In this document: positions 1 through 64,000 of the stretch, piece after piece
Layout of the letters: each line of letters opens with the position of its first letter
Numbering within the stretch: position 1 is the stretch's first letter
DNA from: Candidatus Omnitrophota bacterium
Lineage (GTDB): Bacteria; Omnitrophota; Gorgyraeia; Gygaellales; Profunditerraquicolaceae
Reading direction: 5' to 3'
Assembly (NCBI GenBank): GCA_023227985.1
Contig: JALOCB010000007.1
Location: 399-64,398 of the forward strand
Length of the DNA: 64,000 bases
Program-made: the position numbers and the translations under genes
The notes under the pieces: generated by a model
Seen by the model: the letters and a program-made list of their open reading frames with translations, nothing else
What the model was told of the DNA's origin: nothing
Databases searched by the model: none

Positions 1-333
1 GAAGAGATCAGAGAAGAGGAAAGAAGAGAAGCCCGGTTGAGGGCGGAGCGGATCAAACAGGAAAGATTAGAAGAAGAACGCCTGGCTGCGGAAATCCGTC
101 AAGAAGATGAGCAACTGCTGGAGGAAGAGGCCTCTGTCTATGAAGAAATTGAACAACGAGAAGAAACGGAGATGGAAGCGCCCGTGTATCCTGAAGTCAA
201 AACTTCAAGACAGACAAGGGTGATCAAGGTAAGAGTCGATCCTGATAAGGGTACAAAGAAAAGCGCAGAAGTAAATAGTTGGATGGACAAGATCGAAAGG
301 CTGGATGGTTGGGTTAAGAAAGAAATGTGGTAA
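1..333 (+). CDS. 3' fragment of a hypothetical Glu/Arg-rich (coiled-coil-like) protein; the ORF is open to the window start, so its 5' end is missing
   Basis: Frame 1 is open from nt 1 (EEIREEERREARLRAERIKQERLEEERL...) and stops at 333. The ORF track's start at 37 is only an internal TTG. Confidence 0.4.
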   Translation, partial: EEIREEERREARLRAERIKQERLEEERLAAEIRQEDEQLLEEEASVYEEIEQREETEMEAPVYPEVKTSRQTRVIKVRVDPDKGTKKSAEVNSWMDKIERLDGWVKKEMW

Positions 334-427
334 TATTTGCAGCATATGTTTAGTATATACAAACATACTCAGACATACTCAGACCATATTATAATAATCA
401 TTAAGAACTAATGATAATACTTAAAAT

Positions 428-619
428 ATGATAGGGAATCGGTTATTTACAGCTCAGGAAGTTGCGGAAAAACTTGGCATATCCAAGCAGACTCTGTTCC
501 GCTATGAGAAAAAAGGCGTTTTTCCGAAGGCTCGGCGGAATTTGATCAATCGTTGGCGTTTATATTCCGAGGAAGATGTAAATGCCTTGATTGAGATCAT
601 CAGGGGGAGCGTCGGTTAG
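428..619 (+). CDS. Small helix-turn-helix DNA-binding protein, excisionase/MerR-like HTH_17 family
   Basis: 63 aa. The motif FTAQEVAEKLGISKQTLFRYEKKGVFP...NRWRLYSEEDV matches the AlpA/Xis-type HTH pattern. Confidence 0.55.
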   Translation: MIGNRLFTAQEVAEKLGISKQTLFRYEKKGVFPKARRNLINRWRLYSEEDVNALIEIIRGSVG

Positions 620-687
620 ACCGGGTACTGAACTGTGATGCCAACCAAGACCGGGAATGCCGGTTTTCAGGATGAGTTAAAAAAATC

Positions 688-716
688 TTGACAACGAATG
701 TGGTTATGTTAAACTA
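688..716 (+). promoter_or_regulatory. Candidate sigma70-like promoter for the pilin gene
   Basis: TTGACA at 688-693 with a ~17-nt spacer to TAAACT. An RBS GGAGGTG lies at 727-733, ahead of the ATG at 738. Confidence 0.35.
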
Positions 717-737
717 TTTTCAAAATGGAGGTGTTGG

Positions 738-1136
738 ATGAGGAGAAATAAGGGCTTTACTCTTATTGAGTTGGTGTTGGTAATTGTCATCATTGGTATA
801 TTGGCGGCGGTGGCTATTCCCCGGTTCGTTGATCTTCGGACTGAAGCTGTCAGGGCGCGTTGCCAGTCGGATGTAGGTGCGATCAGGTCTGGGGTATCGT
901 CGTGGTATGCTAAATATCACGCAAGCAATGCTTGCCCTACCGGCGGCACATGTTCTGCGACAGGTTTTCCGGCAGTGGCGGAATTGGGCAATGTCACTTC
1001 GACTTTCGCAGTTTTGACTTTTGCGAATGGGACCTTGCCTGACACCGCAAATATCGTGGGTGCTACCAAGGACTGGTCAAATTATTATAACGAAACAACC
1101 GGCGTAATGGATATAGTAAGCTGTTGCGGAAGCTGA
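738..1136 (+). CDS. Type IV pilin/pseudopilin with an N-terminal prepilin cleavage/methylation motif
   Basis: The N-terminus MRRNKGFTLIELVLVIVIIGILAAVAIP is a canonical class III signal (G|FTLIE). The C-terminal region is Cys-rich and variable. Confidence 0.75.
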   Translation: MRRNKGFTLIELVLVIVIIGILAAVAIPRFVDLRTEAVRARCQSDVGAIRSGVSSWYAKYHASNACPTGGTCSATGFPAVAELGNVTSTFAVLTFANGTLPDTANIVGATKDWSNYYNETTGVMDIVSCCGS

Positions 1137-1161
1137 TCTATAGCGTTAGTAAAGTATCATT

Positions 1162-1203
1162 AAGGCCTTCTGGGTTACAATGCTCAGAAGGCCTTTTTAT
1201 TTA
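1162..1203 (+). terminator. Rho-independent terminator after the pilin gene
   Basis: AAGGCCTTCTG (1162-1172) pairs with CAGAAGGCCTT (1185-1195) and is followed by TTTTTATTT. Confidence 0.7.
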
Positions 1204-1267
1204 AAGTTATTTTTATTCTAACCATCGGGATAAAAATAGGTTATAACTAAGAAATCCAGGATTTTGC

Positions 1268-1295
1268 TTGACATAATATTGTGAGGATTTATAAT
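1268..1295 (+). promoter_or_regulatory. Candidate sigma70-like promoter of the chemotaxis operon
   Basis: TTGACA (1268-1273), a 16-nt spacer, then TATAAT (1290-1295). A ~110-nt leader with CCGGTAT direct repeats follows before cheC at 1406. Confidence 0.5.
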
Positions 1296-1405
1296 TTTTA
1301 AGAGAGATACTGCGTGTTGACCGCGGCGCCGGTATACTGGTATGTCCGGTATCGTGCCGGCAGGTTTTATTGATAGAGGCGTTAAATAATATCATAAAAT
1401 AAATT

Positions 1406-2014
1406 ATGGCCGATATGAATTTCACCGATATCCAGAAAGACGCATTGCAGGAGATCGGAAATATCTGCGCCGGCAACGCAGCTACCGCCCTGTCGCAGTT
1501 ATTGGATAGGCCTATAAATATAGTTGTTCCCCGTATCCTTTTCCTGCCTATAGAAGATGTCCCCAAGGCGGTCGGCGGAAGCGAGAAGCTTGTCGTTGGG
1601 CTTATGCTGCGGGTTTTCGGCGACTTGCCCAGCAATATAGTCTTCATATTCTCTCAAAGGGACGCGATGATCCTGGCGTCTCTTGTTACCGGAAAACCTG
1701 TATCTGAATCAACCGTTATATCCGAGATGGAGCGCTCGGCCCTGAAAGAGATCGGGGTTATCCTGGCTAACGCTTATTTAGGGGCCCTGGGGAGCTTTGT
1801 CGGCCTCGGCCTTGTGCCTACCGTTCCGGAGTTGATAATGGATATGGCCGGGGCTATCCTGGATTACCTGCTGATTGAATTAAGCTGTAAGTCGGAATTC
1901 GCTTTATTGGTGGAATCCGAACTGCATGAACCCGTAGCCTCGGTGACCGGGCATTTTTTCCTTATTCCCGATCCGGCGGGCATGGAGCTTATTACCAGGG
2001 CCATAGGCAAATAG
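1406..2014 (+). CDS. cheC: CheC-family chemotaxis phosphatase (paralog 1)
   Basis: DALQEIGNICAGNAATALSQLL matches the CheC signature (E-IGN-x-G-x-AATAL). It is 202 aa with a second repeat in the C-terminal half. Confidence 0.75.
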   Translation: MADMNFTDIQKDALQEIGNICAGNAATALSQLLDRPINIVVPRILFLPIEDVPKAVGGSEKLVVGLMLRVFGDLPSNIVFIFSQRDAMILASLVTGKPVSESTVISEMERSALKEIGVILANAYLGALGSFVGLGLVPTVPELIMDMAGAILDYLLIELSCKSEFALLVESELHEPVASVTGHFFLIPDPAGMELITRAIGK

Positions 2015-2064
2015 CCGCGTTTATTTTATAAAACAAGCAATATTAAACAAGAAAGATCCAACTT

Positions 2065-4056
2065 ATGCAAGATAGTTACCGGGAACTATTCCTTTCCGAA
2101 TCGCAGGAGTACTTGAGTAATATCAGCAGTTGCCTGGTGAAGCTTGAAGAAAAACCTTCTGATCCGTCTTCGATAAACGAGATCTTCCGCTGCGTGCATA
2201 CCCTTAAAGGAATGTCCGCCACCATGGGCTATGAAAAACTGACCACATTGTCCCATGAGATGGAAGACCTTCTTGACGAGCTGCGCAATAAGAAACAGGA
2301 GCTTAGTCCCGAGATTATGGACACATTATTTGCGGCGGTGGACATTCTGGAACAATTATTCACAGAGATAAAGGGAAAGAAGGAATCGGTCCTGGATATA
2401 TCCGAGATCGGCAATACCTTGAAAAGCTTTCTTGCGGAGAATCAGCGAAATAAACCCAGAGGAAAAGGAAAGGGCGCGGTAGTTGCCCCTGTCAAGGATT
2501 TTACCGAATTCGAGCTTAAAAAGCTCAAAGACTCGAAATCAAAGAAATTAAACGTGTTTAATGTGCGGATAAACCTGAGCAAGGATTGCGCGCTGAAGGA
2601 AGCCCGGGCATTCCTGGTGATCACTAACCTGAAGCGGTTCGGGGAGATAATTTCGACCCAGCCTTCGATAGAAGACCTTAAGGCGGGTAATTTCGAGTAT
2701 TCGTTTACGGCAATGTTTTCCAGCAAAGAAGATTCCGGGATAGTGCGCCAGGAATTGATGAATATATCGGAAGTAGACGAGGTGAGTATCTCCTCCCAGG
2801 ACCTCTCCGGAACTGGTCCTTCCGATGGTAAACAGGGGCAGCCGTCAGCGGCAAATCATCCGGCTAACGCCCCGGCGGCCGGGCCTGTTTATGTAAAGAA
2901 GATACAGAGCATGCGCATTCCGGTGGAACGGTTGGATAAGATCATGAACCTGATGGGTGAGCTGTCGATCGCCAAAATCCGGCTGGTGCAAATAGTCCAG
3001 ACATATAAGCTGGAGCCTCTTGAAGAAGTCGGTTTTTCCCTTGACCGCCTGATCTCCGCCTTGCAGGATGAAGTCATGCAGACCAGGCTTTTGCCTGTAG
3101 CGTATATACTTGACGCTTTCCCGCGGGTAGTCAGGGATGTGGCAAAGAAGCAAGGCAAGGATGTGGAACTGGAGATATTGGGCGGCGAGATAGAGCTGGA
3201 TCGTATGGTCCTGGATGAGATGAGCGATCCCCTTTTGCACTTGGTAAGAAATGCCGTGGACCATGGGCTGGAGACATCGGAAGAGAGAAAGAAGAATAAC
3301 AAAGACCCCCGCGGTAAGCTTACTATACAGGTGAGCCGCCAAAGGGGACAGATCTATATAGAAGTTATTGATGACGGTCAAGGGATTGATTTTGAGGCTG
3401 TCTGCAAAATCGCTATAAGTAAAGGTTTGGTCACCCCGGAAGAAACAGCGGAAATGGATGAAAAAAAGGTCCTGGACCTGATAACCATGCCGGGATTTTC
3501 CACCGCCAAGGCCATAACCGATATCTCCGGCCGCGGGGTAGGGTTGGATGTGGTAAAATCCAAGATTGAAGCTTTAGGCGGCAGGGTGGATTTTGAGACG
3601 AAAAAAGGCGAAGGCAGCCGGTTTATCCTGACATTACCTCTGACATTGGCTATCATCAAAGCGATGTTAGTCAAGGTGGAAGAAGAAATATTCGCCATCC
3701 CCCTGATGAATATCCGGGAAACTATAAAGATAAGGACTGACGAGCTTAGATATCTGCAGAACTTTGAAGTGGTCAAGGTAAGGGAAGAGGTTATCCCGGT
3801 GATCAGGCTGAATAAAGAACTGGGAATAAGCAGCGCGAAGGTCGCAAGTGAAGAATCCGACGACCGGGTATCCCTGGTTATCGTGGAATATGGAAAGAAG
3901 GCTTTGGGTTTGGTGGTTTCGCAGGTTTTGGGAGAGCAGGATATAGCTGTTAAACCGCTTGGCTCTTTAGTCAAGCGCACCAAAGGTATTGCCGGCGCGA
4001 CTATACTGGGCGACGGGAGGGTGGCTTTGATCCTGGATATAATGAGCCTGCGTTAA
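2065..4056 (+). CDS. cheA: Chemotaxis histidine kinase CheA
   Basis: An Hpt domain (FRCVHTLKGMSATMGY), dimerization and HATPase domains (DDGQGID, GRGVGLDVVK), and a C-terminal CheW-like domain. 663 aa. Confidence 0.9.
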   Translation: MQDSYRELFLSESQEYLSNISSCLVKLEEKPSDPSSINEIFRCVHTLKGMSATMGYEKLTTLSHEMEDLLDELRNKKQELSPEIMDTLFAAVDILEQLFTEIKGKKESVLDISEIGNTLKSFLAENQRNKPRGKGKGAVVAPVKDFTEFELKKLKDSKSKKLNVFNVRINLSKDCALKEARAFLVITNLKRFGEIISTQPSIEDLKAGNFEYSFTAMFSSKEDSGIVRQELMNISEVDEVSISSQDLSGTGPSDGKQGQPSAANHPANAPAAGPVYVKKIQSMRIPVERLDKIMNLMGELSIAKIRLVQIVQTYKLEPLEEVGFSLDRLISALQDEVMQTRLLPVAYILDAFPRVVRDVAKKQGKDVELEILGGEIELDRMVLDEMSDPLLHLVRNAVDHGLETSEERKKNNKDPRGKLTIQVSRQRGQIYIEVIDDGQGIDFEAVCKIAISKGLVTPEETAEMDEKKVLDLITMPGFSTAKAITDISGRGVGLDVVKSKIEALGGRVDFETKKGEGSRFILTLPLTLAIIKAMLVKVEEEIFAIPLMNIRETIKIRTDELRYLQNFEVVKVREEVIPVIRLNKELGISSAKVASEESDDRVSLVIVEYGKKALGLVVSQVLGEQDIAVKPLGSLVKRTKGIAGATILGDGRVALILDIMSLR

Positions 4057-4102
4057 ACGCGCTAAGCCAGCGCATCCCGGCCTGATCCTGGAGGATATCA
4101 TT

Positions 4103-4723
4103 ATGGAAAAGCTCAATTTAGGCAACGAACAGTTGGATCTTTTTAAAGAAATAGGGTCGATCGGCGGAGGCAACGCCGCTACCGCCCTAAGCCAGATATT
4201 GGCAAGCAAGGTCACCATATCCGTTCCCCAGGTTAAACTCGTCAGCTCCGAAGCGGTGACTAATTCTGAGTTTCAGATCGAGCCTGAAGAGGTCGGCCTG
4301 GCTATTGATTTTAAGATCCTGGGCGCCCTGCAGGGAGGGATGGTCATATTGTTCTCCCAGAAGAGCGCTCTTTTAATGATCGATATCTTGTTGAAGAAAA
4401 AGATAGGCTCGACCCAATTGATAAACCTGATGGAGGCGTCGGCGCTGTCCGAGGTATCGCACATAATCTCGGGAAGTTATATAAACGCGGTGGGGGAATT
4501 ACTGGAACTGCATCAATTGATACCATCCATCCCCCGGACGATAGTCGACCGTATGGACCGGTTGAACAAGCTGTTGATCAGAAGGTTATCCGATGACAGC
4601 TCAGGTTATCTTCTTCCAATAGAGAATAATCTCGTCATAGAGGATATTAAGGTCGATCTGTTCGTAATATTCCTCCTGGAACAGGAAAGCATAAGGAAGG
4701 TGCTTAAATTAAGCGGTTTATGA
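4103..4723 (+). CDS. cheC: CheC-family phosphatase (paralog 2)
   Basis: LDLFKEIGSIGGGNAATALSQIL. 206 aa. Its stop overlaps the next ATG (ATGA). Confidence 0.7.
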   Translation: MEKLNLGNEQLDLFKEIGSIGGGNAATALSQILASKVTISVPQVKLVSSEAVTNSEFQIEPEEVGLAIDFKILGALQGGMVILFSQKSALLMIDILLKKKIGSTQLINLMEASALSEVSHIISGSYINAVGELLELHQLIPSIPRTIVDRMDRLNKLLIRRLSDDSSGYLLPIENNLVIEDIKVDLFVIFLLEQESIRKVLKLSGL

Positions 4724-6861
4724 AAGAACAAATATTCGCTTTAGATATCGGCACGCGAAAGGTCATGGGAATTGTCGCTCAGAGATGCGAGGATTCTCTG
4801 GAGATAATCGACGCCGAGGTTATCGAACATGTTGCCCGGCCTATGCTGGACGGCCAGATCCACAGCATTGAAGAAGTGGCCAGGACAGTAAAAAAGATCA
4901 AGGAACGGCTGGAATCCCGGTTGAGCAAAAAACTTGATAAGGTCGGTGTCGCCGTCGCCGGCAGGAACCTGTTGACTTATAAAAGCAGGGTAAAACGCGA
5001 TTTCCCGGCCCATGAGGAGATAACCCCGGATATTATCCGCGACCTGGAGCTGGAAGCGATAGACAAGATAAATACTGATTCGGGTAAGGACCTTTCAGAA
5101 TTCTATTGTGTGGGTTACAGCCCGGTTTATCATGAGCTCGACGGAAACAGGATAAATAACCCTGTCGGCCACAGAGCCCGTTCGATAGCTGCCGAGGTGA
5201 TCGTAACGTTTCTTCCCCGGCTGGTGCTGGACAGTATATTTGCGGTCTTGAAGAAAGCCAATCTTGAAGGGACTAATATAACCCTTGAGCCTATTTCCGC
5301 TATTAACGCGATAATTCCCGCGGAGATGCGCAATTTGAATATAATCCTGGTGGATATCGGAGCCGGGACCTCGGATATGGCCCTGGCTAAGGATGGGATG
5401 GTTTTTGCTTTCGGTATGGTCCCTGAGGCCGGTGATGAAATAACCGAATTCATATCGGAAAATCTGCTTGCGGATTTTTCGACTGCCGAGCGGATCAAAA
5501 GGTCTATTCAATCCGACGGCGCCATCGAATATCAGGATATCTGGAACCGGCCCAGGTGCATAGATTCCGCCACGTTCAGAGAAACAATTGTCCCGGCAGT
5601 AAAAAAACTTGCCGGCTCTGTATCCAGCGCGTGCCTTGATCTCAACGCCGGACTGCCGCAGGCGATAGTCCTGGTCGGCGGAGGCAGCATGACTTGCGGT
5701 TTGATCGAAGAGCTGGCTTTAAGCATTGGGCTGCCGCCTTACAAGATAGGAATACGCCTGCCTGAACTGATAAAAGGCGTTAAGGATAAAACCGGAAAAT
5801 TGAGCGGCCCGGAGGCGGTAACCCCTATCGGTATCGCCCTGATGACCGATAGATCCCAGGGATTGAGGTTCATCCACGCCGAGGTTAATCATAAGAAAAT
5901 AATTATGCTGGATTTTCAGCAGAAAAAAGATATAATGGGAGCACTTACTTTGTCCGGGGTGGTGAACGAAAAAAGGCTCTATCCTCATCCGGGGCTGGCC
6001 CTTACAGCTAAAGTAAACGGCCAATTAAAGGTTATAAAGGGGACGATGGGATGCCCCGCCAAGATATTGCTTAACGGCAAACCGATAAATTCGCTGGCGG
6101 ACAAGATCGAGGACGGGGACAAAATAACTTTTGAAGAGGCGCTTAACGGCACGGATGCCTCGGCAATTGTTTCGGATGTAGCGGATATCAACAAGGTCCG
6201 CTGTATTTTCAACAACGAGATAATCGAAGTGGCGCCGAGTGTTTTTGTCGAAGGCGAGGCCGCGGCCCTGGACGCGCCGGTTGCTGACCGGGCCAGTATA
6301 ACTGTTTCCGCGGTTACCGCCAGAGAGGTGTTGAGGTCCAGGGGGGTTAGCCTTGAGTCTTTGAGCGAGAGGCAGATATTGATAAACCTTAACAGTTCTC
6401 CGAAGATATTGACACAGCGTAATTTTTCCCTTAGCCTTAATAAAGAGGCTTGCGGCGTGGATACGCTGGTAAAGCCGAATGATATAGTCGAATTTTCCTC
6501 CCACACCCCGACCGCTTACCGGATAAAGGATGTGGTGGAATTCCCGAAAGACTTTGAAAGGATACGCATAAAGGTCGATGACAGGGATATCGAGGTTATC
6601 CTGGATACTATCCAGGTTTTTATGAACGGCCGCCAGGTGCAGCCGGAAGAGTTCCTGATCGACGGGGCGGATATCCAGGTGTACCAGACCAAGGAGCGCA
6701 AGGTCCTGCTTTCCGAGATTTTTCGGTATATAGATGTCCAGCCGCAAAAAGTTTACGGCAAAAGGATCAAGCTGTTCGTCGATGACATTCCGGCAGGGTT
6801 TACCACGCCTTTGACCGACGGTTCGAGGGTCAGGATACTTTTTGAAGACAGGGACGGATAA
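4720..6861 (+). CDS. FtsA/actin-fold ATPase-like protein (N-terminal ~380 aa) fused to a ~330-aa C-terminal region of tandem beta-grasp-like repeats. Its function is unknown and it is embedded in the che operon.
   Basis: Phosphate-1 motif ALDIGTRKVMGIV. Phosphate-2 motif LVDIGAGTSDMALA (compare FtsA VVDIGGGTMDIAV). Adenosine motif AIVLVGGGSMTCGL. C-terminal repeats carry NG+x...L.DGDxI signatures. It is translationally coupled to cheC. Confidence 0.55.
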   Translation: MKEQIFALDIGTRKVMGIVAQRCEDSLEIIDAEVIEHVARPMLDGQIHSIEEVARTVKKIKERLESRLSKKLDKVGVAVAGRNLLTYKSRVKRDFPAHEEITPDIIRDLELEAIDKINTDSGKDLSEFYCVGYSPVYHELDGNRINNPVGHRARSIAAEVIVTFLPRLVLDSIFAVLKKANLEGTNITLEPISAINAIIPAEMRNLNIILVDIGAGTSDMALAKDGMVFAFGMVPEAGDEITEFISENLLADFSTAERIKRSIQSDGAIEYQDIWNRPRCIDSATFRETIVPAVKKLAGSVSSACLDLNAGLPQAIVLVGGGSMTCGLIEELALSIGLPPYKIGIRLPELIKGVKDKTGKLSGPEAVTPIGIALMTDRSQGLRFIHAEVNHKKIIMLDFQQKKDIMGALTLSGVVNEKRLYPHPGLALTAKVNGQLKVIKGTMGCPAKILLNGKPINSLADKIEDGDKITFEEALNGTDASAIVSDVADINKVRCIFNNEIIEVAPSVFVEGEAAALDAPVADRASITVSAVTAREVLRSRGVSLESLSERQILINLNSSPKILTQRNFSLSLNKEACGVDTLVKPNDIVEFSSHTPTAYRIKDVVEFPKDFERIRIKVDDRDIEVILDTIQVFMNGRQVQPEEFLIDGADIQVYQTKERKVLLSEIFRYIDVQPQKVYGKRIKLFVDDIPAGFTTPLTDGSRVRILFEDRDG

Positions 6862-7090
6862 TTTACACCCGGCACAATCGGAATACGTGCCGGTGTTGCG
6901 TTTCTAGTATTTACACCCGGCACAATGGCATCCGACTTTAGTGCACCTGACTTTATCGGAAAAGTCAGTGTGTGTTTGTACACAAGAATAAGTCGGTATC
7001 CGCCTCGGGGCGGAGAATATGCACCGGTGTCGCGTTTTTAGTATTTACACCCGGTGCAATCGGAATATGCACCGGTGTCGCATACGTATG
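6862..7090. repeat. Cluster of ~34-bp palindromic hairpin repeats (REP-like): copies at 6865-6898 and 7047-7080, plus a third copy split into halves at 6913-6926 and 7015-7032 by an 88-bp hairpin-rich insert
   Basis: ACACCCGG-YRC-AATCGGAATAY-GYR-CCGGTGTYG with the flank TTT...CGTTTYTAGTA. Stem bases covary (CAC/GTG versus TGC/GCA). Confidence 0.6.
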
Positions 7091-7105
7091 CGAGGAGGGA
7101 TAACG

Positions 7106-7369
7106 ATGAAGATCCAGAATTATATGGAAGATGTGGTTCAGGAAGAACTGGAATTGCTTCTTGCCGAGAGGGATGATATCTGTAAATGCCAGAAATGCAA
7201 GTTCGATATGATGGTTTGGACCCTGAACAGGCTGCCTCCGAAATACGTTATCACTAATAGGGGCCGGTTATATACAAAGCTCAAGGAACAGGAGATACAA
7301 TTCAAGGCGGACGTGGTCAAGGAACTCACTAAAGCAATCGAATATATCGGGAAAAACCCGCAGCATTGA
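7106..7369 (+). CDS. comFB: ComFB-family (late competence ComFB / CdgR-like) small protein
   Basis: 87 aa starting at MKIQNYMED after the RBS GAGGAGG. The conserved Cys cluster is DICKCQKCKFDMMVWTLNRLPPKYV. The ORF track's upstream extension lies inside the repeat region. Confidence 0.55.
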   Translation: MKIQNYMEDVVQEELELLLAERDDICKCQKCKFDMMVWTLNRLPPKYVITNRGRLYTKLKEQEIQFKADVVKELTKAIEYIGKNPQH

Positions 7370-7377
7370 GCACCAGT

Positions 7378-8205
7378 ATGGCAGATATTACGGATAAGGG
7401 GAAATATACCGAAGAAGATCTGAAGAAAGCGCTTAAATTTATAAGCGAGCGCCGGGGCATCGACTTGTGTTCTTACCGGCAGAACTTTGTTTTTCGCCAT
7501 CTGCGTTCCCGGCTGCAGGATGTCAATGTAGCCAGCGGGGCTGAATATGTGGAGTACATCAAGGCGAATCCGGATGAAATAGATGTTTTTATGGATGCCT
7601 TGTCCATAAGCGTTACGCATTTCTTCCGGGATTCCGATGTTTTTGAATCATTCCGGAAAAACGTCATTCCCGCTGTAATGAAACGCAAGGAGGGCGCGGA
7701 ACAAAAGATGATCCGGATGTGGTCGGCGGGCTGCGCCACCGGACAGGAGGCTTATTCCATAGCCATATTGATGCAGGAAGCCCTGGCCGGAAGAAACGAT
7801 TATCTGGTTAAGATCTGGGCCACTGACATAGATATGGACGCGATCGAAAAGGCGAAAAAAGGAGAGTACGAACTGCGCGATTTCCGGGAGATGGAAAGAA
7901 AATACCGGGATAAATATTTCGAGCAAAAAGGGGACAAGCTCTTTCTGAAAGACGAGATTAAGCGTATGGTCAGGTTCGAACGGGTAAACCTGATCACCGA
8001 CCCGGGGCTTAAATTCATGGATGTGATCTTCTGCCGCAACGTGATGATCTATTTTAACCGTCAGCAGCAGGAGGAGCTTTTTAAGAAGTTCCATCAGGCC
8101 CTTAATATTAAAGGGTATCTGGTAGTGGCAAAGGTGGAGACGATATGGGACAAGGATCAATTCGTCCCTATAGACCCACCGCAGAAGATATACCAGAAGA
8201 TTTAA
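7378..8205 (+). CDS. cheR: Chemotaxis protein methyltransferase CheR
   Basis: An N-terminal CheR all-alpha domain and a SAM-methyltransferase fold (WSAGCATGQEAYSIAILM). The alternative TTG start at 7366 overlaps the comFB stop. Confidence 0.85.
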   Translation: MADITDKGKYTEEDLKKALKFISERRGIDLCSYRQNFVFRHLRSRLQDVNVASGAEYVEYIKANPDEIDVFMDALSISVTHFFRDSDVFESFRKNVIPAVMKRKEGAEQKMIRMWSAGCATGQEAYSIAILMQEALAGRNDYLVKIWATDIDMDAIEKAKKGEYELRDFREMERKYRDKYFEQKGDKLFLKDEIKRMVRFERVNLITDPGLKFMDVIFCRNVMIYFNRQQQEELFKKFHQALNIKGYLVVAKVETIWDKDQFVPIDPPQKIYQKI

Positions 8206-8269
8206 CCGGTATAAGCCCGGCCGGGTTTGTCAAGCGCTATCGTTTATAAAAATGAAAAGGGAGGTAGAA

Positions 8270-8641
8270 ATGGCAAGAGTTTTAGTTGTTGACGACGCGT
8301 TGTTCATGCGCAGGATGCTTTCCGATATCCTCAAAAAAGAGGGGATCGAGATATGCGGGGAAGCCGAGAATGGCAAGGATGCCATATCCAAATACCAGGA
8401 ATTCAAGCCCGACCTGGTTACTATGGATATCGTTATGCCCAGGATCGAAGAGATCGACGGTATAGGCGCGGTCAAAGAGATCATCAAGGCTGACCCTCAG
8501 GCCAAGATCATTATGGTCTCGGCCATGGGCCAGCATTCGCTGGTAGTGGAGGCCATTCAGGCAGGTGCAAAGGACTTTGTTACCAAACCGTTTCAGCCTT
8601 CCAGGGTAATCGAAGCTGTAAAGAGGGCCTTAGGCGGTTGA
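8270..8641 (+). CDS. cheY: Chemotaxis response regulator CheY
   Basis: A single-domain receiver (VLVVDDALFMRRML...DLVTMDIVMP...K near the C-terminus). An RBS GGGAGG precedes the ATG at 8270. Confidence 0.85.
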   Translation: MARVLVVDDALFMRRMLSDILKKEGIEICGEAENGKDAISKYQEFKPDLVTMDIVMPRIEEIDGIGAVKEIIKADPQAKIIMVSAMGQHSLVVEAIQAGAKDFVTKPFQPSRVIEAVKRALGG

Positions 8642-9141
8642 TGGAAAAGATTATGGAAGAAAATATCATCGAAGTACAAATGGCCGATATGCAGTTTGGC
8701 CAGGCGCCTGCTATATTGATCACCCGGGGGCTTGGTTCGTGCCTGGGCATCACTTTTTACGACCCTGCCAAAAAAATCGGGGCTATGGCCCACGCTATGC
8801 TCCCCGATATTAACATCGCGAAGATAAAGAGCAATCTTAACCGTTTTGTGAATTCCGCAATAGCCGCGATGCTGGCTGAGTTTGAAAAAAGAGGCTGTCC
8901 CAAGGGCCGCATTGTCGCCAAATTGTTCGGCGGCGCGCATATGTTCAGTTTTATAAGCAGCGACAGCGTGCTTAACGTCGGTCAGAAAAACATCGATACC
9001 GCCCTGGTCGTCCTGAAAGAGCATAATATCAAGATAGTCGGACAGGAAGTGGGCGGAACCTTTGGTAGGACTATCGAGTTGAATCTGGAGACAGGCGTAG
9101 TCCTGGTAAAGACCGTTTCCTGGGGAGAGAAGGAAGTGTAA
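8641..9141 (+). CDS. cheD: Chemoreceptor glutamine deamidase CheD
   Basis: GLGSCLGITFYDP contains the catalytic Cys motif. It overlaps the cheY stop. Confidence 0.85.
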   Translation: MEKIMEENIIEVQMADMQFGQAPAILITRGLGSCLGITFYDPAKKIGAMAHAMLPDINIAKIKSNLNRFVNSAIAAMLAEFEKRGCPKGRIVAKLFGGAHMFSFISSDSVLNVGQKNIDTALVVLKEHNIKIVGQEVGGTFGRTIELNLETGVVLVKTVSWGEKEV

Positions 9142-10187
9142 TGGAAACAGAAAAAATAAAGGTCATAGTTGTTGACGACTCGTTTTTGATGCGCAGGATT
9201 ATTTCCGATATCATAAACAGCGACGGATCTTTGGAGGTTGTCGCCCGGGCAAAAGACGGCAGGGATGCCTTGGAAAAGGTTCTCAGCCTGTCCCCCGACG
9301 TGGTGACCCTGGATATAAATCTTCCGGATATCAACGGCATAGACGTGCTTCAGGAGATAATGAAGAAGAGGCCCACCAGGGTGATCATGCTCTCCGCGTA
9401 TACCCGGTCGGGGGCGTCGGCCACAATGCGGGCATTGGAATTGGGCGCGGTTGATTTTATCGCCAAGCCTGCGGGGGAGATTTCTTTGGGGCTGGATAAA
9501 TTAAAGTCCGAGATAATCGCCAAGATAAAGACCGCGGCCAAGATCAATTTGGATAAATATCTGGACGGGTTCCGGGCGAAAGCGGATATTGCCGAAGACA
9601 AAAAGAAAGTATCAGATACCAAGAAATTAGTGGTTATCGGCGCTTCTACCGGCGGCCCCAAGGCGGTATTGGATATAATGCGTGATATCCCCGTTGATAT
9701 ACAGGCTTCATTTTTGATAGTGCAGCATATGCCAAAGGGCTTCACCCAGACTTTTGCCGAGAGGATAGGTTGGCAGTCGGGGATACGGGCAAAGGAGGCC
9801 GAAGAATCGGATAGTCTAGCTCCGGGCAGGGTTTTTGTCGCGCCGGCGGGATTCCATCTGGTGCTGGAAGAGTATAAGGATGAAGTGAAGATAAAGTTGA
9901 ATCAGGATCCTCCGGTGAATTTCGTCCGGCCTTCTATAGATGTTACGATGTTATCGACGGCCCGGATTTTCGGCAACAATGTGATCGGGGTGATACTTAC
10001 GGGGATGGGTAAAGACGGCTTTGAAGGCGTGAAAAAGATAAAGGAATGCGGCGGTAAGGTTATTGTTCAGGATGAGGCGACCTCGGTCGTCTGGGGTATG
10101 CCTGGCTCGGTGGCCCGGGCAGGTTTGGCGGATTCGATTTTGCCACTCTCGAATATCGCCCAGGAATTGCTGAAGTATATAAGATAG
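9141..10187 (+). CDS. cheB: Protein-glutamate methylesterase CheB (receiver plus methylesterase)
   Basis: An N-terminal receiver (KVIVVDDSFLMRR) and a C-terminal CheB domain (VVIGASTGGPKAV, IVQHMPKGFT). Confidence 0.9.
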   Translation: METEKIKVIVVDDSFLMRRIISDIINSDGSLEVVARAKDGRDALEKVLSLSPDVVTLDINLPDINGIDVLQEIMKKRPTRVIMLSAYTRSGASATMRALELGAVDFIAKPAGEISLGLDKLKSEIIAKIKTAAKINLDKYLDGFRAKADIAEDKKKVSDTKKLVVIGASTGGPKAVLDIMRDIPVDIQASFLIVQHMPKGFTQTFAERIGWQSGIRAKEAEESDSLAPGRVFVAPAGFHLVLEEYKDEVKIKLNQDPPVNFVRPSIDVTMLSTARIFGNNVIGVILTGMGKDGFEGVKKIKECGGKVIVQDEATSVVWGMPGSVARAGLADSILPLSNIAQELLKYIR

Positions 10188-10215
10188 AACATAAAAGCGG
10201 AGTCAATACTTATCG

Positions 10216-10821
10216 ATGGACGAAAAATTATCTCTTAACCAGGTGGACGTATTGAAAGAGATAGGCTCTATTGGTTCGGCGACTGCAGCCACCGCCCTGG
10301 CGGATATGATAGCTGAAAAGGTCGAGATCAATGTGCCTGAGGTCAGCATTGTTCCCCTGGAGAAGATATCTACTCTTTTTAACGGCGCGGAAAGACTGTT
10401 TTTTGTCCTGGATATGGAGATAAAAGGCGATATAGGCGGCAGGATATTCCTTATGCTTCCGCCCGAGGACGCCAAGTTCCTTTCCGGCGCTTTGCTGGGC
10501 AAGCCCAAAGAGGACATAGACATCAATGACGATATGTTCAAATCTTCTTTGCGGGAGGTTTGTAATATTCTTGGCGGGGCGTACGTTTCGGCATTGGCGG
10601 ATATGACCGGCCTGATGATACTCACCTCCATCCCTTCAATGGCTATGGATATGGTGGGCGCCATACTGGATTTTATATTCATCCAGATCGCCCAGGAATC
10701 AGAGGAGGCTATGTTCATCAAGACCGATCTTATTGTGAAAGGGCTGAAGCTCGAGGGTTTGTTCCTGTTGTTCCCGGATAATGAATCGTTAAAGAAGATA
10801 TTCGAGATATTGAAAGTTTAA
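10216..10821 (+). CDS. cheC: CheC-family phosphatase (paralog 3)
   Basis: VDVLKEIGSIGSATAATALADMI. 201 aa. Confidence 0.7.
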   Translation: MDEKLSLNQVDVLKEIGSIGSATAATALADMIAEKVEINVPEVSIVPLEKISTLFNGAERLFFVLDMEIKGDIGGRIFLMLPPEDAKFLSGALLGKPKEDIDINDDMFKSSLREVCNILGGAYVSALADMTGLMILTSIPSMAMDMVGAILDFIFIQIAQESEEAMFIKTDLIVKGLKLEGLFLLFPDNESLKKIFEILKV

Positions 10822-10837
10822 ACCAGGAGGAAGCGCT

Positions 10838-11338
10838 ATGGCTGAGCAGAAACCAAAAGAATACCAGTTGGTTGTTTTTACGATCGGGGAGGAAGAATTC
10901 GGCGTTGACATAAGCCAGGTGCGTGAGATCGTCCGGCTGGTCCAGATCACATATCTGCCCAAGGCCCCGGTATTTATTGAAGGCGTGGTTAATCTGCGCG
11001 GCCAGGTATTGGCGGTCATTGATCTTTCCAAACGGATCGGCGTGTCATCCAAGGAACGGGGCGAGAATACCCGGATCATCGTGGTCGAAGTGGGCGAGAA
11101 TACGGTTGGGATGATCGTGGATTCTGTTTCCGAGGTTTTAAGGCTTACATCCGATGCGGTTGAGGAAGTCCCCAGTCTGGTTGATACCGAGGTCCCGGAG
11201 CATTATATCCGGGGCGTGGGTAAACTTAAAGACAGGCTGTTGGTGCTTCTGGACCTGAATAAGATCCTGACCCCGGAGGAATTCCAGCATATGGAACGGC
11301 ATGTGAAGTCAGTGTCGGAAAAAGAAGGAAAGGCATAG
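10838..11338 (+). CDS. cheW: Chemotaxis coupling protein CheW
   Basis: A single CheW domain (YQLVVFTIGEEEFGVDISQVREIV). 166 aa. Confidence 0.9.
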   Translation: MAEQKPKEYQLVVFTIGEEEFGVDISQVREIVRLVQITYLPKAPVFIEGVVNLRGQVLAVIDLSKRIGVSSKERGENTRIIVVEVGENTVGMIVDSVSEVLRLTSDAVEEVPSLVDTEVPEHYIRGVGKLKDRLLVLLDLNKILTPEEFQHMERHVKSVSEKEGKA

Positions 11339-11400
11339 TAAACAATACGTTAGGTTTAACGTTTCGTTTAACGCTCAAGCCTTTTTAGCTTTTTCGCCAT

Positions 11401-11431
11401 CCGCCAGCCTCTCTGGCGGTTTATGGTTTTT
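11401..11431 (+). terminator. Probable intrinsic terminator at the end of the che operon
   Basis: CCGCCAG-cctct-CTGGCGG followed by TTTATGGTTTTT. Confidence 0.45.
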
Positions 11432-11439
11432 AGACAACC

Positions 11440-12084
11440 TTGAAAAAAATGAAATATTATCCGGTATTATTAGACCTAACAGGCAGGAAATGCTGCGTGG
11501 TCGGGGCGGGCTCTGTGGCTGAACGCAAAGCCAGGTCGCTTATCGATGCGCAAGCTGCGGTTGAGGTGATCAGCCCTGTGCTTTCTTGCGGATTGAAAGT
11601 TCTTTTGCGCAAAGGCAAGATCCGTCATATTGCCTCTGATTACCGCCCAGCCTTGATCAAAGGCGCGTTTTTAGTCATTGCCGCCACCGATCATAATAGA
11701 GTGAACCTGGCAATATCGCGTGACGCCCAAAAACACGGGATCCTTACCAATATCGTGGATGTCCCCGATATAAGCAACTTTATTGTCCCCTCGGTGATCC
11801 ATAAACACGGTTTGATCATAGCTATTTCCACCAGCGGCATGGCGCCCTGCCTTTCCAAGAAGATAAGGATTGAGCTTACAAAGGATTTCCTGCCGCGTTA
11901 CCTGAAACTTTTGAAGATAGTTGATGCGGCAAGAAAAGAGCTTAAGTCTTCCTGTCTAAAAGGGACAGTCAGGAAAGAACTGTTGACCCGGCTGGTTAAT
12001 TCGCCTAAGGCCTGCGGTTACAGTAAATGTTTTTCTAAAAAAGTACCCGGTAAGATCATCCGGGAAATTCTGTCTGAATTATAA
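11440..12084 (+). CDS. Precorrin-2 dehydrogenase / sirohydrochlorin ferrochelatase (siroheme synthase N-terminal domain; SirC/Met8-like)
   Basis: A Rossmann motif (CCVVGAGSVAERKARSL). 214 aa. It sits at the head of the heme operon. Confidence 0.7.
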   Translation: MKKMKYYPVLLDLTGRKCCVVGAGSVAERKARSLIDAQAAVEVISPVLSCGLKVLLRKGKIRHIASDYRPALIKGAFLVIAATDHNRVNLAISRDAQKHGILTNIVDVPDISNFIVPSVIHKHGLIIAISTSGMAPCLSKKIRIELTKDFLPRYLKLLKIVDAARKELKSSCLKGTVRKELLTRLVNSPKACGYSKCFSKKVPGKIIREILSEL

Positions 12085-12908
12085 TGCCTTTATACGAGAT
12101 TATTTTTAAATCCACATTCGGTTTATACCTGCTGGCCAGCGCGGGATTTTTTCTTTTTTTTATTACCCAGAATCATCGGATAGGATCAACGGCCGCCATA
12201 GCCGGTTTTTGCGGGTTTCTGTTGCATACGTCCATTCTTGTTTACCGCAGCCTTGCTCTCGGGTATCTGGCGGTCTCCAATCTTCACGAGTCTCTTTCAT
12301 TCTTTGTTTGGTTGGTCATGCTGGTTTATTTTATCGTAGAATCACGGCGCAGATTATGGGCCCACGCCGCGTTTATTATGCCTCTTGTGGTCTTAATGAT
12401 GGGATACGCCCTGGTCTTGGATAATCAGTCCAGTCCTTTGCCCGTCGCCCTTAAGAGCCCGTGGCTGGCGATACACGCTACTTTGTGTTTTTTGAGCTAT
12501 GCCTGTTTCCTTATGGCTTTTTGCCTTGGGATAATGTATCTTTGGCAGGAGCGTGAGCTTAAATCCCGGAAACCGGATATGTTCTTTTTTCGCCTGCCTT
12601 CATTAGGGTTGATGGACCGGCTGGGTTTCCGCGCTGTGAGTTTCGGGTTCGTTTGTTTGAGCCTGGGGATCATCAGCGGATCGGTCTGGGCCCAGCAGGC
12701 CTGGGGATCGTTCTGGAGTTGGGATCCCAAAGAAACCTGGTCGTTGGTCACATGGTTTATTTATTTGGTATATCTGCACGGCCGGTTTATATCCGGCTGG
12801 CAGGGCAGGAAAAGCGCTTATGTGGCTATCCTGGGTTTTTTGACCGTGCTTTTTACTTATTTCGGGGTCAGCCTGTTGTTTTCCGGGTTGCATTCTTATT
12901 TCAAGTAA
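12084..12908 (+). CDS. hemX: HemX / CcsA-family membrane protein (cytochrome c assembly-like), found in the hemAXCDBL-type context
   Basis: Polytopic, with a Trp-rich WGSFWSWDPKETWSLVTWFIYLVYLHGR (WWD-like) motif. It lies immediately upstream of hemA. Confidence 0.6.
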   Translation: MPLYEIIFKSTFGLYLLASAGFFLFFITQNHRIGSTAAIAGFCGFLLHTSILVYRSLALGYLAVSNLHESLSFFVWLVMLVYFIVESRRRLWAHAAFIMPLVVLMMGYALVLDNQSSPLPVALKSPWLAIHATLCFLSYACFLMAFCLGIMYLWQERELKSRKPDMFFFRLPSLGLMDRLGFRAVSFGFVCLSLGIISGSVWAQQAWGSFWSWDPKETWSLVTWFIYLVYLHGRFISGWQGRKSAYVAILGFLTVLFTYFGVSLLFSGLHSYFK

Positions 12909-12909
12909 T

Positions 12910-13956
12910 ATGAACATACAAATAATCGGCCTTAACCATAAAACCGCTCCCATAGAGGTGCGCGAGCGGATATCTATACGCCCGGAAACCATTCCCGGCG
13001 CTTTAAGCGCGTTGAAGAGCTGCGGCTGTATACAGGAAGCGTTGATCCTGTCCACTTGCAACCGTACCGAGATATACGCTGTAGCTGAGAATAACCCTCA
13101 GGGGCTGATCTCGATAAGAAGTTTTATCAGCGACTTCCATAAAATAGCCTTAAATGCCTTTGAAGGCCATCTGTACAGTTTTAGCGGCAAAGACGCGGTA
13201 AGGCATTTGTTCAGGGTGGCCTCTTCCCTTGATTCGATGATCGTGGGTGAAACGCAGATCTTCGGCCAGGTAAAAGACGCTTATTTCGCGGCCAGGCAGT
13301 ATAACGCCGCGGGCCGGTGTTTATCCTGCCTGTTTGAAGAGGCGATCAGGGTCGGTAAAAAGGTGCGCACTGATACGCAGATCGGCAAAGGAGCGGTATC
13401 CACCACTACCGCGGCCATAGAATTGTCGCGCAAGATATTCGAGACCCTGGAAAATAAAAAGGTTTTGATAATCGGCGCGGGAAAGATCGGCGAGCTTACG
13501 GTGAAAAATCTTAATTCGCGCGGGGTAAGGACGGTAATGGTGGCTAACCGCACTTTCGCCAGGGCGGAGGAACTGGCCCGGATATTCTGCGGCGAGGCGA
13601 TCAAGTTTGAAGGGATATCCGCAGCGCTAAAAAACACTGATATCGTGATCAGCTCTACCAGCGCCCCGCATTTTGTCCTGAATAAGGAGGATATCATTGC
13701 GGTCATGCGTTCCAGGAAGAGCGGGCCTTTATTCATGATCGACCTGGGGCTCCCCCGCAATATCGATCCGCAGGTAAACGGGATCGATAATGTTTATCTT
13801 TATAACATCGATGACCTGGCCCAGGTGGCCGACGCTAATATAAAAGACCGCCGCAAGGAGGCAGCCAAGGCCGAGGCGATAATCGATCTCTGCGTGGAAT
13901 CTGCGGTAAAAAGGTTGAATGAGATAAAAGAGCAGAAGGAATCTATCTTAAAGTGA
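12910..13956 (+). CDS. hemA: Glutamyl-tRNA reductase
   Basis: IIGLNHKTAPIEVRE, the active-site motif LSTCNRTEIY, and an NADP-binding GAGKIGE. Confidence 0.9.
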   Translation: MNIQIIGLNHKTAPIEVRERISIRPETIPGALSALKSCGCIQEALILSTCNRTEIYAVAENNPQGLISIRSFISDFHKIALNAFEGHLYSFSGKDAVRHLFRVASSLDSMIVGETQIFGQVKDAYFAARQYNAAGRCLSCLFEEAIRVGKKVRTDTQIGKGAVSTTTAAIELSRKIFETLENKKVLIIGAGKIGELTVKNLNSRGVRTVMVANRTFARAEELARIFCGEAIKFEGISAALKNTDIVISSTSAPHFVLNKEDIIAVMRSRKSGPLFMIDLGLPRNIDPQVNGIDNVYLYNIDDLAQVADANIKDRRKEAAKAEAIIDLCVESAVKRLNEIKEQKESILK

Positions 13957-14873
13957 ATAAAAGAATGATAACCGTCGGAGCCAGGGGAAGCCTTTTGTCC
14001 GTGGCTCAGACTGAAGGCGTGATCAGGTCGTTAAAACGCAGATTTCCCCGATACGTTTTTACTTTAAAGCGGATAACCACTTTGGGCGATACGAGCAAGA
14101 CCTGGAGCCGTCAGGATCAGGGGATATTCGTAAAAGAGATAGAAGAGCAGCTTTTAAACGGGCAGATCGATCTGGCTGTTCACAGCGTCAAGGACCTGCC
14201 TTCGCAAATACCCCCGGGTCTTAATCTCGCCGGTATTACCAAAAGGGTTGATCCCCGCGATCTTCTGGTCAGCCGGGATGGAGCGGCTCTGGGCGATCTG
14301 AAACCGGGAGCGCTGGTGGGGACCAGTAGCCTGCGCCGCAAAGCATTCCTGATGATCCACAGGCCGGATCTGCGGGTCAGCGATCTGAGGGGCAATCTCG
14401 ACACCCGGCTGCGCAAGCTCAATGAAGGCCAATATGACGCGATCATAGTGGCGGCAGCGGGAATTAAAAGGCTGGGGATCAAGGGGTTCAAAGGGAAAAA
14501 GATCTCCGCGGATATTATGCTTCCTGCCTGCGGCCAGGGCGCGTTGGGGATCGAAGTAAGATCAACAGACCGGCAAATGGTCAGGCTTGCCCGCGCGATA
14601 AATTGTCCCCGGACATATGCCTGCGTTTGCTGCGAACGGGAATTCTTGCGCCGGGTCGGCGGAGGGTGCCGTTTACCCATAGCGTCATTTGCCAGGATGA
14701 TCAAAGGCAATATTTGCCTGAGCGTGTTGATCGCCAGTTTAGACGGTAAAATATCAGTCAGCTTGAAAAAAACTGTTCCGGTAAAAAAATATCTTGTTCT
14801 GGCCAGGGAGCTGGCTGAACAGGCTTTGGATAAAGGCGCAAGGCGGATACTAGAGGATATAAATAATGGGTAA
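13953..14873 (+). CDS. hemC: Porphobilinogen deaminase (hydroxymethylbilane synthase)
   Basis: ITVGARGSLLSVAQTE. 306 aa. Overlaps hemA. Confidence 0.9.
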   Translation: MNKRMITVGARGSLLSVAQTEGVIRSLKRRFPRYVFTLKRITTLGDTSKTWSRQDQGIFVKEIEEQLLNGQIDLAVHSVKDLPSQIPPGLNLAGITKRVDPRDLLVSRDGAALGDLKPGALVGTSSLRRKAFLMIHRPDLRVSDLRGNLDTRLRKLNEGQYDAIIVAAAGIKRLGIKGFKGKKISADIMLPACGQGALGIEVRSTDRQMVRLARAINCPRTYACVCCEREFLRRVGGGCRLPIASFARMIKGNICLSVLIASLDGKISVSLKKTVPVKKYLVLARELAEQALDKGARRILEDINNG

Positions 14874-16395
14874 GAAGAATAAAGGCAGGGTTTATCTTAT
14901 CGGCGCAGGCCCCGGTGATCCGGAGCTTTTAACGCTTAAAGGGAAAAGATTATTGGGTCAGGCCGATGTTGTAGTCTACGACCGGCTGGTCAATCCGCGG
15001 ATCTTGGAGCATATCCCTGCCGGCGTGGAACGCATTTATGTCGGGAAGGCTTCCAGTAGGCATACCTTATCTCAGGATAAGATCAATATGCTCCTGGTCA
15101 AGCTGGCGGAAAGCGGCAAAGACGTAGTGCGCCTAAAAGGAGGCGACCCTTTTGTTTTTGGCCGGGGAGGAGAAGAGGTGTTGACCCTGGTCAGCCGGAA
15201 GATCCCGTTCGAGATCGTGCCGGGAATAACCAGCGCGATCGCCGTGCCCGCTTATGCCGGTATTCCTGTCACTCAGAGAGGGCTGACTTCCTCTTTTGGG
15301 ATATTCACCGGGCAGGAAGACCCGGAAAAGGAAAACTCCAGCATAGATTGGCAGAAGATATCGACCGGTTTGGGGACTCTGGTGTTCCTGATGGGTTTTG
15401 AGAACCTGGAAAAGATAACCCGCACGCTTATGAAATTCGGCCGCAAGCCCAATACCCCATGCTGTCTTATACAATGGGGAACTTTGCCGGGGCAAAGAAG
15501 TCTGGTGGCCGGATTGGGCGATATATTCATCAAAGCTAAAAAAGAGCGATTTTCCGCACCGGCTATTTTGGTAGTGGGAGAGGTTGTTTCACTAAAGAAG
15601 AAAATAGACTGGTTCGAGAAAAGGCCGTTATTCGGCAAGAAAATACTGGTTACTGTTCCGTCTGATGATTCAGCCCGGTTGAGCAGGATGATGGAAGGCC
15701 AGGGCGGTGAGTGCCGGGATCTTCCGATGATCGCCATTAAGCCTTTGGACGATTATAGCGCCTTAGATAAAGCGATAAAACAGATCGCTGAGTTTGACTG
15801 GGTGATCTTTACCAGCCGCAACGGGGTAAAGTTCTTTAGATCCAGGCTGGACCAGCTTAAGAAGGATGTGCGGATATTAAAAGGGGTGAAACTCGCGTGC
15901 ATCGGCCCTAAGACGGAGGAGAGTCTGAAGGATGCTCTGGGCATAGGAGTGGATATCCGGCCTGAAGAATTCCGCCAGGAAGGTTTGCTCCAGGCTTTCA
16001 AAAAAGCCGGCGTCAAGGATAAAAAGATATTGATAGTCCGGGCTATGGAAGCCAGGGATGTTCTGCCCGAAGGTTTGCGTAAAATGGGCGCGGATGTGCG
16101 GGTTTTAGCGGCTTATAGGACTGTTCCGGCAGGCCGCAAGCCGGGCGGAGATAAAGACCTTAAAGAGATAGCTATGGTTACTTTTACCAGTTCTTCCTGC
16201 GTAGAAGGATTTTTCAGGGCTTTCTCGACCAGGGCTATCCGGACGGCAAAGCGCCGGTTTTTGACTTGTTCGATCGGCCCGGTAACTTCGGCGACTTGCA
16301 GGAAATTCGGGCTTAAGGTAGATATCGAGGCAAAAGAATATACCCTGGAAGGCTTGGTCAAGGCTGTTACCGGATATTTCAGGAAAGGCAAGTAA
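14866..16395 (+). CDS. Uroporphyrinogen-III C-methyltransferase fused to uroporphyrinogen-III synthase (CobA-HemD)
   Basis: An N-terminal SUMT (VYLIGAGPGDPELLTLKG) and a C-terminal ~250-aa HemD-like half. 509 aa. Confidence 0.85.
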   Translation: MGKKNKGRVYLIGAGPGDPELLTLKGKRLLGQADVVVYDRLVNPRILEHIPAGVERIYVGKASSRHTLSQDKINMLLVKLAESGKDVVRLKGGDPFVFGRGGEEVLTLVSRKIPFEIVPGITSAIAVPAYAGIPVTQRGLTSSFGIFTGQEDPEKENSSIDWQKISTGLGTLVFLMGFENLEKITRTLMKFGRKPNTPCCLIQWGTLPGQRSLVAGLGDIFIKAKKERFSAPAILVVGEVVSLKKKIDWFEKRPLFGKKILVTVPSDDSARLSRMMEGQGGECRDLPMIAIKPLDDYSALDKAIKQIAEFDWVIFTSRNGVKFFRSRLDQLKKDVRILKGVKLACIGPKTEESLKDALGIGVDIRPEEFRQEGLLQAFKKAGVKDKKILIVRAMEARDVLPEGLRKMGADVRVLAAYRTVPAGRKPGGDKDLKEIAMVTFTSSSCVEGFFRAFSTRAIRTAKRRFLTCSIGPVTSATCRKFGLKVDIEAKEYTLEGLVKAVTGYFRKGK

Positions 16396-17573
16396 TGATA
16401 AATATTACAAAACTGTTGTGCGACCTGTCGTCTTATGGAGACGAGCTCAGGTATAAAAAGGGGATGACCGCTTATAACCGCCGGCCGATAGTGGTCTGGA
16501 ATTGCTCGCGCAAATGCAACCTTTCCTGTATCCATTGTTATTCCAATTCCGCGAATGCCGATTACGAAGGCGAGCTTTCCACGCAGGAAGCAAAAAAGAT
16601 GATAGATGATCTGGCGGAATTCAAAGTCCCGGTGCTTTTATTTTCCGGCGGCGAACCTTTGCTTAGGCAGGACCTTTTTGAGCTTAATGATTACGCCCAT
16701 AAGCGGAATATTAAAACGGTTATTTCCACTAACGGCACTCTGATCGATAATGTCCTGGCCCGCAGGATAAAAGACGCAAGCGTGGATTATGTGGGCGTCA
16801 GCCTGGACGGGATAGGTCCGAACAACGACCGGTTCAGAGGGATGAAAGGCGCGTTTGATCTGGCCCTTTCCGGGATAAGGAGCCTGGTCGAGGTAAAACA
16901 GAAGGTGGGATTGAGATTTACCATCACCCGGCATAATTATCCCGACCTGAAAGGGATCTTCAAGCTGGTTGAAGATGAGGCTATTGACCGGATCTGTTTT
17001 TATCATCTGGTTTATTCCGGCAGGGGGTGCAAAATGACCGAGGATGACCTGGAGCGCTCTGATATGCGCCAGTGCATCGACGATATCTGCGCCTGGGCTG
17101 TTGCTATGCACAAAAAGGGGATGAATAAAGAGGTCCTCACCGTGGATAACCACGCTGACGCGATTTATATTTACCTTAAAACCAGGAAGAGCGATCCGGC
17201 CAAAGCAGGGGAAGTCCTTAGGCTGCTGCAATACAATAAAGGCAATGCTTCGGGTATTGCCATAGCTAACGTGGATAACCGGGGTTTCGTTCACCCTGAC
17301 CAGTTCTGGCAGAGCCAGACTTTTGGCAACGTCCGCCAGCGCAAATTCGGGGATATCTGGATGGATACCTCCAACGAGGTGATGGCGAAATTAAAAGAAC
17401 GCATACCTCATATCAAGGGCCGCTGCGCCAGATGCGGGTTCCTGACCCTTTGCAACGCCAATTTCCGGGTCAGGGCGGAAACGATATTCAAGGATATGTG
17501 GCAGGAAGATCCGGCGTGTTATCTTACCGAGGAGGAAATATGTTTTATCCCGTCTGTCGTCCTAAAAGATTAA
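16395..17573 (+). CDS. Radical SAM enzyme of the alternative heme pathway, probably AhbC-like (Fe-coproporphyrin synthase) or NirJ-like
   Basis: A CxxxCxxC motif (CNLSCIHCY) in a heme operon. 392 aa. The AhbC-versus-AhbD assignment is inferred from length and C-terminus only. Confidence 0.55.
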
Positions 17574-18532
17574 GGCAGAACGATAAATTCCGCAGGCTGG
17601 TCAGGGAGAACCGGGTCAGCCCGGATAATCTTATCGCGCCTTTTTTTGTCTTACCGGGTAAGAATATCAAGAAGCCGATCAACGCTATGCCCGGAAATTT
17701 CCAGTTGTCGATAGACAACCTTTTGCGTGAGGTAAAACAGGTAAGGGACCTGGGCATACCGGCGATAATGCTTTTCGGGATACCCCGGAAAAAAGACAAC
17801 CTGGGGACAGAGGCGTACGCCGAATACGGAATAGTGCAGCAGGCGATCCGCGAGATAAAGAAAAAGGTGCCGGATATACTGGTGGTCACAGACGTGTGCC
17901 TGTGTGAATACACCAGCCATGGCCATTGCGGCATTGTCACCAAGGCAGGCAAAGAAAAGGGTTATTTTAATATCGACAATGACGCTACCCTGGAACTATT
18001 AGCTAATACCGCTATTTCGCATGTCCAGGCAGGCGCGGATATGGTCGGGCCTTCAGCGATGATGGACGGACAGGTCCAGGCGATCAGGCAAGGGTTGGAT
18101 GAAGCCGGTTATCTAGAAACCCCGATCATGGCTTACAGCGCCAAATACGCCTCGGGTTTTTACGGGCCTTTCCGCCAGGCGGCAGGATCAACTCCGCAAT
18201 TCGGCGACCGCAGGTCATATCAGATGGACCCGGCTAACAGCCGTGAGGCGGTCAGGGAAGTGGAATTGGATATTGCCGAAGGCGCGGATATCGTTATGGT
18301 CAAGCCCGCTCTGGCATATTTGGATATAATCGCTAAAGTTAAAGATAAATTCAATGTCCCGGTGGCCGCGTATAACGTGAGCGGGGAGTTTTCCATGGTC
18401 AAGGCCGCGGATAAGGCCGGCTGGATAGACGGGCAAAGGGTGGCCCGGGAAATTTTGACCGCGATCAAGCGCGCCGGAGCGGATATCATTATCACCTATC
18501 ACGCTAAAGAGATCGCCGGTTCATTGAAATGA
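17540..18532 (+). CDS. hemB: Porphobilinogen synthase (delta-aminolevulinate dehydratase)
   Basis: Start at [13 protein letters not shown] after the RBS GGAGGAA. Conserved active-site lysine regions are present. The ORF track's upstream extension overlaps the preceding gene. Confidence 0.9.
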
Positions 18533-19044
18533 AACTTTCGTATTGCTCTTTATAAATTTTAACGGGTCCTGTTTTTAGCTTTGTGGCTTTGCTTCGCGCA
18601 CGGAGTATTTTTGCCGTACGCTACGGTTTACGCCTCATTCCCGTAGCGGCTTTCGCCAGGCGTTTCGATACTCCCATTCGGCGTAATCCCTTGCGTACAT
18701 CTGCCGGAAATCTCCTGATTGTGCGCTCCAGCAAACCCACAAAAGTATAATCTAATTCGTTAAAACGAGAATTGTTCAAGAACAGTTTAATTGAATAAAT
18801 GAATCTGGCGGTTTGCGAGCGAATGGAGGTTTTAGCCAAAGCAGCTTGAGCTGGCGAGGGCATCCAAACGCGTAAACATTTGGACGACGAGCATGTTCGA
18901 GACCGTCTTGGGCGGTAAGCCCGACGGGCGAGTTGCGCAGGAGCCGAGAAAGCGAAAGACCTTTGGCGGCCTGATAGGGTAAAACCGACTTTGAGCGAGG
19001 AACCCGGCAGATTCATTAATCAGAATATTATTTTTAAGAAAACT

Positions 19045-20028
19045 ATGATAATTTCCTGGAATACTACAAAAGCCTGTAATTTGAAGTGCGAGCACTGCTA
19101 CCGCGACGCCGGGCTTAAGGATCCTCAGGAGTTGAATACCTTTGAGGGCAAAGACCTGTTGTCGGAAATCGCCAAAAGCGGTTTTAAGATAGTTATACTC
19201 AGCGGCGGCGAGCCGTTGATGCGCAAAGATATTTTTGAGCTGATCTCTTTTGCCAAGGAGCAAGGATTAAGGCCGGTGTTGGGCTCTAACGGCACGTTGA
19301 TTACTTCGGATATTGCCAGGCGATTAAAGGAATGCGGCCTTAGCCGGGCGGGGATCAGCTTGGATAGCACGGATCCTGTTATACATGACGATTTCCGAAA
19401 GCAAAAGGGCGCGTGGCAAGCTACGGTGGACGCGATGAAGATATGTAAAAAAGAGGAGTTGGATTTTCAGGTGCATACTACTGTTACGAAGAGGAATTGG
19501 CGGGAGATCATCAAGATCACTGATTTTGTAGAGGGACTGGGCGCGAAAGCGCATCATATATTCTTCCTGGTCCCCAGCGGCAGGGGTAAGGAGATCAGCG
19601 ATGTCTTCATTTATTCAGAAGAGATCCGCCAGGTATTGGAAGAGATCTTAAATAAACAAAAACAGACAAAAATGGAATTAAAACCGGTTTGCGCCCCGCA
19701 GTTCGTGCCTTTGGCCCGCGAGATGGGATTGGACCTGCGTTTTCAAAAAGGCTGCCTGGCCGGAATAAGTTATTGCTGCATACTGCCTAACGGGGATGTA
19801 CATCCTTGCCCGTACCTTCCGCTCCTGGCTGGCAATGTCCGCCGGACCAAATTCAGCGAGTTATGGAAGAGCAGCGATATTTTTCTTAAACTGCGCTCAG
19901 GTGATTACAGCGGTTCATGCGGGTCCTGCGTGAATAAGGATTCCTGCGCGGGATGCCGGGCGCGGGCTTATCATGACAGCGGGGACCTTATGTCAGAGGA
20001 CCCGGAGTGTTTTTATAATGTTAAATAA
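19045..20028 (+). CDS. Radical SAM/SPASM-domain enzyme, probably AhbD-like heme synthase
   Basis: CNLKCEHCY plus a Cys-rich C-terminus (CCILPNGDVHPCPY...CGSCVNKDSCAGC). The start at MIISWN is inferred. Confidence 0.55.
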   Translation: MIISWNTTKACNLKCEHCYRDAGLKDPQELNTFEGKDLLSEIAKSGFKIVILSGGEPLMRKDIFELISFAKEQGLRPVLGSNGTLITSDIARRLKECGLSRAGISLDSTDPVIHDDFRKQKGAWQATVDAMKICKKEELDFQVHTTVTKRNWREIIKITDFVEGLGAKAHHIFFLVPSGRGKEISDVFIYSEEIRQVLEEILNKQKQTKMELKPVCAPQFVPLAREMGLDLRFQKGCLAGISYCCILPNGDVHPCPYLPLLAGNVRRTKFSELWKSSDIFLKLRSGDYSGSCGSCVNKDSCAGCRARAYHDSGDLMSEDPECFYNVK

Positions 20029-21004
20029 GAGTGACCGGTTATTGCTGGAGGAATTGCAGGATGGATTCCCGTTAAACTCCCGTCCGTACGCACGGATCGC
20101 CGCCAGGATCGGGATGAGCGAAAAAGCGCTTATCCATAAGCTTAAGAAGTTAAAGAAGGATAAGGTTATCCGTTATGTGGGGGCGATCTTTGATAACCGG
20201 GCGCTGGGGGTTAATTCGACGTTAGTGGCGATGGCTGTGCCGGAAAATTCGCTATCCCGAGTGGTTGATCTGGTTAACGCTCTTCCGCAGGTAAGCCATA
20301 ATTATTTAAGGGGCGGGGAATTCAACCTTTGGTTCACACTTTCCGCGGCGGACAAAGCCGGATTGAAAAAGTTGTTGGCGTGGATAAAGAAAGAAACCGG
20401 GATAAAGAAGTGTCTGGGGCTGGATACTGTAAGGGTGTTTAAGATCAACGCCAGGTTTGATCTGGGAACGGGCAATAAATCGAAAGTGGCAATGGCCGCA
20501 AGCTGTAAAAAACATTGCGGTACGGCTCCCGCGTCAGAGATAAAATATATTTCCGGATTGAATAAGCCCATGGAGATTACTGAGCGGCCATTTGCGCTTT
20601 TAGCCGATAATCTGGGGTTGAGCACGGAGCGCGTGCTTAAACTACTCGCGGGTTATAAGAAGAAAGGATGGCTGCGCAGGATCGGGATGATCCTGGATCA
20701 TTTAAGCGCCGGGCTCAGATCAAATGCCTTGGTGGTATGGAAAGTCCCGGAAACTAGGATAGAAGCCGCGGCAAAGTGCTTCAGCGCGTTTTCCGGGATA
20801 AGCCATTGTTACCAGAGACGTGTTTTTACGGATTGGCCGTATAATATTTATACCATGCTGCACGCCTCGGATAAGAAATCAGCTGTTGAACTGATAAAAC
20901 GCATTTCTGATAGCGCCGGCCTGAAGCAATACCGGGTTTTGTTTACCCTGAAAGAACTGAAAAAGGAAAAGACCGATCTTGAAAAAATATTTAACCCCTG
21001 TTAA
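20018..21004 (+). CDS. Fused siroheme decarboxylase AhbA/AhbB (NirDL/NirGH-like; two Lrp/AsnC-type repeats)
   Basis: Two tandem repeats. The first begins MLNKSDRLLLEELQDGFPLNSRPYARIA (wHTH plus RAM-like), the second at ~175. Overlaps the upstream gene. Confidence 0.7.
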   Translation: MLNKSDRLLLEELQDGFPLNSRPYARIAARIGMSEKALIHKLKKLKKDKVIRYVGAIFDNRALGVNSTLVAMAVPENSLSRVVDLVNALPQVSHNYLRGGEFNLWFTLSAADKAGLKKLLAWIKKETGIKKCLGLDTVRVFKINARFDLGTGNKSKVAMAASCKKHCGTAPASEIKYISGLNKPMEITERPFALLADNLGLSTERVLKLLAGYKKKGWLRRIGMILDHLSAGLRSNALVVWKVPETRIEAAAKCFSAFSGISHCYQRRVFTDWPYNIYTMLHASDKKSAVELIKRISDSAGLKQYRVLFTLKELKKEKTDLEKIFNPC

Positions 21005-21019
21005 CAAGGCAGGCTGATT

Positions 21020-21370
21020 ATGGATGAGCGAAGGAAATATATCAGGGTTAGCAGTAAAATAAGGGTTGTTTGTAAAGCGGCCGGTGACACCCAGGAACAT
21101 AATGCTTATACGGCCGATATATCCGCTGGAGGCGTTTGTTTGTGGCTGGTGAAGATAATCAAGCCGGGAACTATGCTGGATATGGATTTTTATCTTCCTG
21201 CGATCAAGGAGCCGTTTATCTGCAAGGGCCGGGTCCTGCGACAGAGTTTGCGGCCCCATAAAGGACCGGACGACAAGTTCTATTATGAGACAGGTATGGT
21301 TTTTGATGGTCTTTCTCTCAAGAACCGGATGGCGCTGATTTATTACGTGCACGAAAAAATGAAGGAATAA
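21020..21370 (+). CDS. PilZ-domain protein (c-di-GMP receptor-like)
   Basis: RRKYIRV...DISAGGVCL matches the PilZ RxxxR and DxSxGG motifs. 116 aa. Confidence 0.6.
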   Translation: MDERRKYIRVSSKIRVVCKAAGDTQEHNAYTADISAGGVCLWLVKIIKPGTMLDMDFYLPAIKEPFICKGRVLRQSLRPHKGPDDKFYYETGMVFDGLSLKNRMALIYYVHEKMKE

Positions 21371-21428
21371 AGGGCGTTAGCCCGGGTTTATTGCCTAAAG
21401 ATATTCTTGCCAAAAGAAAGGCTGAGAA

Positions 21429-21797
21429 ATGATAAAAGAAAAAAGAAAATATAAGCGGGTCATGGTAAAGATAAACCTCATTTATAAAGTGATGGGGGTT
21501 AGAGGAGAGGCTTCATTGTGGACCGTGGATCTGGGCGGCGGCGGTCTCAGGCTGCAGCTTAGAGAAAAGGCCAAGCCCGGGACGATGGTGGAAATGGGCA
21601 TATCCGTTCCTCCAGGTGACCCGATATTTTTCTCTCTGGGCAGGATCGTCTGGCAGCGCAGATGCCCGGATAATGTGGAGGAACCTTTAAGATACTACGA
21701 AACCGGGGTGGAGTTTGTGAAGATGGATGTTGAGAACCGGGCCAAGGTGATCAAGTTCGTGCACGCGAAATTAAAAGAGACGGGAAATGAATCTTAA
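21429..21797 (+). CDS. PilZ-domain protein, tandem paralog
   Basis: KRKYKRV...DLGGGGLRLQ. 122 aa. Confidence 0.6.
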   Translation: MIKEKRKYKRVMVKINLIYKVMGVRGEASLWTVDLGGGGLRLQLREKAKPGTMVEMGISVPPGDPIFFSLGRIVWQRRCPDNVEEPLRYYETGVEFVKMDVENRAKVIKFVHAKLKETGNES

Positions 21798-23067
21798 GCG
21801 TTCGGAGAAGGCGTTCAAGCAGGCGGTCAAGTTCCTGGCCGGCGGGGTGAACAGCCCGGTGCGGGCCTTTAAAGCTGTGGGCGGCAGCCCGCTTTTTATT
21901 AAAAAGGCTGTTGGTTCGAAGATATCCGATCTGGATAATAATCGTTATGTCGATTATGTGATGAGTTGGGGGGCGATGATCTTGGGGCATTTGCATCCGT
22001 CTGTCGTAAAAGCGGTGAAGAATGCCTTGAATTCGGGGATGAGCTTCGGTGCTCCCACTGAGAATGAAACCCTTCTCGGCCGGATGATCTCGGAGGCTGT
22101 CCCTTCCGTGGAGATGATCCGCTTGGTAAATTCCGGGACAGAGGCTGCAATGAGCGCCATAAGGCTGGCCCGGGGTTATACCAAAAGGGATAAAATAGTC
22201 AAATTCGACGGATGTTATCATGGCCATTGCGACAGCCTTCTGGTAAAAGCCGGCTCAGGCGCGGCGACATTCGGGGTTTCTGACAGCGCTGGAGTTACCG
22301 CGAGCTTAAGCAAGGATACAATAGTATTGCCTTACAATGATATCGACGCTCTGAGGACCGCGTTAAAAGAAAACCATAAAGATATTGCCTGCGTGATAAT
22401 AGAGCCGGTAGCCGCGAATATGGGCGTGGTTATGCCGGAAATAGATTTTTTGGTTTGTTTACGGGAGTTGACCGCGAAATACAAGATCGTCCTGATATTT
22501 GACGAGGTTATCTCCGGTTTTCGTTTCACTTTCGGCGGGGCGCAAAGTCTTTTCGGGATAGAACCCGATCTTACCTGTCTGGGGAAAATAATCGGCGGAG
22601 GCATGCCTTTGGCTGCTTACGGCGGCAGAAAAGAGATAATGGGGTGTTTAAGTCCCTTAGGAGGCGTTTATCAGGCTGGGACGCTCTCCGGCAATCCCAT
22701 AGCCGTGAGCGCGGGGATCTCTACTTTGAATGCACTCTCAAAACTGGATTATCTGGAGCTGAATGAAAAAGCAATTGAACTATGCCAGGTCATGGAAGAC
22801 AGTTTAATGCGGAATAACCGGAAATTTACGATCAACCGGGCAGGTTCGATCTTCACGTTTTTCTTCACTGAAAATAAAGTCCGGGATTTCAAGAGCGCTA
22901 AAGGTTCCGATACCCGGAAATACGCGGTGTATTTCCGGGAGATGCTCAAACAGGGGATATATCTCGCGCCTTCCCAGTTCGAGGCGAATTTCGTTTCTTT
23001 CGCGCATACCGACGAAGACCTGCGTAAGACCGTAAAAGCGTTCAATAAGGCGATAAAGAAAATATAA
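21787..23067 (+). CDS. hemL: Glutamate-1-semialdehyde 2,1-aminomutase
   Basis: GGVNSPVRAFKAVGG and the PLP-lysine region. 426 aa. Confidence 0.9.
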   Translation: MNLKRSEKAFKQAVKFLAGGVNSPVRAFKAVGGSPLFIKKAVGSKISDLDNNRYVDYVMSWGAMILGHLHPSVVKAVKNALNSGMSFGAPTENETLLGRMISEAVPSVEMIRLVNSGTEAAMSAIRLARGYTKRDKIVKFDGCYHGHCDSLLVKAGSGAATFGVSDSAGVTASLSKDTIVLPYNDIDALRTALKENHKDIACVIIEPVAANMGVVMPEIDFLVCLRELTAKYKIVLIFDEVISGFRFTFGGAQSLFGIEPDLTCLGKIIGGGMPLAAYGGRKEIMGCLSPLGGVYQAGTLSGNPIAVSAGISTLNALSKLDYLELNEKAIELCQVMEDSLMRNNRKFTINRAGSIFTFFFTENKVRDFKSAKGSDTRKYAVYFREMLKQGIYLAPSQFEANFVSFAHTDEDLRKTVKAFNKAIKKI

Positions 23068-23084
23068 ATTAATCGGGGGGTTGT

Positions 23085-24098
23085 ATGTGCCTGTCTGGGT
23101 TGAAAGAAAACAAAATAGTTAAATTTCTTGGTTCGATAAAATTAGCTTTTATATTGTTTTGCTGTTTGATCCTGGCTTGCCTGTACGGGGCCCTGGTTCC
23201 CGAAGAGCTCAGGCCGGAAGTATATTATAGTTGGTGGTTCTTGTCGTTGTTGTTCTTATTCGCCGGCAATCTTTTGATCTGCGGTTTATCCAGGTTTGCC
23301 AGGTCTTTTAATAAATTAGGCTCCACTCTTACGCACGCGGCTGTTCTGGTTATTCTGGCGGGATCGCTGTACAGTTATCTTTTCGCGGTGCGCGGGACCA
23401 TTGAATTCACCGAAGGACAGGGGATCGATAGTTTTGTCTCCAATAAAGGAGAACAATCCCTGGGGTTTGAGGTGGTCCTGGATGATTTTAACCTCGCCTG
23501 GTATGCGCCCTATAATTACAAGGTTAAGTTTTTTGTGCAGGATAAGGGAATAAAGGGAGTAGCACTGGTAAAACAGCATAAGCCGTACGCTATAAAAGGG
23601 AGCGGTTATTTGTTCACTGTGCTGGAATATTTTCCGGATTTCAAGATGGGCGAGGATGGCGTCCCGCGGAATAATTCCGAACAGCCGGATAACCCGGCGG
23701 TCCTGATCGAGATCAAGGGCCTCGGAGGCATCGAGCAGAGATGGTTGTTCGCCAGACATCCGGAGATCTCGATGTCCAGCGACAAGAATATAAAATTCCT
23801 GTTCAGCATAGCCCCGGCGATCCGTGAATTTTCCAGCAGGGTAAGGTTCATAGACGGCAGCCAACAGGCGCAAAGAGTGATCAAGGTCAATTCGCCCTGT
23901 GAATTCAAAGGCTATACTTTTTATCAGTCCGGTTATGACGCAGGAAGGCTGGATTGGACAGCTTTGGATGTGGTAAAAGACCCGGGTGTTTTTTGGGTCT
24001 TTATCGGTTTTATACTTTTAAACTTCGGTATAATCATTAATTATCTTCAGAAGATAAAGCCGGTTAAAGATGGCGGAAAGGGGGCTGCATGCAGGTAA
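23085..24098 (+). CDS. ccsB: ResB/CcsB-like cytochrome c biogenesis protein (short form)
   Basis: N-terminal TM helices, a large soluble domain and a C-terminal TM. It sits directly upstream of ccsA and overlaps it. At 337 aa it is shorter than typical ResB. Confidence 0.5.
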   Translation: MCLSGLKENKIVKFLGSIKLAFILFCCLILACLYGALVPEELRPEVYYSWWFLSLLFLFAGNLLICGLSRFARSFNKLGSTLTHAAVLVILAGSLYSYLFAVRGTIEFTEGQGIDSFVSNKGEQSLGFEVVLDDFNLAWYAPYNYKVKFFVQDKGIKGVALVKQHKPYAIKGSGYLFTVLEYFPDFKMGEDGVPRNNSEQPDNPAVLIEIKGLGGIEQRWLFARHPEISMSSDKNIKFLFSIAPAIREFSSRVRFIDGSQQAQRVIKVNSPCEFKGYTFYQSGYDAGRLDWTALDVVKDPGVFWVFIGFILLNFGIIINYLQKIKPVKDGGKGAACR

Positions 24099-24880
24099 TC
24101 TTTCTAAGGATAGCCCTTGGTTCTTATCTGCTGTCATTTTTGTCAGGCTGGTTGAATTCATATTTTAGAAACGATCTTTTCCCGATGCTGGCGGTATGGC
24201 TGTTGAAGGCGGGGTTTTTACTGCATACGCTGATACTGGCTATGCGCTGGTATGAGGCTAAGCGTCCCCCCTTCGCTAATATGTACGAGGCGTTGGTGCT
24301 TTTCGCCTGGTCAATAATACTTATTTACATGCTTTTTGACCTTATTTACAAGATCAGGTTTATCTCCAGGCCGGTCACTGCGTTGGTCCTTATTGTCATG
24401 GGTTTTGCCGCGGTTTTAGATAATTCCATCGGGCCGTTAATGCCGGCGCTGCAAAGCAGGTGGATAATCATTCACGTGGTAAGTTATTTCCTGGGATACG
24501 CGGCAATGAGCTTATCGGTTATTTGCGGGATATATTTTTTGAATAGCAGCAAGGGCGTTAATCCGAATGAGGAAAAATTAAGAACCCTGGACAGTTTGGG
24601 TTATTACAGCATAGCTTTTGCGTTCCCTTTTTTGACTATAGGTATGACCACAGGGTCGATATGGGCGAATGTGGCCTGGGGCACATACTGGAACTGGGAC
24701 CCTAAAGAGACTTGTTCATTGATTACCTGGATGGTCTACGCTTTATACCTGCATCTGAGGATGTTTAAAGGGCTGAAAGCCGAAAAAGCGGCATGGCTTT
24801 CCGTGATCGGATATTTTGCCGTGCTCTTTACCTTTGTCGGCGTGAATTTCATTCTCCCCGGCTTGCACAGCTATTCCTAA
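24089..24880 (+). CDS. ccsA: Cytochrome c-type biogenesis protein CcsA/ResC (system II heme lyase)
   Basis: A WWD motif (WGTYWNWDPKETCSLITWMVYALYLHLR) in a polytopic membrane protein. Confidence 0.8.
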   Translation: MQVIFLRIALGSYLLSFLSGWLNSYFRNDLFPMLAVWLLKAGFLLHTLILAMRWYEAKRPPFANMYEALVLFAWSIILIYMLFDLIYKIRFISRPVTALVLIVMGFAAVLDNSIGPLMPALQSRWIIIHVVSYFLGYAAMSLSVICGIYFLNSSKGVNPNEEKLRTLDSLGYYSIAFAFPFLTIGMTTGSIWANVAWGTYWNWDPKETCSLITWMVYALYLHLRMFKGLKAEKAAWLSVIGYFAVLFTFVGVNFILPGLHSYS

Positions 24881-24886
24881 CCCCCT

Positions 24887-24995
24887 GTAGACGTTGTACG
24901 TAATTAATTGTCCCACTTAGAGTTACAAATAAATGTTTTTAAAAAACATTTATTTGTAACTGCCTATTCCGTAGCAGGTTAGCTACAACGTCTAC
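24887..24995. repeat. MITE-like palindromic element with 12-bp terminal inverted repeats and an internal 39-bp perfect palindrome
   Basis: GTAGACGTTGTA...TACAACGTCTAC flanks GTTACAAATAAATGTTTTTAAAAAACATTTATTTGTAAC (24922-24960). A degenerate second copy is at 36679-36790. Confidence 0.55.
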
Positions 24996-25008
24996 CGGTT
25001 TTATTTTA

Positions 25009-25037
25009 CTTGACATGATTTTGGAATAGTGTTATTA
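25009..25037 (+). promoter_or_regulatory. Candidate sigma70-like promoter for nikR
   Basis: TTGACA with a 17-nt spacer to TATTAT. The RBS GGAGAGGGG precedes the ATG at 25070. Confidence 0.4.
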
Positions 25038-25069
25038 TTTTAATAATCGTAATATTAAGGAGAGGGGTA

Positions 25070-25486
25070 ATGTCGGAACTGGTAAGGTTCGGGGTATCGC
25101 TGGAAAAGGAGCTTTTACGCAAGCTTGATGGGTTGCGCCTAGAAAAAGGTTATCCCAACCGCTCAGAGGCGATCCGGGACCTTGTGCGCAAAGAGCTGGT
25201 CAAGAAGGAATGGGATGATGGCAAGGAAGTGGTCGGAGCGATAACTCTGGTTTATGACCACCATAAAAGAGAGTTGGTCAATAAACTGACTAATTTACAG
25301 CATGATTTTACCGGCTTGATCTTCGCCAGCCAGCATATTCATATCGATCATCATAATTGCATGGAGATTATAGCGGTGAAGGGCGCCCCGTCGAATATCG
25401 AAGAGCTTTCCGATAAGATGAAAGGGACTAAGGGGGTTAAATTCGGGGCTTTAAGCATGGCTACTACGGGTAGGGGCTTGGAATAA
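25070..25486 (+). CDS. nikR: Nickel-responsive transcriptional regulator NikR
   Basis: An N-terminal ribbon-helix-helix (MSELVRFGVSLEKELL...RSEAIRDLVR) and a C-terminal His/Cys metal-binding region (HIHIDHHNC). Confidence 0.8.
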   Translation: MSELVRFGVSLEKELLRKLDGLRLEKGYPNRSEAIRDLVRKELVKKEWDDGKEVVGAITLVYDHHKRELVNKLTNLQHDFTGLIFASQHIHIDHHNCMEIIAVKGAPSNIEELSDKMKGTKGVKFGALSMATTGRGLE

Positions 25487-25554
25487 TTATGGGGATTATT
25501 TTTTTGTCCGTTGGTAACACGATTATTTAAATCGTGCTAAAAAAGGAGGTGCGC

Positions 25555-26907
25555 GTGTTACGGGGTAGAATGGCCATAAATATTCTTTTGGGGATTTGTG
25601 TTGTCTTCTGTTTCCGGCAGGGCGTCGGTTTTGCCGCGGATACTGTCGCGAATGAGGATGTGCTCGAGCAGATACGGTATCTTAAGAAAACCATCCGGGA
25701 ACAGCAGCAAAAGATCGAAGCGCTTGAGCATCGGGTATCCCGTCAGGAAAACACCGGCCGGGAGATCGGAACTATTGTGCCGGTTTCGGAGATCGACCGG
25801 CGTATTGACGAACGCCTCTCCCAGAAAGCCCCGGCGTATCAATTAATGGAAGGGTTATCCATGAGCGTGGGAGCTACCACTATTGTGCAGTCAGTGCACA
25901 ACGCCAATGGGGCAACCCAGCTTTCCGGCAAAGAGGATGTTACCGATAGCTCTGTTTCCACCGATATCACGCTCAATAAGAAATTCGAGGATTACGGTGA
26001 AGGGTTCGTGTATGTTACCGCGGGTCAGGGCAAAGGCGTTGAAGATGAGTTACAGTTGTACAGTAATGTGAACTATGACGCTGACGATGACCAGAATGTG
26101 CGTTTGTCAGAGGCGTGGTATGAACATTATTTCAAGTCTGTTTCCGGGGCGCTCGCTTTCGGTAAACTTGATCCCACAAAATATATCGATACTAACAGTT
26201 ACGCTAATGACGAGACAACGCAGTTCCTGGGCAGGATGTTCCGGAATTCCGCGGTCGTTGAATTTCCCTCTAACGCTGGCGGCGCGCATTTCGGAGCCTC
26301 GCCTAGCGAGTTTTACAGTATTAATCTTGTGGCAGTGGACGCGGATGCGGATTGGGAGGATGCGTTCGACGGGATGTTCCTCGCCGGCCAGTTTAATCTC
26401 AAACCTAAACTGTTCAACCGGGAAGGCAACTACCGTTTCTTTGTCTGGAATAACGGGGCCAACCACAGTAATTGGTCGGATCCGGCAAAGGATAAGGAGA
26501 ACGGTTATGGATACGGCTTAAGCTTTGACCAGGAATTGACCGATAACCTGGGTATTTTTGCCCGTTACGGCTGGCAGGACCCCAAGGTATATATGAACGG
26601 CAGCGATTTCTCGCTTGAACAATCATGGAGCATCGGACCGCAGATCAAAGGGGTTTTATGGGGCAGGCCGGATGATGTTGTTGGTATAGGCTTTGGCCAG
26701 ATCATACCTTCCAATAAGTACAAGCAGGCGAATAACCTTCAGGCTAAGACTGAAAGTCATATGGAATGCTATTATAATTTCAAGATTAATGAGCATTTAA
26801 GCCTCAGCCCGGACCTGCAGGTTATCTGGCAGCCTTACGGCAAGGACAGCGCTAACGGCGACGGGACTATTGTTGTGGGCGGCTTGCGGGGACAGTTGGA
26901 CTTTTAA
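25555..26907 (+). CDS. Outer-membrane beta-barrel porin-like protein (OprB/carbohydrate-porin-like) with a signal peptide and an N-terminal coiled coil
   Basis: GTG start after AGGAGG. Signal peptide AINILLGICVVFCFRQGVGFA. A coiled-coil segment (EQIRYLKKTIREQQQKIEALEHRV). The rest is beta-rich and ends in ...GQLDF, an aromatic terminus. Confidence 0.45.
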   Translation: MLRGRMAINILLGICVVFCFRQGVGFAADTVANEDVLEQIRYLKKTIREQQQKIEALEHRVSRQENTGREIGTIVPVSEIDRRIDERLSQKAPAYQLMEGLSMSVGATTIVQSVHNANGATQLSGKEDVTDSSVSTDITLNKKFEDYGEGFVYVTAGQGKGVEDELQLYSNVNYDADDDQNVRLSEAWYEHYFKSVSGALAFGKLDPTKYIDTNSYANDETTQFLGRMFRNSAVVEFPSNAGGAHFGASPSEFYSINLVAVDADADWEDAFDGMFLAGQFNLKPKLFNREGNYRFFVWNNGANHSNWSDPAKDKENGYGYGLSFDQELTDNLGIFARYGWQDPKVYMNGSDFSLEQSWSIGPQIKGVLWGRPDDVVGIGFGQIIPSNKYKQANNLQAKTESHMECYYNFKINEHLSLSPDLQVIWQPYGKDSANGDGTIVVGGLRGQLDF

Positions 26908-26946
26908 CGAAAAACTAGTATAATATTTAACAATGGAGGAATTGCG

Positions 26947-28005
26947 ATGCATATGGCAGACGCGTTGATATCCCCGGTTGTGGGCGGGGCTATGTGGGCT
27001 GTTACCGCGGGGCTTATCGCGTACAGCGCTAAAAAGGTCAGGGAGGAAGCGGATGACCGTAAAGTTCCGCTTATGGGCGTGCTGGGCGCTTTTATATTCG
27101 CCGCGCAGATGATCAATTTCAGCATTCCGGCTACAGGATCAAGCGGCCATTTGGGCGGAGGGATGATCCTGGCTATCATCTTAGGGCCTTACGCGGCTTT
27201 TTTGGTCATGGCCTCAGTGCTTATCGTCCAGGCGCTTTTTTTTGCCGACGGAGGCCTGCTCGCGCTGGGCTGCAATATTTTTAATCTGGGATTCTTTCCT
27301 GCTTTTATCGCCTACCCTTTGATCTATCGCAAGATCGCCGGAGATGGTTCTTCATCAAAGCGCATTATGACGGCTGCGATTATTGCCGGGGTGATCGGGT
27401 TGCAATTGGGCGCGTTTAGTGTTGTCCTGGAAACGATATTTTCAGGCATATCCGAACTGCCGTTCAGCACATTCGTATTGTTGATGCAGCCGATCCATTT
27501 GGCTATAGGTGTTGTGGAAGGGCTGGTTACCGCCGCAGTGGTAACCTTTGTCTGGAAGGCCCGGCCGGAGATATTGAACGCTGCCGCGCATTCTACGGCG
27601 ATAGAGAAAGTAGATACCAGAAAGGTCATTACGGGGTTATTAGTGGCCGCTATTGTAGTTGGAGGGGCATTAAGCTGGTTCGCTTCAGCCAATCCTGACG
27701 GTCTGGAATGGGCGATGTTCAAGACTTCGGGCAAAGAAGAACTAGAGAGCGTTGATCCTGTCCACGTTTCTGCTTCCAGCATCCAGGAGAAAACCGCGTT
27801 TCTGCCGGACTATGGTTTTAAGAAAAACGAATCTGCTCAAGTATTTACTGATGTCAACGCTTTAGAAGCAGCGGTAAAACCATCCTGGCCGGCGGTTGAT
27901 CCGGGGACCTCTGTATCAGGGCTGGCCGGGGGAGCTTTGACCATAGCCTTGGTATTTTTGATCGGACTATTGGTTAAACGCCGTACTCCGAAAAGCGCGG
28001 GTTAA
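26947..28005 (+). CDS. ECF-type Ni/Co transporter substrate-capture component CbiM/NikM with a fused N-like C-terminal extension (NikMN)
   Basis: Starts MHMADAL (a CbiM-type N-terminus with His2). The CbiM core is followed by an extra ~120 aa containing a TM segment. 352 aa. Confidence 0.7.
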   Translation: MHMADALISPVVGGAMWAVTAGLIAYSAKKVREEADDRKVPLMGVLGAFIFAAQMINFSIPATGSSGHLGGGMILAIILGPYAAFLVMASVLIVQALFFADGGLLALGCNIFNLGFFPAFIAYPLIYRKIAGDGSSSKRIMTAAIIAGVIGLQLGAFSVVLETIFSGISELPFSTFVLLMQPIHLAIGVVEGLVTAAVVTFVWKARPEILNAAAHSTAIEKVDTRKVITGLLVAAIVVGGALSWFASANPDGLEWAMFKTSGKEELESVDPVHVSASSIQEKTAFLPDYGFKKNESAQVFTDVNALEAAVKPSWPAVDPGTSVSGLAGGALTIALVFLIGLLVKRRTPKSAG

Positions 28006-28065
28006 CCCGATCATTTACATAAAGGGGCATTCAGCAGGCAGTGCCGGTAGCCGGTACTGCCTGCC

Positions 28066-28890
28066 TTGTCTATAAGAATGAATAAGATCAACGGTAATTT
28101 TCTGGATATAGGGTATATGGATACTTTGGCCTGCGCCGACAGCCCTGTGCACAGGCTGGATCCCCGGGCCAAATTAATAGCCACGTTTGTTTTTATCGTG
28201 ACTGTCGTGTCTTTTGACAGGTATGCCATATCCGGGTTGCTGCCGTTTTTTATCTTTCCCGTGGTAATGATCTCCGTTGCCGGGTTGCCGGCCAGGTATA
28301 TCCTTAGAAAAGTGCTTTTGATCTCGCCTTTCGCGATATTGATCGCGATATGTAATCCTTTTCTGGACCGGAGTATTCTTTTTCATGTAGGGGGGATCAA
28401 TATTTCCGGCGGCTGGGTTTCTTTTATCTCTATACTCCTGCGTTTCTTTTTAACGGTGACCGCGGCATTGGTATTGGTTGCATCCACCGGTTTTAACGCG
28501 GTCTGCCTGGCATTGTCCAAGCTGGGACTGCCTAAGCCTTTTGTTATGCAGTTATTATTTCTCTACCGATATATTTTTGTCCTGCTGGAAGAAACAGAAA
28601 GGCTGGTCCGGGCCAGGGCGCTGAGATCTTTTAGCGGCACCGCTATGAAGTTAACAACGTTCACTTCCCTGATCAGCCATCTTTTACTGCGCACGCTGGA
28701 CCGCGCCCAACGTATATATCTGGCCATGTGTTGCCGCGGTTTTGACGGGAATGTCCGGCTTATCCGGTCAATGAAGAAGGGTCGCAGCGAAATAATATTC
28801 GTGGCAGGCTGGTCGGTATTGTTCATTATTTTAAGGTATTGGAATATTCCTTTACATGTCGGCGCGTTGATCACCCGGAGGAGTCTATGA
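28066..28890 (+). CDS. ECF transporter transmembrane (T) component CbiQ/NikQ
   Basis: A polytopic CbiQ-family protein. 274 aa. Its stop overlaps the next ATG. Confidence 0.7.
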   Translation: MSIRMNKINGNFLDIGYMDTLACADSPVHRLDPRAKLIATFVFIVTVVSFDRYAISGLLPFFIFPVVMISVAGLPARYILRKVLLISPFAILIAICNPFLDRSILFHVGGINISGGWVSFISILLRFFLTVTAALVLVASTGFNAVCLALSKLGLPKPFVMQLLFLYRYIFVLLEETERLVRARALRSFSGTAMKLTTFTSLISHLLLRTLDRAQRIYLAMCCRGFDGNVRLIRSMKKGRSEIIFVAGWSVLFIILRYWNIPLHVGALITRRSL

Positions 28891-29636
28891 GCCACCATAT
28901 CGTCGAAGCTATGGACCTGCATTATACCTATCCTGACAAAACCGCGGCGTTGGCCGGCGTATCCTTCCGGATCTCCCATGGGGAATCAGTGGCCCTGGTA
29001 GGCGAGAACGGCGCAGGCAAATCCACGCTGTTATTGCATTTGAACGGATATCTGCGCGCCACGTCCGGCAAGGTGCGTATCGGGGATTGTTTGTTGACTC
29101 CCCAGAACCTGTCGATCGTGCGCCGCAGCGTAGGGATGGTATTCCAAAATCCCGACGACCAATTGTTCATGCCTACGGTATTTGATGATGTGGCTTTCGG
29201 CCCGCTTAATCTTGGCTTGCCCAAAGAGGAGGTGGAGCGCAAAGTCGTTGTGGCCCTGGAAACCGTGGGCATGGCGCATCTGGCAAAGCGTCCGCCGTAT
29301 AAGCTCTCCCAGGGGGAAAAGCGCTCCGTGGCTATAGCCACGGTCCTGGCCATGTCGCCGGATATCCTGGTTATGGATGAACCTACTTCCAGCCTTGACC
29401 CGCGCTCGCGCAGGCGGCTGATCGAACTGCTCAAGACCTTCCGCCATACCAAGATAATCGCCACTCACGACCTGGATATGGCAATGGACCTTTGTGAGAG
29501 GGCTATTGTTCTTCACCGGGGAAAGGTCACTGCCGACGGTCCGACGGCAGAACTTTTCCAGGATGAAGGCCTTCTTTCCCGCAGCTGCCTGGAGAAACCG
29601 CTGCGCATGCAGCATTGTGCAAAGACCGGGTCTTGA
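28887..29636 (+). CDS. ECF transporter ATPase CbiO/NikO
   Basis: Walker A (GENGAGKST), the ABC signature (LSQGEKRSVAIA) and Walker B (LVMDEPTSSLD). The start at MSHHIVEAMDL is inferred. Confidence 0.85.
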   Translation: MSHHIVEAMDLHYTYPDKTAALAGVSFRISHGESVALVGENGAGKSTLLLHLNGYLRATSGKVRIGDCLLTPQNLSIVRRSVGMVFQNPDDQLFMPTVFDDVAFGPLNLGLPKEEVERKVVVALETVGMAHLAKRPPYKLSQGEKRSVAIATVLAMSPDILVMDEPTSSLDPRSRRRLIELLKTFRHTKIIATHDLDMAMDLCERAIVLHRGKVTADGPTAELFQDEGLLSRSCLEKPLRMQHCAKTGS

Positions 29637-29639
29637 AAC
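29622..29639. repeat. 18-nt palindromic element AAGACCGGGTCTTGAAAC, copy spanning the nikO stop codon
   Basis: An identical or near-identical element recurs at 40946-40960 and 40987-41004. Confidence 0.5.
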
Positions 29640-29712
29640 CGGTTGGGGCAGCGATATTTATTGAATAAATATGCCGGGATGATACAATTTAAAATAACCG
29701 GGATGACCTTGT

Positions 29713-30522
29713 ATGCAGGCAGCGGATAAACTAAAGAAGCTTCGGTGTATCTTAAAAGAAATGCGTTCGGTGCTGGTCGCTTTTTCCGGTGGAGCGGACA
29801 GCGCTTTCTTGCTTGCGGTAGCGGAAAGTGTCCTTAAGGGGGATGTGCTGGCGGTAACCGGGGTTTCCCCGTCGATATCCCTTAAGGAGATCGATGAGGC
29901 GTCCCAATTGGCTAAAATACTGAAAGTCAGGCACAGGAGGATAAAATATAGCCTGTCCAAAGAATTCTGGCGAAATTCCGCCAAACGGTGCTATTATTGT
30001 AAGAAGGCTTTATTTATAAGATTAAAAAATATTGCCGGAAGGCAAAAGCTGTCTTGTATTGCCGATGCCACAAATACCGATGACCGCCTTGATTATAGGC
30101 CAGGCGCAGCGGCTCTGAAGGAATTGGGAATAAGGAGCCCGCTTCAAGAAGCGGGATTGAGCAAGAAAGAGATCCGGCTGCTTTCCCGTAAGATCGGCCT
30201 TAAGTCCTGGGATAAGCAGGCGTCAGCCTGTCTTGCTTCCCGGATCCCTTATAATGAGCGCATAACTCCGGAAAAGCTTTTGCGGGTCGGCAAAGCCGAG
30301 GAATTCATCCGCGGGCTGGGTTTTGATCAGGTTAGGGTGCGTTCGCACGCAGGACTGGCTAGGGTGGAATTGGGCCGGGGAGATATTCCCAAGGCTGTTA
30401 AGGTGAAGGAAAAGATATTACGTAAATTGCGGAGCCTGGGTTTTGTTTATGTGACTGTTGATCTGGAAGGTTACCGCGTCGGTTCGCTGAATGAGGTATT
30501 GGGATGGAAAAAAATAAAATAA
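29713..30522 (+). CDS. larE: LarE-like ATP-dependent sulfur transferase (PP-loop ATP pyrophosphatase) of nickel-pincer cofactor biosynthesis
   Basis: A PP-loop (SGGADS). 269 aa. A Cys in ASACLASRIPYNE. Adjacent to larB and the Ni transporter. Confidence 0.65.
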   Translation: MQAADKLKKLRCILKEMRSVLVAFSGGADSAFLLAVAESVLKGDVLAVTGVSPSISLKEIDEASQLAKILKVRHRRIKYSLSKEFWRNSAKRCYYCKKALFIRLKNIAGRQKLSCIADATNTDDRLDYRPGAAALKELGIRSPLQEAGLSKKEIRLLSRKIGLKSWDKQASACLASRIPYNERITPEKLLRVGKAEEFIRGLGFDQVRVRSHAGLARVELGRGDIPKAVKVKEKILRKLRSLGFVYVTVDLEGYRVGSLNEVLGWKKIK

Positions 30523-31262
30523 CCGCGCTGCTTAAGCGTGTAAGAGAAAAAAAGATAACGATCAACGATGCTTTCATGAAATTAAGGCATCTGCCTTATG
30601 AGGACCTGGGTTTTGCCAAGGTCGATCATCATCGTTTGATGCGCACTGGTTTCCCCGAGGTGATCTTTTGCCAGGGGAAAACCCCGGAACAGATACTGGC
30701 GATATTCAAGGCGCTTTCCCGGAAGAATAAAAAAGTGCTTTTGACCCGTGTTGACGGGAAAATGTTCAAGAAGATCAAAAGCATAAACCGCAGGGTATTT
30801 TATAACGCGCAAGCTCGGACTGTTTGTCTTGACGGGGCAAAGCCTGTCCGGGAAGGATTGGTTTCAGTGGTCTGCGCAGGCACAGCCGATATCACGGCGG
30901 CTGAAGAGGCGGCGGTCACGGCTGAGCTTTTTGGCAGCCGCGTGGAAAGGGTCTATGATGTGGGTGTGGCAGGCCTGCACCGTCTTTTAGGCTCGTTTAA
31001 AAAAATCTCAGCAAGCCGGTGCATCATTGTTTTAGCCGGAATGGACGGTGTTTTGCCCTCGGTAATAGGCGGTCTTGCTTCCTGTCCGGTGGTCGCTGTG
31101 CCGACATCAGTGGGTTACGGCGCTAATTTTAAAGGTATCGCGCCTCTTTTGACGATGCTCAACAGCTGCGCCCCGGGAGTGTCCGTGGTTAATATCGATA
31201 ACGGCTTTGGCGCCGGATACATCGCTTCTCTTATCAACAGGGGCGCGGCATGCGTGACCTAA
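30504..31262 (+). CDS. larB: LarB-like nickel-pincer nucleotide biosynthesis carboxylase/hydrolase (PurE-like fold)
   Basis: EDLGFAKVDHHRLMRTGFPEVIFCQGKT, VVCAGTADITAAEEA, AGMDGVLPSVIGGL. 252 aa. Confidence 0.7.
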   Translation: MEKNKITALLKRVREKKITINDAFMKLRHLPYEDLGFAKVDHHRLMRTGFPEVIFCQGKTPEQILAIFKALSRKNKKVLLTRVDGKMFKKIKSINRRVFYNAQARTVCLDGAKPVREGLVSVVCAGTADITAAEEAAVTAELFGSRVERVYDVGVAGLHRLLGSFKKISASRCIIVLAGMDGVLPSVIGGLASCPVVAVPTSVGYGANFKGIAPLLTMLNSCAPGVSVVNIDNGFGAGYIASLINRGAACVT

Positions 31263-31579
31263 AGCCTGTTTTGAAACAGATAGAAGGCAACGAACGGTTC
31301 CAGCGTTTGCTCGCCGGAGCCCCTTTTACCGCCGGGATCAAATCAGGGGCAGTGATACTGGCCCCCGGCGAATCCGTGGGCGAGCATAAAACCGAATCCC
31401 GGGAAGAGGCGATCGTCATATTGGAAGGCCGGGCGGATGTTCATATCCAAGGTAAATCCGCGTTTACCGCTGAAGCGCAAAGCCTGGTCTATATACCCCC
31501 TGAAACAAACCATGACATAAAAAATAACGGCGATAAGAAACTGCGCTATGTTTATGTGGTTGTTCCTGTCCTGCCTTGA
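31250..31579 (+). CDS. Cupin-domain protein
   Basis: The cupin motif GESVGEHKTESREEAIVILEGRADVHIQGK...YIPPETNHDIKN. 109 aa. Confidence 0.55.
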   Translation: MRDLKPVLKQIEGNERFQRLLAGAPFTAGIKSGAVILAPGESVGEHKTESREEAIVILEGRADVHIQGKSAFTAEAQSLVYIPPETNHDIKNNGDKKLRYVYVVVPVLP

Positions 31580-31692
31580 GTTTATTAATATGCCACGTTG
31601 TGCTTGGCGGGTGATATAAATCTCATTGCCTAATAAGATATCCCGGGGTAAAATAATACCAAATAACTAATTCTCCCAAATAAGAGGTGCTT

Positions 31693-32940
31693 ATGAGTGG
31701 CGTGCTCTGCATAATCCTGGGCGGCGGAAGAGGGACAAGGCTTTTTCCTTTGACCAAATACCGGGCAAAGCCCGCGGTTCCTATCGCCGGGAAATACCGT
31801 CTGATCGATGTGCCGATAAGCAATTGCCTTAATTCCGGGTTCAATAAGATATATATCCTGACCCAATTCAACTCAAAATCTCTGAATAATCATATTTCCC
31901 GCGCTTATAAGCTGGACTCATTCTTCGGTGGTTTTGTGGAGATCATTGCCGCTGACCAGGCGATGGATCATGGAGACTGGTTCCAGGGCTCGGCTGACGC
32001 GGTGCGCAAAAGCTTCAAGCATTTTAACGACCCGAGGATCAAGCATATCCTGATCCTTTCGGGGGACCAGTTGTATAAAATGGATTTCAGCAAATTATTC
32101 AATTTTCACCTGGAGAAAAAATCCCAGATAACCGTCGCCTGCAACGCGGTGGATGGGAAGGATACCTCGGAATTGGGCATCATGGGCGTAGATAAGAACC
32201 AGCGGATAAAAACTTTTGTCGAAAAGCCCGGTTCTGCCGGGGCTATTCAGGGAATGGATGTGCGGGTAGAAGGCAAGGAGAAATTTCTTGCTTCGATGGG
32301 TATTTACCTGTTTGACAAAAGCGTCCTGGAAGGCCTGTTGGCGGATAACCGCAAGGATGATTTCGGTAAAGAGGTGATCCCTCAGGCGATCGCGGATAAA
32401 CCCGCGCACGCCTTTATCTATAACGGGTACTGGAAGGATATTGGTTCTATTGAATCGTTCTACCAAGAGAATATGGCGTTCACTGACCTGAAACCGCCGC
32501 TTGACCTGTTTGACGAGGACTGGCAGTTCTATACCCGTCCGCGTTATCTGCCTTTATCCCGGGTGATAAAAAGCGAGATAGAGAATTCCAATGTCGCCGA
32601 GGGGGCGATCATCGAGAGGTCCCGGATCACCCATTCTATCGTGGGTTTGAGAAGCAGGATCGGCGCGGATTCGGTTATCGAAGACTCGATCCTTATGGGT
32701 AACGACTATTATGATATGGATGCTTCCGGCGGCAAGGCTAATGCCCAGCCCGGTCTGGGTATCGGCAAGGGGTGTGTGATCAAAAAGGCGATAGTGGATA
32801 AGAATGTTCGGATCGGGGATAACGTAAAGATCGTCAACGACAAGAATGTCCGGGAATTCGAGAATGAATATTGCGTGATCCGCAACGGGATAATAATCGT
32901 TCCCAAGAATACGGTCATGCCTTCAGGCACGGTCATATAA
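31693..32940 (+). CDS. glgC: Glucose-1-phosphate adenylyltransferase
   Basis: IILGGGRGTRLFPLTKYRAKPAVPIAGKYRLIDVPISNCLNSG. A C-terminal left-handed beta-helix. The RBS AAGAGG precedes the ATG at 31693. Confidence 0.85.
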   Translation: MSGVLCIILGGGRGTRLFPLTKYRAKPAVPIAGKYRLIDVPISNCLNSGFNKIYILTQFNSKSLNNHISRAYKLDSFFGGFVEIIAADQAMDHGDWFQGSADAVRKSFKHFNDPRIKHILILSGDQLYKMDFSKLFNFHLEKKSQITVACNAVDGKDTSELGIMGVDKNQRIKTFVEKPGSAGAIQGMDVRVEGKEKFLASMGIYLFDKSVLEGLLADNRKDDFGKEVIPQAIADKPAHAFIYNGYWKDIGSIESFYQENMAFTDLKPPLDLFDEDWQFYTRPRYLPLSRVIKSEIENSNVAEGAIIERSRITHSIVGLRSRIGADSVIEDSILMGNDYYDMDASGGKANAQPGLGIGKGCVIKKAIVDKNVRIGDNVKIVNDKNVREFENEYCVIRNGIIIVPKNTVMPSGTVI

Positions 32941-32944
32941 ACAG

Positions 32945-33316
32945 ATGATAAACAAGAAAAAGGTCCTGGTGATAGATGACAGCAAGCTTATCCTCACGAT
33001 GATCGCGGATGAGCTGGAAATGCGCGGGTTCGAGTTCATTGCGGTTTCCGACGGAGCTCAGGGCCTGAAGAAAGTAAAAGAATCAAAGCCCGATATTATT
33101 ATCCTGGATCTTATATTGCCCGGTCTTTCCGGTGAAGAGGTGTGCCGGGAGATAAGAAGGGATGAGAGGACATTCGATATCCCGGTTATCATGCTTACCG
33201 CCAAGAATACGGACGCGGATAAGATCATCGGCAAGGTTATCGGAGCCGACTGCTATATCCCCAAGCCGTTTGAGATGGATAACCTTTTGAAGGAAATAAC
33301 CCGGCTCATTAAATAA
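32945..33316 (+). CDS. Stand-alone response regulator receiver domain protein
   Basis: KVLVIDDSKLIL...DIIILDLILPGLSGEE...K near the C-terminus. 123 aa. No output domain. Confidence 0.75.
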   Translation: MINKKKVLVIDDSKLILTMIADELEMRGFEFIAVSDGAQGLKKVKESKPDIIILDLILPGLSGEEVCREIRRDERTFDIPVIMLTAKNTDADKIIGKVIGADCYIPKPFEMDNLLKEITRLIK

Positions 33317-33330
33317 CAGGTAGCATTACG

Positions 33331-34695
33331 ATGAAGCTGCGCCGCTGCCTTTTGTTGCTCCTTGTTTTGGGAATAGCCGGTTCTCCGGCTGCCCGGGCTG
33401 AAACAGCCCAACTTTCCTGGAAAGTCCTCTCCCAGAAACTGCAAAGCCGGGTGGATAAAGGTCTCCTGGGTAATGATGTAAGGGTTTCTTTTCAGAACTG
33501 CCCTTTAGGCGACTATAAAGCTGAAGAACTGATGGCTTACACTATGCGCGGTGACGGGTGGGTTGTCATCCAGATGCGCAATAAGGTCAAGGAACTGAAG
33601 GTATCGCCTGCCGAGCTTATCTGGCTCTCTAAATTTCTGCTCGAGCATAACCTGGGGGATTTCCCGGAACAAGAATCGCCGGCGGATAACAGCGCTTCTT
33701 ATGGGATAATCATCAGCATAGAAGGTCATCGTAAATCCATTCAGCTTTATAATTTGCTTAATGATGTTGACCGGGAGATCGTCTGGCAATACCTTTTCCG
33801 GCTAGGTCAGCTTATCCTGACGGAAGTGGGATTACGGGATAAAGCTGAGCCGCTGTTGCCGGTATGCAAAGGCGTAGTCGGGTATACCGAGATCGACAGC
33901 AATAACGACAGACGGGCCGAATGGCTGCGGCTGGAGCTGGGATTTTACAGCTTTAAACCGGGGGATTATACAGTTAACTTCGGCGGGTATAGACAAAATA
34001 TATTTTTATCTCAAGGTAATTCCATCCGGGAGTTCGCGTTAAATACCTATTTATTGTCCAGTCCTGATCTTCAGTTGAAAGAATACCTGCAATTCGCGAT
34101 AAATTCCCCGGGAGATGACCCGTTAAAACCTTATAAAATGGACCTGGGATTGGATTCTTATTTATACAAGTTAAATGTTTCCCGTTTGCAGCCGGATCTT
34201 TTTTTTAAAGGGAGCGGCCGGCATAGTTTTAGATTAGGTCTGGATCAGACCGTGTTCCTGGGGGTTAAAAGGAATGACGCGTATCCGGATGAGGTCATCC
34301 ACCGCTTCAGCATATCCGGAATAGCGCCGGGTGAGGTTAGGCTTGGCCCCGGGGAAGGCGAAGGCCAGACGATAAAAGTGGATGATAATGAGATCACCTT
34401 GGATTTTTACGGATGCATTTCCAGTGCGCTGCGGCTTAAGGCGATAGAAGGTAATTACGCGGTATTTGAGACTGGGTGGAATATCCCGGATAAAGATTTG
34501 CTTAAGGAAAAGATAAGCGATTACCGGGATTACATTGCCAGCGGTAAATTCAAAGATAATGAAGAGTCTCTGAAGTTTTCTATCGGCTATTACGAGGAGT
34601 GCCTGGGGGATTTGCGCACGCTCGATGATCTGGCGGTAAGGGTGATTTATTCCCAGCCTTCAACTGGGGAGATGTTATGGGAAAATGGGTCATGA
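33331..34695 (+). CDS. Hypothetical secreted protein (signal peptide), no recognised domain
   Basis: MKLRRCLLLLLVLGIAGSPAARA signal peptide. 454 aa. Confidence 0.5.
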   Translation: MKLRRCLLLLLVLGIAGSPAARAETAQLSWKVLSQKLQSRVDKGLLGNDVRVSFQNCPLGDYKAEELMAYTMRGDGWVVIQMRNKVKELKVSPAELIWLSKFLLEHNLGDFPEQESPADNSASYGIIISIEGHRKSIQLYNLLNDVDREIVWQYLFRLGQLILTEVGLRDKAEPLLPVCKGVVGYTEIDSNNDRRAEWLRLELGFYSFKPGDYTVNFGGYRQNIFLSQGNSIREFALNTYLLSSPDLQLKEYLQFAINSPGDDPLKPYKMDLGLDSYLYKLNVSRLQPDLFFKGSGRHSFRLGLDQTVFLGVKRNDAYPDEVIHRFSISGIAPGEVRLGPGEGEGQTIKVDDNEITLDFYGCISSALRLKAIEGNYAVFETGWNIPDKDLLKEKISDYRDYIASGKFKDNEESLKFSIGYYEECLGDLRTLDDLAVRVIYSQPSTGEMLWENGS

Positions 34696-34937
34696 GGATA
34701 AATTTTTGTCTGTTGGGGGTTATTAATTCCCGCAGCCCGTTTTCTGTCCAGGCGCAAGAGGATAGTATCCCCCGCGGTCAAAGGTAACCCGAAAAGGAAG
34801 TTTGCTGGTCTTGGGAAATACCGCTGAATATGCCGGTCGCAGGATATTGGATATGCACGAGGAGTCTGAACAATTGGTTGAAGACGAGCGACAGCAAATT
34901 AATCCATAAAACGGTATTTTTTTCTGCGAATGATTGT

Positions 34938-35618
34938 ATGAAAAAGATCAAGTATGAACGGTTGTTGTTTTTGATGTGTGTAATTATCAGCGGCTGCGCC
35001 GCAGTGAATTTCTCGGCCAATTATTACGATCCTCCGGATAATTACCGCGCTCAGGTAATGGGTATCTGGGACGAATTGACCGCAAGCGTAAAGGTCAGCG
35101 GTTATCAGGTGGCCATAGTCCCTGAAGGCGTATGCAAAATGGGGATCCCGGAGATCGAGGGCAGGTTGGTAAAACTGCCGGACAGCTTCATAAAATACGT
35201 TTTTCAGAATTATTACGCCGACAGAAAGAAGGTGTTCATTTGTGTGGCCAGCCATGAGATCTCTCATGTGGAGTATAACCTGCATAACATGTCAACGCCA
35301 AAAGAGCATTATGAAGTGGATAAGAAAGCCATGGAGCTGTTGAGTAACGCGGGCATATGCCGGCCGCAGGATTATTATAATACATTTCTTGTGTTGAAGG
35401 ATTACTGGTTCGCCCGCAAAGGAATGGCCGGGCATATGGCTAACGCCGGATGGAATTTGGTGAGCGCGGCCAGCGTGGCCTGCGGAGGCCCGGGTTATTT
35501 CGCCAACTGGTTCGCCACTGATCTGGATAAAAGAATAGCACTTATCCGTAAGTATAACAAAATACCGCGTGGCAGCCGGTTTAAAAGGTCCAGGAAGAAA
35601 GGCGATAAGGAATGGTAA
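34938..35618 (+). CDS. Putative lipoprotein with an HExxH zinc-metallopeptidase-like motif
   Basis: Lipobox (VIISGCAA). HEISH motif at CVASHEISHVEY. The start at MKKIKYERLL is inferred within the longer track ORF. Confidence 0.45.
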   Translation: MKKIKYERLLFLMCVIISGCAAVNFSANYYDPPDNYRAQVMGIWDELTASVKVSGYQVAIVPEGVCKMGIPEIEGRLVKLPDSFIKYVFQNYYADRKKVFICVASHEISHVEYNLHNMSTPKEHYEVDKKAMELLSNAGICRPQDYYNTFLVLKDYWFARKGMAGHMANAGWNLVSAASVACGGPGYFANWFATDLDKRIALIRKYNKIPRGSRFKRSRKKGDKEW

Positions 35619-36481
35619 AGATATTCCGCAGGCCGGTTCATTTGATCATTATTGTGCTGTCCTTGTCATTGGCAGGATGCATGATGTCCGGCAGGATAGA
35701 AAATTCGTTATTCCTGGGGGGAAAAGGCGGTTTGACCAAATATGCCCGGGATATCGTGATCGTTCCGCCGGATTCGCGGCTGCCTGAATATGAAAAGCTG
35801 ACCTATGAGATGAACTGGATCGGCATACCTGTCGGCACGCTTACTACGTCGGTAAAGGGAATAAAGAACATTAACGGCAGGGACGCGTATGTGTTGGAGG
35901 CGGTTGCCAAGACCAACGGTTTCTTTTCAAAGATCTACAGGATAGATGACCGGTTCATTTCATATATGGATGTCGAGAAGCTGCATACTTTGCGTCACGA
36001 GGTCTATCGCCGCGACGGCAGTTATAAGAAGGACGCGATAACCGATTTCGACCAGATAAGCCATAAGGCCCATTTCAAGAATTCCCTGGATAAATCCGAA
36101 AAGCATTTCGATATCCCTGATAATATCCAGGATATCTTGAGCGCCTGTTATTATTTTCGGCTTCTCGGGTTAAAAGTGGGGGACAAAGTGGAATACGATG
36201 TCTGCAGCAATGAAGACAATTATCGTTTCCTGGGTTTGATCCAGTCCAAGATGTTTATCCGGCTGCCGAAGATCGGCGAGAATGAGGCATTTCAGCTTAT
36301 GCCTTACGCGAAGCTCCAGGACAAGAAGGTGGATAAAGGCAGGGTTAGCGCTTATTTTAGCTGCGATAAAAGAAGGATACCTTTATGTGCGGCGGTCAAA
36401 GGGCCGATATTCACCGAGGTGGGGATTACCCTGACTAAAATAGAATCTGAACCGCCAAACAGCATTAAAGCCAAACCTTAA
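35612..36481 (+). CDS. Hypothetical lipoprotein (DUF3108-like)
   Basis: Lipobox (LSLAGCMM). YEMNWIGIPVGTLT resembles DUF3108 proteins. 289 aa. Confidence 0.4.
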   Translation: MVKIFRRPVHLIIIVLSLSLAGCMMSGRIENSLFLGGKGGLTKYARDIVIVPPDSRLPEYEKLTYEMNWIGIPVGTLTTSVKGIKNINGRDAYVLEAVAKTNGFFSKIYRIDDRFISYMDVEKLHTLRHEVYRRDGSYKKDAITDFDQISHKAHFKNSLDKSEKHFDIPDNIQDILSACYYFRLLGLKVGDKVEYDVCSNEDNYRFLGLIQSKMFIRLPKIGENEAFQLMPYAKLQDKKVDKGRVSAYFSCDKRRIPLCAAVKGPIFTEVGITLTKIESEPPNSIKAKP

Positions 36482-36493
36482 CAGGAGGTATTA

Positions 36494-36676
36494 ATGGCCG
36501 AATATATCTGCCCGCATTGCCGTAAACCGGTCTATGATGATGAAGCGCTGTTGTGCCTTTATTGCGGGGAGAGCCTTAATCGCGGCAAGTTTTTTTTGAA
36601 ACCCAAGCCCCTTCTGATGGTAATCGTAATAATTATTCTAATCAGCTTTCTTGCCTTTATGCTGCAGACGTTGTAG
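36494..36676 (+). CDS. Small zinc-ribbon protein with a C-terminal TM helix
   Basis: CPHCRKPV...CLYCGE followed by a hydrophobic tail. 60 aa. Confidence 0.4.
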   Translation: MAEYICPHCRKPVYDDEALLCLYCGESLNRGKFFLKPKPLLMVIVIIILISFLAFMLQTL

Positions 36677-36678
36677 CT

Positions 36679-36790
36679 AACATCCTCCGGGGCATATAGA
36701 TACAAATAAATGTTTTATGGGCTATTTCTGTATTCATTTGTAATCCTTAGATATGCAATTAGATGCGTACAGCGTCTACGGTTCGTCTAC
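36679..36790. repeat. Degenerate second copy of the MITE-like element seen at 24887-24995
   Basis: It shares GCAGACGTTGTAGC, TACAAATAAATGTTTT, CATTTGTAA and GCGTACAGCGTCTAC with the first copy. Confidence 0.45.
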
Positions 36791-38550
36791 TGTTTATGGG
36801 AGGGAAGTTTACGCCTGGAGAAGATGTGGCTGCTTAATTTATTCGTGGCCAGAAAGATCACGCCGATAGATAACAGGATGAGCAGAAAAGCGGTGATGCT
36901 TAGCGGGTGTTTGTTCTGCGGCATATATTGCGTGGTCAGCATCTGCCAGAGCGAATAAATGGTGGTCACCATCATGAATATCGCCGGCAGGATGGTAAAA
37001 AAGGTAGCTTTTTTACGCTGGGCAAGCCATACCGAGACTACGATCAGGGTTAATGCCGCCAGGAGTTGGTTCGCCGAGCCGAAGACGGGCCATATCTGCT
37101 TAAAGCTGTTAGTATAACATAAAAGCAGCATCAGCCCGGCTGATAGACTGGCGTTGAACATATAAGATCTAAAGATCTTCGGCGGTTTTTTAATTAGTAC
37201 CGACCAGAGTTCTTCGAAAAGATAACGGTTAAGCCTTACCGCGGTATCCAGCGTAGTGATCACGAATCCTTCGACCAACAATATTCCAAAGACCGTGCCT
37301 CCGGCGACCGGAAGGCCCAGCGATTTGTTCAGCAATGCGCCCATGGATAAGGCAAACGCCAGGATAGGATTCCCCTCCGTTCCTTTGCCGGCGGGATTTA
37401 GAATGCTGCTGTAGGTAGTGAAATCCAGCCCTCCTGCTACTGTCAGGATCACCAGAACAGCTAAAAGCGATTCCAGGAGCATTCCGCCGTACCCGATTTT
37501 TCTTGCGTCTGATTCCCGGGTTATTTGTTTTGAAATGGTTCCCCCGGCGACCAGCGCATGGAATCCGGAAATGGCTCCGCAGGCAACAGTAATAAAAAGG
37601 AAAGGCCAGATCGATCCCAGGATATTGGTTCCTTCGGCTATATTCAACGCCGGCGCCTGGAGCTTGATCCCCATAAAACCTCCAGAGATCACCCCGATGA
37701 ACAGGAAGAAAATACCTATATAAAGTAAAAAAGAATTGGTGAAATCCCGCGGTTGAAGAAGCATCCACACCGGGACCCGGGCAGCTACAATAACGTAAAG
37801 GGTTAACAGGATCATCCAGATTTTGGGATCGAGGGTGACCGGAAGGACCACGCCTATGATTATGGCGAGCATCCCGATGACCAAGGCAAAAAGCCCGACT
37901 ATCGCGACATTGCGCTGTTTTTTATAGAGCAGGAAGCCGATGAATGGCGCGCACAGGGTCATTATGATCACTGAAGTTGACGCGATCCCGCCGATGCGGG
38001 CTTTGACTATGCCGTCGGATCCGGTTATGGTTTTTAGTATTGTTTCCCCGGGGCCGACTTTCATGGCTTCCAGCGGGACCATGGATGTAAGCGATATGGT
38101 GGTCAAGGCGAGAAAGGCGGAAGTGACATAAACCAGCATTATAATGGTGAAAGAGATAAGCAGAAAAAAACCGAATCGGCCCAGGGTGCGGTCAGCGACC
38201 TCGGCGATAGAATGCCCTTTTTCCCGTATGCTTACAAAAAGCGCGGTGTAATCCTGGACCGCGCCTATAAAGACCGTACCCAGGACCACCCATAAAAATA
38301 CCGGAAGATAACCGAATATAAGGGCTATTGTCGGCCCGATTATAGGGCCTGCTCCGGCTATGGAAGCAAAATGGTGTGAGAAGATCACTTCCAGCTTTGT
38401 CGGCACGTAATCTACGTCATCCTTCATAGCAACAGCCGGGGTGGGGGTTTTGTCGTTTTCGTTAAATACGCGGGAAATGAATTTTCCGTAGAAACGGTAG
38501 GCAAGGAAATAAACCGGCAGGGAGAGTATTAGTAATAATCCTATATTCAT
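36787..38550 (-). CDS. cstA: Carbon starvation protein A (CstA-family peptide/pyruvate transporter)
   Basis: 587 aa, polytopic. The N-terminal region MNIGLLLILSLPVYFLAYRFYGKFISRVF and HHFASIAGAGPIIGP are characteristic of the CstA family. Confidence 0.85.
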   Translation of the reverse strand: MNIGLLLILSLPVYFLAYRFYGKFISRVFNENDKTPTPAVAMKDDVDYVPTKLEVIFSHHFASIAGAGPIIGPTIALIFGYLPVFLWVVLGTVFIGAVQDYTALFVSIREKGHSIAEVADRTLGRFGFFLLISFTIIMLVYVTSAFLALTTISLTSMVPLEAMKVGPGETILKTITGSDGIVKARIGGIASTSVIIMTLCAPFIGFLLYKKQRNVAIVGLFALVIGMLAIIIGVVLPVTLDPKIWMILLTLYVIVAARVPVWMLLQPRDFTNSFLLYIGIFFLFIGVISGGFMGIKLQAPALNIAEGTNILGSIWPFLFITVACGAISGFHALVAGGTISKQITRESDARKIGYGGMLLESLLAVLVILTVAGGLDFTTYSSILNPAGKGTEGNPILAFALSMGALLNKSLGLPVAGGTVFGILLVEGFVITTLDTAVRLNRYLFEELWSVLIKKPPKIFRSYMFNASLSAGLMLLLCYTNSFKQIWPVFGSANQLLAALTLIVVSVWLAQRKKATFFTILPAIFMMVTTIYSLWQMLTTQYMPQNKHPLSITAFLLILLSIGVIFLATNKLSSHIFSRRKLPSHKQ

Positions 38551-38621
38551 ATTCTTAAGAAATAAACGATAGTTATATAAAGTTTACGCCTGGATAGTAT
38601 TGCCGTCAAGATTTTTATAGT

Positions 38622-39626
38622 TCAACAGATGCGGGGGAGTTGTTCGCCGGTAAGCATGTCCAGGATCCTGGTTGACCCTATAGCGGTGCGCAGCAATACC
38701 AGAGGGGTATCTTTTTTGATTACCTCCCCGATGATGCGGGAATTTTTTCCCAGGGGGTTCTTGCGCATCGCCGATAATATTTTTTTGCTTTCACTTCCCG
38801 GGGCAAATACCAGCACCTTGCCTTCGTTAGCCATGTATAAAGGATCAATGCCTAAGAGCTCACAAACGCCTTTTACCGCTTCGGGTATCGGCAGGCTGTC
38901 TTCGTCGACCTGGATGCGCACACCGGATTGCAAGGCGACCTCATTAAGGGTGGTAGCCACGCCGCCTCGGGTGGGATCGCGCATTACATGGACCTTAGAA
39001 GAGGTTTTTAATATACAGGCTATCAGGTGATTAAGGGCGGCGCAGTCGCTTTTTATGTTGGTTTCCAGCTTGTAATCCTGCCGGGCGGACATTACCGCTG
39101 CCCCGTGCTCGCCGATGTTGCCGTTGATGATGATTGCGTCACCAGCCTTAGCGTTATTGCCTGATACCTTTACTTTGGCATCAACCATTCCTATCCCTGT
39201 AGTATTGATAAAGATCCCGTCGCAAGAGTTTTTCTCAACCACCTTGAAATCACCGCCGATGATCTCGACCCCGGCGAGTTTTGCTGCCTCGGCCATTGAG
39301 CGGATCACTTTCTTCAATAGGCTGATCTCAAATCCTTCTTCTACTATGCAGGCGGCAGTAAGGTATAATGGCTTGGCGGCCATTACCGCGAGGTCGTTTA
39401 CAGTGCCGCAGACCGCCAGTTTACCGATATCCCCTCCCGGGAAGAATAGGGGGTGGACCACAAATGAGTCGGTGGTGAAGGCGAGCCTGCCTTTGCAGTC
39501 AAATATCGCGGCGTCGTCGGCCTTATCCAGAATGGGGTTGGAGAAGCAAGGGAAGACGACCTCTTTTAAAAGTCTGTGGCTTAGCTTCCCGCCGCTGCCG
39601 TGTCCTAAAAGTATCCGTTCTTCCAT
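38622..39626 (-). CDS. hypE: Hydrogenase maturation carbamoyl-dehydratase HypE
   Basis: Starts MEERILLGHGSGG (compare E. coli MNNIQLAHGSGG). An AIR-synthase-like fold. Ends in ...PRIC. Confidence 0.9.
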   Translation of the reverse strand: MEERILLGHGSGGKLSHRLLKEVVFPCFSNPILDKADDAAIFDCKGRLAFTTDSFVVHPLFFPGGDIGKLAVCGTVNDLAVMAAKPLYLTAACIVEEGFEISLLKKVIRSMAEAAKLAGVEIIGGDFKVVEKNSCDGIFINTTGIGMVDAKVKVSGNNAKAGDAIIINGNIGEHGAAVMSARQDYKLETNIKSDCAALNHLIACILKTSSKVHVMRDPTRGGVATTLNEVALQSGVRIQVDEDSLPIPEAVKGVCELLGIDPLYMANEGKVLVFAPGSESKKILSAMRKNPLGKNSRIIGEVIKKDTPLVLLRTAIGSTRILDMLTGEQLPRIC

Positions 39627-39627
39627 A

Positions 39628-40710
39628 TCAACGATTGTATTTATACCAGGCGGCACAGGTCCCTTCAGAAGAGACCATGCACGGGCCATAAGGATTTTCC
39701 GGGGTGCAGGCTTTCGCGAAAAGTCCGCATTGATCCGGGGTTTTTACTCCTCGTAATACCTGTCCGCATAAACAATTCCCGGGCCGGACCGGGTTTTTTA
39801 CCGTCAGATCGAATTTTTCCTTTGCGTTGAATTTCTTGAAATCGCTGTTCAGGTTAAGTCCGCTTTCCGGAATTGTCCCTAATCCCCGCCATCTGGCTTC
39901 GGTCGTCGTGAATACGTCTTTGAGCAATTCCCGGGCAAGGGGATTTCCTTCGGGGCGCACCGCGCGCTTATACTGGATCTCAACCTCAGCGCGCTCTTCG
40001 CGGATCTGTTTCAAAAGCATCAGTATCGATTCCAGTATATCCACCGGCTCAAAGCCGGAGATAACGCAAGGTATTTTATGCTGGGAAGCGACGAATTCGT
40101 AACTCGCGCTGCCGATTATGCTGGAAACGTGCCCCGGGCAGATAAAACCGTCCAACCTCAGTTCTTTTGCTTTAAGCAAAGCTTCCAACGCCGGCGGTAT
40201 AAGCTTATGGCAAGGGTAGATCGAGAAATTATCCAGCTTATTTTCGCGCGCGTCGGAGACTGCCGAGGCTATGGCAGGAGAGGTGGTCTCAAATCCCACT
40301 GCCAAGAAAACCACTTCCTTGTTCTTATTCTCCCTGGCTATTTCCAGGCTGTCTAACGGGCTGTAAACGCTGCGTATATCGCATCCCTTGGCGCGTTCTT
40401 TTTCCAGGGAGCTGGTTGTTCCCGGAACCCTGAGCATATCCCCGAAGGAAGTAGAGATGACATTCTTTATCCCGGCCAGCTTGAGCATGCTGTCAATATC
40501 CCCTTGATCGGTCACGCACACCGGGCATCCAGGGCCGGAGATTATGTTAACTCCTTGCGGCAGTATTTGTTTTATCCCTGAGCGGAATATGGCCATGGTA
40601 TGCGTCCCGCAGACTTCCATTAGATTTATATTCTGCGGTTTCAGCCTTTTTATCCGCTGCGCCAGTTTTTTAACAATATCTTTGTCACGAAATTCGTCTA
40701 TATATTTCAT
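39628..40710 (-). CDS. hypD: Hydrogenase maturation factor HypD
   Basis: CGTHTMAI and GPGCPVCVTDQGDID (CPVC) motifs plus a C-terminal Cys cluster. Confidence 0.9.
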   Translation of the reverse strand: MKYIDEFRDKDIVKKLAQRIKRLKPQNINLMEVCGTHTMAIFRSGIKQILPQGVNIISGPGCPVCVTDQGDIDSMLKLAGIKNVISTSFGDMLRVPGTTSSLEKERAKGCDIRSVYSPLDSLEIARENKNKEVVFLAVGFETTSPAIASAVSDARENKLDNFSIYPCHKLIPPALEALLKAKELRLDGFICPGHVSSIIGSASYEFVASQHKIPCVISGFEPVDILESILMLLKQIREERAEVEIQYKRAVRPEGNPLARELLKDVFTTTEARWRGLGTIPESGLNLNSDFKKFNAKEKFDLTVKNPVRPGNCLCGQVLRGVKTPDQCGLFAKACTPENPYGPCMVSSEGTCAAWYKYNR

Positions 40711-40712
40711 TT

Positions 40713-40931
40713 TTACTCGTCGTAATATATCTGTTCCAGCAATTTAAGGGTTTCCTTTGCCTGTTCTTCATCGATTTTCTCAATAGCGAAACCCGCGTGC
40801 ACCAGGATATAGTCGCCGACTTGCAGGCCTTCCAGGAAACGCACATCTACCAGGCGTTTTACGCCGGCCATATTCACTTGCGCGGAATTTTCTTTTATCT
40901 TGATCACTTTAACTGGTATGGCAAGGCACAT
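40713..40931 (-). CDS. hypC: Hydrogenase maturation chaperone HypC
   Basis: Starts MCLAIPVKV (the essential Cys2). 72 aa. Confidence 0.85.
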   Translation of the reverse strand: MCLAIPVKVIKIKENSAQVNMAGVKRLVDVRFLEGLQVGDYILVHAGFAIEKIDEEQAKETLKLLEQIYYDE

Positions 40932-40945
40932 ATTGTTTTCCTTTT

Positions 40946-40960
40946 CAAGACCCGGTCTTG
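40946..40960. repeat. Palindrome CAAGACCCGGTCTTG (inverted copy of the 18-nt element) between the hypF stop and the hypC start
   Basis: Related to the copies at 29622-29639 and 40987-41004. Confidence 0.45.
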
Positions 40961-40964
40961 TAAC

Positions 40965-43298
40965 TTATTCTGCCGCAGCGTTTTGTAAGACCGGGTCTTG
41001 AAACGCGTTGGCGATGGCTGCTTGGCCGAGTGAAATCGCTCCGTCATTAGCCGGCAAAAGCTGGTTATAATAAACCGTGAATTTATCCCGGCGTAGATTA
41101 TCCAGGCATGTTTCAAGGAACAACCTGTTCTGAAAAACCCCGCCGGAAAGGACTGCCGTTTCGAGACCGTTCCTCTCGCGCATTATCCTGCAGGCCTGGG
41201 CCACGGCCTTTGCCAGTCCGTTGTGAAATTTCCGGGCAATGTCTTTTTTATCGATCCTTTTTTTAATATCTTCGACCAGCTGCCGGATAGCCGTTTGGGG
41301 CTTGATAATGAATAGACCGTTATCATTCCGTATCATAAAATCGTAACTTTTATCGCTGCGGGATCCTTCGGCAAGCATTTGTAATCTTATCGCCGCTTCA
41401 GCCTCAAAAGTTATTATATCACAAATTCCCGCCAGCGCACTCACTCCGTCAAAAAGGCGGCCGCAACTGGAAGTAAGCAGGGGATTTATCTGGGCGGAGT
41501 TGATGACTCGGTCCAGGTCCTTGCGGTATTTCGCGGTAAAGGGGATCTTTATCCCGGACAGGTCCGGGCCAAAGGTCTTATACAGGTAACTTATGCCCAT
41601 GCGGAAAGGCTCCTGCGTCGCTTTATCCCCGCCGGGCATCGGCGTATATTCCAAGTGCCCTTTCCTTTGAAAGCCTTTCAGGTCTCCGGCGAAGAACTCT
41701 CCGCCCCATACCTTGCCGTCCGTGCCATAACCTATCCCGTCCAGGCAGACCCCGATGACCTTTCCTTTTATCCGGTGTTCGCAGATAACGCTGGCCAGAT
41801 GGCTGTGATGGTGCTGGATCTGGATGATTTTTACCTTTGGTTTATTTTCTTTGTATTGCAGCGCGTATTTTGTGGAAAGATAATCCGGGTGAAGGTCGCA
41901 GGCGATTATTTCCGGTTTCATTCCCAACAATCCGCAAAGCCTGTTTATTGTCTCCTGGTAAAAGGTGAATGCGGGGTAAGTCTTCAGGTCGCCGATGAAC
42001 TGGCTTAAGAAAGCGAAATTATCTTTTGCCAGGCAAAATGTGTTTTTAAGTTCGGCCCCGCAGGCCAGAATATTCTTCATCCGGTTGTCAGTGAAGAACG
42101 GGAAAGGCGCATATCCCCGGCTGCGGCGCAGGAGTACGGGTTTTTCGTCCATTATCTGGACGATGGAATCGTCGGTCCGGTTATGTATACGGCGGTTATG
42201 GACCAGGAAATAATCGCAGACCCCGCCCAGGTTATTTATTGCCAGGGTATTCTCTATTTCTATGGGTTCGTCGCTGATATTCGCGCTGGTCATTACCAGT
42301 TTGCTTAACGCATTGCCGGGCAAGGTCTCTGCGTCCAAAAGAAGATGGTGCAGGGGCGCGTAAGCCAGCATCACGCCCAAACAATTATTATAAGGACTGA
42401 GCAGGCGGGTGATCTTATTCTCCAGCTTCTTCTTTAATAAAAGGATCGGGCTTTCCGGGCTGGAAAGTATCTTTTCCTCAAGGCCGGATATCTCGCACCA
42501 TCGGGTTAGCTCTCGGATATCTTTTACCATTATGGCAAAAGGTTTATACGGCCGTTTCTTGCGCTCTCTTAAAAGACGGATCGCTTTAGGGTTATCCGCG
42601 TCGCAACTGATATGAAATCCGCCGATACCTTTTATGGCTAAGATCTTGCCTGATTTCAATAATTTTACAGTCTCAAGAAGGGCTTTTTTCCCTTTGGCCA
42701 GGGTTTTTGTCCGGCGCCCGCGAAGCTGAACTAATTCCAGGGCCGGGCCGCATATAGAGCAGGCATTAGGCTGGGCGTGAAAGCGTCGCTGATCGATATC
42801 CTTGTATTCGGCCTTACAGTCAGGACACATTTTGAAGCCGGCCATGGTAGTCAGAGGCCGGTCGTAGGGAAGGTCTTTGATAATCGAGAAACGCGGGCCG
42901 CAATTGGTGCAATTTATAAAAGGGTAAAGAAATCTGCGGTCAGAGGGATCAAAAAGCTCTTTAAGGCAGTCAGGGCAGGTCGCTATGTCAGGGCTTATTA
43001 ATGCCGATTGTCCCCGGGTTTTTAGGCTTTCCTTGATCGAGAAATCACTGTAACCGGCAGGTTTAACAAAGTTTATATCTTTCTTGGTGACCCTTGCCAG
43101 GGGAGGGAGTTCCTTTCCCAGGTTTTCAAAGAATGATAATATATTTTCCCTGACAGCCTCCACGTGTATCTCTACTCCGCTGGAAGTGTTTAAGACGAAA
43201 CCGGTTAACGCAAGTTCGCGGCAGAGGCGAAGGATGAACGGCCGGAAGCCTACTCCTTGGACAACTCCTTCGAGGTGTATTTTCGCAGCGTAGACCAT
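40965..43298 (-). CDS. hypF: Hydrogenase maturation carbamoyltransferase HypF
   Basis: Acylphosphatase (VQGVGFRPF), two Zn-finger CxxC pairs, YrdC-like and Kae1-like domains. 777 aa. Confidence 0.9.
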   Translation of the reverse strand: MVYAAKIHLEGVVQGVGFRPFILRLCRELALTGFVLNTSSGVEIHVEAVRENILSFFENLGKELPPLARVTKKDINFVKPAGYSDFSIKESLKTRGQSALISPDIATCPDCLKELFDPSDRRFLYPFINCTNCGPRFSIIKDLPYDRPLTTMAGFKMCPDCKAEYKDIDQRRFHAQPNACSICGPALELVQLRGRRTKTLAKGKKALLETVKLLKSGKILAIKGIGGFHISCDADNPKAIRLLRERKKRPYKPFAIMVKDIRELTRWCEISGLEEKILSSPESPILLLKKKLENKITRLLSPYNNCLGVMLAYAPLHHLLLDAETLPGNALSKLVMTSANISDEPIEIENTLAINNLGGVCDYFLVHNRRIHNRTDDSIVQIMDEKPVLLRRSRGYAPFPFFTDNRMKNILACGAELKNTFCLAKDNFAFLSQFIGDLKTYPAFTFYQETINRLCGLLGMKPEIIACDLHPDYLSTKYALQYKENKPKVKIIQIQHHHSHLASVICEHRIKGKVIGVCLDGIGYGTDGKVWGGEFFAGDLKGFQRKGHLEYTPMPGGDKATQEPFRMGISYLYKTFGPDLSGIKIPFTAKYRKDLDRVINSAQINPLLTSSCGRLFDGVSALAGICDIITFEAEAAIRLQMLAEGSRSDKSYDFMIRNDNGLFIIKPQTAIRQLVEDIKKRIDKKDIARKFHNGLAKAVAQACRIMRERNGLETAVLSGGVFQNRLFLETCLDNLRRDKFTVYYNQLLPANDGAISLGQAAIANAFQDPVLQNAAAE
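40987..41004. repeat. 18-nt palindromic element AAGACCGGGTCTTGAAAC embedded in the last codons of hypF
   Basis: The reverse complement encodes the C-terminal ...QDPVL... of HypF. Confidence 0.45.
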
Positions 43299-43380
43299 AA
43301 GTCATTTTAACATAAGAATCCGGATAAAGCACGAATATTTGAAAGCTATTGAGATTATTAAGGTAAGAATTAAAATTTTC

Positions 43381-43409
43381 TTGACAACCCTGTGTATTTA
43401 TGTTAAAAG
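43381..43409 (+). promoter_or_regulatory. Candidate promoter (weak -10) in the hypF/hydrogenase divergent region
   Basis: TTGACA with a 17-nt spacer to TAAAAG. It lies ~250 nt upstream of the hydrogenase small-subunit start. Confidence 0.3.
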
Positions 43410-43497
43410 AAAACAGGTCAGTGCAGGTAAAAGTAAATTCACAAGGGTCAGAAAAATTGATAAAAGCCACGTTTATCAAAATTTAGAAATCCTGTAA

Positions 43498-43526
43498 GCT
43501 CAAGCAATGCTTGAGCTTTTTTGTTT
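43498..43526 (+). terminator. Intrinsic-terminator-like hairpin inside the hydrogenase 5' region (attenuator or 3' end of a small RNA)
   Basis: GCTCAAGC-aat-GCTTGAGC followed by TTTTTTGTTT. No + strand CDS lies upstream for it to terminate. Confidence 0.55.
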
Positions 43527-43656
43527 CCCTTGCTTAGAGAGTGTGGCTTGTTTTTGGGATAAATGTTCGGGGAATGAAGTAGGGATGGTTCCTGGATTCC
43601 CGGCGGCTTGCCGCGGGGAGCTTCATTTCTAAAGATGATTAAAAAGGAGGTAGCAA

Positions 43657-44601
43657 ATGGAACTTACGAGGCGAGAGTTTTTGAAGCTGTGCAGCGCTTC
43701 AGCGGTCGGTATGGGTATTTCTCAGCTTGTTATCCCGGAATTGGTCCAAGCTATGGAACAGGCTGCTTCTACCAAACCCCCGGTTATCTGGCTTCAGGGT
43801 TCTAATTGCACCGGCTGCGTTGTTTCTTTGCTTAATACCGCGCATCCTACTATAGCGGAGGTCTTGCTTAAGATCATTGACCTGCATTACCTGCCGACTG
43901 TTATGGCAGCTTCAGGGGAAACAGCTGTTAATTACCTTGATATAATATCTGAAAAGGCAAAAGGCGAATATTTCCTGCTGGTTGAAGGCGCTGTGTCGAC
44001 AAAAGACGATGGTATCTATTGCACCATCGGCCAGAAAGACGGCAAGGAGATGACTTTCCTTGAGACTATCAAGACCCTCGGGCCCAAGGCCAAGGCGATT
44101 ATTTCTGTTGGAGATTGCGCTTCGTTCGGAGGGATATCTGCGGCAAAACCGAATCCTACTGGATGTAAACCGGTAAGTGAGGTTGTTTCCGGAGTCCCAA
44201 TTATTAATATCCAAGGCTGCCCGCCGCATCCGGACTGGTTATTGGGAACAATTGTCCATGTGCTTCTTTTCGGATTGCCTGAACTTGACGATAAAGGCAG
44301 GCCGAAAATGTTCTATGGAGAGACAGTTCATCAAAATTGCCCGAACTATTCTTATTTTGCAGAAGGGAAAATGGCCACCAAGATCGGCGAAAAAGGTTGC
44401 CTTATTCAATTAGGCTGCAAAGGCCCGATGGCCAGCTCGGATTGTCCTTTACGCAAATGGAACTCAGGCGTTAATTGGTGTGTCGGCGTGGGCGCGCCTT
44501 GTATCGGTTGCTCCAGCCCGGATTTCCCGGATGGGATGTCGCCGTTCTATTCCGCTCTGCCTAAGGATAAATGGCCTAAAAAGGATAGCGAGATTGCTTA
44601 G
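43657..44601 (+). CDS. [NiFe] hydrogenase small subunit with a twin-arginine signal (periplasmic, group 1-like)
   Basis: The Tat motif RREFLK, then proximal-cluster Cys motifs (WLQGSNCTGC, GDCASFGG, GCPP) and distal/medial cluster cysteines. 314 aa with no C-terminal TM anchor. Confidence 0.9.
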   Translation: MELTRREFLKLCSASAVGMGISQLVIPELVQAMEQAASTKPPVIWLQGSNCTGCVVSLLNTAHPTIAEVLLKIIDLHYLPTVMAASGETAVNYLDIISEKAKGEYFLLVEGAVSTKDDGIYCTIGQKDGKEMTFLETIKTLGPKAKAIISVGDCASFGGISAAKPNPTGCKPVSEVVSGVPIINIQGCPPHPDWLLGTIVHVLLFGLPELDDKGRPKMFYGETVHQNCPNYSYFAEGKMATKIGEKGCLIQLGCKGPMASSDCPLRKWNSGVNWCVGVGAPCIGCSSPDFPDGMSPFYSALPKDKWPKKDSEIA

Positions 44602-44645
44602 TCAATTTACCGGACACCCCGCGCTGAAAGGATTGCGCTGGGCGG

Positions 44646-44679
44646 ACACCCGGCGCAATCGGAATATGCGCCGGTGTTG
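44646..44679. repeat. Copy of the covarying hairpin repeat, sitting between the hydrogenase small and large subunit genes
   Basis: ACACCCGGCGCAATCGGAATATGCGCCGGTGTTG. The stem variant CGC/GCG is compensatory relative to the copies at 6865 and 7047. A partial copy is at 44611-44625. Confidence 0.6.
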
Positions 44680-44702
44680 ATTATCTAATCAAGGAGGTTT
44701 TG

Positions 44703-46121
44703 ATGGCTACTCAGAAAATAGTAATAGATCCGGTAACAAGGATCGAAGGACATTTAAAAATAACCTGCGAAGTGGATGACGGGAAAATAATCGACGCGTA
44801 CAGCTCCGGGACTATGTGGCGCGGTATCGAGGTTATTTTAAGAGGCCGCGACCCGCGTGACGCCCAGCATATTACCCAGAGGATCTGCGGGGTATGCCCT
44901 ATGGCCCATGGAACAGCCGCGACCCTCTGTTTGGACGACGCGTTCAAGGTCACTATCCCGGATAACGGCAGGATCATCCGTAACCTGCTTTTAGGTTCCA
45001 ACCACATTCAATCGCATATACTGCATTTTTATCACCTGGCAGCCCTTGACTATGTTATCGGGCCGGATATTCCGCCGTTCGTCCCCAGGTATAAAGGGGA
45101 CTTTCGTCTGCCCAAAGACTTGAACGACGCTTATGTGGCGCATTACCTGCAGGCTTTGGAGATGCGTAAAAAGGCCCATGAAATGCTGGCGGTTTTCGGC
45201 GGCAAAATGCCTCCCCAGATGACCATGCTTCCCGGCGGTGTAACTGTTACGCCTACCGTGGATAAGATCGCCTCGTTTCTCTGGCGTCTGCGTGAACTTC
45301 AGGCGTTCATCAATGACGTGTATATCCCGGATGTCTTAGGTGTTGCCGAGGTGTATTCCGACTACAAGAAAATCGGTATCGGGCATGGCAATCTTCTTGC
45401 TTACGGAGGATTCCCGCTGGACAGCCAAAACAAAGAAAAATTCTTCAAGGCAGGGCGTTATACCAAAGGCAGTATCGTCGGGTTTGATCCTTTAAAGGTC
45501 ACCGAGGATATAAAATATTCCTGGTATAAAAGCGGAGGTTCAGGTAAGAATCCTTATGACGGGGTTACTGACCCTGATGCTGAAAAGAAAGATGCCTATA
45601 GCTGGTTGAAAGCCCCCAGATACGACAATCAGCCGTATGAAGTGGGTCCGTTGGCCAGAATGTGGGTAAACGGCGATTATCGCCAGGGTATTTCTGTTAT
45701 CGACCGCCATGCGGCCCGCGCTATAGAGGCTAAGAAGATCGCCGAGGCGATGGAAGGCTGGCTGCTTCAATTAAAACCCGGCGCTCCGTCCTGGGCAGAA
45801 TACAAGGTTCCGGAATCCGGAGAGGGTATGGGGTTGACCGAAGGCGCCCGTGGAGCTTTGGGACATTGGATCAAGATAGCAAAGGGCAAGATAGAAAATT
45901 ATCAGGCGGTAGTTCCTACTACCTGGAATTGCGGCCCGCGCGATGATAAAGGCGTACGCGGACCGGTGGAAGAATCGCTGGTAGGCACCGCTATAGCTGA
46001 TGCCGAGAATCCTCTGGAGATAGTCAGGATCATCCGTTCGTTCGACCCTTGTATTGCCTGCGCGGTCCATTTGATCAGGCCGAACAACGGCGCAGAGATC
46101 AAGAAGTTCCGCGTTGTCTGA
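44703..46121 (+). CDS. [NiFe] hydrogenase large subunit
   Basis: N-terminal RIEGHLKI, the Ni-binding RICGVCPMAH, and a C-terminal DPCIACAVH followed by a 16-aa extension cleaved by the protease. The RBS AGGAGG precedes the ATG. 473 aa is short for group 1. Confidence 0.9.
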   Translation: MATQKIVIDPVTRIEGHLKITCEVDDGKIIDAYSSGTMWRGIEVILRGRDPRDAQHITQRICGVCPMAHGTAATLCLDDAFKVTIPDNGRIIRNLLLGSNHIQSHILHFYHLAALDYVIGPDIPPFVPRYKGDFRLPKDLNDAYVAHYLQALEMRKKAHEMLAVFGGKMPPQMTMLPGGVTVTPTVDKIASFLWRLRELQAFINDVYIPDVLGVAEVYSDYKKIGIGHGNLLAYGGFPLDSQNKEKFFKAGRYTKGSIVGFDPLKVTEDIKYSWYKSGGSGKNPYDGVTDPDAEKKDAYSWLKAPRYDNQPYEVGPLARMWVNGDYRQGISVIDRHAARAIEAKKIAEAMEGWLLQLKPGAPSWAEYKVPESGEGMGLTEGARGALGHWIKIAKGKIENYQAVVPTTWNCGPRDDKGVRGPVEESLVGTAIADAENPLEIVRIIRSFDPCIACAVHLIRPNNGAEIKKFRVV

Positions 46122-46128
46122 TCCGGGA

Positions 46129-46575
46129 ATGAAAAGAGTCATCGGCTGCGGTAATCTTCTGATGCAAGATGAAGGCATCGGGGTGCATCTTATAGAGTAT
46201 CTCAAGGGGAAAACTATCCCTCAGGGCGTGGAATTGGTTGACGGCGGTTGCAGCGGTTTTGACCTTCTGGGATTCATTCAGGAATCCCGGGAAGTCGTTA
46301 TCGTTGACGCGGTAAAAGCCGGAGGCAAGCCCGGGGATATTTATAAGTTCTCGCCGGATGATTATCGGACCGATACCTTCCCCAAGACTTCGCTTCACGA
46401 TGTCTCGCTTAAAGATATCTTCGAGATCGTTAAGAAGACCGGCAACTTGCCCAGAATAACCATTTTCGGGGTAGAACCAAAAACAATAGACTGGGGTATG
46501 GAGCTTACGCCGGAGGTGGGTGAGGTCTTGCCCAGGCTCGCGGAATTGGTCATAAAGGAGATTCATCATGCATGA
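46129..46575 (+). CDS. Hydrogenase maturation endopeptidase (HyaD/HybD family)
   Basis: VIGCGNLLMQDEGIGVHLIEYL and VDGG motifs. ~149 aa. Confidence 0.8.
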   Translation: MKRVIGCGNLLMQDEGIGVHLIEYLKGKTIPQGVELVDGGCSGFDLLGFIQESREVVIVDAVKAGGKPGDIYKFSPDDYRTDTFPKTSLHDVSLKDIFEIVKKTGNLPRITIFGVEPKTIDWGMELTPEVGEVLPRLAELVIKEIHHA

Positions 46576-46804
46576 GGTTGGCGTAGCCCGTGAGATCTTG
46601 AAATTAACCCTGGAGAAAGCGGGCAATAAAAAAGTAAAAAGCATAAAGATCGAATTAGGCGATGACGGGCACACAACGCCGGAGACATTAATCAACGCTT
46701 TTCAGATGGTCGCCAAGGGGAGTATTGCTGAATCAGCCAGGCTGGATATAAATAAGGGGCAGGGCCTGGAATCCCGGGTATTGGAACTGGAAGTGGAGAA
46801 TTAG
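46568..46804 (+). CDS. hypA: HypA-like nickel-insertion protein, N-terminal domain only (no zinc-finger region)
   Basis: Starts MHEVGVAREILKL (the MHE Ni-binding N-terminus). It aligns to the HypA N-domain. The CxxC...CxxC Zn ribbon is absent and the protein ends at 78 aa. Confidence 0.55.
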   Translation: MHEVGVAREILKLTLEKAGNKKVKSIKIELGDDGHTTPETLINAFQMVAKGSIAESARLDINKGQGLESRVLELEVEN

Positions 46805-46805
46805 T

Positions 46806-47033
46806 ATGTTCAATATCGGGATGCCGGAGTTGATCATTATTTTCATAGTGGCACTGGTGATCTTGGGCCCTAAGCGCCTCCCGGAGATCGGCCGCCAGAT
46901 CGGCAAGGCTATGTCCCAGCTAAAACGTGTTACAAGCGATCTTAAGCAGGCATTGGAAAACGAGCCGCCTGAAGATATAAAAGACGAAGTCAGGGAAAAA
47001 CTTGGAAAAATCCCCGAAGATAAGACAACCTGA
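46806..47033 (+). CDS. tatA: Twin-arginine translocase TatA/E
   Basis: MFNIGMPELIIIFIVALVILGPKRLPEIGRQIGKAM. 75 aa. Confidence 0.8.
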   Translation: MFNIGMPELIIIFIVALVILGPKRLPEIGRQIGKAMSQLKRVTSDLKQALENEPPEDIKDEVREKLGKIPEDKTT

Positions 47034-47727
47034 TGATCCTATCCCCTTGCTGGAGCATCTGGGTGAGTTAAGAAACGGCCTGGTTTATTCGGCAATAGCG
47101 ATATTTATCTGCGGCAGCGCGGTTTACTCCAAGGTTAATATTGTAATCGAAAATATCGCCGCGCCGGTCGGCAAACTCTATTTTATAAGTCCGTTCGAGG
47201 CCTTCTGGTGCCAGATCAAGATAGCTTTTTTTCTGGGGCTTTTATTAAGCCTGCCGGTCGTTCTCTTTCAGTTGTGGAGTTTTGTCCAGAAGGGGCTTTT
47301 GCCTAAGGAGAAAAGGTATATTCTCCTGGTGACGCTGGTTTCTTTCCTGCTTTTTGTCGGCGGGGTGTTTTTTTGCTATTTTCTGATTCTTCCGGTCGGG
47401 GTCAAGTTCCTTTTGGCTAGCGGATCCGATGTGGTCCTCCCGATGCTGAGCATCTCGAGGTACCTTTCTTTTGTGATCGGCCTGGTGTTTTCATTCGGGA
47501 TGGTCTTTGAGCTGCCGGTGGTCATCGGATTTCTGGTCAAGGCGGGTATGCTTAAGGCGCAGACTTTGATCCGGCAGTGGAGATTCGCAGTTGTTATTAT
47601 ATTCATCGCCGCCGCCGTGCTTACGCCCGGGCCTGATGTTTTCTCCCAGGCGTTAATGGCCGGGCCGTTGTTGATCTTGTACGCAGCAAGTGTGGCTATA
47701 GCTAAAATAATCGAGAGGAGGAAATAA
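47002..47727 (+). CDS. tatC: Twin-arginine translocase TatC
   Basis: [13 protein letters not shown], the N-terminal TatC signature, and six TM helices. The start is uncertain (TTG at 47002 overlapping tatA, or a later TTG at 47047). Confidence 0.8.
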
Positions 47728-47897
47728 TGAAAGGTATAGGCATGGGAGAATTGATCGTTATCCTGCTGATAGTCCTGGTTATTTTCGGCGCGGGAAAGAT
47801 ACCGGATATATTCAAGTCTTTCGGCCAAGGGATCAAGGAATTCAAGAAGGGAATCAATGAGAAGCCCGACGACGAAAAACAGGATAAGAAGGAATAA
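47727..47897 (+). CDS. Second TatA/TatB-family protein (56 aa). It is absent from the ORF track because it falls below the 60-aa cut-off.
   Basis: [42 protein letters not shown]...: a TM helix, a hinge Gly, then an amphipathic helix. Its ATG overlaps the tatC stop (TAATG). Confidence 0.6.
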
Positions 47898-47903
47898 AAA
47901 GGC

Positions 47904-47932
47904 TTGACAAAACGGGCATTGTTTTGTATCCT
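47904..47932 (+). promoter_or_regulatory. Candidate sigma70-like promoter for the tetraheme cytochrome c gene
   Basis: TTGACA with a 17-nt spacer to TATCCT. The RBS AAGGAGGTG precedes the ATG at 47993. Confidence 0.4.
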
Positions 47933-47992
47933 AAGTATCAAAAGGATAGATATTTAAGTATAAATTAGAGGCCATAATAAAGGAGGTGCTGG

Positions 47993-48448
47993 ATGAGGAA
48001 ATGGGCGTTGTTGGTTTTATTGCTAACCTTTGGTTTTGTGACAGTAGGGGCTTTATTCCTGGGAGGCGCTACTGTCTCGGCGCAGGAACAGAAGTTTGTC
48101 GGGGCTGAAAAATGCAAAGGCTGCCATCCTCAGCAGTTCACGGATTTTGAGAGCCGTAAATTCACCAAGGCCTGGACAGTCCTGCAGATGCGCGGCAAGA
48201 CCAAGGACCCCGCATGTTTAGTTTGCCATGTCACCGGATACGGCCAGCCCGGAGGGTTTATTTCCGAAGATGTCACTCCGCAGTTAAAATACAAGCAGTG
48301 TGAGGTCTGCCATGGGGCCGGAAATACTCATGTTATGAACCCCGGCGATACCGTTGCCCGTCAGGCAATGAAGGATTACGTGAGCAAGCGTAATGTTTGC
48401 ATCGATTGCCACAAATGTATGAAGACCCACAAAGAAGCGGATTTTTAA
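47993..48448 (+). CDS. Periplasmic tetraheme c-type cytochrome (cytochrome c3-like candidate redox partner of the hydrogenase)
   Basis: A signal peptide and four CxxCH motifs (CKGCH, CLVCH, CEVCH, CIDCH). 151 aa. Confidence 0.8.
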   Translation: MRKWALLVLLLTFGFVTVGALFLGGATVSAQEQKFVGAEKCKGCHPQQFTDFESRKFTKAWTVLQMRGKTKDPACLVCHVTGYGQPGGFISEDVTPQLKYKQCEVCHGAGNTHVMNPGDTVARQAMKDYVSKRNVCIDCHKCMKTHKEADF

Positions 48449-48659
48449 GAGTAAATTTAAAATAAACCGAAAAATGTGTTTTTGATGTGTTGATCCAAAC
48501 GCGGCTCCCGGTGAGCGACGAGAGTTGCCGGGAGCCGTAGTAATAAGCAGGGATTCAGCGTTTTTATCATAAATCATATTCCATAGATCGAAAAACAGGG
48601 TGGGGTCAGAGAAAGCAAGCAAATCGATATTATTAACAGGGTGAACCCGGGAGGGGTAA

Positions 48660-50381
48660 ATGTTGGAAGTCTTGAAGAAATCCATAGGAACAAAACTTAC
48701 CTTATGGCTGAGTATCGGCTTGATCATTATCCTTTCAATAATCACCGTGATGAACGTCGTATCCCAGAATAAAACATTGTTCAATAGGGAGAAAGACACC
48801 GCAGATAAGCTTTCGGATACGGTTTTTACCGCCATCCGTTATCCTATGATGACCGGGGACCAGGACGTGATCCAGATGCAATTCGACCAGTATAAAACCC
48901 TGGAAGGGATAGTCGGGATGCATCTTTTGGACCATACCGCGACCATCAAACGGACTACCGAAAAGGATTTAAAGGATCAAAAACTCAGCGTTGCCAATAT
49001 AGATGCCGCGCTGAAGGGCAAAGCATTTTCCGGTTTAGAAAAATCATTGGTCGGGCAAAAGAAGGTTTTTACGATAATCCGGCCGATAAAGAATGAAAAG
49101 AAATGTTTTTCCTGCCATGGTTCGGCCACAGAGGTTTTAGGCGTTTTGCGGATCGCTTTAGATTGGTCTCCTATCGAGCGCGATATGTCAATGACGAAAA
49201 AGTCAAACATCTTCTTTTCTTTGGTCGGCCTGGGCCTGATGAGCTTCCTGGTCTTTTTTCTGCTAAAAGTAATGTTGAGCGTTCCGGTAGGCGTGCTTAT
49301 AAAAGGGAGCATCCCTTTGAGCATGGGCGACTTGACCCAGAAGATCAAGATCACCGGAAAAGATGAATTGGGAAGGCTCGCCGATTCTTTCAATATGATC
49401 ATCAGTTCAATGAACCAGATCGTGTCGCAGGTGCGTTCCAGCGCCGACAAAGTGGCCAGTTCCGCGCAGGAGATGTCGTCTTCAGCCGAGGAAATGAACG
49501 CCACTACCCAGGAAGTATCCAACGCTATACAGAAGGTCAGTAAAGGCGCGAATACTCAGGCGGAGAAAGTCGAAGAAACCTTCGAGACTATGGAAAAGAC
49601 CTCGACCAGCATCAAGCAGATGGTATCTAACGCCCAGACCGCCAGCCTTGCCGTGAGCCATACCAGCACCAGGGCGGAGGCCGGCCGTGTTACTGCCCAG
49701 GAAACCGTGGATAAGATCGAGAGGCTGACTGCCACCGTAGGCGATACAGCCAAGGTTATCCAGAATCTCGGACAGATGTCGCAGCAGATCGGAGAGATCA
49801 CCGAGACCATTACTTCTATCGCGGATCAGACAAATCTTCTCGCTCTTAACGCCGCTATCGAAGCCGCGCGCGCCGGCGAGGCCGGACGCGGGTTTGCGGT
49901 AGTTGCCGAGGAAGTAAGGAAACTTGCCGAAGGATCGGCGGAAGCTGTCAGGAAGATTGGAGGGCTTATCCGTTCTATCCAGAGCGAGACCAACCGCGCG
50001 GTCAATGCCATAGAGGCAAGCTCCAAGGAAGTCCAGGAAGGCAAGATCCAGGTTTCCAAGATCGCCGATGTGTTGACCGAGATCAATAAAGCCGCCCGCG
50101 AGGCAGCAGGCGTCGCCAATGATATCGCTACTGCCGGTCAGGAACGGATAGTTGAGGTTGATCGCACAGTAAAATCAATAAATGAAGTCGCTTCTATCGC
50201 CAAGGAATCAGCTTCTACTGTTCAGGAGGTGTCTTCCAGCACTCAGGAGCAGACCGCTTCAATGGAAGAGATGTCCGCGTCTGCCCAGGAGCTTGCCCGT
50301 CTGGCCATGGACCTGAAAGAGATGGTCGGAAAGTTCAAGCTGGATGATAAAGAAAACTCCGGCAGGAAAAGAGAAGCGTAA
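48660..50381 (+). CDS. Methyl-accepting chemotaxis protein with a CxxCH heme-binding motif in its periplasmic sensor domain
   Basis: Two TM helices flank a ~150-aa periplasmic domain containing [13 protein letters not shown] domain and an MCP signalling domain (the [32 protein letters not shown] hairpin tip) follow. Confidence 0.85.
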
Positions 50382-50404
50382 AAGGTAAAATATTGCCCGT
50401 AACA

Positions 50405-50442
50405 AAAAAGCCCCGCAGATAAAATCTGCGGGGCTTTTTGTT
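50405..50442. terminator. Bidirectional rho-independent terminator between the MCP (+) and PilZ (-) genes
   Basis: GCCCCGCAGAT-aaa-ATCTGCGGGGC flanked by A-run and T-run. Confidence 0.8.
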
Positions 50443-50452
50443 CTAAGGCTTT

Positions 50453-50758
50453 TTAAATCGGGATCGTGCTTACTTTATTGAATTTAACGCCGACTTCAAA
50501 ACGGTTGCTGTTGTTCTGGGCGTCTTTTAGCGGATTGATCCAGGCAACTTCTCCTTTGACGTAAAATGGGCCTATATGCGGGATGATCTTGAATTGCCCT
50601 GATATTACCGAGCCTACCCGGGTCTGACTCTCCAGAAGTATCCTCATTCCGCCGGGGCTGATATCCATAAGAAAACCTTCTTCGGCGTCTTTGCCGTCTT
50701 TGTTCAATGAGGTTTTTCCTTTTGTCGCCAGCCTGGTGTATCTGCGTCTTTCTTTCAT
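50453..50758 (-). CDS. PilZ-domain protein
   Basis: Starts MKERRRYTRL (RxxxR) and contains DISPGGMRI (DxSxGG). ~101 aa. The track's upstream extension is unlikely to be real. Confidence 0.6.
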   Translation of the reverse strand: MKERRRYTRLATKGKTSLNKDGKDAEEGFLMDISPGGMRILLESQTRVGSVISGQFKIIPHIGPFYVKGEVAWINPLKDAQNNSNRFEVGVKFNKVSTIPI

Positions 50759-50967
50759 TCTTATTCCTCCTTGTGCAGAGGCGCGCCCCAATCTCTCAAA
50801 TAAGATTGGGGGGAGCAGAGGTGTTGCGTCAGCTATCCTATTAGGTTTCCGAGGTGCATGCACACGGCGTGCATACCGGCCAATCATTTATGGCCGGGTG
50901 CACCAATCTAACATCCATATTATACCCAAAAAATCCCAAAAATCAAGGTTCGGTTTTGAGAATACTA

Positions 50968-50996
50968 TTGACTAAAAAGGTTTTTCTTTCTATTAT
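50968..50996 (+). promoter_or_regulatory. Candidate sigma70-like promoter for hldD
   Basis: TTGACT with a 17-nt spacer to TATTAT. Confidence 0.4.
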
Positions 50997-51033
50997 ATAT
51001 TAAATATCCTACAGAATGAAAGGATGAAAAAAG

Positions 51034-52002
51034 ATGAGAGTGGTCGTTACCGGCGGCGCCGGGTTTATCGGCAGTTGCCTGATCCATAAGTTAAACGAGC
51101 AGGGGATAAAAGATATAATCGTTGTTGATCACCTTGACGAGTCTTTGAAATGGAAGAACCTGGTCGGAAAAGCCATTGAGGATTATATCGCCAAAGAGAA
51201 ATTCCTGGATGCGCTGGAATCGGCTAAACTGAAAGCCTCTTTTGATTTTATCATCCATATGGGCGCCTGTAGCTCGACCACCGAGACTGACGGCGAATAC
51301 CTTATGGAGAACAATTATCTTTATTCCAAACGGCTGGCTAAATGGGCCTTAGCCAAAAAAGTCCCCTTCCTTTATGCCTCGTCCGCGGCGACGTATGGTG
51401 ACGGATCGTTGGGTTACAGCGACGAAGATAGTGTTTCCGAGAATTTAAAACCGCTGAACCTGTACGGTTATTCCAAACAGCTTTTTGACTTGTGGCTTAT
51501 AAGGAACGGTCTGACCGCGAAGGTCACCGGGTTCAAGTTCTTTAATGTTTTCGGCCCTAATGAATACCATAAAGAGAATATGCGCAGCGTTATCGCCAAG
51601 GTCTTTGACGGGGTAAGCCGCGGGGAAAAAATGCGTTTGTTCAGGTCTTACGTGAAGCAATATCCCGACGGGGAACAAAAACGCGATTTCATATATGTCA
51701 AGGACGCGGTGGACATCGTTTATTATTTTATGGAGCACCCGGATAAAAAAGGCATATTCAACGCAGGCACGGGAAGTGCCCGCAGTTGGAATGATCTTGC
51801 CCGCGGACTTTTTGCGGCCTTGGGCAGAACGCCTCAGATCGAATATATCGATATGCCCGAACAGATCCGCGATAAATACCAGTATTTTACCCAGGCGGAC
51901 CTGGGCAAATTACGAAAAGCCGGTTATGCAAAAGAGTTCCGTACTCTCGAAGAAGCGATCGCCGACTACTCGGGATATTTGAAAAATAACAGTTATCTGT
52001 AA
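51034..52002 (+). CDS. hldD: ADP-L-glycero-D-manno-heptose 6-epimerase-like NAD-dependent epimerase
   Basis: VVTGGAGFIGS Rossmann motif, a YxxxK catalytic region (YGYSKQLFD) and KFFNVFGPNEYHK. 322 aa. Confidence 0.7.
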   Translation: MRVVVTGGAGFIGSCLIHKLNEQGIKDIIVVDHLDESLKWKNLVGKAIEDYIAKEKFLDALESAKLKASFDFIIHMGACSSTTETDGEYLMENNYLYSKRLAKWALAKKVPFLYASSAATYGDGSLGYSDEDSVSENLKPLNLYGYSKQLFDLWLIRNGLTAKVTGFKFFNVFGPNEYHKENMRSVIAKVFDGVSRGEKMRLFRSYVKQYPDGEQKRDFIYVKDAVDIVYYFMEHPDKKGIFNAGTGSARSWNDLARGLFAALGRTPQIEYIDMPEQIRDKYQYFTQADLGKLRKAGYAKEFRTLEEAIADYSGYLKNNSYL

Positions 52003-52009
52003 AGGACAA

Positions 52010-52366
52010 ATGAAAAGATTCATATTCTATATGATCAGATGGCAGTTAAGCACGCCTATACTCTGGCTGGTGGTAAAACAGCTTGGTGTGGGCATATGGT
52101 CTACAGTGGTCGCCAACCTTATCGGCGGAGCTATATTCTTCTGGGTGGACAGGTTCATCTTCACCTCCGCGGCGTTTGAGATATGGCATACTAAGGATAA
52201 AGGCACGTGCGATAAATGCGGCAAGGCCGCCAGTGTCTGGCGGTTGGTAAAGACAAGGGATTACGACCGTTCAGGAGCCGAACCTAAATTCCTCTGTATC
52301 AAGTGTTCCAAGGAGAAGCTTAAAGAGCTGCAGGACAAAGGGATAAAGACAGGGCACAGATTTTGA
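52010..52366 (+). CDS. Hypothetical small membrane protein (GtrA-like N-terminus) with a C-terminal zinc ribbon
   Basis: Two hydrophobic helices, then CDKCGKAA...CIKCSKEK. Confidence 0.4.
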   Translation: MKRFIFYMIRWQLSTPILWLVVKQLGVGIWSTVVANLIGGAIFFWVDRFIFTSAAFEIWHTKDKGTCDKCGKAASVWRLVKTRDYDRSGAEPKFLCIKCSKEKLKELQDKGIKTGHRF

Positions 52367-52367
52367 T

Positions 52368-53033
52368 ATGAAAGACGGGATTATAGTCATAAATAAACCT
52401 AAGGGGATGACCTCGCACGATGTTGTGGATTTTGTGCGAAAAAAGCTGAAGATGCGCAAGGTCGGCCACGCCGGGACCCTGGATCCCGCTGCCACAGGGG
52501 TTCTGGTGATCCTTTTGGGCAGATGCACCCGGTTGTTCGATAAGTTTTTAAGTTATGACAAGGAATATGTGGCTACCCTGACCTTGGGTTCAAGGACCTC
52601 AAGCGGCGATCTTGAAGGCGATGTTCTGGAAACCAGGGATTATAACCACATAGACGAGAATATGGTGAAAAACGCCATGCCCGCGTATATCGGCGATATT
52701 AAACAGGTACCGCCGATGGTCTCCGCGGTAAAATACAAGGGCAAGCGGCTGTATAAGTTGGCGAGGAAAGGTCAGCAGGTCGAGCGTACTCCCCGTGATG
52801 TGCGGATCAAGGAACTTAAACTTCTGGAATTCAAGCTCCCGGATGTAGAGTTTTATCTTAAATGTTCCCGGGGCACTTATGTGCGCCAGTTGGCTGAGGA
52901 TCTGGCAGTTGACCTGAATTGTGTGGGCCATGTTTCCAGGATCGAACGCTTGAGCATAGGCCCGTTCAATATTAAATCCGCGTTAGGGCTTTCGGACATA
53001 GAAGAAAGCAGGATCCAGCCGTTTTTCGGTTAA
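52368..53033 (+). CDS. truB: tRNA pseudouridine(55) synthase
   Basis: IIVINKPKGMTSHDVVDFVRKKL...GHAGTLDPAATGVLVI (catalytic Asp). Confidence 0.9.
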   Translation: MKDGIIVINKPKGMTSHDVVDFVRKKLKMRKVGHAGTLDPAATGVLVILLGRCTRLFDKFLSYDKEYVATLTLGSRTSSGDLEGDVLETRDYNHIDENMVKNAMPAYIGDIKQVPPMVSAVKYKGKRLYKLARKGQQVERTPRDVRIKELKLLEFKLPDVEFYLKCSRGTYVRQLAEDLAVDLNCVGHVSRIERLSIGPFNIKSALGLSDIEESRIQPFFG

Positions 53034-53117
53034 AATCCGCAGTAAATGCGCTTTTTCCGCTGCTAAATCCCTTTAAAAAGGCTGATTTTCTCCGCGTTTT
53101 ACTCAAATCTATTAAGA

Positions 53118-53146
53118 TTGACACAGCGTAATTTATACTATATAAT
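53118..53146 (+). promoter_or_regulatory. Candidate sigma70-like promoter for lysS, with a very short leader
   Basis: TTGACA with a 17-nt spacer to TATAAT. It ends ~10 nt before the lysS ATG and there is no obvious SD. Confidence 0.4.
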
Positions 53147-53155
53147 TATAGAACT

Positions 53156-54610
53156 ATGGAACTTAATGAGATCATCTCACAGCGGAAGGCTAAATTAGAG
53201 GCCTTAAAAGATAAGGGCATACCTGTTTACGATAAGCCGTATTCAGGGTGCCTGGATATTGCCGGGGTTATCAACGGTTTTCAGGAAGGACTGAAGGTCG
53301 CTGTCTGCGCCAGGCTTACCGCCAAACGCGGGCACGGCAAAGTCGTCTTTGCCGACTTAAGGGATTCCACCGGCCGGATCCAGCTTTATTTTAAAGCGGA
53401 TGTGATCGGGCCGGAAAAGTCCGCTATCCTGGAAAATATCGAGGTCGCGGATTTTATCGGGGTCAAGGGGGAATTATTCAAGACCCATACCGGAGAACTG
53501 ACGATCAAGGTAGAGGATTTTATCGTTTTATCCAAGGCTATGCGCCCTCTGCCTGAGAAATGGCACGGGTTAAAAGACGTGGAGATCCGCTACCGCCAAC
53601 GTTACCTGGACCTGGTCTCCAACGAGGATGTGCGCAAGGTTTTTGTGGCCCGTTCCCGGATCATCAAGTCTTTGCGAAAGACACTGGATGAAAAAGGTTT
53701 CCTGGAAGTGGAGACCCCGATGATGCACGATATCGCCGGAGGGGCGGCGGGAAGGCCTTTTAAGACGCATCATAATGAGTACGATATGGACCTTTTTCTG
53801 CGCATCGCCCCGGAGCTTTATCTTAAAAGGCTTTTGGTCGGGGGCATGGATAAGGTGTATGAAATAAACCGTTCTTTCCGCAACGAAGGGGTTTCCATAA
53901 AGCATAACCCGGAATTCACTATGCTTGAGGTTTACGCGGCATACGCCAACTATGAAGTTATGATGCATTTATGCGAAAGCCTGATCGTTGCCGCCGCCCA
54001 GGACGCGTGCGGGAAGATGGAACTGAGCTATCAAGGCAAGTCAATAGACCTTACCCCCCCGTGGAAAAGAATATCGTTCGCGGAACTGGTAAAAGAGAGA
54101 TTCGGAATAACGCCGTCTGATACGGAGCAGGTTATGCTGGAGAAGCTCAAGGCCAGCGGTTTTGCCAGGGATACGGATAAACTAAGCCGGACCCAGATCA
54201 ATAAAGTGATCGAGGATACCCTGGAAGAGGGTTTGAACGTTAACCCCACTTTCGTCACCGATTATTACACCAGCCTTTGCCCTCTGGCGAAGACGAAAAA
54301 GGATAATCCTTTGATATCAGAAAGGTTTGAGCTGTTCATTGCCGGCATGGAGGTAGGCAACGCCTATTCGGAGTTGAACGATCCCCAGGAACAAAAACTG
54401 CGTTTTGAAGAAGAAGTTAAGAACCCCGGAGAGACCGGACATAAGGTGGTGGACGAGGATTATGTCCTGGCATTGGAGCATGGTATGCCGCCTGCCGGAG
54501 GCCTGGGTATAGGCATAGACCGTCTGGTCATGCTTTTGACCGACCAACCTTCTATCCGCGATGTCATTTTATTTCCCCTGTTAAGACCTGCGGGGGAAAA
54601 ACAGGGTTAA
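53156..54610 (+). CDS. lysS: Lysyl-tRNA synthetase (class II)
   Basis: An N-terminal OB anticodon-binding domain and class II motifs (FRNEG, GGLGIGIDRLVMLL). 484 aa. Confidence 0.9.
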   Translation: MELNEIISQRKAKLEALKDKGIPVYDKPYSGCLDIAGVINGFQEGLKVAVCARLTAKRGHGKVVFADLRDSTGRIQLYFKADVIGPEKSAILENIEVADFIGVKGELFKTHTGELTIKVEDFIVLSKAMRPLPEKWHGLKDVEIRYRQRYLDLVSNEDVRKVFVARSRIIKSLRKTLDEKGFLEVETPMMHDIAGGAAGRPFKTHHNEYDMDLFLRIAPELYLKRLLVGGMDKVYEINRSFRNEGVSIKHNPEFTMLEVYAAYANYEVMMHLCESLIVAAAQDACGKMELSYQGKSIDLTPPWKRISFAELVKERFGITPSDTEQVMLEKLKASGFARDTDKLSRTQINKVIEDTLEEGLNVNPTFVTDYYTSLCPLAKTKKDNPLISERFELFIAGMEVGNAYSELNDPQEQKLRFEEEVKNPGETGHKVVDEDYVLALEHGMPPAGGLGIGIDRLVMLLTDQPSIRDVILFPLLRPAGEKQG

Positions 54611-54622
54611 AGTCCCGCTTAA

Positions 54623-55813
54623 ATGCGCGCAAATTTATTAATCAGCTGGCGGTATTTAATCACCAAAAGAAAAGAGAAATTCTTATCTTTGATAAGTATC
54701 ATCTCTATCTTGGGCATCGCCATAGGCGTAATGGCCTTGATCGTGGTGATCGGGGTAATGTCCGGTTTTGACAAGGACCTGCGCGACCGGATAATCGGCA
54801 ACTACGCGCATATCACTGTCTCTTCATACCGGCCGATGGATTACGCGGATTTTGAATCTATCGCGGAGAAGTTAAAAGCCGAGCCGCATATCCGCGGCCT
54901 GAGCCCTTATTTGCAGGGGCAGGTCCTGATCGAAGAGAACAATAAATTCATGGCCCTGGGGATCAAGGGGATCGACCCCGCGAAAGAAAAAAAGGTCACC
55001 CGGCTGGAAAGATACATGGTCAAGGGATCACTGGCCGGGCTTAAGGAAGACACGGTCATAATCGGCAAGGAGCTGGCTTTATACCTCGGGCTTGTTCCCG
55101 GCTCGGAGTTGAATATTTATTCGCCGTTAGGCAAGCAGTATAAATTAACGGTCTCCGGGGTTTTTAATTCCGGGATGTATGATTACGACCTGAACCTTAT
55201 CATCGTAGGCCTGGCGACAACTCAAAAGATATTGGGCGCCCAAAACCAGATCAGCGCCATAGCTGTCAAACTGGACGATCTTTATCTGGCTGATAAGCTG
55301 AAAAAACGCATTGCCGGCCTGGTGGGGTATGATTACAGCCTGAAGACCTGGATGGAGGCGAACCAGAATTTCTTCGCGGCGCTTAAGCTGGAGAAATTGA
55401 CCATGTTCATTATCCTGACCTTGATCATCCTGGTGGCCTCTTTCAATATCATCAGCACCCTGGTTGTGCTGGTTGTGGAAAAGACCAAGGATATCGGGGT
55501 CCTCAAGAGCATAGGTATGAGCGAGTCCAACATACGCAAGATATTCACATATGAAGGTCTGATCATCGGTTCGTTAGGCACTGTTATCGGCACTTTGGGA
55601 GGGCTGGTTATTTGCGGCCTGCTGAAGAAATACCAGTTCATTAAATTGCCGCAGGATATATATTATATAGATAGCCTGCCGGTGGCTTTGGAGATCTGGC
55701 CGGACCTGATCCTGATATCCGCGGCAGCGATGGGCATTACCATGCTGGCGACCATTTATCCGGCTTTAAAGGCCAGCCAGATGAAGCCGGTAGAGGCATT
55801 ACGCTACGAATAA
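54623..55813 (+). CDS. lolC: Lipoprotein-releasing system permease (LolC/LolE, FtsX-like)
   Basis: MacB/FtsX-type topology with a periplasmic domain. It is followed by lolD with a 1-nt overlap. Confidence 0.8.
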   Translation: MRANLLISWRYLITKRKEKFLSLISIISILGIAIGVMALIVVIGVMSGFDKDLRDRIIGNYAHITVSSYRPMDYADFESIAEKLKAEPHIRGLSPYLQGQVLIEENNKFMALGIKGIDPAKEKKVTRLERYMVKGSLAGLKEDTVIIGKELALYLGLVPGSELNIYSPLGKQYKLTVSGVFNSGMYDYDLNLIIVGLATTQKILGAQNQISAIAVKLDDLYLADKLKKRIAGLVGYDYSLKTWMEANQNFFAALKLEKLTMFIILTLIILVASFNIISTLVVLVVEKTKDIGVLKSIGMSESNIRKIFTYEGLIIGSLGTVIGTLGGLVICGLLKKYQFIKLPQDIYYIDSLPVALEIWPDLILISAAAMGITMLATIYPALKASQMKPVEALRYE

Positions 55814-56487
55814 TGATAGAGGCGATAAACATACATAAGGGTTATACGAACGCCGGCAAGGAGCTTAACGTATTGAGAGGGTTAAGCCTGAAGATAGAAA
55901 AAGGCGGATTTACCGCGCTGGTCGGGCCTTCGGGAGCGGGAAAATCCACGCTTTTGCATATATTGGGCGGTTTGGACGAGCCGACCCGGGGCAAAGTTGT
56001 TTTTAACGGCGAGGATATTTACCGGCTTAATGATCAGGCTCTTTCCCGGATAAGGAATAAACAGATCGGTTTTGTTTTTCAGTTCTATAACCTGCTTTCG
56101 GAATTCACGGTATTGGAAAACGTGATGATGCCGGCTTTGATCGGTTGCGTGAACAAGGCCCAACAGGCGGCTGCGCAGAGTAAGGCCTTAGAGCTTTTGG
56201 GTAGGATGGGATTGGCGCAAAGGATAGGGCATTTCCCTTCGGAGCTTTCCGGAGGCGAGAAACAAAGGGTGGCCATCGCCCGAGCGCTCATAAACGATCC
56301 CGGGCTGCTTTTATGCGATGAGCCGACAGGCAACCTTGATTCCCGTACCGGCGAAGAGATACTCGCGTTGATCAGGAAGGTAAGCGGGGAAAATAAGATG
56401 ACCGTGGTTATGGTAACCCATAACCAGGAGTTAGCCGCGACCGCCCAGCGGGTGTATCATTTGAAAGACGGGATATTGGCGAATTGA
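55813..56487 (+). CDS. lolD: Lipoprotein-releasing system ATPase
   Basis: Walker A (GPSGAGKST), LSGGEKQRVAIARAL and Walker B (LLCDEPTGNLD). Confidence 0.85.
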   Translation: MIEAINIHKGYTNAGKELNVLRGLSLKIEKGGFTALVGPSGAGKSTLLHILGGLDEPTRGKVVFNGEDIYRLNDQALSRIRNKQIGFVFQFYNLLSEFTVLENVMMPALIGCVNKAQQAAAQSKALELLGRMGLAQRIGHFPSELSGGEKQRVAIARALINDPGLLLCDEPTGNLDSRTGEEILALIRKVSGENKMTVVMVTHNQELAATAQRVYHLKDGILAN

Positions 56488-56532
56488 TATAATTAACGCT
56501 TGTTTTTTCGAGCGCACTATTACGGAGGAGAG

Positions 56533-57402
56533 ATGAAGATATATATCAACGGTAAATTCTACGATAAAGAAAACGCCAAGATATCGGTTTTTGACCACGG
56601 GCTTTTATACGGCGACGGTGTATTTGAGGGCATCCGGGCATATGACCGGCTGGTCTTTAAACTAAAAGAGCATATCGTGCGGTTGTATGAATCCGCGCAT
56701 TCGATAATGCTCAAGATCAATATTACCCAGGAACAGATGATCAAGGCCGTCGTCCAGACCCTAAAAGCAAATAATCTGGATAACGCCTATATCCGTCTGA
56801 TAGTGACCAGAGGTGCGGGCGATCTTGGGCTTGACCCGCGTAAATGCAACGGCAACAGCACGGTTATTATTATCGCCGATAAGATCGCGCTTTATCCGGA
56901 AAAATTGTATAAAGAGGGGATGGAGATCATTACCGTGCCTACTGTGCGCAATATGCCGGAGATGGTCAACCCTCAGATAAAGTCGCTGAATTACCTGAAT
57001 AATATCCTGGCCAAGATCGAGGCGTTGAACTGCGGTTATGATGAAGCGATAATGATGGATTCGCTGGGTTATGTCGCGGAATGCACAGGGGACAATATCT
57101 TTATCGTCAAGAACAGCGAACTGTACACCCCGCCGCAGTGCATGGGGACTTTAAGAGGTATTACCCGCGACGCGGTGTTGGAGATCGCTTCCCGGGCAAA
57201 GATCCCGGTGCATGAGCATGTCCTTACCCGGCATGAGGTTTATATAGCCGATGAAAGTTTCCTTACCGGCACCGCCGCGGAGGTCATTCCCGTGGTCAAG
57301 GTGGACGGCCGGATGATAGGCAAGGCCAAGCCCGGCAAGGTTACCCTGGAATTAATGAGGCTGTTCAAGAAGATGACCCAAAAATACGGAGTGAAGTATT
57401 GA
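56533..57402 (+). CDS. ilvE: Class IV aminotransferase (branched-chain amino acid / D-amino acid aminotransferase-like)
   Basis: FDHGLLYGDGVFEGIRAY and the PLP-fold class IV signature. Start at MKIYING after GGAGGAG. Confidence 0.75.
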   Translation: MKIYINGKFYDKENAKISVFDHGLLYGDGVFEGIRAYDRLVFKLKEHIVRLYESAHSIMLKINITQEQMIKAVVQTLKANNLDNAYIRLIVTRGAGDLGLDPRKCNGNSTVIIIADKIALYPEKLYKEGMEIITVPTVRNMPEMVNPQIKSLNYLNNILAKIEALNCGYDEAIMMDSLGYVAECTGDNIFIVKNSELYTPPQCMGTLRGITRDAVLEIASRAKIPVHEHVLTRHEVYIADESFLTGTAAEVIPVVKVDGRMIGKAKPGKVTLELMRLFKKMTQKYGVKY

Positions 57403-57923
57403 TGTTGTGCGACAACTGCAAGAAAAATCCGGCTACAGTGCATCTGACTGAGATAGTCGATGAGCAAATGACCGAGTTGCATCTGTGCGAGGAATGCGCC
57501 AAGAAGAAGAGCAGCCAGATGGAACAGCAGTTCGGGCTCTCCGATCTTTTGGCCGGATTGGCGGATTTCGAAAAGCCGGTAGAAGATAAAGAGGCCGTGT
57601 CTATCCAGTGTCCTAACTGCGGGCTTACGTACAAGGATTTCAAGAAGATAGGCAGGTTGGGCTGCAGCGAATGTTACGACACGTTCAAGAAATTCCTTTC
57701 GCCTCTTTTGAAGAGGATACACGGCTCAAGCGCTCATTGCGGCAAATGCCCGGTCAAGGCCGGCAAGCCTTCGAAGAAGGAGCTTGACCTGGTGGACCTG
57801 CGTTTAAGGCTGCAGAAGGCGGTTGAGGCTGAAGAATATGAGGAAGCGGCGAAACTGCGCGACCGTATAAAACAGATCCAGGATAAAAAGGCGCAAGCCG
57901 AAGATAAAGGGCTTGAAAGTTAA
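57402..57923 (+). CDS. mcsA: McsA-like protein-arginine kinase activator (zinc fingers plus UVR domain)
   Basis: CDNCKK...CEEC and CPNC...CSEC zinc fingers, plus a C-terminal UVR (LRLRLQKAVEAEEYEEAAKLRDRI). Confidence 0.8.
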   Translation: MLCDNCKKNPATVHLTEIVDEQMTELHLCEECAKKKSSQMEQQFGLSDLLAGLADFEKPVEDKEAVSIQCPNCGLTYKDFKKIGRLGCSECYDTFKKFLSPLLKRIHGSSAHCGKCPVKAGKPSKKELDLVDLRLRLQKAVEAEEYEEAAKLRDRIKQIQDKKAQAEDKGLES

Positions 57924-57924
57924 T

Positions 57925-58977
57925 ATGGTGCTTAACGACCTGTTAAATCATACCAGCGAGTGGCTTAAAGGGACGGGGCCTAACTCCGATATTGTTATTT
58001 CCAGCCGGATCCGTTTTGCCCGCAACCTGGATAAAACGCCTTTTCCCCACTGGGCCGATAAGAAACAGTCTAAGAATGTCCTGGATACGGTAGTAAAAGG
58101 CGCTGGCGAATGCGATTATCTTAAGCGCACCACTGTTTTTGAACTGGTTGATATGGATAACGTGGATAAGCAATTCCTGATCGAACGCCACCTGATGTCC
58201 TATGAACATGCGCAGAAGAACGAGTCCAAGGCGGTAATAATAGATGACGAGGAGATAATTGCGTTGATGGTCAATGAAGAAGACCATTTAAGGCTGCAGG
58301 TTATGCAGTCCGGTTTCAACCTTTATGAATGCTGGAATATCATAAACAGCATAGACGACAGCCTCTCTAAGAAGTTATCTTACGCCTTTCAGCCTGATTG
58401 GGGGTATTTGACCGCCTGTCCGACCAATACCGGAACAGGCATGCGCGGATCGGTGATGCTGCATCTTCCCGCGCTGGTGATGGCCAGGCAGATAAATCAG
58501 GTGCTGGCGGCCATATCCAAGCTTAGTTTTACCGCCCGGGGTTTATACGGGGAAGGCACCCAGGCGATGGGCAACTTTTTTCAGGTTTCCAACCAGGTAT
58601 CTTTGGGGCACAGCGAAACCGAGATAATTGAGAATATAAACAGCCTGATCCGCCAGATCATCGAGCAGGAAAATCAGGCCAGGGATGTCATACTTAATCA
58701 GAATAAGGCGCTGTTGGAAGATAAGATCAACCGCAGCTACGGCATCCTGAAGAGCGCGCACATAATCACCAGCCAGGAGACCACTGATTTGATGTCCCTG
58801 GTCAGGTTGGGCTGCGATATGGGCATTATAAGGGATATAGACCGCAGGACGGTAAATGAGTTGTTCATTATTACCCAGCCCGCGCATTTACAGAAGATAG
58901 AGGGGAAAAAACTTTCCGCGCAGGAAAGGGATTTGAAGAGGGCGGAACTTATCCGCAACCGGCTGAATAAGTCATAA
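57925..58977 (+). CDS. mcsB: Protein arginine kinase McsB (guanidino kinase fold)
   Basis: The N-terminus aligns to B. subtilis McsB (SDIVISSRIRFARNL). Phosphagen-kinase motif CPTNTGTGMR. Confidence 0.85.
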   Translation: MVLNDLLNHTSEWLKGTGPNSDIVISSRIRFARNLDKTPFPHWADKKQSKNVLDTVVKGAGECDYLKRTTVFELVDMDNVDKQFLIERHLMSYEHAQKNESKAVIIDDEEIIALMVNEEDHLRLQVMQSGFNLYECWNIINSIDDSLSKKLSYAFQPDWGYLTACPTNTGTGMRGSVMLHLPALVMARQINQVLAAISKLSFTARGLYGEGTQAMGNFFQVSNQVSLGHSETEIIENINSLIRQIIEQENQARDVILNQNKALLEDKINRSYGILKSAHIITSQETTDLMSLVRLGCDMGIIRDIDRRTVNELFIITQPAHLQKIEGKKLSAQERDLKRAELIRNRLNKS

Positions 58978-59008
58978 TAATAACCATTCAATAACAAGGG
59001 GTAGAGCA

Positions 59009-61422
<2,414 letters not shown>

Positions 61423-61426
<4 letters not shown>

Positions 61427-62208
61427 TAAATAGAATAATAGACAGAACGTCTGCCCGGCTGGAAGAGTTCCTTTATTTCCTGGGCGGTATGGCGAAATTG
61501 ATCTCCCAGACTTTTGTCTGGACATTCATTCCGCCTTACAGTCGGAAGCGCATATTCGAGCAGGCCAAGAAAGCCGGGTTGGATAGTTTGCCGATAATCG
61601 GGCTGATCTCGTTCTTTTTGGGGGTTATCTTTGCTTTCCAGATATCCTATTTGATGCGCAGGCTGGGCTCGGAATTGTACATCGCCAGCATTGTTTCTCT
61701 GGCTATTGTCCGGGAGCTCGGACCGGTAATAACCAGCCTGGTAGTGGCCGGCAGGGTAGGGGCAGCGATCACCGCGGAGATCGGCTCTATGCAGGTCACC
61801 GAACAGGTCGACGCCTTGGAGACTCTGGCCGCGAATCCGGTAAAATACCTGGTAGTGCCGCGTTTCATAGCGCTGACCCTGATGCTGCCGATATTGACCC
61901 TTTTCGCGGATGTCATCGGGATCTTCGGCGGATGGCTTATCTGCGTGGCCAAGTTGGGCATATCTTCGCAGATGTACCTGAATATCACTATCGACGCTTT
62001 GATGTTCAAGGATATATTCACCGGTCTGGCCAAGACGATATTCTTCGGGATGATCATCGCCTTTGTCAGCTGTTATGAGGGGTTTAACGTTAAAGGCGGG
62101 GCTGAGGGCGTGGGTAAGGCTACCACGCAGTCAGTGGTTGTTTCTTTTATACTGATCATCGCCTGCGACTGTTTCTTTACCGCGCTGTTCTATTTTATTT
62201 TTCCTTAA
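61423..62208 (+). CDS. mlaE: Mla-type ABC transporter permease
   Basis: MlaE/TTG2B-family polytopic permease. Overlaps the clpC stop. Confidence 0.8.
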
Positions 62209-62210
62209 AA

Positions 62211-62966
62211 ATGGTTGAAATCCAGGGTTTGTATAAATCGTTTAATTCGCATCAGGTGCTCAACGACTTGAATCTTTTTATCAAGAAAGGCACGACGCTG
62301 GTAGTTATCGGCCGCTCCGGATGCGGTAAGAGCGTTATGCTCAAGCATATGATCGGGGTTTTAAGGCCGGATAGCGGGCGGGTATTCGTTGACGGGCAGA
62401 ATATCTGGGATCTTAAGCGCCGGGATATGGAGCGGTTGAGGAAACGGATGAATATGGTCTTTCAGGGCGGGGCATTGTTCGATTCTTTGACCGTGGGCGA
62501 GAACGTGGGATTCGAGCTGATTGAAGAAGGCAGGCTGGGCGAGGCTGAACTTAGGCGTCGGGTCAAAGAGTCTCTGGGAATGGTTGATCTTTCCGGGATC
62601 GAAGGCCTTATGCCTTCGGAATTAAGCGGCGGAATGCGCAAGCGCGTGTCCCTGGCCCGGGCGATCTGCACTAAACCCGAGCTTTTGCTTTACGATGAGC
62701 CCACTACCGGGGTTGATCCGATCACCGCGGACAGCATCAACGAATTGATCCGCAGTCTTCATGATAAATTAAATGTTACTTCCATAGTGGTCACCCACGA
62801 TATGAAAAGCGCTTATAAGATAGCGGACCGGATCGCCATGCTTTATCAGGGCAGGATCATCGCCGAAGGGACACCTTCGCAGATCCAGAATACCGATAAC
62901 CCGGTAGTCAGCCAGTTCATCAACGGTTTGGCCCGCGGGCCGATAACTGAATCCACCGACAATTAA
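62211..62966 (+). CDS. mlaF: Mla-type ABC transporter ATPase
   Basis: Walker A (GRSGCGKS), LSGGMRKRVSLARA and Walker B (LLYDEPTTGVD). Confidence 0.85.
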   Translation: MVEIQGLYKSFNSHQVLNDLNLFIKKGTTLVVIGRSGCGKSVMLKHMIGVLRPDSGRVFVDGQNIWDLKRRDMERLRKRMNMVFQGGALFDSLTVGENVGFELIEEGRLGEAELRRRVKESLGMVDLSGIEGLMPSELSGGMRKRVSLARAICTKPELLLYDEPTTGVDPITADSINELIRSLHDKLNVTSIVVTHDMKSAYKIADRIAMLYQGRIIAEGTPSQIQNTDNPVVSQFINGLARGPITESTDN

Positions 62967-62984
62967 TATAAACGGAGGTTTGCA

Positions 62985-63689
62985 ATGACATTCGGGGCCA
63001 GCAAATTAGAATTAAAAGTAGGGGCGTTTGTTTTTATCGGCTTGATCGTGCTTTCTGTTTTTGTGTTATTGGTGGGGGATTTCAAGACTATGCTTTCAAC
63101 CCAAAAGATAAATTTCGTTTTTAATTTCATAAACGGGGTGAAGAACGGCGCGCCTATCAGGTACGCCGGCGTAGATATCGGCGAGGTAAAGAAGATAGGC
63201 CTTTTCTATTCCCCGGAAGAAAAGAAGGAGAAGGTCGTGGTGTCCGGAGTGGTTAAGAAAGGCGTGCGTATCCCGGTGGATTCGAGCATCTGGGTCAATA
63301 CCCTTGGCCTTCTGGGAGAGAAATATATCGATATTATGCCCGGCAAGGATTATGATAATTTCATCAAAGAAGGGCAGACATTGGCGGGGATCGATCCGTT
63401 CGCCATGCATGAGTTTGGCGAATTGGCTAAAAATATCGCCAAGAAGCTTGATGACAGCATCGTAGAGGTGCAGGAGTTGGCAGGCTCGGTCAGCTCGTTG
63501 GCCAGGAACCTTGATGACGGCATTTCCAAGGTCAAGAACGCCGAAGGGACGATCGGAAAGCTGCTGTACGACGATTCACTGTACAATGACCTGAGCGATA
63601 TGGTCGCGGATATCAAGAGGAATCCCTGGAAATTGTTCTGGAAGAGCAAGGAAAAGCCGGCGCCGAAGAAGGAACCCGTTAAGAAATAA
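62985..63689 (+). CDS. mlaD: MCE-domain substrate-binding protein
   Basis: An N-terminal TM helix then the MCE domain (GAPIRYAGVDIGEVKKI). 234 aa. Confidence 0.75.
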   Translation: MTFGASKLELKVGAFVFIGLIVLSVFVLLVGDFKTMLSTQKINFVFNFINGVKNGAPIRYAGVDIGEVKKIGLFYSPEEKKEKVVVSGVVKKGVRIPVDSSIWVNTLGLLGEKYIDIMPGKDYDNFIKEGQTLAGIDPFAMHEFGELAKNIAKKLDDSIVEVQELAGSVSSLARNLDDGISKVKNAEGTIGKLLYDDSLYNDLSDMVADIKRNPWKLFWKSKEKPAPKKEPVKK

Positions 63690-63711
63690 AACGTATTTTT
63701 AAGGGTAAGGA

Positions 63712-64000
63712 ATGAAGATAAAATCAGTATTCAGTTGCCAGAATTGCGGGTGCCAGTCGGCAAAATGGCTGGGGAAATGCCCGGATTGCAATAGCTGGAA
63801 TTCATTTGTCGAAGAGGACTACGCCGAAACTTCCTCTAAGCCCAAAGAGAGGAGCGCGTTATATAAAGATTCGCCGGTCCTCTTAAAAGATATCCGGATA
63901 AAAGACGCCAACCGCATACCTACGGATATAGGCGAATTGGACCGTGTGTTAGGCGGAGGGATTGTGCTGGGTTCGGTGGTATTGGTTGGAGGAGATCCGG
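63712..64000 (+). CDS. radA: DNA repair protein RadA/Sms, 5' fragment (continues past the window end)
   Basis: An N-terminal C4 zinc finger (CQNCGCQSAKWLGKCPDCNSW), then ...IPTDIGELDRVLGGGIVLGSVVLVGGDP leading into Walker A. Confidence 0.8.
   Translation, partial: MKIKSVFSCQNCGCQSAKWLGKCPDCNSWNSFVEEDYAETSSKPKERSALYKDSPVLLKDIRIKDANRIPTDIGELDRVLGGGIVLGSVVLVGGDP

Follow-up and report, generated by a model that had tools for sequence, protein, structure and literature searches.

An FtsA/PilM-type protein with a predicted array of ubiquitin-like domains, encoded in a chemotaxis operon of an Omnitrophota bacterium

The window, a contig stretch of 64,000 nucleotides from a Candidatus Omnitrophota bacterium, contains an operon of 11 genes with the order cheC-cheA-cheC-X-comFB-cheR-cheY-cheD-cheB-cheC/cheX-cheW (Pfam), in which X denotes the gene that is the subject of this report (Table 1). 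An earlier note on the same DNA had placed cheA and cheC upstream of X, and comFB, cheR, cheY, cheD and cheB downstream, which the Pfam assignments bear out. No MCP gene was found among the Pfam-annotated neighbours in the operon. Based on consensus scans alone, the unit starts at a perfect sigma-70-like promoter (1268-1295) and ends at a terminator-like hairpin 3' of cheW (11401-11419). The pilin gene of the window forms a transcription unit of its own, closed by a terminator. The comFB reading frame as first listed (7019..7369) is over-extended. Since the true start is the ATG at 7107, a structured spacer of 245 nt directly follows X; no Rfam family was found for it. A receptor for c-di-NMP with links to pili and motility, ComFB is also known as a fusion with CheR in Omnitrophota (PMC12448109).

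Table 1. Coordinates of the che operon and of the parts of gene X and its product
Feature	Residues of X	Positions	Strand	Basis
che transcription unit with X		1268..11419	+	consensus scans only, no proof of function
CheC		1406..2014	+	Pfam
CheA		2065..4056	+	Pfam
CheC paralogue, translationally coupled to X		4103..4723	+	Pfam; ATGA overlap 4720-4723
Gene X, FtsA/PilM-like ATPase with five ubiquitin-like domains (predicted)	713 aa	4720..6861	+	full-length homologues
Actin/ASKHA fold, FtsA/PilM type	1-378	4720..5853	+	TIGR01174, Foldseek, PDB sequence search
Phosphate-1 motif LDIGTRKVM	8-16	4741..4767	+	G11, T12, R13 invariant (80 family members)
Inserted SHS2-type subdomain (FtsA 1C-like)	83-166	4966..5217	+	weak PF02491 match 83-162; AlphaFold secondary structure strand-helix-strands
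Phosphate-2 motif IILVDIGAGTSD (ILVDIGAGTSD)	208-219	5341..5376	+	D212, G214, A215, T217, D219 invariant (80 family members)
Adenosine motif IVLVGGGS	316-323	5665..5688	+	G320, G321 invariant (80 family members)
Ubiquitin-like domain 1 (predicted): hairpin, helix, extra hairpin, NG...GD strands	382-480	5863..6159	+	DSSP of models; coevolution
Ubiquitin-like domain 2 (predicted)	481-532	6160..6315	+	hhalign to domain 4; coevolution pair V487-V521
Ubiquitin-like domain 3 (predicted)	533-597	6316..6510	+	Pfam ThiS stretch 553-592; hhalign to domain 1 unit 94%; coevolution N574-D588
Ubiquitin-like domain 4 (predicted)	598-660	6511..6699	+	hhalign; coevolution K603-E643, N636-A650
Ubiquitin-like domain 5 (predicted)	661-713	6700..6858	+	coevolution L664/F668-L698, D688-S702
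comFB, 87 aa, corrected start, overlapping cheR start		7107..7369	+	ATG 7107 behind GAGGAGGG; orthologues 87 aa
CheR		7366..8205	+	Pfam
CheY		8252..8641	+	Pfam
CheD		8638..9141	+	Pfam
CheB		9141..10187	+	Pfam
CheC/CheX		10216..10821	+	Pfam
CheW		10838..11338	+	Pfam

The product of X has a mass of 78 kDa, a pI of 5.5 and no transmembrane segment. The gene had been described as a 713-codon frame overlapping the cheC stop, and its coordinates agree: as the cheC frame ends at 4723, both genes have the ATGA of the junction (...TTT ATG A...) in common. The identical junction occurs in loci L001, L003, L088, L005 and L012, and an overlap of 4 nt or a distance near zero is retained across several lineages. 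The CheC encoded just upstream of X carries substitutions at both catalytic Asn positions (EIGS, SEVSH). X itself has none of the named Che families (CheA/W/Y/B/R/C/D/X/V/Z) among its Pfam or NCBIfam hits, in line with the prior statement that no canonical Che component has this architecture.

The N-terminal half of X is an actin/ASKHA fold with the inserted SHS2 (1C) subdomain that is a feature of FtsA. The FtsA model TIGR01174 aligns residues 5-371 to its positions 2-367 of 371 (105.6 bits), and a PDB sequence search retrieves FtsA 7q6g at 2.5e-14. Foldseek ranks FtsA 7q6i first (E 1.2e-27, TM 0.71), followed by PilM 5eou (7e-20) and MreB/EutJ (1e-13). PF02491, which matches the inserted subdomain weakly, also hits the relative P0145. 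All three nucleotide-binding motifs reported in the earlier note for this fold are present, with core residues invariant across the 80 family members compared (30-66% identity).

The C-terminal repeats are real and above chance, as judged from hhalign and coevolution. Domain 2 aligns with domain 4 with a probability of 97.6 (E 3.9e-12), and other unit profiles align with each other at E 9e-8 and 3e-6. Coevolving pairs connect the strands within domain 1 (A408-I463, V414-N457, L397-F471, N452-D467), and unit by unit the position of the NG asparagine coevolves with that of the GD aspartate (N452-D467, N574-D588, N636-A650, D688-S702). A parse of the tail into six units was rejected, since coevolution joins the first hairpin-helix to the next strands and leaves five domains. 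Structure prediction and a fold search both support the reading of the repeats as beta-grasp domains. Thus, of the roughly four tandem beta-grasp-like units of 60-80 amino acids proposed initially, the repeats and the predicted beta-grasp fold stood up, while number and size had to be revised (five domains of 52-99 amino acids). Querying PDB sequences with the profile of the C-terminal part gave nothing meaningful, and only fold comparison yielded matches. The Pfam ThiS model (PF02597) scores 19.7 on X against a gathering cut-off of 22.5; it matches 11 of 11 homologues tested (best 8.4e-8) and exceeds the cut-off in the relatives P0237, P0145 and P0164 (38-50 bits). The tail shares with ThiS, MoaD and SAMP the predicted beta-grasp fold and the signature hxhNG...GDxIxh, which is found in every repeat. 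Unlike these proteins, X has five copies per chain, in most of which the helix lies before, not inside, the strand order. Weak coevolution was also seen between domains 1 and 5 (M406-V662, A408-I706), which may be an artefact of repeat alignment.

The architecture of X was found in 736 clusters at 50% identity, mostly of about 710 amino acids. Longer members (741-871 amino acids) contain no additional known domain, and so provide no Rosetta-stone fusion. Che-linked members form a single clade in a neighbour-joining tree, and in this clade cheA-(cheC)-X is always kept. It comprises Omnitrophota (L001-4, L007-9, L088), other bacteria (PVC MAG L011, Methylomirabilis L012, unclassified MAG L010, Elusimicrobia-labelled MAG L087) and the archaeon Methanolobus (L005, L013, L014). 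The comparison of neighbourhoods that had been suggested supports the che linkage for the closest relatives: che genes adjoin X in the window and in 14 related loci, and X takes the same position in Methanolobus and in five or more lineages of bacteria. Within its clade, X is best explained as a fixed accessory subunit of the CheA/CheW/CheY/CheB/CheR pathway with CheC and CheD, its binding partners being inferred.

In the bacterial members of the clade, type IV pilus genes often adjoin the cluster. The genes pilM/N-pilO-pilQ lie immediately upstream of it in L010 and L087, and in Omnitrophota the upstream genes include those for pilin and MshEN/PilZ. A pilus platform of the PilM/N type is absent from Methanolobus. 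The link between X and pili consists of adjacency only.

FtsA and PilM are known to assemble into polymers or rings, and each recognises an N-terminal peptide, from FtsN and PilN, respectively. We read X as a soluble, nucleotide-binding protein of FtsA/PilM type in which five ThiS/ubiquitin-like beta-grasp domains take the place of the FtsA membrane helix. The actin-like half would bind ATP (an inference) and would self-associate, clamp a short partner peptide, or both, as FtsA and PilM do, and the ubiquitin-like domains would serve as a multivalent docking arm. In this way X might hold Che proteins, above all the CheC encoded just upstream, at the receptor array or on the cytoplasmic side of a type-IV-filament machine, which would be the pilus in bacteria and the archaellum in Methanolobus. 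Our preferred reading, which we put forward tentatively and with somewhat less than even confidence, is thus that X is an ATP-dependent scaffold or adaptor through which proteins of Che signalling connect to a type-IV-filament motor or to the sensory array. The analysis establishes the fold, motifs and repeats, the size of the family, the conservation of the gene order cheA-(cheC)-X and the presence of pilus genes next to it; ATP use, self-assembly, partners and output are all inferred. So, too, is the role that the earlier note had suggested, that of a polymerising or scaffolding ATPase serving as an output or localisation module. A wider version is rather doubtful: X would then represent a new class of accessory protein in chemotaxis, in which an actin-like polymer or ring bears a poly-ubiquitin-like arm and physically couples CheA/CheC/CheD to type-IV-filament motors (pili in Omnitrophota, Elusimicrobia-like bacteria and PVC, the archaellum in Methanolobus), and the larger Firmicutes family would be an unrecognised bacterial cytoskeletal element.

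Chemotaxis is among the best-charted bacterial signalling systems, yet this 78-kDa protein keeps to a single position of the operon in different bacterial phyla and in an archaeal genus, and neither a name nor a family model nor a publication was found for it. Literature searches (FtsA-like, che operon, beta-grasp, archaea, FtsA paralogue) returned no description of the family, no curated family describes the architecture, and a survey of beta-grasp proteins (PMC1949818) mentions neither FtsA nor chemotaxis. Motility control may include X as a component not recognised so far. Should X prove to connect Che signalling with pili or archaella, this would bear on how little-known phyla direct type-IV-filament motility by chemosensory systems other than Pil-Chp. 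As the family combines an FtsA paralogue with ubiquitin-like domains in tandem, it would extend the bacterial actins by one member and give such domains a new use.

Another explanation is that X is a cytoskeletal ATPase by which the chemosensory array is positioned or segregated. ParC of Vibrio and PpfA of Rhodobacter, ParA-type ATPases from che operons that position chemoreceptor arrays, provide a precedent, and X lies inside the che operon beside cheA and cheC throughout the clade. Its fold is of the FtsA type, whose proteins are known to polymerise, and the lack of an MCP gene in the operon is compatible with arrays placed elsewhere. Nevertheless, the analogy to ParC/ParP and PpfA is one of context only (a cytoskeletal-type ATPase within a che operon): the actin-type ATPase of X is unrelated to the Walker-type fold of ParA/MinD, its function has not been shown, and a ParP-like adaptor is absent. 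As there is also no localisation evidence, and the recurrent adjacency to pilus genes would be left unexplained, we consider a positioning role unlikely.

We give about as little credit to a general cellular role of X outside the signal flow (in the envelope, in shape or in a cytoskeleton related to division, or else as an ATPase of chaperone-like kind), with the che-clade protein being a regulated target or merely co-inherited. Genome matches to the family come mostly from Firmicutes and Thermotogota, whose copies lack a che linkage (about 70 of the best 80 loci, without che genes nearby), which argues against an origin of the architecture as a Che component. All five domains and the ATPase half are kept together at 32-37% identity. 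In Bacilli the homologue lies between aroA and ytxH-ytxG-murC, in Syntrophomonas near mreB and mcsA-mcsB, and in some Clostridia near GGDEF and HD-GYP genes; in five Firmicutes loci CheR is encoded within 10 kb, amid unrelated genes. No coherent functional clue was found in the Firmicutes neighbourhoods, and such incoherent, mostly non-che contexts in Firmicutes and Thermotogota suggest that the ancestral function was not specific to chemotaxis. Hitch-hiking is nevertheless hard to credit for the che clade, as the exact cheA-(cheC)-X position and the translational coupling recur in different phyla and different domains of life. The parent family, with its hundreds of clusters, is genetically testable in cultivable genera that carry it, among them Brevibacillus, Lysinibacillus, Sporosarcina, Syntrophomonas, Heliobacterium and Pectinatus.

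It is very improbable that X is simply the FtsA (divisome anchor) or PilM (pilus platform) of the organism with a decorative tail. FtsA is the best match of X in sequence and structure, with the ASKHA fold, the inserted subdomain and all three motifs in common; PilM, which shares the FtsA-like subgroup of actin folds, comes second in the structural comparison, pilus genes adjoin X-bearing che clusters, and databases name family members FtsA, PilM or MreB. However, X stays below the curated cut-offs for FtsA (175.85 for TIGR01174; 53 versus 409 for NF007009) as well as for PilM (32.6 versus 133 for TIGR01175; 23.5 versus 27 for PF11104), and no characterised domain is assigned to its C-terminal part of about 330 additional residues. 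A profile assignment to either family, which the earlier note would have counted against its proposal, was thus not obtained, and the other two findings that it had named as refuting, repeats without support from structure prediction and orthologues without che linkage, do not apply to X and its closest relatives either. Also absent, according to the AlphaFold model, is the C-terminal amphipathic membrane-targeting helix of FtsA: the chain ends in a beta strand of a beta-grasp domain, and its tail is neither hydrophobic nor amphipathic. No ftsZ/dcw genes were found near X in the window or the 14 related loci, where the neighbours are che genes, and no pilNOPQ genes are encoded with X in the window. 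L010 and L087 contain separate, bona fide PilM-PilN genes beside the cluster, and X stays among the che genes there. X also occurs in the archaeon Methanolobus, and we know of no archaeal division that uses FtsA.

That the tail is a conjugation or sulfur-carrier substrate, or X part of a Bub/Bil-type anti-phage ubiquitin-like operon, is scarcely conceivable, as domain 5 ends in ...ILFEDRDG without the conserved Gly-Gly (also missing from the family consensus), no E1, E2 or JAB gene was found in any locus examined, and PADLOC returned only a partial match of 17.9 bits to the ATPase half of a protein surrounded by che genes. Bub-type multi-ubiquitin proteins (PDB 9cd2, 9d59, 9eav) are among the fold matches of X and likewise have tandem ubiquitin-like domains; unlike them, X has no deubiquitinase neighbour or defence signature, and its ubiquitin-like domains are fused to an actin-like ATPase.

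The gene for X, a 713-residue protein, lies within a chemotaxis operon (see the table of features). The earlier note had described this ORF as overlapping the stop of cheC and as flanked by che genes. Both points hold, as the ATG of X shares bases with the TGA of the preceding cheC in the window (junction ...TTTATGAAA...) and the neighbours were identified with Pfam. The promoter upstream of the first cheC and the terminator-like hairpin downstream of cheW, both from consensus scans, therefore place X mid-way in an 11-gene che unit. The comFB ORF as listed (116 aa) is over-long, since its orthologues have 87 aa; the likely start is ATG 7107, which is preceded by GAGGAGGG and gives 87 aa. ComFB is a c-di-NMP receptor linked to pili, competence and motility, and the overlap of its stop with the cheR start at 7366 fits the ComFB-CheR fusions reported in Omnitrophota (PMC12448109).

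Features of the che operon and of X (window positions; residues for domains)
Feature	Position	Strand	Basis
Pilin-like gene	738..1136		Pfam
Strong terminator-like hairpin 3' of pilin gene	1162-1195		consensus scan
Perfect sigma-70-like promoter, between post-pilin hairpin and cheC	1268-1295		consensus scan
CheC	1406..2014		Pfam
CheA (Hpt-P2-dimerisation-kinase-CheW domains)	2065..4056		Pfam
CheC adjoining X	4103..4723		Pfam
X	4720..6861	+	713-residue ORF
X tail domains 1-5	residues 382-480, 481-532, 533-597, 598-660, 661-713		coevolution
ComFB	7107..7369 after start correction (listed ORF 7019..7369)		Pfam
CheR	7366..8205		Pfam
CheY	8252..8641		Pfam
CheD	8638..9141		Pfam
CheB	9141..10187		Pfam
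CheC/CheX-like protein	10216..10821		Pfam
CheW	10838..11338		Pfam
Terminator-like hairpin 3' of cheW	11401-11419		consensus scan

X is a soluble protein that joins an FtsA/PilM-type nucleotide-binding fold to five ubiquitin-like domains, a structural description in which we have high confidence. Residues 5-371 align to a nearly complete NCBIfam FtsA model (105.6 bits versus a cut-off of 175.85), and the PilM, EutJ and MreB models score far below FtsA. With Pfam, FtsA reached 37.8 bits, and matches to PilM, MreB and SHS2 remained below threshold. The closest solved structures by sequence are FtsA proteins (2.5e-14). When an AlphaFold model of X (44 homologues as input, mean pLDDT 88) was submitted to Foldseek, FtsA ranked first (E 1e-27, TM 0.71), ahead of PilM (7e-20) and of MreB and EutJ (1e-13). 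No variation was seen in the phosphate-1, phosphate-2 and adenosine motifs among 80 family members with identity down to 30%, which makes it very probable, judging from sequence, that nucleotide binding has been retained. Neither a transmembrane segment nor a C-terminal amphipathic helix was found in X.

For the tail, the earlier note had proposed about four beta-grasp units; the fold is borne out by structural, profile and coevolution data, and the count has to be revised to five. Residues 376-713, modelled separately (pLDDT 87), matched linear tetra-ubiquitin best in a Foldseek search of the PDB (7yui, 1e-6); further matches were poly-ubiquitin chains and 9cd2, a multi-ubiquitin-domain protein of E. 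coli (2.9e-5). Without structural information, Pfam ThiS was matched by each of the 11 C-terminal homologues tested (best 8.4e-8), Ub-Mut7C by 7 and TGS by 4, and some relatives passed the ThiS cut-off. Tail units are mutually homologous in profile-profile comparison (E 3.9e-12, 9e-8 and 3e-6). In mean-field coevolution analysis of 366 sequences, the strongest couplings join the NG asparagine to the GD aspartate of the same unit, and each short helix packs against the strands that come after it; this pattern therefore delimits five domains. In domain 1 the order is the canonical hairpin-helix-strands, plus an additional hairpin; in domains 2-5 the helix comes first.

A word-indexed search returned more than 1000 relatives. 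The best 120 all come from metagenome bins of Candidatus Omnitrophota, with lengths of about 710 aa and identities of 54-94%, and this assigns the window to that phylum. A tail-only profile matched 736 clusters among 1.84 billion representatives at E<=1e-3 (471 of them at <=1e-10); most matches have the X architecture (700-730 aa, tail at about 380-715). When one genome per species was scanned, at least 559 loci were obtained, and the best 80 fall into three groups: a first group at 38-63% identity (Omnitrophota, a PVC bin, Methylomirabilis, an unclassified bin and Methanolobus), many Firmicutes at 32-37% across the full length, and Thermotogota in the same range. Firmicutes with X include Brevibacillus, Lysinibacillus, Sporosarcina, Oceanobacillus, Kurthia, Heliobacterium, Syntrophomonas, Desulfosporosinus, Dehalobacter, Pectinatus and Halanaerobiales. 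Archaeal X appears restricted to the genus Methanolobus; its next-best matches are bacterial (~40%), which suggests acquisition by transfer from bacteria. Database labels of the relatives are generic and contradictory (FtsA, PilM, MreB, "SHS2 domain-containing").

Throughout a clade that includes different phyla and both bacteria and archaea, X keeps a fixed position after cheA and cheC. When all X loci were screened with the window Che proteins, che genes were found beside X only in the first group, an Elusimicrobia-labelled bin (L087) included, and always in the order cheA-(cheC)-X. A neighbour-joining tree unites these X sequences in a single clade. Seven Omnitrophota loci have an 11-gene order identical to the window; cheA-(cheC)-X recurs in the unclassified bin (L010), the PVC bin (L011), Methylomirabilis (L012) and L087, and three Methanolobus genomes have cheY-cheB-cheA-cheC-X-cheR-cheC-cheC-cheD. 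In Omnitrophota, Methylomirabilis and Methanolobus, cheC and X either overlap by 4 nt or are separated by only a few bases. Type IV pilus genes repeatedly adjoin X-bearing clusters: the che cluster is directly 3' of pilM/N-pilO-pilQ in L010 and L087, and is preceded by pilin genes and a gene for an MshEN/PilZ protein in Omnitrophota.

No paper (open-access text), Pfam family or NCBIfam model was found for the architecture of X, and no homology to any named Che protein was detected with Pfam or NCBIfam; both halves are known folds. X is a conserved, unnamed che-operon component common to bacteria and an archaeon. Self-association is common to FtsA and PilM, each of which also clamps short peptides of its membrane partner (FtsN and PilN, respectively), and ubiquitin-like domains are typical protein-docking modules. 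On these analogies we favour, tentatively and at somewhat less than even confidence, an ATP-dependent scaffold or adaptor. X would hold Che proteins, and foremost the co-translated CheC, either at the receptor array or at the motor of a type IV filament (the pilus, or in Methanolobus the archaellum). That X instead positions the array, analogous to ParC/PpfA, seems unlikely, and we give equally little credence to a general cellular role with secondary che linkage.

The screen with the window Che proteins revealed no che linkage for Firmicutes X, and contexts vary by order: acuABC-ccpA-aroA-X-ytxH-ytxG-murC in Bacilli, mreB ... X ... mcsA-mcsB in Syntrophomonas, and GGDEF and HD-GYP genes in some Clostridia in which the tail is shorter or has diverged. 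The X family is a large group of FtsA paralogues, testable in cultivable Firmicutes. X lies between aroA and ytxH-ytxG-murC in Bacilli loci L020, L025, L026, L031, L047, L056, L057, L070, L080, L082 and others; Bacillus subtilis has this region and is not known to carry X in it. In a Clostridia/Bacillota-bin sub-group (L034, L036, L038, L046, L050, L067, L077), the alignment with window X stops at about residue 515-592; the L050 and L067 proteins are only ~597 aa long with fewer ubiquitin-like domains, and the others have a diverged tail. A GAF-GGDEF gene is directly downstream of X in 8 loci, and 10 loci have an HD-GYP gene nearby. The GGDEF/HD-GYP neighbours, with ComFB beside Omnitrophota X, provide a second hint at a cyclic-di-GMP connection.

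X is related to FtsA and PilM and would work like both, but it is very improbable that it is a true FtsA or PilM, because curated scores, membrane helix and gene context all place it outside these families, and a distinct PilM-PilN exists in L010 and L087. These PilM-PilN fusions (576-586 aa) head the pilO-pilQ clusters just upstream of the X-bearing che clusters (L010 358-2088, L087 1-1537). A ubiquitin-like modifier or a defence system can practically be dismissed: ThiS/MoaD/SAMP are the nearest beta-grasp relatives of the tail, but the defining marks of modifiers and sulfur carriers, the Gly-Gly and the E1 partner, are missing (no conserved terminal Gly-Gly at the X C-terminus; no E1, E2 or peptidase gene in the loci examined), bacterial multi-ubiquitin proteins share only the tandem arrangement, and no PADLOC defence model matches X.

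The che operon (1268-11419) encodes three CheC/CheX-like proteins and CheD, and no chemoreceptor (MCP) gene was found in it, unlike the che clusters of L010 and L012. In the X-coupled CheC of the window and of Omnitrophota locus L003 (7384-8004), Ser/Thr and His have replaced the catalytic Asn in the two E-x2-N phosphatase motifs (EIGS..., SEVSH...), and this CheC may serve as an adaptor without catalytic activity. At least one motif Asn is retained in each of the two remaining CheC-like genes of the operon, and an Asn is also kept in the CheC next to X in Methanolobus and Methylomirabilis.

The X-comFB spacer (6862-7106) measures 245 nt versus 17-30 nt in more distant orthologues, and contains repeated hairpins, ACACCCGG-NNN-AATCGGAATA(C/T)-NNN-CCGGT. 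A third copy (44646-44675) lies upstream of a NiFe hydrogenase large-subunit gene. The stem triplets vary yet remain complementary (CAC/GTG, TGC/GCA, CGC/GCG) with an invariant loop; Omnitrophota locus L088 (12139-12526) also has copies, with CGT/ACG. The spacer RNA fold has a z of -2.5, and Rfam gave no match for the spacer. Possible readings are a dispersed REP-like element and a motif for binding or regulation.

Directly 3' of the che operon lies a tetrapyrrole cluster (11440-21004) encoding a precorrin-2 dehydrogenase-like protein, a cytochrome c assembly protein, HemA, HemC, a CobA-HemD fusion, two radical-SAM proteins, HemB and a NirDL-like siroheme decarboxylase, a gene content that suggests a siroheme-dependent haem route. 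This che-haem neighbourhood is kept in other Omnitrophota.

Follow-up and report, generated by a model that had tools for sequence, protein, structure and literature searches.

REP, BIME and REPIN elements are imperfect extragenic palindromes of around 35 bp, often situated in operons, which occur in clusters, exhibit compensated changes in their stems and affect the stability of mRNA. MIRUs are tandem units of 40–100 bp located in intercistronic gaps, oriented with transcription and variable in number between strains, and are described as having short ORFs that overlap the flanking stop and start codons. The element considered here, present in two intercistronic gaps of a 64-kb stretch of Omnitrophota DNA (the window), is a module of ~48 nt consisting of two hairpins, P1 and P2, separated by a 1-nt linker and followed by AAGGAGG and a start codon. 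On the evidence presented below we consider it about an even chance (probability roughly 0.5) that this is a proliferating module of intercistronic gaps and 5'-UTRs acting on the sense strand at the mRNA level, where it would equip the downstream gene with a uniform, structured leader that leaves the ribosome-binding site exposed.

Copies and composite architecture in the window

Exact matches to ACACCCGG-NNN-AATCGGAATA-NNNN-CCGGTGT numbered three, all on the + strand (P1 copies 1 and 3 and the canonical hydrogenase-gap copy in Table 1). The exact search pattern, ACACCCGG-N(10-40)-CCGGTGT applied to the whole window, gave no match in 100 dinucleotide shuffles, and a looser pattern recovered the identical three matches against 0.16 expected. 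The coordinates and sequences of the copies in the original prediction were reproduced on re-examination, as were the inner stem triplets (CAC/GTG, TGC/GCA and CGC/GCG) and the loop AATCGGAATA(C/T). A fourth P1 copy is split, its 5' half (6913-6926) and 3' half (7015-7032) being separated, as predicted, by an 88-nt insert (6927-7014) that contains both expected hairpins, CTGACTTT..AAAGTCAG and TGTGT..ACACA; the loop of the inner hairpin is ATCGGA, 6 nt, a small correction. The 5' half of this copy is identical to that of copy 1 and the 3' half to that of copy 3, and its two innermost P1 pairs are mismatched. Two dimensions required amendment: the che gap, given as 245 bp, is of 244 nt (6862-7105), and the repeat unit within it, given as 34 nt, extends to ~48 nt and comprises P1, a degenerate second hairpin and a spacer.

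The neighbouring ORFs bore out the predicted gene contexts. The che gap is preceded by a 713-aa FtsA/PilM-like ORF and followed by ComFB, CheR, CheY, CheD and CheB, and the other canonical copy lies between the genes for the small and large subunits of a NiFe-hydrogenase. In the hydrogenase gap, the 3' strand of the degenerate upstream hairpin has a possible alternative pairing partner in the 5' strand of the P1 that follows. A weak promoter-like site (TTGACC-17-GATACT, 6811-6839) is located upstream of the che array, such sites occurring at the chance rate. When a second, more sensitive covariance model was derived from 35 copies and run on the window, no additional strong copy emerged; the weak variant hairpin on the - strand resembles the P1a arm, and a TATAAT promoter-like site precedes it by ~15 nt.

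Table 1. Coordinates of the features in the two gaps, with one weak variant elsewhere in the window (R1 and R2, covariance models)
Feature	Position	Strand	Sequence	Remarks
P1 copy 1	6865..6896	+	ACACCCGGCAC-AAUCGGAAUAC-GUGCCGGUGU	R1 62.7 bits; stem 10 bp, bulged C at 6868, loop 11 nt
Spacer	6897..6912	+	TGCGTTTCTAGTATTT	Degenerate P2 without Shine-Dalgarno; cf. GCGTTTCTACGC-AAGGAGG in L080
Composite three-way-junction variant (fourth, split P1 copy)	6913..7030	+		R2 19.2 bits, E 0.006; fold z = -2.9
Composite closing stem P1	6913-6923 / 7021-7030	+		Junction AAU 6924-6926
Composite arm P1a	6932-6938 / 6990-6996	+	CCGACUU / AAGUCGG	
P1-like hairpin inside arm P1a	6944-6972	+	CACCUGACUUU-AUCGGAA-AAGUCAGUGUG	
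Small hairpin inside arm P1a	near 6971-6984	+		
Composite arm P1b	7000-7013	+	CCGCC-UCGG-GGCGG	AGAAUAU after arm
Spacer	7031..7046	+	CGCGTTTTTAGTATTT	Degenerate P2
P1 copy 3	7047..7078	+	ACACCCGGUGC-AAUCGGAAUAU-GCACCGGUGU	R1 62.6 bits; adjoins ribosome-binding site
P2	7080..7091	+	GCAU-ACGU-AUGC	4-bp stem abutting Shine-Dalgarno
Shine-Dalgarno and ComFB start	7092..7108	+	GAGGAGGG	Shine-Dalgarno 7092-7099, 6-nt spacer, ATG 7106
Degenerate P1-like hairpin, upstream	44614..44645	+	ACACCCCGCGC-UGAAAGGAUU-GCGCUGGGCGG	
P1 canonical, hydrogenase gap	44646..44677	+	ACACCCGGCGC-AAUCGGAAUAU-GCGCCGGUGU	R1 61.7 bits
P2	44679..44690	+	GAUU-AUCU-AAUC	
Shine-Dalgarno and NiFe-hydrogenase large subunit start	44691..44705	+	AAGGAGG	Shine-Dalgarno 44691-44697, ATG 44703
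Weak variant hairpin	50868..50905	-	GCACCCGGCC-AUAAAUGAUU-GGCCGGUAUGC	R2 9.5 bits, E about 3; membership uncertain

The split copy had been described as an element-in-element insertion, an account that may hold for its origin by nesting but not as a one-off event, the same composite being recurrent in other genomes. The three-way junction of this composite is closed by P1 and bears two arms, one P1-like and the other CCGCC..GGCGG; the same architecture is present in L056, L073, L062, L065 and L097, and RNAalifold returned the three-way junction with 6 compensated pairs. Since the composite recurs upstream of other genes in other genomes, it constitutes a propagated variant. A CRISPR array, for which direct repeats of 28-37 nt with unique spacers of ~30 nt or more were taken as diagnostic, was rejected in view of spacers that are 12-16 nt long and mutually related (degenerate P2) and of units situated inside operons; an integron attC site was likewise discounted, its core sites being absent.

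Pairing, loop and second hairpin

P1 consists of a 10-bp stem with a bulged C, outer pairs (ACAC/GUGU) that are kept, and an 11-nt loop, AAUCGGAAUAY. Throughout 35 copies, 99.1% of pair positions were paired, with double changes at 5 of the 10 pairs; none of 500 shuffles was as good as the observed values, and pairing reached no more than 53% in any of the slid-register controls. The same copies contain 15 G-U pairs, with mismatches confined to the terminal pair, and the presence of G-U in the absence of A-C mismatches indicates that it is the gene-sense strand that folds. The predicted selection for a folded hairpin therefore extends across all 35 copies and can be assigned to the sense strand, most likely in mRNA. 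Single-stranded DNA likewise tolerates G-T wobble, and P1 may accordingly be a hairpin of the non-template DNA strand. The further proposal that structure rather than primary sequence is selected was upheld as regards structure but not as regards sequence: whereas the three inner pairs vary freely, the loop, the bulged C and the outer stem (ACACC..GGUGU) are conserved, so that primary sequence counts too or the copies are of recent common descent.

These data bear directly on whether P1 might be a transcriptional signal in duplex DNA or nascent RNA, either an operator for a dimeric factor recognising the half-sites ACACCGG and CCGGTGT or an intrinsic terminator or attenuator. The palindromic half-sites, the promoter-like sites just upstream of some copies and the partial hairpins within P1 flagged by a terminator scan would all be compatible with such a role, which we nonetheless disfavour and to which we attach scarcely any likelihood. 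An operator would not need an inner stem that covaries to keep its pairing, nor a bulge and loop that are asymmetric and strand-specific, and was ruled out on both grounds. P1 is followed by UG, P2 and AAGGAGG and not by a U-tract, the scanner flagged partial, non-conserved pairings only, and termination between the genes for the two hydrogenase subunits would be counter-productive; an intrinsic terminator was thus also rejected.

The invariance claimed for the loop holds for the canonical copies, which are mostly those neighbouring a ribosome-binding site, but not for other array members, whose loops include AAUUGGUA, UAAUGGUU, AAAUCGGUAUU, UUCUUGGAAA and the like. It was overstated because most canonical copies came from a pattern that itself fixed the loop; only four copies proximal to a ribosome-binding site were found without the loop pattern (L033 4286, L070 1526, L081 8032 and L092), and in these AUCGGA is kept and its surroundings vary. 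A loop containing GGA invites comparison with translational control of the CsrA/Rsm type, in which a CsrA-like dimer would bridge the GGA of the P1 loop and that of the Shine-Dalgarno sequence, the arrays contributing avidity or acting as decoys. The second GGA, in AAGGAGG, is situated ~32 nt downstream, within the required 10-63 nt, one site lies in a che operon, and the multi-hairpin arrays resemble CsrB and RsmZ. We regard this as very improbable, however: position -2, an A in the A(N)GGA core, is U in the loop AUCGGAA, the loops of many array members contain GGU or lack GG altogether, and the stem of P1 is far more conserved in sequence than those of known CsrA sites. Neither CsrA (E. coli and B. 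subtilis queries) nor Hfq gave a tblastn match in 278 kb of Omnitrophota genome fragments.

P2 is a hairpin of ~4 bp, free in sequence, which directly abuts AAGGAGG. In the 14 modules picked for a 4-4-4 P2 it was 100% paired, with double changes at 4 of 4 pairs, and a P2-like hairpin abutted the Shine-Dalgarno sequence at 10 of 13 sites with P1 as opposed to 13 of 102 without, so that P2 is to be regarded as part of the module. Inspection by eye revealed no conserved pseudoknot pairing between the P1 loop and either the flanks, the loop of P2 or the Shine-Dalgarno sequence; certain P2 loops, CUCU for example, could pair with the latter, whereas ACGU and CCGU loops are unable to do so. This covarying second hairpin, together with a register that is fixed relative to the Shine-Dalgarno sequence and the start codon, is the defining anatomy of the element, and was missed by the original prediction.

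Position, host range and proposed role

P1 (32 nt, with its bulged C) was intergenic in all cases, and the module, either single or multiplied into tandem or nested arrays of 2-5 units, typically fills the interval from a stop codon to the ribosome-binding site of a following co-oriented gene; in every array the units were direct repeats on the gene-sense strand. The end of P1 lies ~13 nt from the Shine-Dalgarno sequence and 21-32 nt from the start codon, with the exception of L079 (TatA) at 44 nt, and the start codon was in register at 22 of 26 sites. A co-oriented gene was located upstream at 18 of the 26, and 12 of these 18 modules begin no more than 16 nt past its stop codon; there are in addition promoter-proximal cases (L078/L084, L046 and L033) and copies without a downstream start (L014, L045 and L046). 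The downstream genes (L21, L27, GAPDH, PurB, RibH, TatA, PilC, YqeY-like, hydrogenase large subunit and ComFB) form a set so incoherent, spanning ribosomal proteins, glycolysis, purine and riboflavin synthesis, Tat, pilus, hydrogenase and chemotaxis, that a metabolite-specific riboswitch was rejected.

A scan of 185,579 species genomes yielded 47 pattern matches, of which 7 formed the hairpin, all in two Omnitrophota MAGs, and a scan of metagenomes added ~23 further copies of identical anatomy; copies thus exist beyond the window, and true copies were recorded from Omnitrophota DNA only. Several of the contigs came from Hainich groundwater. Homologues of the flanking hydrogenase carry the label Candidatus Omnitrophota. 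The single match in viral contigs was a GC-rich hairpin with the same loop and an unrelated stem. The window contains 2-3 sites in its 64 kb, a contig of 1.87 Mb has 4 exact matches, and 85 kb of unselected Omnitrophota DNA gave 1; these fragments suggest a copy number of tens of sites per genome. Rfam 15 gave 0 matches at gathering thresholds in the whole window, and matches at chance level only, far below threshold, when both gaps were searched at E up to 10; searches of the literature for an Omnitrophota hairpin or RNA motif, the assembly accession or the motif sequence retrieved no description of the module, which is thus new to Rfam 15 and to the searchable literature. The complementary sequence AUAUUCCGAUU, which could serve as a trans partner, is absent from the rest of the window.

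The original prediction had proposed that orthologous gaps be compared for presence or absence of the element. In the hydrogenase gap, orthologous copies of P1 are present in L087 and L092. The latter, an 83%-identical relative, retains the module, in which pairs have changed in a compensated manner (C-G to U-A and G-C to U-A) and the loop is shortened, and in relatives at 79-80% the module is absent and AAGGAGGTTTTGATG kept. The ortholog of the upstream P1-like hairpin has diverged in the close relative L087, the large subunit of which is closest to the 94%-identical match P0002. In the che gap of a relative 97% identical in ComFB the array is rearranged (336 nt), while the P1-P2-Shine-Dalgarno unit by the ribosome-binding site is kept with two compensated pairs; in L097, the ortholog of P1 copy 3 has two compensated pair changes and an identical P2. 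Relatives at 91% or less have no element in this gap. The compensated differences between orthologs could reflect gene conversion by neighbouring array members as opposed to stepwise compensatory mutation. The occurrence of orthologous gaps with and without the module, combined with fast turnover of the arrays, shows that a given gene can do without the element, which fits a selfish repeat equally well.

Such a repeat, of the REP or MITE type, would simply be tolerated between cistrons and have no role in mRNA, P1 being an ssDNA hairpin for a Y1/HUH transposase (RAYT or IS200/IS605) or an element spread by recombination. We consider this unlikely, though far from negligible: the element is a bulged, imperfect extragenic palindrome of ~34 bp in tandem and nested arrays, its dispersed copies are highly alike in stem sequence, orthologous junctions differ in whether they carry it, and the arrays differ even where ComFB is 97% identical. 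Against this, the GT(A/G)G head sequence is absent, array units are all direct and never inverted doublets, sites are sparse (2-3 in 64 kb), orientation tracks the downstream gene, and the module keeps a constant register to the Shine-Dalgarno sequence. Moreover, the structure of P2 is kept despite free change of its sequence, a pattern indicative of selection in place and not of copying.

By way of contrast, a module acting in mRNA would be a standardised, autonomously folding leader for the downstream cistron, a function that we infer from its anatomy alone. P1 and P2 would sequester the RNA upstream and so leave the Shine-Dalgarno sequence single-stranded regardless of what precedes it; the ribosome-binding site would thereby be insulated and the downstream gene uncoupled from the upstream cistron. 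Once an AU-rich spacer had been cleaved, the stable 5' hairpin could also shield the downstream segment, and the loop, bulge and outer stem of P1 would probably present a recognition surface for a putative trans factor, whether protein or ribosome; we infer both this insulating or stabilising role and the existence of the factor. Spread would proceed via duplication, gene conversion or transposition, copies adjacent to a ribosome-binding site being maintained and upstream array members allowed to drift. A role in mRNA, as originally suggested for the hairpin between the hydrogenase genes, is plausible.

Alternatively, P1 might serve in processing: a hairpin-specific endoribonuclease or a tight-binding protein of the Cas6/Csy4 kind would cleave polycistronic transcripts there, so that every downstream cistron would retain an identical protected leader. 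A conserved loop, bulged C and outer stem combined with free inner pairs is the pattern of a protein recognition hairpin, many P1 units are preceded by AU-rich spacers ending in AUUU or AUUG, many intercistronic sites start directly after a stop codon, and GAPDH, L21, L27 and the hydrogenase large subunit probably need a dosage unlike that of their upstream neighbours. The upstream flank is unconserved at single-copy sites, however, and promoter-proximal copies would have no need for processing, so that we judge this explanation improbable. It is similarly doubtful that the module amounts to an Omnitrophota "cistron insulator", a proliferating cassette, mobile between intercistronic junctions, at which a dedicated RNA-binding protein or endoribonuclease specific for the loop, bulge and outer stem of P1 would cut or mark polycistronic mRNAs to provide every downstream gene with a standard leader of P1, P2 and an exposed Shine-Dalgarno sequence. 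Were that the case, it would represent a native counterpart, in a phylum whose members are ultra-small and uncultured, of the Csy4-hairpin and RiboJ insulators of synthetic biology.

If the module does act in mRNA, it would be a phylum-specific structured element giving a uniform translation-initiation region to many genes that are unrelated and often highly expressed, and would imply a putative recognition factor in an uncultured phylum. If selfish, it would be unusual in being directional, register-locked to the ribosome-binding site and prone to nesting into three-way junctions. The module is directly testable, being short and portable with clear compensatory variants and natural alleles with and without it at the same junctions, which are empty in L093, L094 and L098, and could find use as a compact insulator part in engineered operons and as a strain-level marker for Omnitrophota.

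Comparison with described repeats and hairpins

Like the REP, BIME and REPIN sequences of proteobacteria, the module belongs to the 20-40 bp class of imperfect extragenic palindromes that cluster and exhibit compensated stem changes. It differs in having no GTAG or GTGG on either strand (its 5' flank being AUUU or variable and its 3' flank UG), in forming direct tandem or nested repeats as opposed to inverted doublets, and probably in a low copy number, as gauged from the window and contig fragments, compared with the hundreds per genome typical of REP; a conserved loop, a second covarying hairpin, a fixed orientation and the register to the Shine-Dalgarno sequence are further distinctions. 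With MIRUs it shares tandem, co-oriented intercistronic units of variable number, but it is made up of covarying hairpins without a bridging ORF or overlapping ATG; in the che gap the stop codon TAA (6859-6861) is followed by TTT and then by P1.

The stabilising hairpins and processing sites of the E. coli ompA leader, B. subtilis cggR-gapA and Rhodobacter puf likewise place a stable stem-loop at or close to the 5' end of a cistron, ahead of a strong ribosome-binding site, and support differential expression within operons, and one copy of the module precedes GAPDH. Those hairpins are, however, individual to their genes, whereas here one family, conserved in sequence and structure, is shared by many unrelated genes and species, implying a recognition factor in common or a common origin. 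CsrA/RsmA sites and the CsrB/RsmZ arrays share an upstream loop GGA, a Shine-Dalgarno GGA and arrays of hairpins, but the module does not match their core consensus, its stems are conserved in sequence and its variant loops lose GGA. The coat-protein operators of MS2 and PP7 and the Cas6/Csy4 hairpins have in common with P1 a short stem, one bulged nucleotide, a specific loop and covarying pairs; they are single sites, or CRISPR repeats with spacers of at least 30 nt, whereas the module is dispersed before ribosome-binding sites.

A bipartite module in fixed register to ribosome-binding sites

The three predicted copies of the repeat hairpin (P1) were confirmed in the window at their original positions, with inner stem triplets of CAC/GUG, UGC/GCA and CGC/GCG, as claimed, and a loop of AAUCGGAAUA(C/U); the pattern ACACCCGG-N(10-40)-CCGGTGT was matched three times in 64 kb and in none of 100 dinucleotide-preserving shuffles. 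The gap upstream of ComFB (che gap) lies in the che operon as stated, but measures 244 nt rather than the 245 first given, and the third copy does stand between the NiFe-hydrogenase subunit genes (hydrogenase gap).

Features of the window and of related loci (L-numbers: other DNA loci, mostly Omnitrophota)
Feature	Location	Strand	Detail
FtsA/PilM-like ORF, 713 aa	4720-6861		5' border of che gap
che operon segment	4720-7369		FtsA/PilM/MreB-like actin-fold protein, then ComFB-family protein, between CheC and CheR
Sigma-70-like site	6811-6839		TTGACC-17-GATACT
P1	6865-6896	+	loop 6876-6885
Split copy	6913-6926, 7015-7032		5' half, 3' half
Extension of arm P1a	6944-6972		13 bits, E ~0.1
P1	7047-7078	+	loop 7058-7067
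Second hairpin (P2)	7080-7091		GCAU-ACGU-AUGC
ComFB	7106-7369		3' border of che gap; then CheR, CheY, CheD, CheB
Hydrogenase small subunit	43657-44601
Inter-unit pairing	44630-44660		hydrogenase gap
P1	44646-44677	+	loop 44657-44666
P2	44679-44690		GAUU-AUCU-AAUC
Hydrogenase large subunit	44703 (start)
Hairpin GCACCCGGCC-AUAAAUGAUU-GGCCGGUAUGC	50868-50905	-	9.5 bits, E ~3
P2	L051		GCCU-UCGU-AGGC
P2	L012		GUCC-CCGU-GGAC
P2	L073		GAGU-CUCU-ACUC
P2	L092		CCCC-CCGU-GGGG
Promoter before copy	L078/L084		TTGCAG-17-TATAAT, then 10 nt
Promoter before copy	L046		TTGAAA-16-TATACT
Promoter before copy	L033		TTGACA-16-TAAAAT
Giant ORF	L094, 1-3564		annotated 3,603 aa, faint HEAT-repeat matches
Viral hairpin	L096, 4960-5010	-	CACAGAGGAGCCCGGACC-AATCGGAATAT-GGTCCGGGCTCCTCTGTG
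Other hairpins	L099, 1407-1500		CGCGGGAGUAAUUCCCG; perfect palindrome TAGAGACGCATTGCAATGCGTCTCTA

The flanks of all copies disclosed a layout missed by the original prediction because only three copies were then visible: P1 (stem of 10 bp with a bulged C, loop of 11 nt) is followed by one linker nucleotide and by P2 (in most cases a stem of 4 bp and a loop of 4-5 nt); AAGGAGG stands directly 3' of P2, with a start codon 5-9 nt beyond. The end of P1 lies ~13 nt from the Shine-Dalgarno sequence and 21-32 nt from the start codon (sole exception: 44 nt at the TatA locus, L079), a start codon in such register being present at 22 of 26 sites; orphan copies without one occurred in L014, L045 and L046. 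A P2-like hairpin abutted the Shine-Dalgarno sequence at 10 of 13 P1 sites, compared with 13 of the 102 sites in that DNA that have no P1, a difference that marks P2 as part of the module.

The covariation first seen in the P1 stem persisted in an alignment of 35 copies to a covariance model made from 10: 99.1% of pair positions were standard pairs and both-sided changes occurred in five of the ten pairs (21 instances), values reached by none of 500 column shuffles. The alignment was fitted to the model, most canonical copies were retrieved by a pattern with a fixed loop, and the copies are related by descent. Every slid-register control paired at 53% or less. The 15 G-U or U-G pairs would be A-C mismatches on the opposite strand, indicating that it is the gene-sense strand that is under structural selection; the only three unpaired positions were all at the terminal pair. 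In 14 ribosome-site-proximal modules chosen for a 4-4-4 P2, that hairpin was 100% paired, with double changes in all four pairs (GC, CG, AU, UA).

Arrays, variant loops and composite copies

Two to five tandem units were present at many sites. Most arrays held the canonical loop in the unit nearest the ribosome-binding site, and upstream units often carried variant loops (AAUUGGUA, AAGUGGGU, UAAUGGUU, AAAUCGGUAUU, UGAUCGGAAUU, UUCUUGGAAA), so that the loop invariance originally proposed applies to canonical copies and fails in many upstream units; the window che array differs from most in that its first unit is also canonical. Variant-loop units retained ACACC..GGUGU and exhibited compensated inner stems (CCAGCCU/AGGCUGG, CCAACCU/AGGUUGG, CCAGCGC/GCGCUGG); some of the loops (AAUUGGUA, AGU/AAUCGGUA-like) resemble tRNA D-loops. 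Array spacers, such as GCGUUUCUAGUAUUU in the window, contain no Shine-Dalgarno sequence and look like decayed P2 elements. Control of the CsrA type is very unlikely, given that the P1 loop departs from A(N)GGA and that GGA is lost in the variant loops; a search for CsrA gave no match in 278 kb of Omnitrophota DNA, consisting of genome fragments only.

Over nine bases in a row, and in the same sense, the window P1 loops (AAUCGGAAU) are identical to E. coli 16S rRNA (confirmed segment GUUAAUCGGAAUUACUGGG), which may be coincidence or mimicry. On a viral contig (IMGVR_UViG_3300003322_000444, L096), a perfect 18-bp GC-rich hairpin just past a stop codon has the same 11-nt loop as P1, with unrelated stem and host context.

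The che-gap copy predicted to be split by an 88-nt insert is so divided, with its two innermost P1 pairs mismatched and an inner hairpin loop of 6 nt. It proved to be one case of a recurrent composite, in which P1 closes a three-way junction comprising AAU, a P1-like arm P1a (GCACCCGGCG..CGCCGGUGUCC), an arm P1b (CCGCC-UYGK-GGCGG), AG-AAUAU and the P1 3' strand. Equivalents were located upstream of a RibH-like gene (L056), ahead of P2, a Shine-Dalgarno sequence and ATG (L073), twice in each of L062 and L065, and in L097. RNAalifold applied to five composite copies recovered this junction, in which six pairs are compensated, and the window composite has an extra P1a extension showing AUCGGAA on a hairpin of different stem. 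Because the composite recurs in other genomes, the nesting that had been read as element-in-element insertion is real, but constitutes a propagated architecture rather than the one-off insertion of a foreign element.

Between the hydrogenase genes, the canonical P1 pairs through its 5' strand and loop start with the 3' strand (GGAUUGCGCUGGG) of a degenerate copy lying upstream; as this is the minimum-free-energy fold, tandem units can take alternative pairings that would disrupt P1. The hairpin at 50868-50905 resembles the P1a arm and stands between divergent genes, ~15 nt past a promoter-like TTGATT...TATAAT; its score leaves family membership uncertain.

Placement, distribution and orthologous junctions

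A co-oriented gene lay upstream at 18 of 26 sites, with 12 of the 18 copies starting no more than 16 nt from its stop codon, and the module or array typically filled the intercistronic space. Copies in L078/L084, L046 and L033 lie shortly past sigma-70-like promoters. The window site of this kind, within the 3' end of the FtsA-like ORF and ~25 nt before the first P1, is at chance rate (1 found, 1.1 expected), and an internal promoter feeding the che array is conceivable there. Transcription-level signals are, as an account of the family, highly improbable. Genes after the module were unrelated to one another, and encode ribosomal proteins L21 and L27, GAPDH, adenylosuccinate lyase, a RibH-like product, a YqeY/GatB-like protein, TatA, a PilC/GspF-like protein, LemA, a family-2 glycosyltransferase, a CysC fusion, the NiFe-hydrogenase large subunit, ComFB, and several small membrane or basic proteins.

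The window matched MAG contig JAQTRK010000003.1 (GCA_028711865.1), and the same gap was nearly unchanged in three other assemblies. That further copies exist beyond the window was confirmed by pattern searches: with CCGG-N3-AATCGGAATA-N4-CCGG, one genome from each of 185,579 species gave 47 loci, of which only seven formed the hairpin, all in the Omnitrophota MAGs Hainich-Omni-XIII (five) and RA.bin37 (two), the other 40, which lack a stem, being random matches or lying in coding sequence, while metagenomes gave 40 loci with ~23 true hairpins. The window's hydrogenase and ComFB have homologues that carry the label Candidatus Omnitrophota or Omnitrophica, and the family was found in Omnitrophota DNA only. 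It occurs patchily and at low density, with a single copy in 85 kb of Omnitrophota DNA chosen without regard to the motif. No Rfam 15 family matched the repeat, and the searchable literature described neither the motif nor its sequence.

Orthologous junctions compared with the window (the che gap between the FtsA-like gene and ComFB)
Gap	Locus	Protein identity	Gap length	Content
Hydrogenase	window and L087	large subunit 94% (closest match P0002, putatively attributed to L087)	98 nt in window	degenerate P1', P1, P2, Shine-Dalgarno
Hydrogenase	L092	large subunit 83%	68 nt	ACACCUUGCGC-AAUCGGAU-GCGCAAGUGU, P2, AAGGAGG (36.6 bits)
Hydrogenase	L093, L094	large subunit 79-80%	30-33 nt	element absent; same AAGGAGGTTTTGATG
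Hydrogenase	L095	large subunit 68%	15 nt	element absent
che	L097	ComFB 97%	336 nt	array rearranged, extra nested units
che	L098	ComFB 91%	48 nt	element absent
che	L099	ComFB 87%	94 nt	element absent
che	L100	ComFB 84%	16 nt	element absent
che	L101	ComFB 77%	24 nt	element absent

Comparison of related strains, as originally proposed, demonstrated that the module is gained or lost at single junctions, always between stop codon and Shine-Dalgarno sequence. In L092, the P1 loop is shortened, and both bases have been replaced in two of the stem pairs (C-G to U-A, G-C to U-A). The last unit of the L097 array is the window's P1-P2(GCAUACGUAUGC)-GAGGAGGG with two compensated P1 pairs (U-A to C-G, C-G to U-A); since its stem is identical to that of neighbouring units, this difference may have arisen by duplication or gene conversion and not through mutation in single steps.

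The FtsA-like/ComFB gene order is kept in Omnitrophota relatives, and the che junction is occupied by different structured inserts in different lineages, those of L099 being unrelated to the module. The giant ORF of L094, a related Omnitrophota contig, adjoins the hyp/hydrogenase cluster.

A candidate standard leader

The family is conserved in sequence and structure, folds on the sense strand, is bipartite and directional, keeps a fixed register to ribosome-binding sites, and is dynamic between close relatives. We give a probability of about 0.5 to its being a proliferating, mRNA-level standard leader with a shared putative recognition factor. Such a leader would fold on its own, leaving the Shine-Dalgarno sequence accessible and shielding it both from the sequence that precedes it and from translation of the gene before, and would protect the downstream cistron from decay by capping its 5' side. 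Conservation of the loop, bulged C and outer stem, together with the freedom of the three inner pairs, suggests a common factor that would recognise those conserved parts. That P1 is instead processed by a putative hairpin-specific nuclease appears quite doubtful.

Spread of the leader by duplication, conversion or transposition would account for the occurrence of arrays and nesting and for the presence of copies at some junctions and their absence at others. The main rival, a DNA repeat of REP- or MITE-like type that is purely selfish, is unlikely: the GTAG head is missing, units are in direct orientation, density is low, the register to the Shine-Dalgarno sequence is kept, and P2 covaries in place.

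Dispersed intergenic hairpin repeats and structured leaders are already known as general kinds. The Omnitrophota module fits none of the defined families tested, and unites features seldom found together: a bulged hairpin with a conserved loop, a covarying second hairpin, an exact Shine-Dalgarno register, tandem and nested three-way-junction arrays, and lineage-specific gain and loss.

Follow-up and report, generated by a model that had tools for sequence, protein, structure and literature searches.

The 64-kb window (the whole stretch of Omnitrophota DNA that was analysed) contains, in the gap between ccsB and nikR, a 109-bp segment with inverted termini and a perfect central palindrome. The locus raises the question of whether such a segment is a mobile element, a control site for the genes on either side of it, or something else. 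A preliminary description, made from the sequence alone, likened it to a miniature inverted-repeat transposable element (MITE) and offered three options, namely a recently active miniature mobile element, a bidirectional terminator or insulator, and an operator. We argue here that the segment (copy 1, or W1) is very probably a non-autonomous element, REPIN- or 'double-foot' REP-like in kind, belonging to a system of the RAYT/TIRYT type, which would be mobilized by the enzyme of a parent unit encoded in the same genome.

Structure of the element upstream of nikR

Copy 1 is preceded by hemL, resB and ccsB, and its component parts are listed in Table 1. The 12-bp terminal inverted repeats are exact and lie precisely where they had been placed in the preliminary description. 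The 39-bp palindrome reported there (24922–24960) is indeed perfect, but extends slightly further, comprising two arms of 20 nt (24921–24940 and 24942–24961) that are 100% complementary and 1 nt apart. The outer inverted repeat can itself be extended, imperfectly, to 20 nt (24884–24903 and 24979–24998; 85%). The left and right 17-nt spacers do not pair with one another, and the palindrome is AT-rich, G–C pairs accounting for two of its 20.

Table 1. Coordinates of the two element copies and their component parts within the window
Feature	Position	Strand	Description
Copy 1 (W1)	24887..24995	+	Complete 109-bp non-autonomous element without a gene; left and right halves of the Y1-transposase unit
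Copy 1, left terminal 12-mer GTAGACGTTGTA	24887..24898	+	GTAG-tagged; CT immediately 5'
Copy 1, left subterminal box CGTAAT and 17-nt spacer	24899..24921	+	Family consensus of the box YNYAAC (profile of 66 half-sites)
Copy 1, central 20+1+20 palindrome	24921..24961	.	Meeting point of the left and right subterminal inverted repeats (arms) of the parent unit
Copy 1, right 17-nt spacer and box GTTAGC	24961..24983	+	Equivalent in the parent unit: last residues of the transposase and stop codon
Copy 1, right terminal 12-mer TACAACGTCTAC	24984..24995	+	Exact reverse complement of GTAGACGTTGTA
Copy 2 (W2)	36664..36779	-	116 bp; inverted with respect to W1; one arm degenerate
Terminus relic CGTCTAC (reverse complement GTAGACG)	36784..36790	-	7 nt; 4 nt outside W2; contains the cstA stop codon

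A 121-nt region spanning copy 1 folds with an energy of −43.8 kcal/mol, as against −17.9 ± 2.8 kcal/mol in 200 shuffles (z = −9.3), none of which folded as well. The terminal 12-mer alone is not significant: four matches with at most two mismatches were found against 1.55 expected, and 11 out of 100 shuffles reached four. The non-randomness of copy 1 rests on the palindrome and on homology to other copies, not on the 12-mer. A profile hidden Markov model (HMM) of the half-site of the family, described below, gives two half-site matches within copy 1, each with an E-value of 6 × 10−9. At gathering thresholds, Rfam yielded zero matches over the whole 64-kb window, and no known RNA family applies; in the literature, the strings of the terminal 12-mers were matched by primers and unrelated sequences only.

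A transposase unit with matching ends in the same genome

The likely source of copy 1 is an 873-bp unit in L050/L051 (positions 2849–3721 of that locus), which encloses a single gene, encoding a Y1/HUH transposase of 235 amino acids (P0066). The left end of the unit reads GTAGACGTTGTACGCATC-(17 nt)-ATTACAAATAAATGTTTTA and the right end AAAAACATTTATTTGTAAA-(17 nt)-GTTAGCTACAACGTCTAC, wherein ATTACAAATAAATGTTTTA and AAAAACATTTATTTGTAAA constitute the left and right subterminal arms, respectively. W1 corresponds to the leftmost ~54 nt of this unit joined to the rightmost ~55 nt, with the gene missing, and is 80% identical to it; at the right end, ...ACTGGAAGCAGTTAG|CTACAACGTCTAC of the unit compares with ...CCGTAGCAGGTTAGCTACAACGTCTAC of W1. 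The joined ends are also 71% identical to W2, and 77% identical to the ortholog of copy 1 in L145, and the identity of all three elements to the units of other lineages is 59–67%. In this alignment, the 'perfect palindrome' is the point at which the left and right subterminal inverted repeats of the parent unit meet.

That the window and the L050 unit belong to one genome follows from the adjoining accessions of P0066 and of the window proteins CcsB, NikR and CstA in all three metagenome-assembled genome (MAG) submissions (window proteins and P0066, respectively: MCK95945xx and MCK9595217; MDD50796xx and MDD5079174; MFA53727xx and MFA5372787). Moreover, the contigs bearing the window and the unit are both present in JGI sample 3300037067. 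P0066 was found at one locus in each of three assemblies, and the source genome has at least two short copies, those of the 64-kb window, besides the parent unit.

The preliminary description had proposed a search for target-site duplications, the absence of which was to count against a mobile element. None is present at W1, W2 or the parent unit; however, Y1 transposases are not expected to generate them, and this test is therefore inapplicable to elements of the Y1/HUH class. In W1, the L050 unit and the copies of L024, the dinucleotide CT is found directly 5' of GTAG. Across the family, CT beside GTAG does not hold as a general cleavage signal, being confined to the window lineage and L024. 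Where present, it matches the CT cleavage site of characterized enzymes, for which GTAG-dependent cleavage at CT is established biochemically only in the case of the E. coli, Stenotrophomonas and Marinomonas proteins (PMC8266576).

The association between such ends and a Y1 gene is not peculiar to this genome. Inverted ends of the GTAGACG type bound or flank a Y1 gene in five out of five lineages (L020, L049, L050, L053 and L057): in L020, an ORF with the Pfam domain Y1_Tnp (IS200-like) lies between two element copies; in L049, L050–52 and L053–55, inverted (GT)AGACGTTGTA-type ends enclose the gene, the first lying 125–220 nt ahead of its start codon and the second immediately after its stop codon; and in L057, the two ends read GTAGACGCTTTACCTAAC and GTTAATTAAAGCGTCTAC. 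The homologs of the encoded protein number ~1,400, with lengths of roughly 220–240 amino acids (most commonly 228), and, where a source is named, it is mostly Omnitrophota and in one case Auribacterota. Among the ~130 loci recovered by the scans with a DNA pattern (see below), L020 alone has a Y1 gene, and the short copies, therefore, outnumber the gene.

The second copy and the intervening segment

The second copy, which the preliminary description had assigned to 36679–36790 and considered decayed, is real and does have one degenerate arm, although its span and strand are those given in Table 1, with a further short terminus relic beside it. Moreover, its orientation is opposite both to that of copy 1 and to that of the orthologous element of a sister strain. 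The two copies (109 and 116 nt) align, on opposite strands, with 84 matching positions in 123 columns. Because W2 retains a few nucleotides (GCCCA) of the 3' coding end of the transposase gene, its deletion breakpoint differs from that of W1. The stop codon of a 60-aa zinc-ribbon ORF is a TAG located inside W2 (36674–36676). Neither blastn-short nor the family half-site HMM found further copies or half-copies in the rest of the 64-kb window, the latter returning exactly four half-sites, which are the W1 and W2 doublets.

Between the copies lie nikR, a gene for an OprB-like porin, nikMN/Q/O, LarE-like and LarB-like genes, a cupin gene, glgC, a response regulator gene, two genes of unknown function, a DUF3108 gene and the zinc-ribbon ORF; cstA is situated downstream of copy 2, convergent with the latter ORF. 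We considered a composite transposon, in which the two inverted copies would move the 11.7-kb nik/lar/glgC segment, but set it aside: these are ordinary chromosomal genes, the order of which is conserved in relatives, and each copy has its own history. Elements are located 3' of genes, between co-directional or convergent ORFs, a placement that matches published REP distributions (PMC3733652).

Distribution and half-site architecture of the family

The pattern GTAGACGNTGTA-N65–95-TACANCGTCT was sought across 185,579 species genomes and gave 44 loci, about half of which are chance matches in G+C-rich coding DNA. The others share the layout of copy 1 and derive from Omnitrophota (L010, L024 and L027), Auribacterota (L013), a MAG labelled Deltaproteobacteria (L016, L023 and L040) and an unclassified MAG with at least eight copies (L005, L014, L020, L025, L034 and L041), with L012 as a further locus. 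A scan of metagenomes added many more loci. Related large contigs contain few exact-pattern matches (two in a contig of 1.87 Mb), and zero elements of the copy-1 type were found in a scan of viral contigs. The terminal 12-mer ends recur across several phyla (with one or two mismatches in some lineages), as well as at the ends of Y1 units. Same-orientation arrays, with copies spaced 0.9–2.2 kb apart, were also seen in some relatives; L020 and L024 each have three such copies, and an array is present in L014 too. The family may be a low-copy one, unlike classical REPs with their >100 copies.

A profile was constructed from 66 half-sites of 33 non-redundant elements. The consensus half-site reads GTAGACGTTGTA-YNYAAC-N17-RTTRY, after which comes the remainder of the arm, and the box pair is YNYAAC...RTTRNR. 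Several positions that lie outside the search pattern are conserved: T23, A31 and T38 in all 66 half-sites, and A47 in 65 of them. As these positions were not selected for, their conservation indicates that the register of 12, 6, 17 and 19 nt is fixed. The arms also co-vary, position 45 being pairable in 31 of the 33 elements, as compared with 14.4 expected when arms are paired randomly across elements, and cross-arm pairing of the 17-nt spacers is at chance level only. A single strand of the element is thus predicted to adopt a terminal stem and a central hairpin, with a conserved 17 × 17 internal loop between them (alternatively, a pair of weak hairpins at the sides). Within the half-site itself, no convincing local REP-like hairpin was identified: there is at most a weak YAAC/GTTR stem of 4–6 bp with a 17-nt loop, and the 15–39 co-variation is weak and confounded by shared ancestry. 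In a classical REP, a unit of 20–40 bp, a 5' GT[AG]G marks the foot of a short stem-loop formed by the unit itself; here, the GTAG is present, albeit at the foot of no such structure. A consensus RNA fold on a MAFFT alignment recovered the terminal stem only, the centre being misaligned, and was replaced by the register-based analysis of half-sites.

The transposase

In P0066, the Pfam domain Y1_Tnp is assigned to residues 12–126, and the C-terminal ~90 residues are without assignment. The best NCBIfam model is that for the REP-associated tyrosine transposase (NF047646), with scores of 54–67 bits, under its curated cutoff of 80 bits; the NCBIfam IS200 model scores well below this, at ~19 bits. 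The AlphaFold model of P0066 (pLDDT 86; pTM 0.82) was compared with the PDB using Foldseek, and the top match was the E. coli REP-associated transposase bound to REP (PDB code: 4ER8, chain 4ER8_A; E-value 3.6 × 10−8, TM-score 0.70, 161 columns), with IS608 and ISDra2 TnpA following. It was the fold search that reached 4ER8: a search of the PDB with the P0066 sequence gave marginal matches to ISDra2 only (E-value ~0.1).

Among 31 homologs, His62, Trp101 and Tyr122 (in CGRYIERNPV) are invariant, and His64 (in HYH) and Gln102 (in LWQGRF) are at least 90% conserved. The homolog family thus displays each of the motifs of class 2 TnpA-Y1 proteins, namely HUH, a catalytic tyrosine within Y---NP, and W[QE]. 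The nearest subclass appears to be 2.1 ('TIRYT'), an assignment based on length and motif comparison only, against the table of TnpA-Y1 motifs published by Quentin et al. 2018 (PMC6006769). P0066 itself has a glycine at the glutamine position of LWQGRF. Given that the equivalent region of the E. coli enzyme, W94/Q95, contacts GTAG (PMC6006769), this substitution of Gln102 could leave the P0066 enzyme impaired.

History of the two insertion sites

The site between ccsB and nikR was compared in three relatives. The element is present in L145/L146, where CcsB is at least 90% identical, with termini and arms kept and the spacers having diverged fastest, and in L150 (CcsB 83% identical), where it measures 148 nt and has ~40 extra internal nucleotides. 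The more distant L151 (CcsB 67% identical) has the same gene order (hemL-resB-ccsB-nikR-cbiM) and an empty site, with 16 nt from the stop codon to the −35 box and no half-site detected in the ccsB–nikR gap by the family HMM. The most economical reading is that copy 1 was inserted in an ancestor of the window, L145/L146 and L150 lineages; loss in L151 would be less parsimonious. Since the closer relatives keep the element at the orthologous site, the insertion is an old one. Copy 1 is a miniature mobile element in kind, as the preliminary description had it, being a gene-less derivative of a same-genome transposase unit and a member of a dispersed, multi-copy family, but 'recently active' is unsupported in its case: it is old and vertically inherited, and does not point to current activity.

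Matters are different at the site between the zinc-ribbon ORF and cstA. In the sister strain (L147–149), the element is in the opposite orientation to that of the window, and W2 and the L147 element are colinear only after reverse-complementing, GATACAAATAAATGTTTTATGGGCTATTTCTGTAT in the window corresponding to the reverse complement of L147, GATACAAATAAATGTTTTACGGGTTATTTTCGATA. The cstA stop codon in L147 is the TAG of the terminal GTAGAC of the element, and its counterpart in the window is the TAG of the 7-nt relic, with W2 starting beyond it. Two readings would fit this inversion: an excision that left a short terminal footprint and was followed by reinsertion, or an inversion by template switching from one inverted end to the other. 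In respect of the former, Bertels & Rainey 2011 (PMC3116915) report excisions of REPINs after which ~6 bp remain.

Alternative explanations

A mainly regulatory role, whether as a NikR operator or as a bidirectional terminator or insulator at the heme/ccs–nikR and zinc-ribbon–cstA boundaries, we regard as unlikely. Its appeal lies in position and sequence: the elements directly follow stop codons, and copy 1 ends 14 nt before the −35 box of the predicted nikR promoter (TTGACA at 25010–25015 and TATTAT at 25033–25038; 11 out of 12 sigma-70 matches), a distance that bears out the earlier estimate of ~14 bp; the GTTAC...GTAAC of the palindrome resembles NikR half-sites; and, from lineage to lineage, the spacers drift but the ends and arms stay conserved. 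However, the half-sites of copy 1 are arranged as GTTAC-N29-GTAAC, whereas the published delta-proteobacterial NikR box is GTGTTAC-N13/14-GTAACAC (PMC545781). Moreover, a proper candidate for the box, GTGTTAT-N13-GTAATAT, is found outside copy 1, at 25029–25055, in a position overlapping the −10 box. Four out of four lineages compared have this box, with or without the element; indeed, the element-less L151 has the best version, GTGTTAT-N13-GTAACAC. The operator option is not supported, and copy 1 does not appear to be part of nikR regulation. In relation to termination, GGTTTTATTTT follows the folded copy 1, a T-rich run starts 3 nt past its outer stem, and REP-type repeats elsewhere have reported effects on termination and mRNA stability (PMC3733652). 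On the other side, a scan detected no canonical intrinsic terminator at either copy, the palindrome is poor in G–C pairs, and the element is also found beside unrelated genes and beyond Omnitrophota, in further phyla. Copy 1 may have a weak, non-canonical effect on the ccsB transcript.

The two remaining alternatives are of lower probability still. A classical MITE, that is, an internally deleted DDE insertion sequence moved by cut-and-paste via its terminal inverted repeats, would account for the 12-bp repeats, the length of ~110 bp, the lack of coding capacity and the existence of several copies. However, the parent enzyme is of the Y1/HUH type rather than the DDE type; in all five lineages, the sole coding unit with the same ends is a Y1/HUH transposase. 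A Pfam scan of element-adjacent ORFs in L014, L020 and L024 revealed no DDE transposase, and target-site duplications are absent from every copy examined, such that the classical MITE is highly improbable. Least probable of all is an integron attC-like recombination site, an idea that arose from the arrays in L014, L020 and L024 and from the AAC/GTT boxes: those beside the termini (YNYAAC...RTTRNR) resemble RYYYAAC...GTTRRRY, and the copies in the arrays of L020 and L024 share one orientation. It was dropped after the Y1 transposase of L020 and the end-to-end match to L050 came to light, W1 being 80% identical to both ends of the same-genome unit. Furthermore, no integrase was seen in the annotated arrays, invariant 12-nt termini and 17-nt unpaired spacers are not features of attC, and the genes between the window copies include some of a housekeeping type (the nik transporter and glgC).

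Proposed mechanism

Returning to the REPIN-like reading, we propose that the pairing of termini and of arms would allow a single strand of the element to fold into a long hairpin with the 17 × 17 internal loop. The transposase would then recognize this folded single-stranded form, most likely on DNA exposed by replication, via the GTAG-tagged ends, where GTAG may act as a guide-like motif by analogy with IS200/IS605 and the E. coli TnpA-REP system (PMC8266576, PMC6006769). The HUH motif and the catalytic tyrosine would cut and rejoin single strands through a 5'-phosphotyrosine intermediate, and the enzyme could thereby move or copy the short elements in trans, without generating target-site duplications. 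On such a scheme, an ancestor of several lineages would have acquired copy 1 in the gap that separates the stop codon of ccsB from the promoter of nikR, and the element has been kept since; were it to influence the ending or stabilizing of the hemL-resB-ccsB transcript, this would be a side effect only.

Comparison with known systems and implications

We conclude that copy 1 is an ordinary genomic parasite of the REP/REPIN type rather than a nickel operator. The odd 41-bp palindrome before nikR can be explained as the scar-like junction of the ends of a transposase unit, and this explanation guards against its mis-annotation as a nickel operator or a riboregulator. No paper in the literature searched combines Omnitrophota with RAYT or REPIN terms, and the present elements would extend the REPIN/RAYT-type 'genomic commensals' to uncultivated candidate phyla that are barely covered in the RAYT literature. 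Moreover, the system is a clean natural case in which a short repeat aligns over its whole length with the parent unit that bears the transposase gene, and it bears on the origin of REPINs from IS200-like ancestors, and the conserved termini and fixed spacing provide precise substrates for testing DNA recognition by this clade of transposases.

We consider it possible, though somewhat less than an even prospect, that these elements and their cognate Y1 transposases represent a REPIN-like lineage that has not been described before and that crosses phyla, with its centre in Omnitrophota and Auribacterota and further members in MAGs labelled Deltaproteobacteria and unclassified ones, and that this lineage is a living intermediate between IS200-like elements and the domesticated RAYT/REPIN state. 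If so, its hallmarks would be the near-invariant GTAG-tagged 12-nt terminus and the rigid 12-6-17-19 register; the transposase gene would still reside between the two halves, the short elements being the joined ends without the gene; and the inversion of W2, together with its 7-nt footprint, would record an excision and reinsertion since the two sister strains diverged.

A close parallel is provided by the REPIN/RAYT system of P. fluorescens SBW25 (PMC3116915), in which REPINs consist of inverted conserved ends and a less conserved hairpin spacer. Both systems feature conserved inverted ends, a hairpin kept by paired changes, a total length of ~100 nt, an extragenic location, copies that apparently outnumber a single Y1 gene, itself flanked by the cognate ends, and long-term vertical persistence at orthologous sites; in addition, the relic beside copy 2 resembles what REPIN excisions leave behind. 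The Omnitrophota elements differ in that their ends are not themselves short palindromes (REPs), in the fixed, unpaired 17 × 17-nt internal loop, in an apparently low copy number and in being hosted by uncultivated Omnitrophota and Auribacterota, along with other MAG lineages. The P0066-family protein is also longer (~230 amino acids) and belongs to a divergent clade that falls under the NCBI RAYT cutoff.

In form, the ends recall the GTAG...CTAC of 'double-foot' REPs, which are associated with TnpA-Y1 subclass 2.4 (Quentin et al. 2018, PMC6006769). The proteins of that subclass have the motifs NH[IFV]H and YIxNNP and a length of 194 amino acids, whereas the P0066 family has NHYH, WQ and YIERNP, a length of ~230 amino acids and an SS tail, and, from the comparison of motifs only, fits subclass 2.1 better than 2.4. 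Subclass 2.1 (RAYT group 1) comprises the TIRYTs, and RAYT-like genes flanked by inverted repeats have been termed TIRtrons (Di Nocera et al. 2013, PMC3733652). The likeness here includes a Y1 gene bounded by terminal inverted repeats, a similar protein length and similar HuH, W and Y motifs, and TIRYT repeats are, in some genomes, moderately abundant and organized as dimers. However, GGGGWSAS is common to most of the TIRYT repeats reported, which bear no relation to GTAG repeats, whereas the present ends are GTAG-tagged, and no C-terminal helix-turn-helix Pfam domain was detected in P0066. In the terms of Di Nocera et al. 2013, the gene arrangement of the parent unit is that of a REPtron or a TIRtron.

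The IS200/IS605 elements and their palindrome-associated miniatures share with the present system the Y1/HUH fold, the lack of target-site duplication and the retention of both ends in the miniatures. They differ from it in that their ends are not inverted repeats but carry separate subterminal hairpins, and in that their TnpA proteins, of ~130–150 amino acids and multi-copy, have a Y---Q motif; the NCBIfam IS200 score obtained here is only ~19 bits.

Orthologous elements and the nikR locus

When the REPIN-like element between ccsB and nikR was compared with its ortholog in a relative, L145, both of the 17-nt spacers (24905–24921 and 24961–24977 in the window; 3316–3332 and 3371–3387 in L145) were found to have diverged at a far higher rate than termini, arms or adjacent promoter DNA; this disparity suggests that constraint may be limited to the ends and arms, or that the spacers may be turned over by conversion. 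In a second relative, L150 (lineage CcsB identity 83%), the orthologous element (3299–3446) is 148 nt long, with approximately 40 additional nucleotides between the arms; similarity of these to the interior of the 873-bp parent unit (L050) was not evident.

The nickel uptake genes that follow nikR are clustered with a pair whose products resemble LarE and LarB of nickel-pincer cofactor synthesis. At the nikR promoter, the candidate NikR autoregulatory box fits the published NikR signal, GTGTTAC-N13/14-GTAACAC (PMC545781), and is kept in four Omnitrophota lineages.

Coordinates of features in the window and in fetched loci (L-numbers)
Feature	Position	Detail
nikR promoter	window, within 25010–25055	TTGACA-17-TATTAT, 11/12 matches, extended -10 TG
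Candidate NikR autoregulatory box	window 25029–25055	GTGTTAT-N13-GTAATAT, overlapping nikR -10 box
Nickel uptake genes	within window 25534–31262, downstream of nikR	OprB-family porin, fused NikMN (CbiM+PDGLE), NikQ, NikO
LarE/LarB-like pair	within window 25534–31262, after NikO	PP-loop ATPase (weak QueC/ATP_bind_3 matches), then AIR-carboxylase-like protein
Zinc-ribbon ORF stop	window 36674–36676	TAG, inside copy 2
cstA stop	window 36787–36789	TAG, reverse complement of CTA, within 7-nt relic terminus
P0066	L050 3001–3708	residue 102 in LWQGRF motif
Putative sister class	L003 4805–4927; L015 2878–2991; L031, L068, L069, L098, L102, L105, L107, L108, L110, L111, L114, L115, L136, L138; L154 (viral contig)	tandem 9-mer ends

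Copy 2 and its neighbours

The whole of copy 2 (36664–36790 region) is flipped relative to its ortholog in the sister strain (L147 3975–4085), and element sequence supplies the stop codons of both flanking genes. The zinc-ribbon protein is 60 aa long in the window, whereas that of the sister strain has 57 aa.

Related elements and the transposase

A putative sister class comprises inverted-repeat elements of approximately 100 nt whose ends consist of two to five tandem 9-mers (GTAGACGNT). It is present in MAGs from Planctomycetota and Latescibacterota as well as in others, and a single IMG/VR contig also carries it; the flanks fetched around these elements contain no Y1 gene.

In the unclassified MAG CAYWRA01 (L020 1276–3010), a complete short element lies directly 5' of the Y1 gene's own left end (1393–1439), the 3' end of the ORF extends into another, and a 34-aa fragment (2907–3008) that duplicates the transposase C-terminus (82% identity) adjoins a third copy. 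The abutting elements, together with the duplicated fragment, indicate nested or serial insertions around this gene.

Residue 102 of P0066, the 235-aa Y1/HUH transposase of the parent unit, encoded in the same genome as the window, is Gly, at a position occupied by Gln in at least 90% of 31 homologs; given that the corresponding stretch of the E. coli enzyme, around W94/Q95, has been linked to recognition of GTAG (PMC6006769), the activity of P0066 may be altered or reduced.
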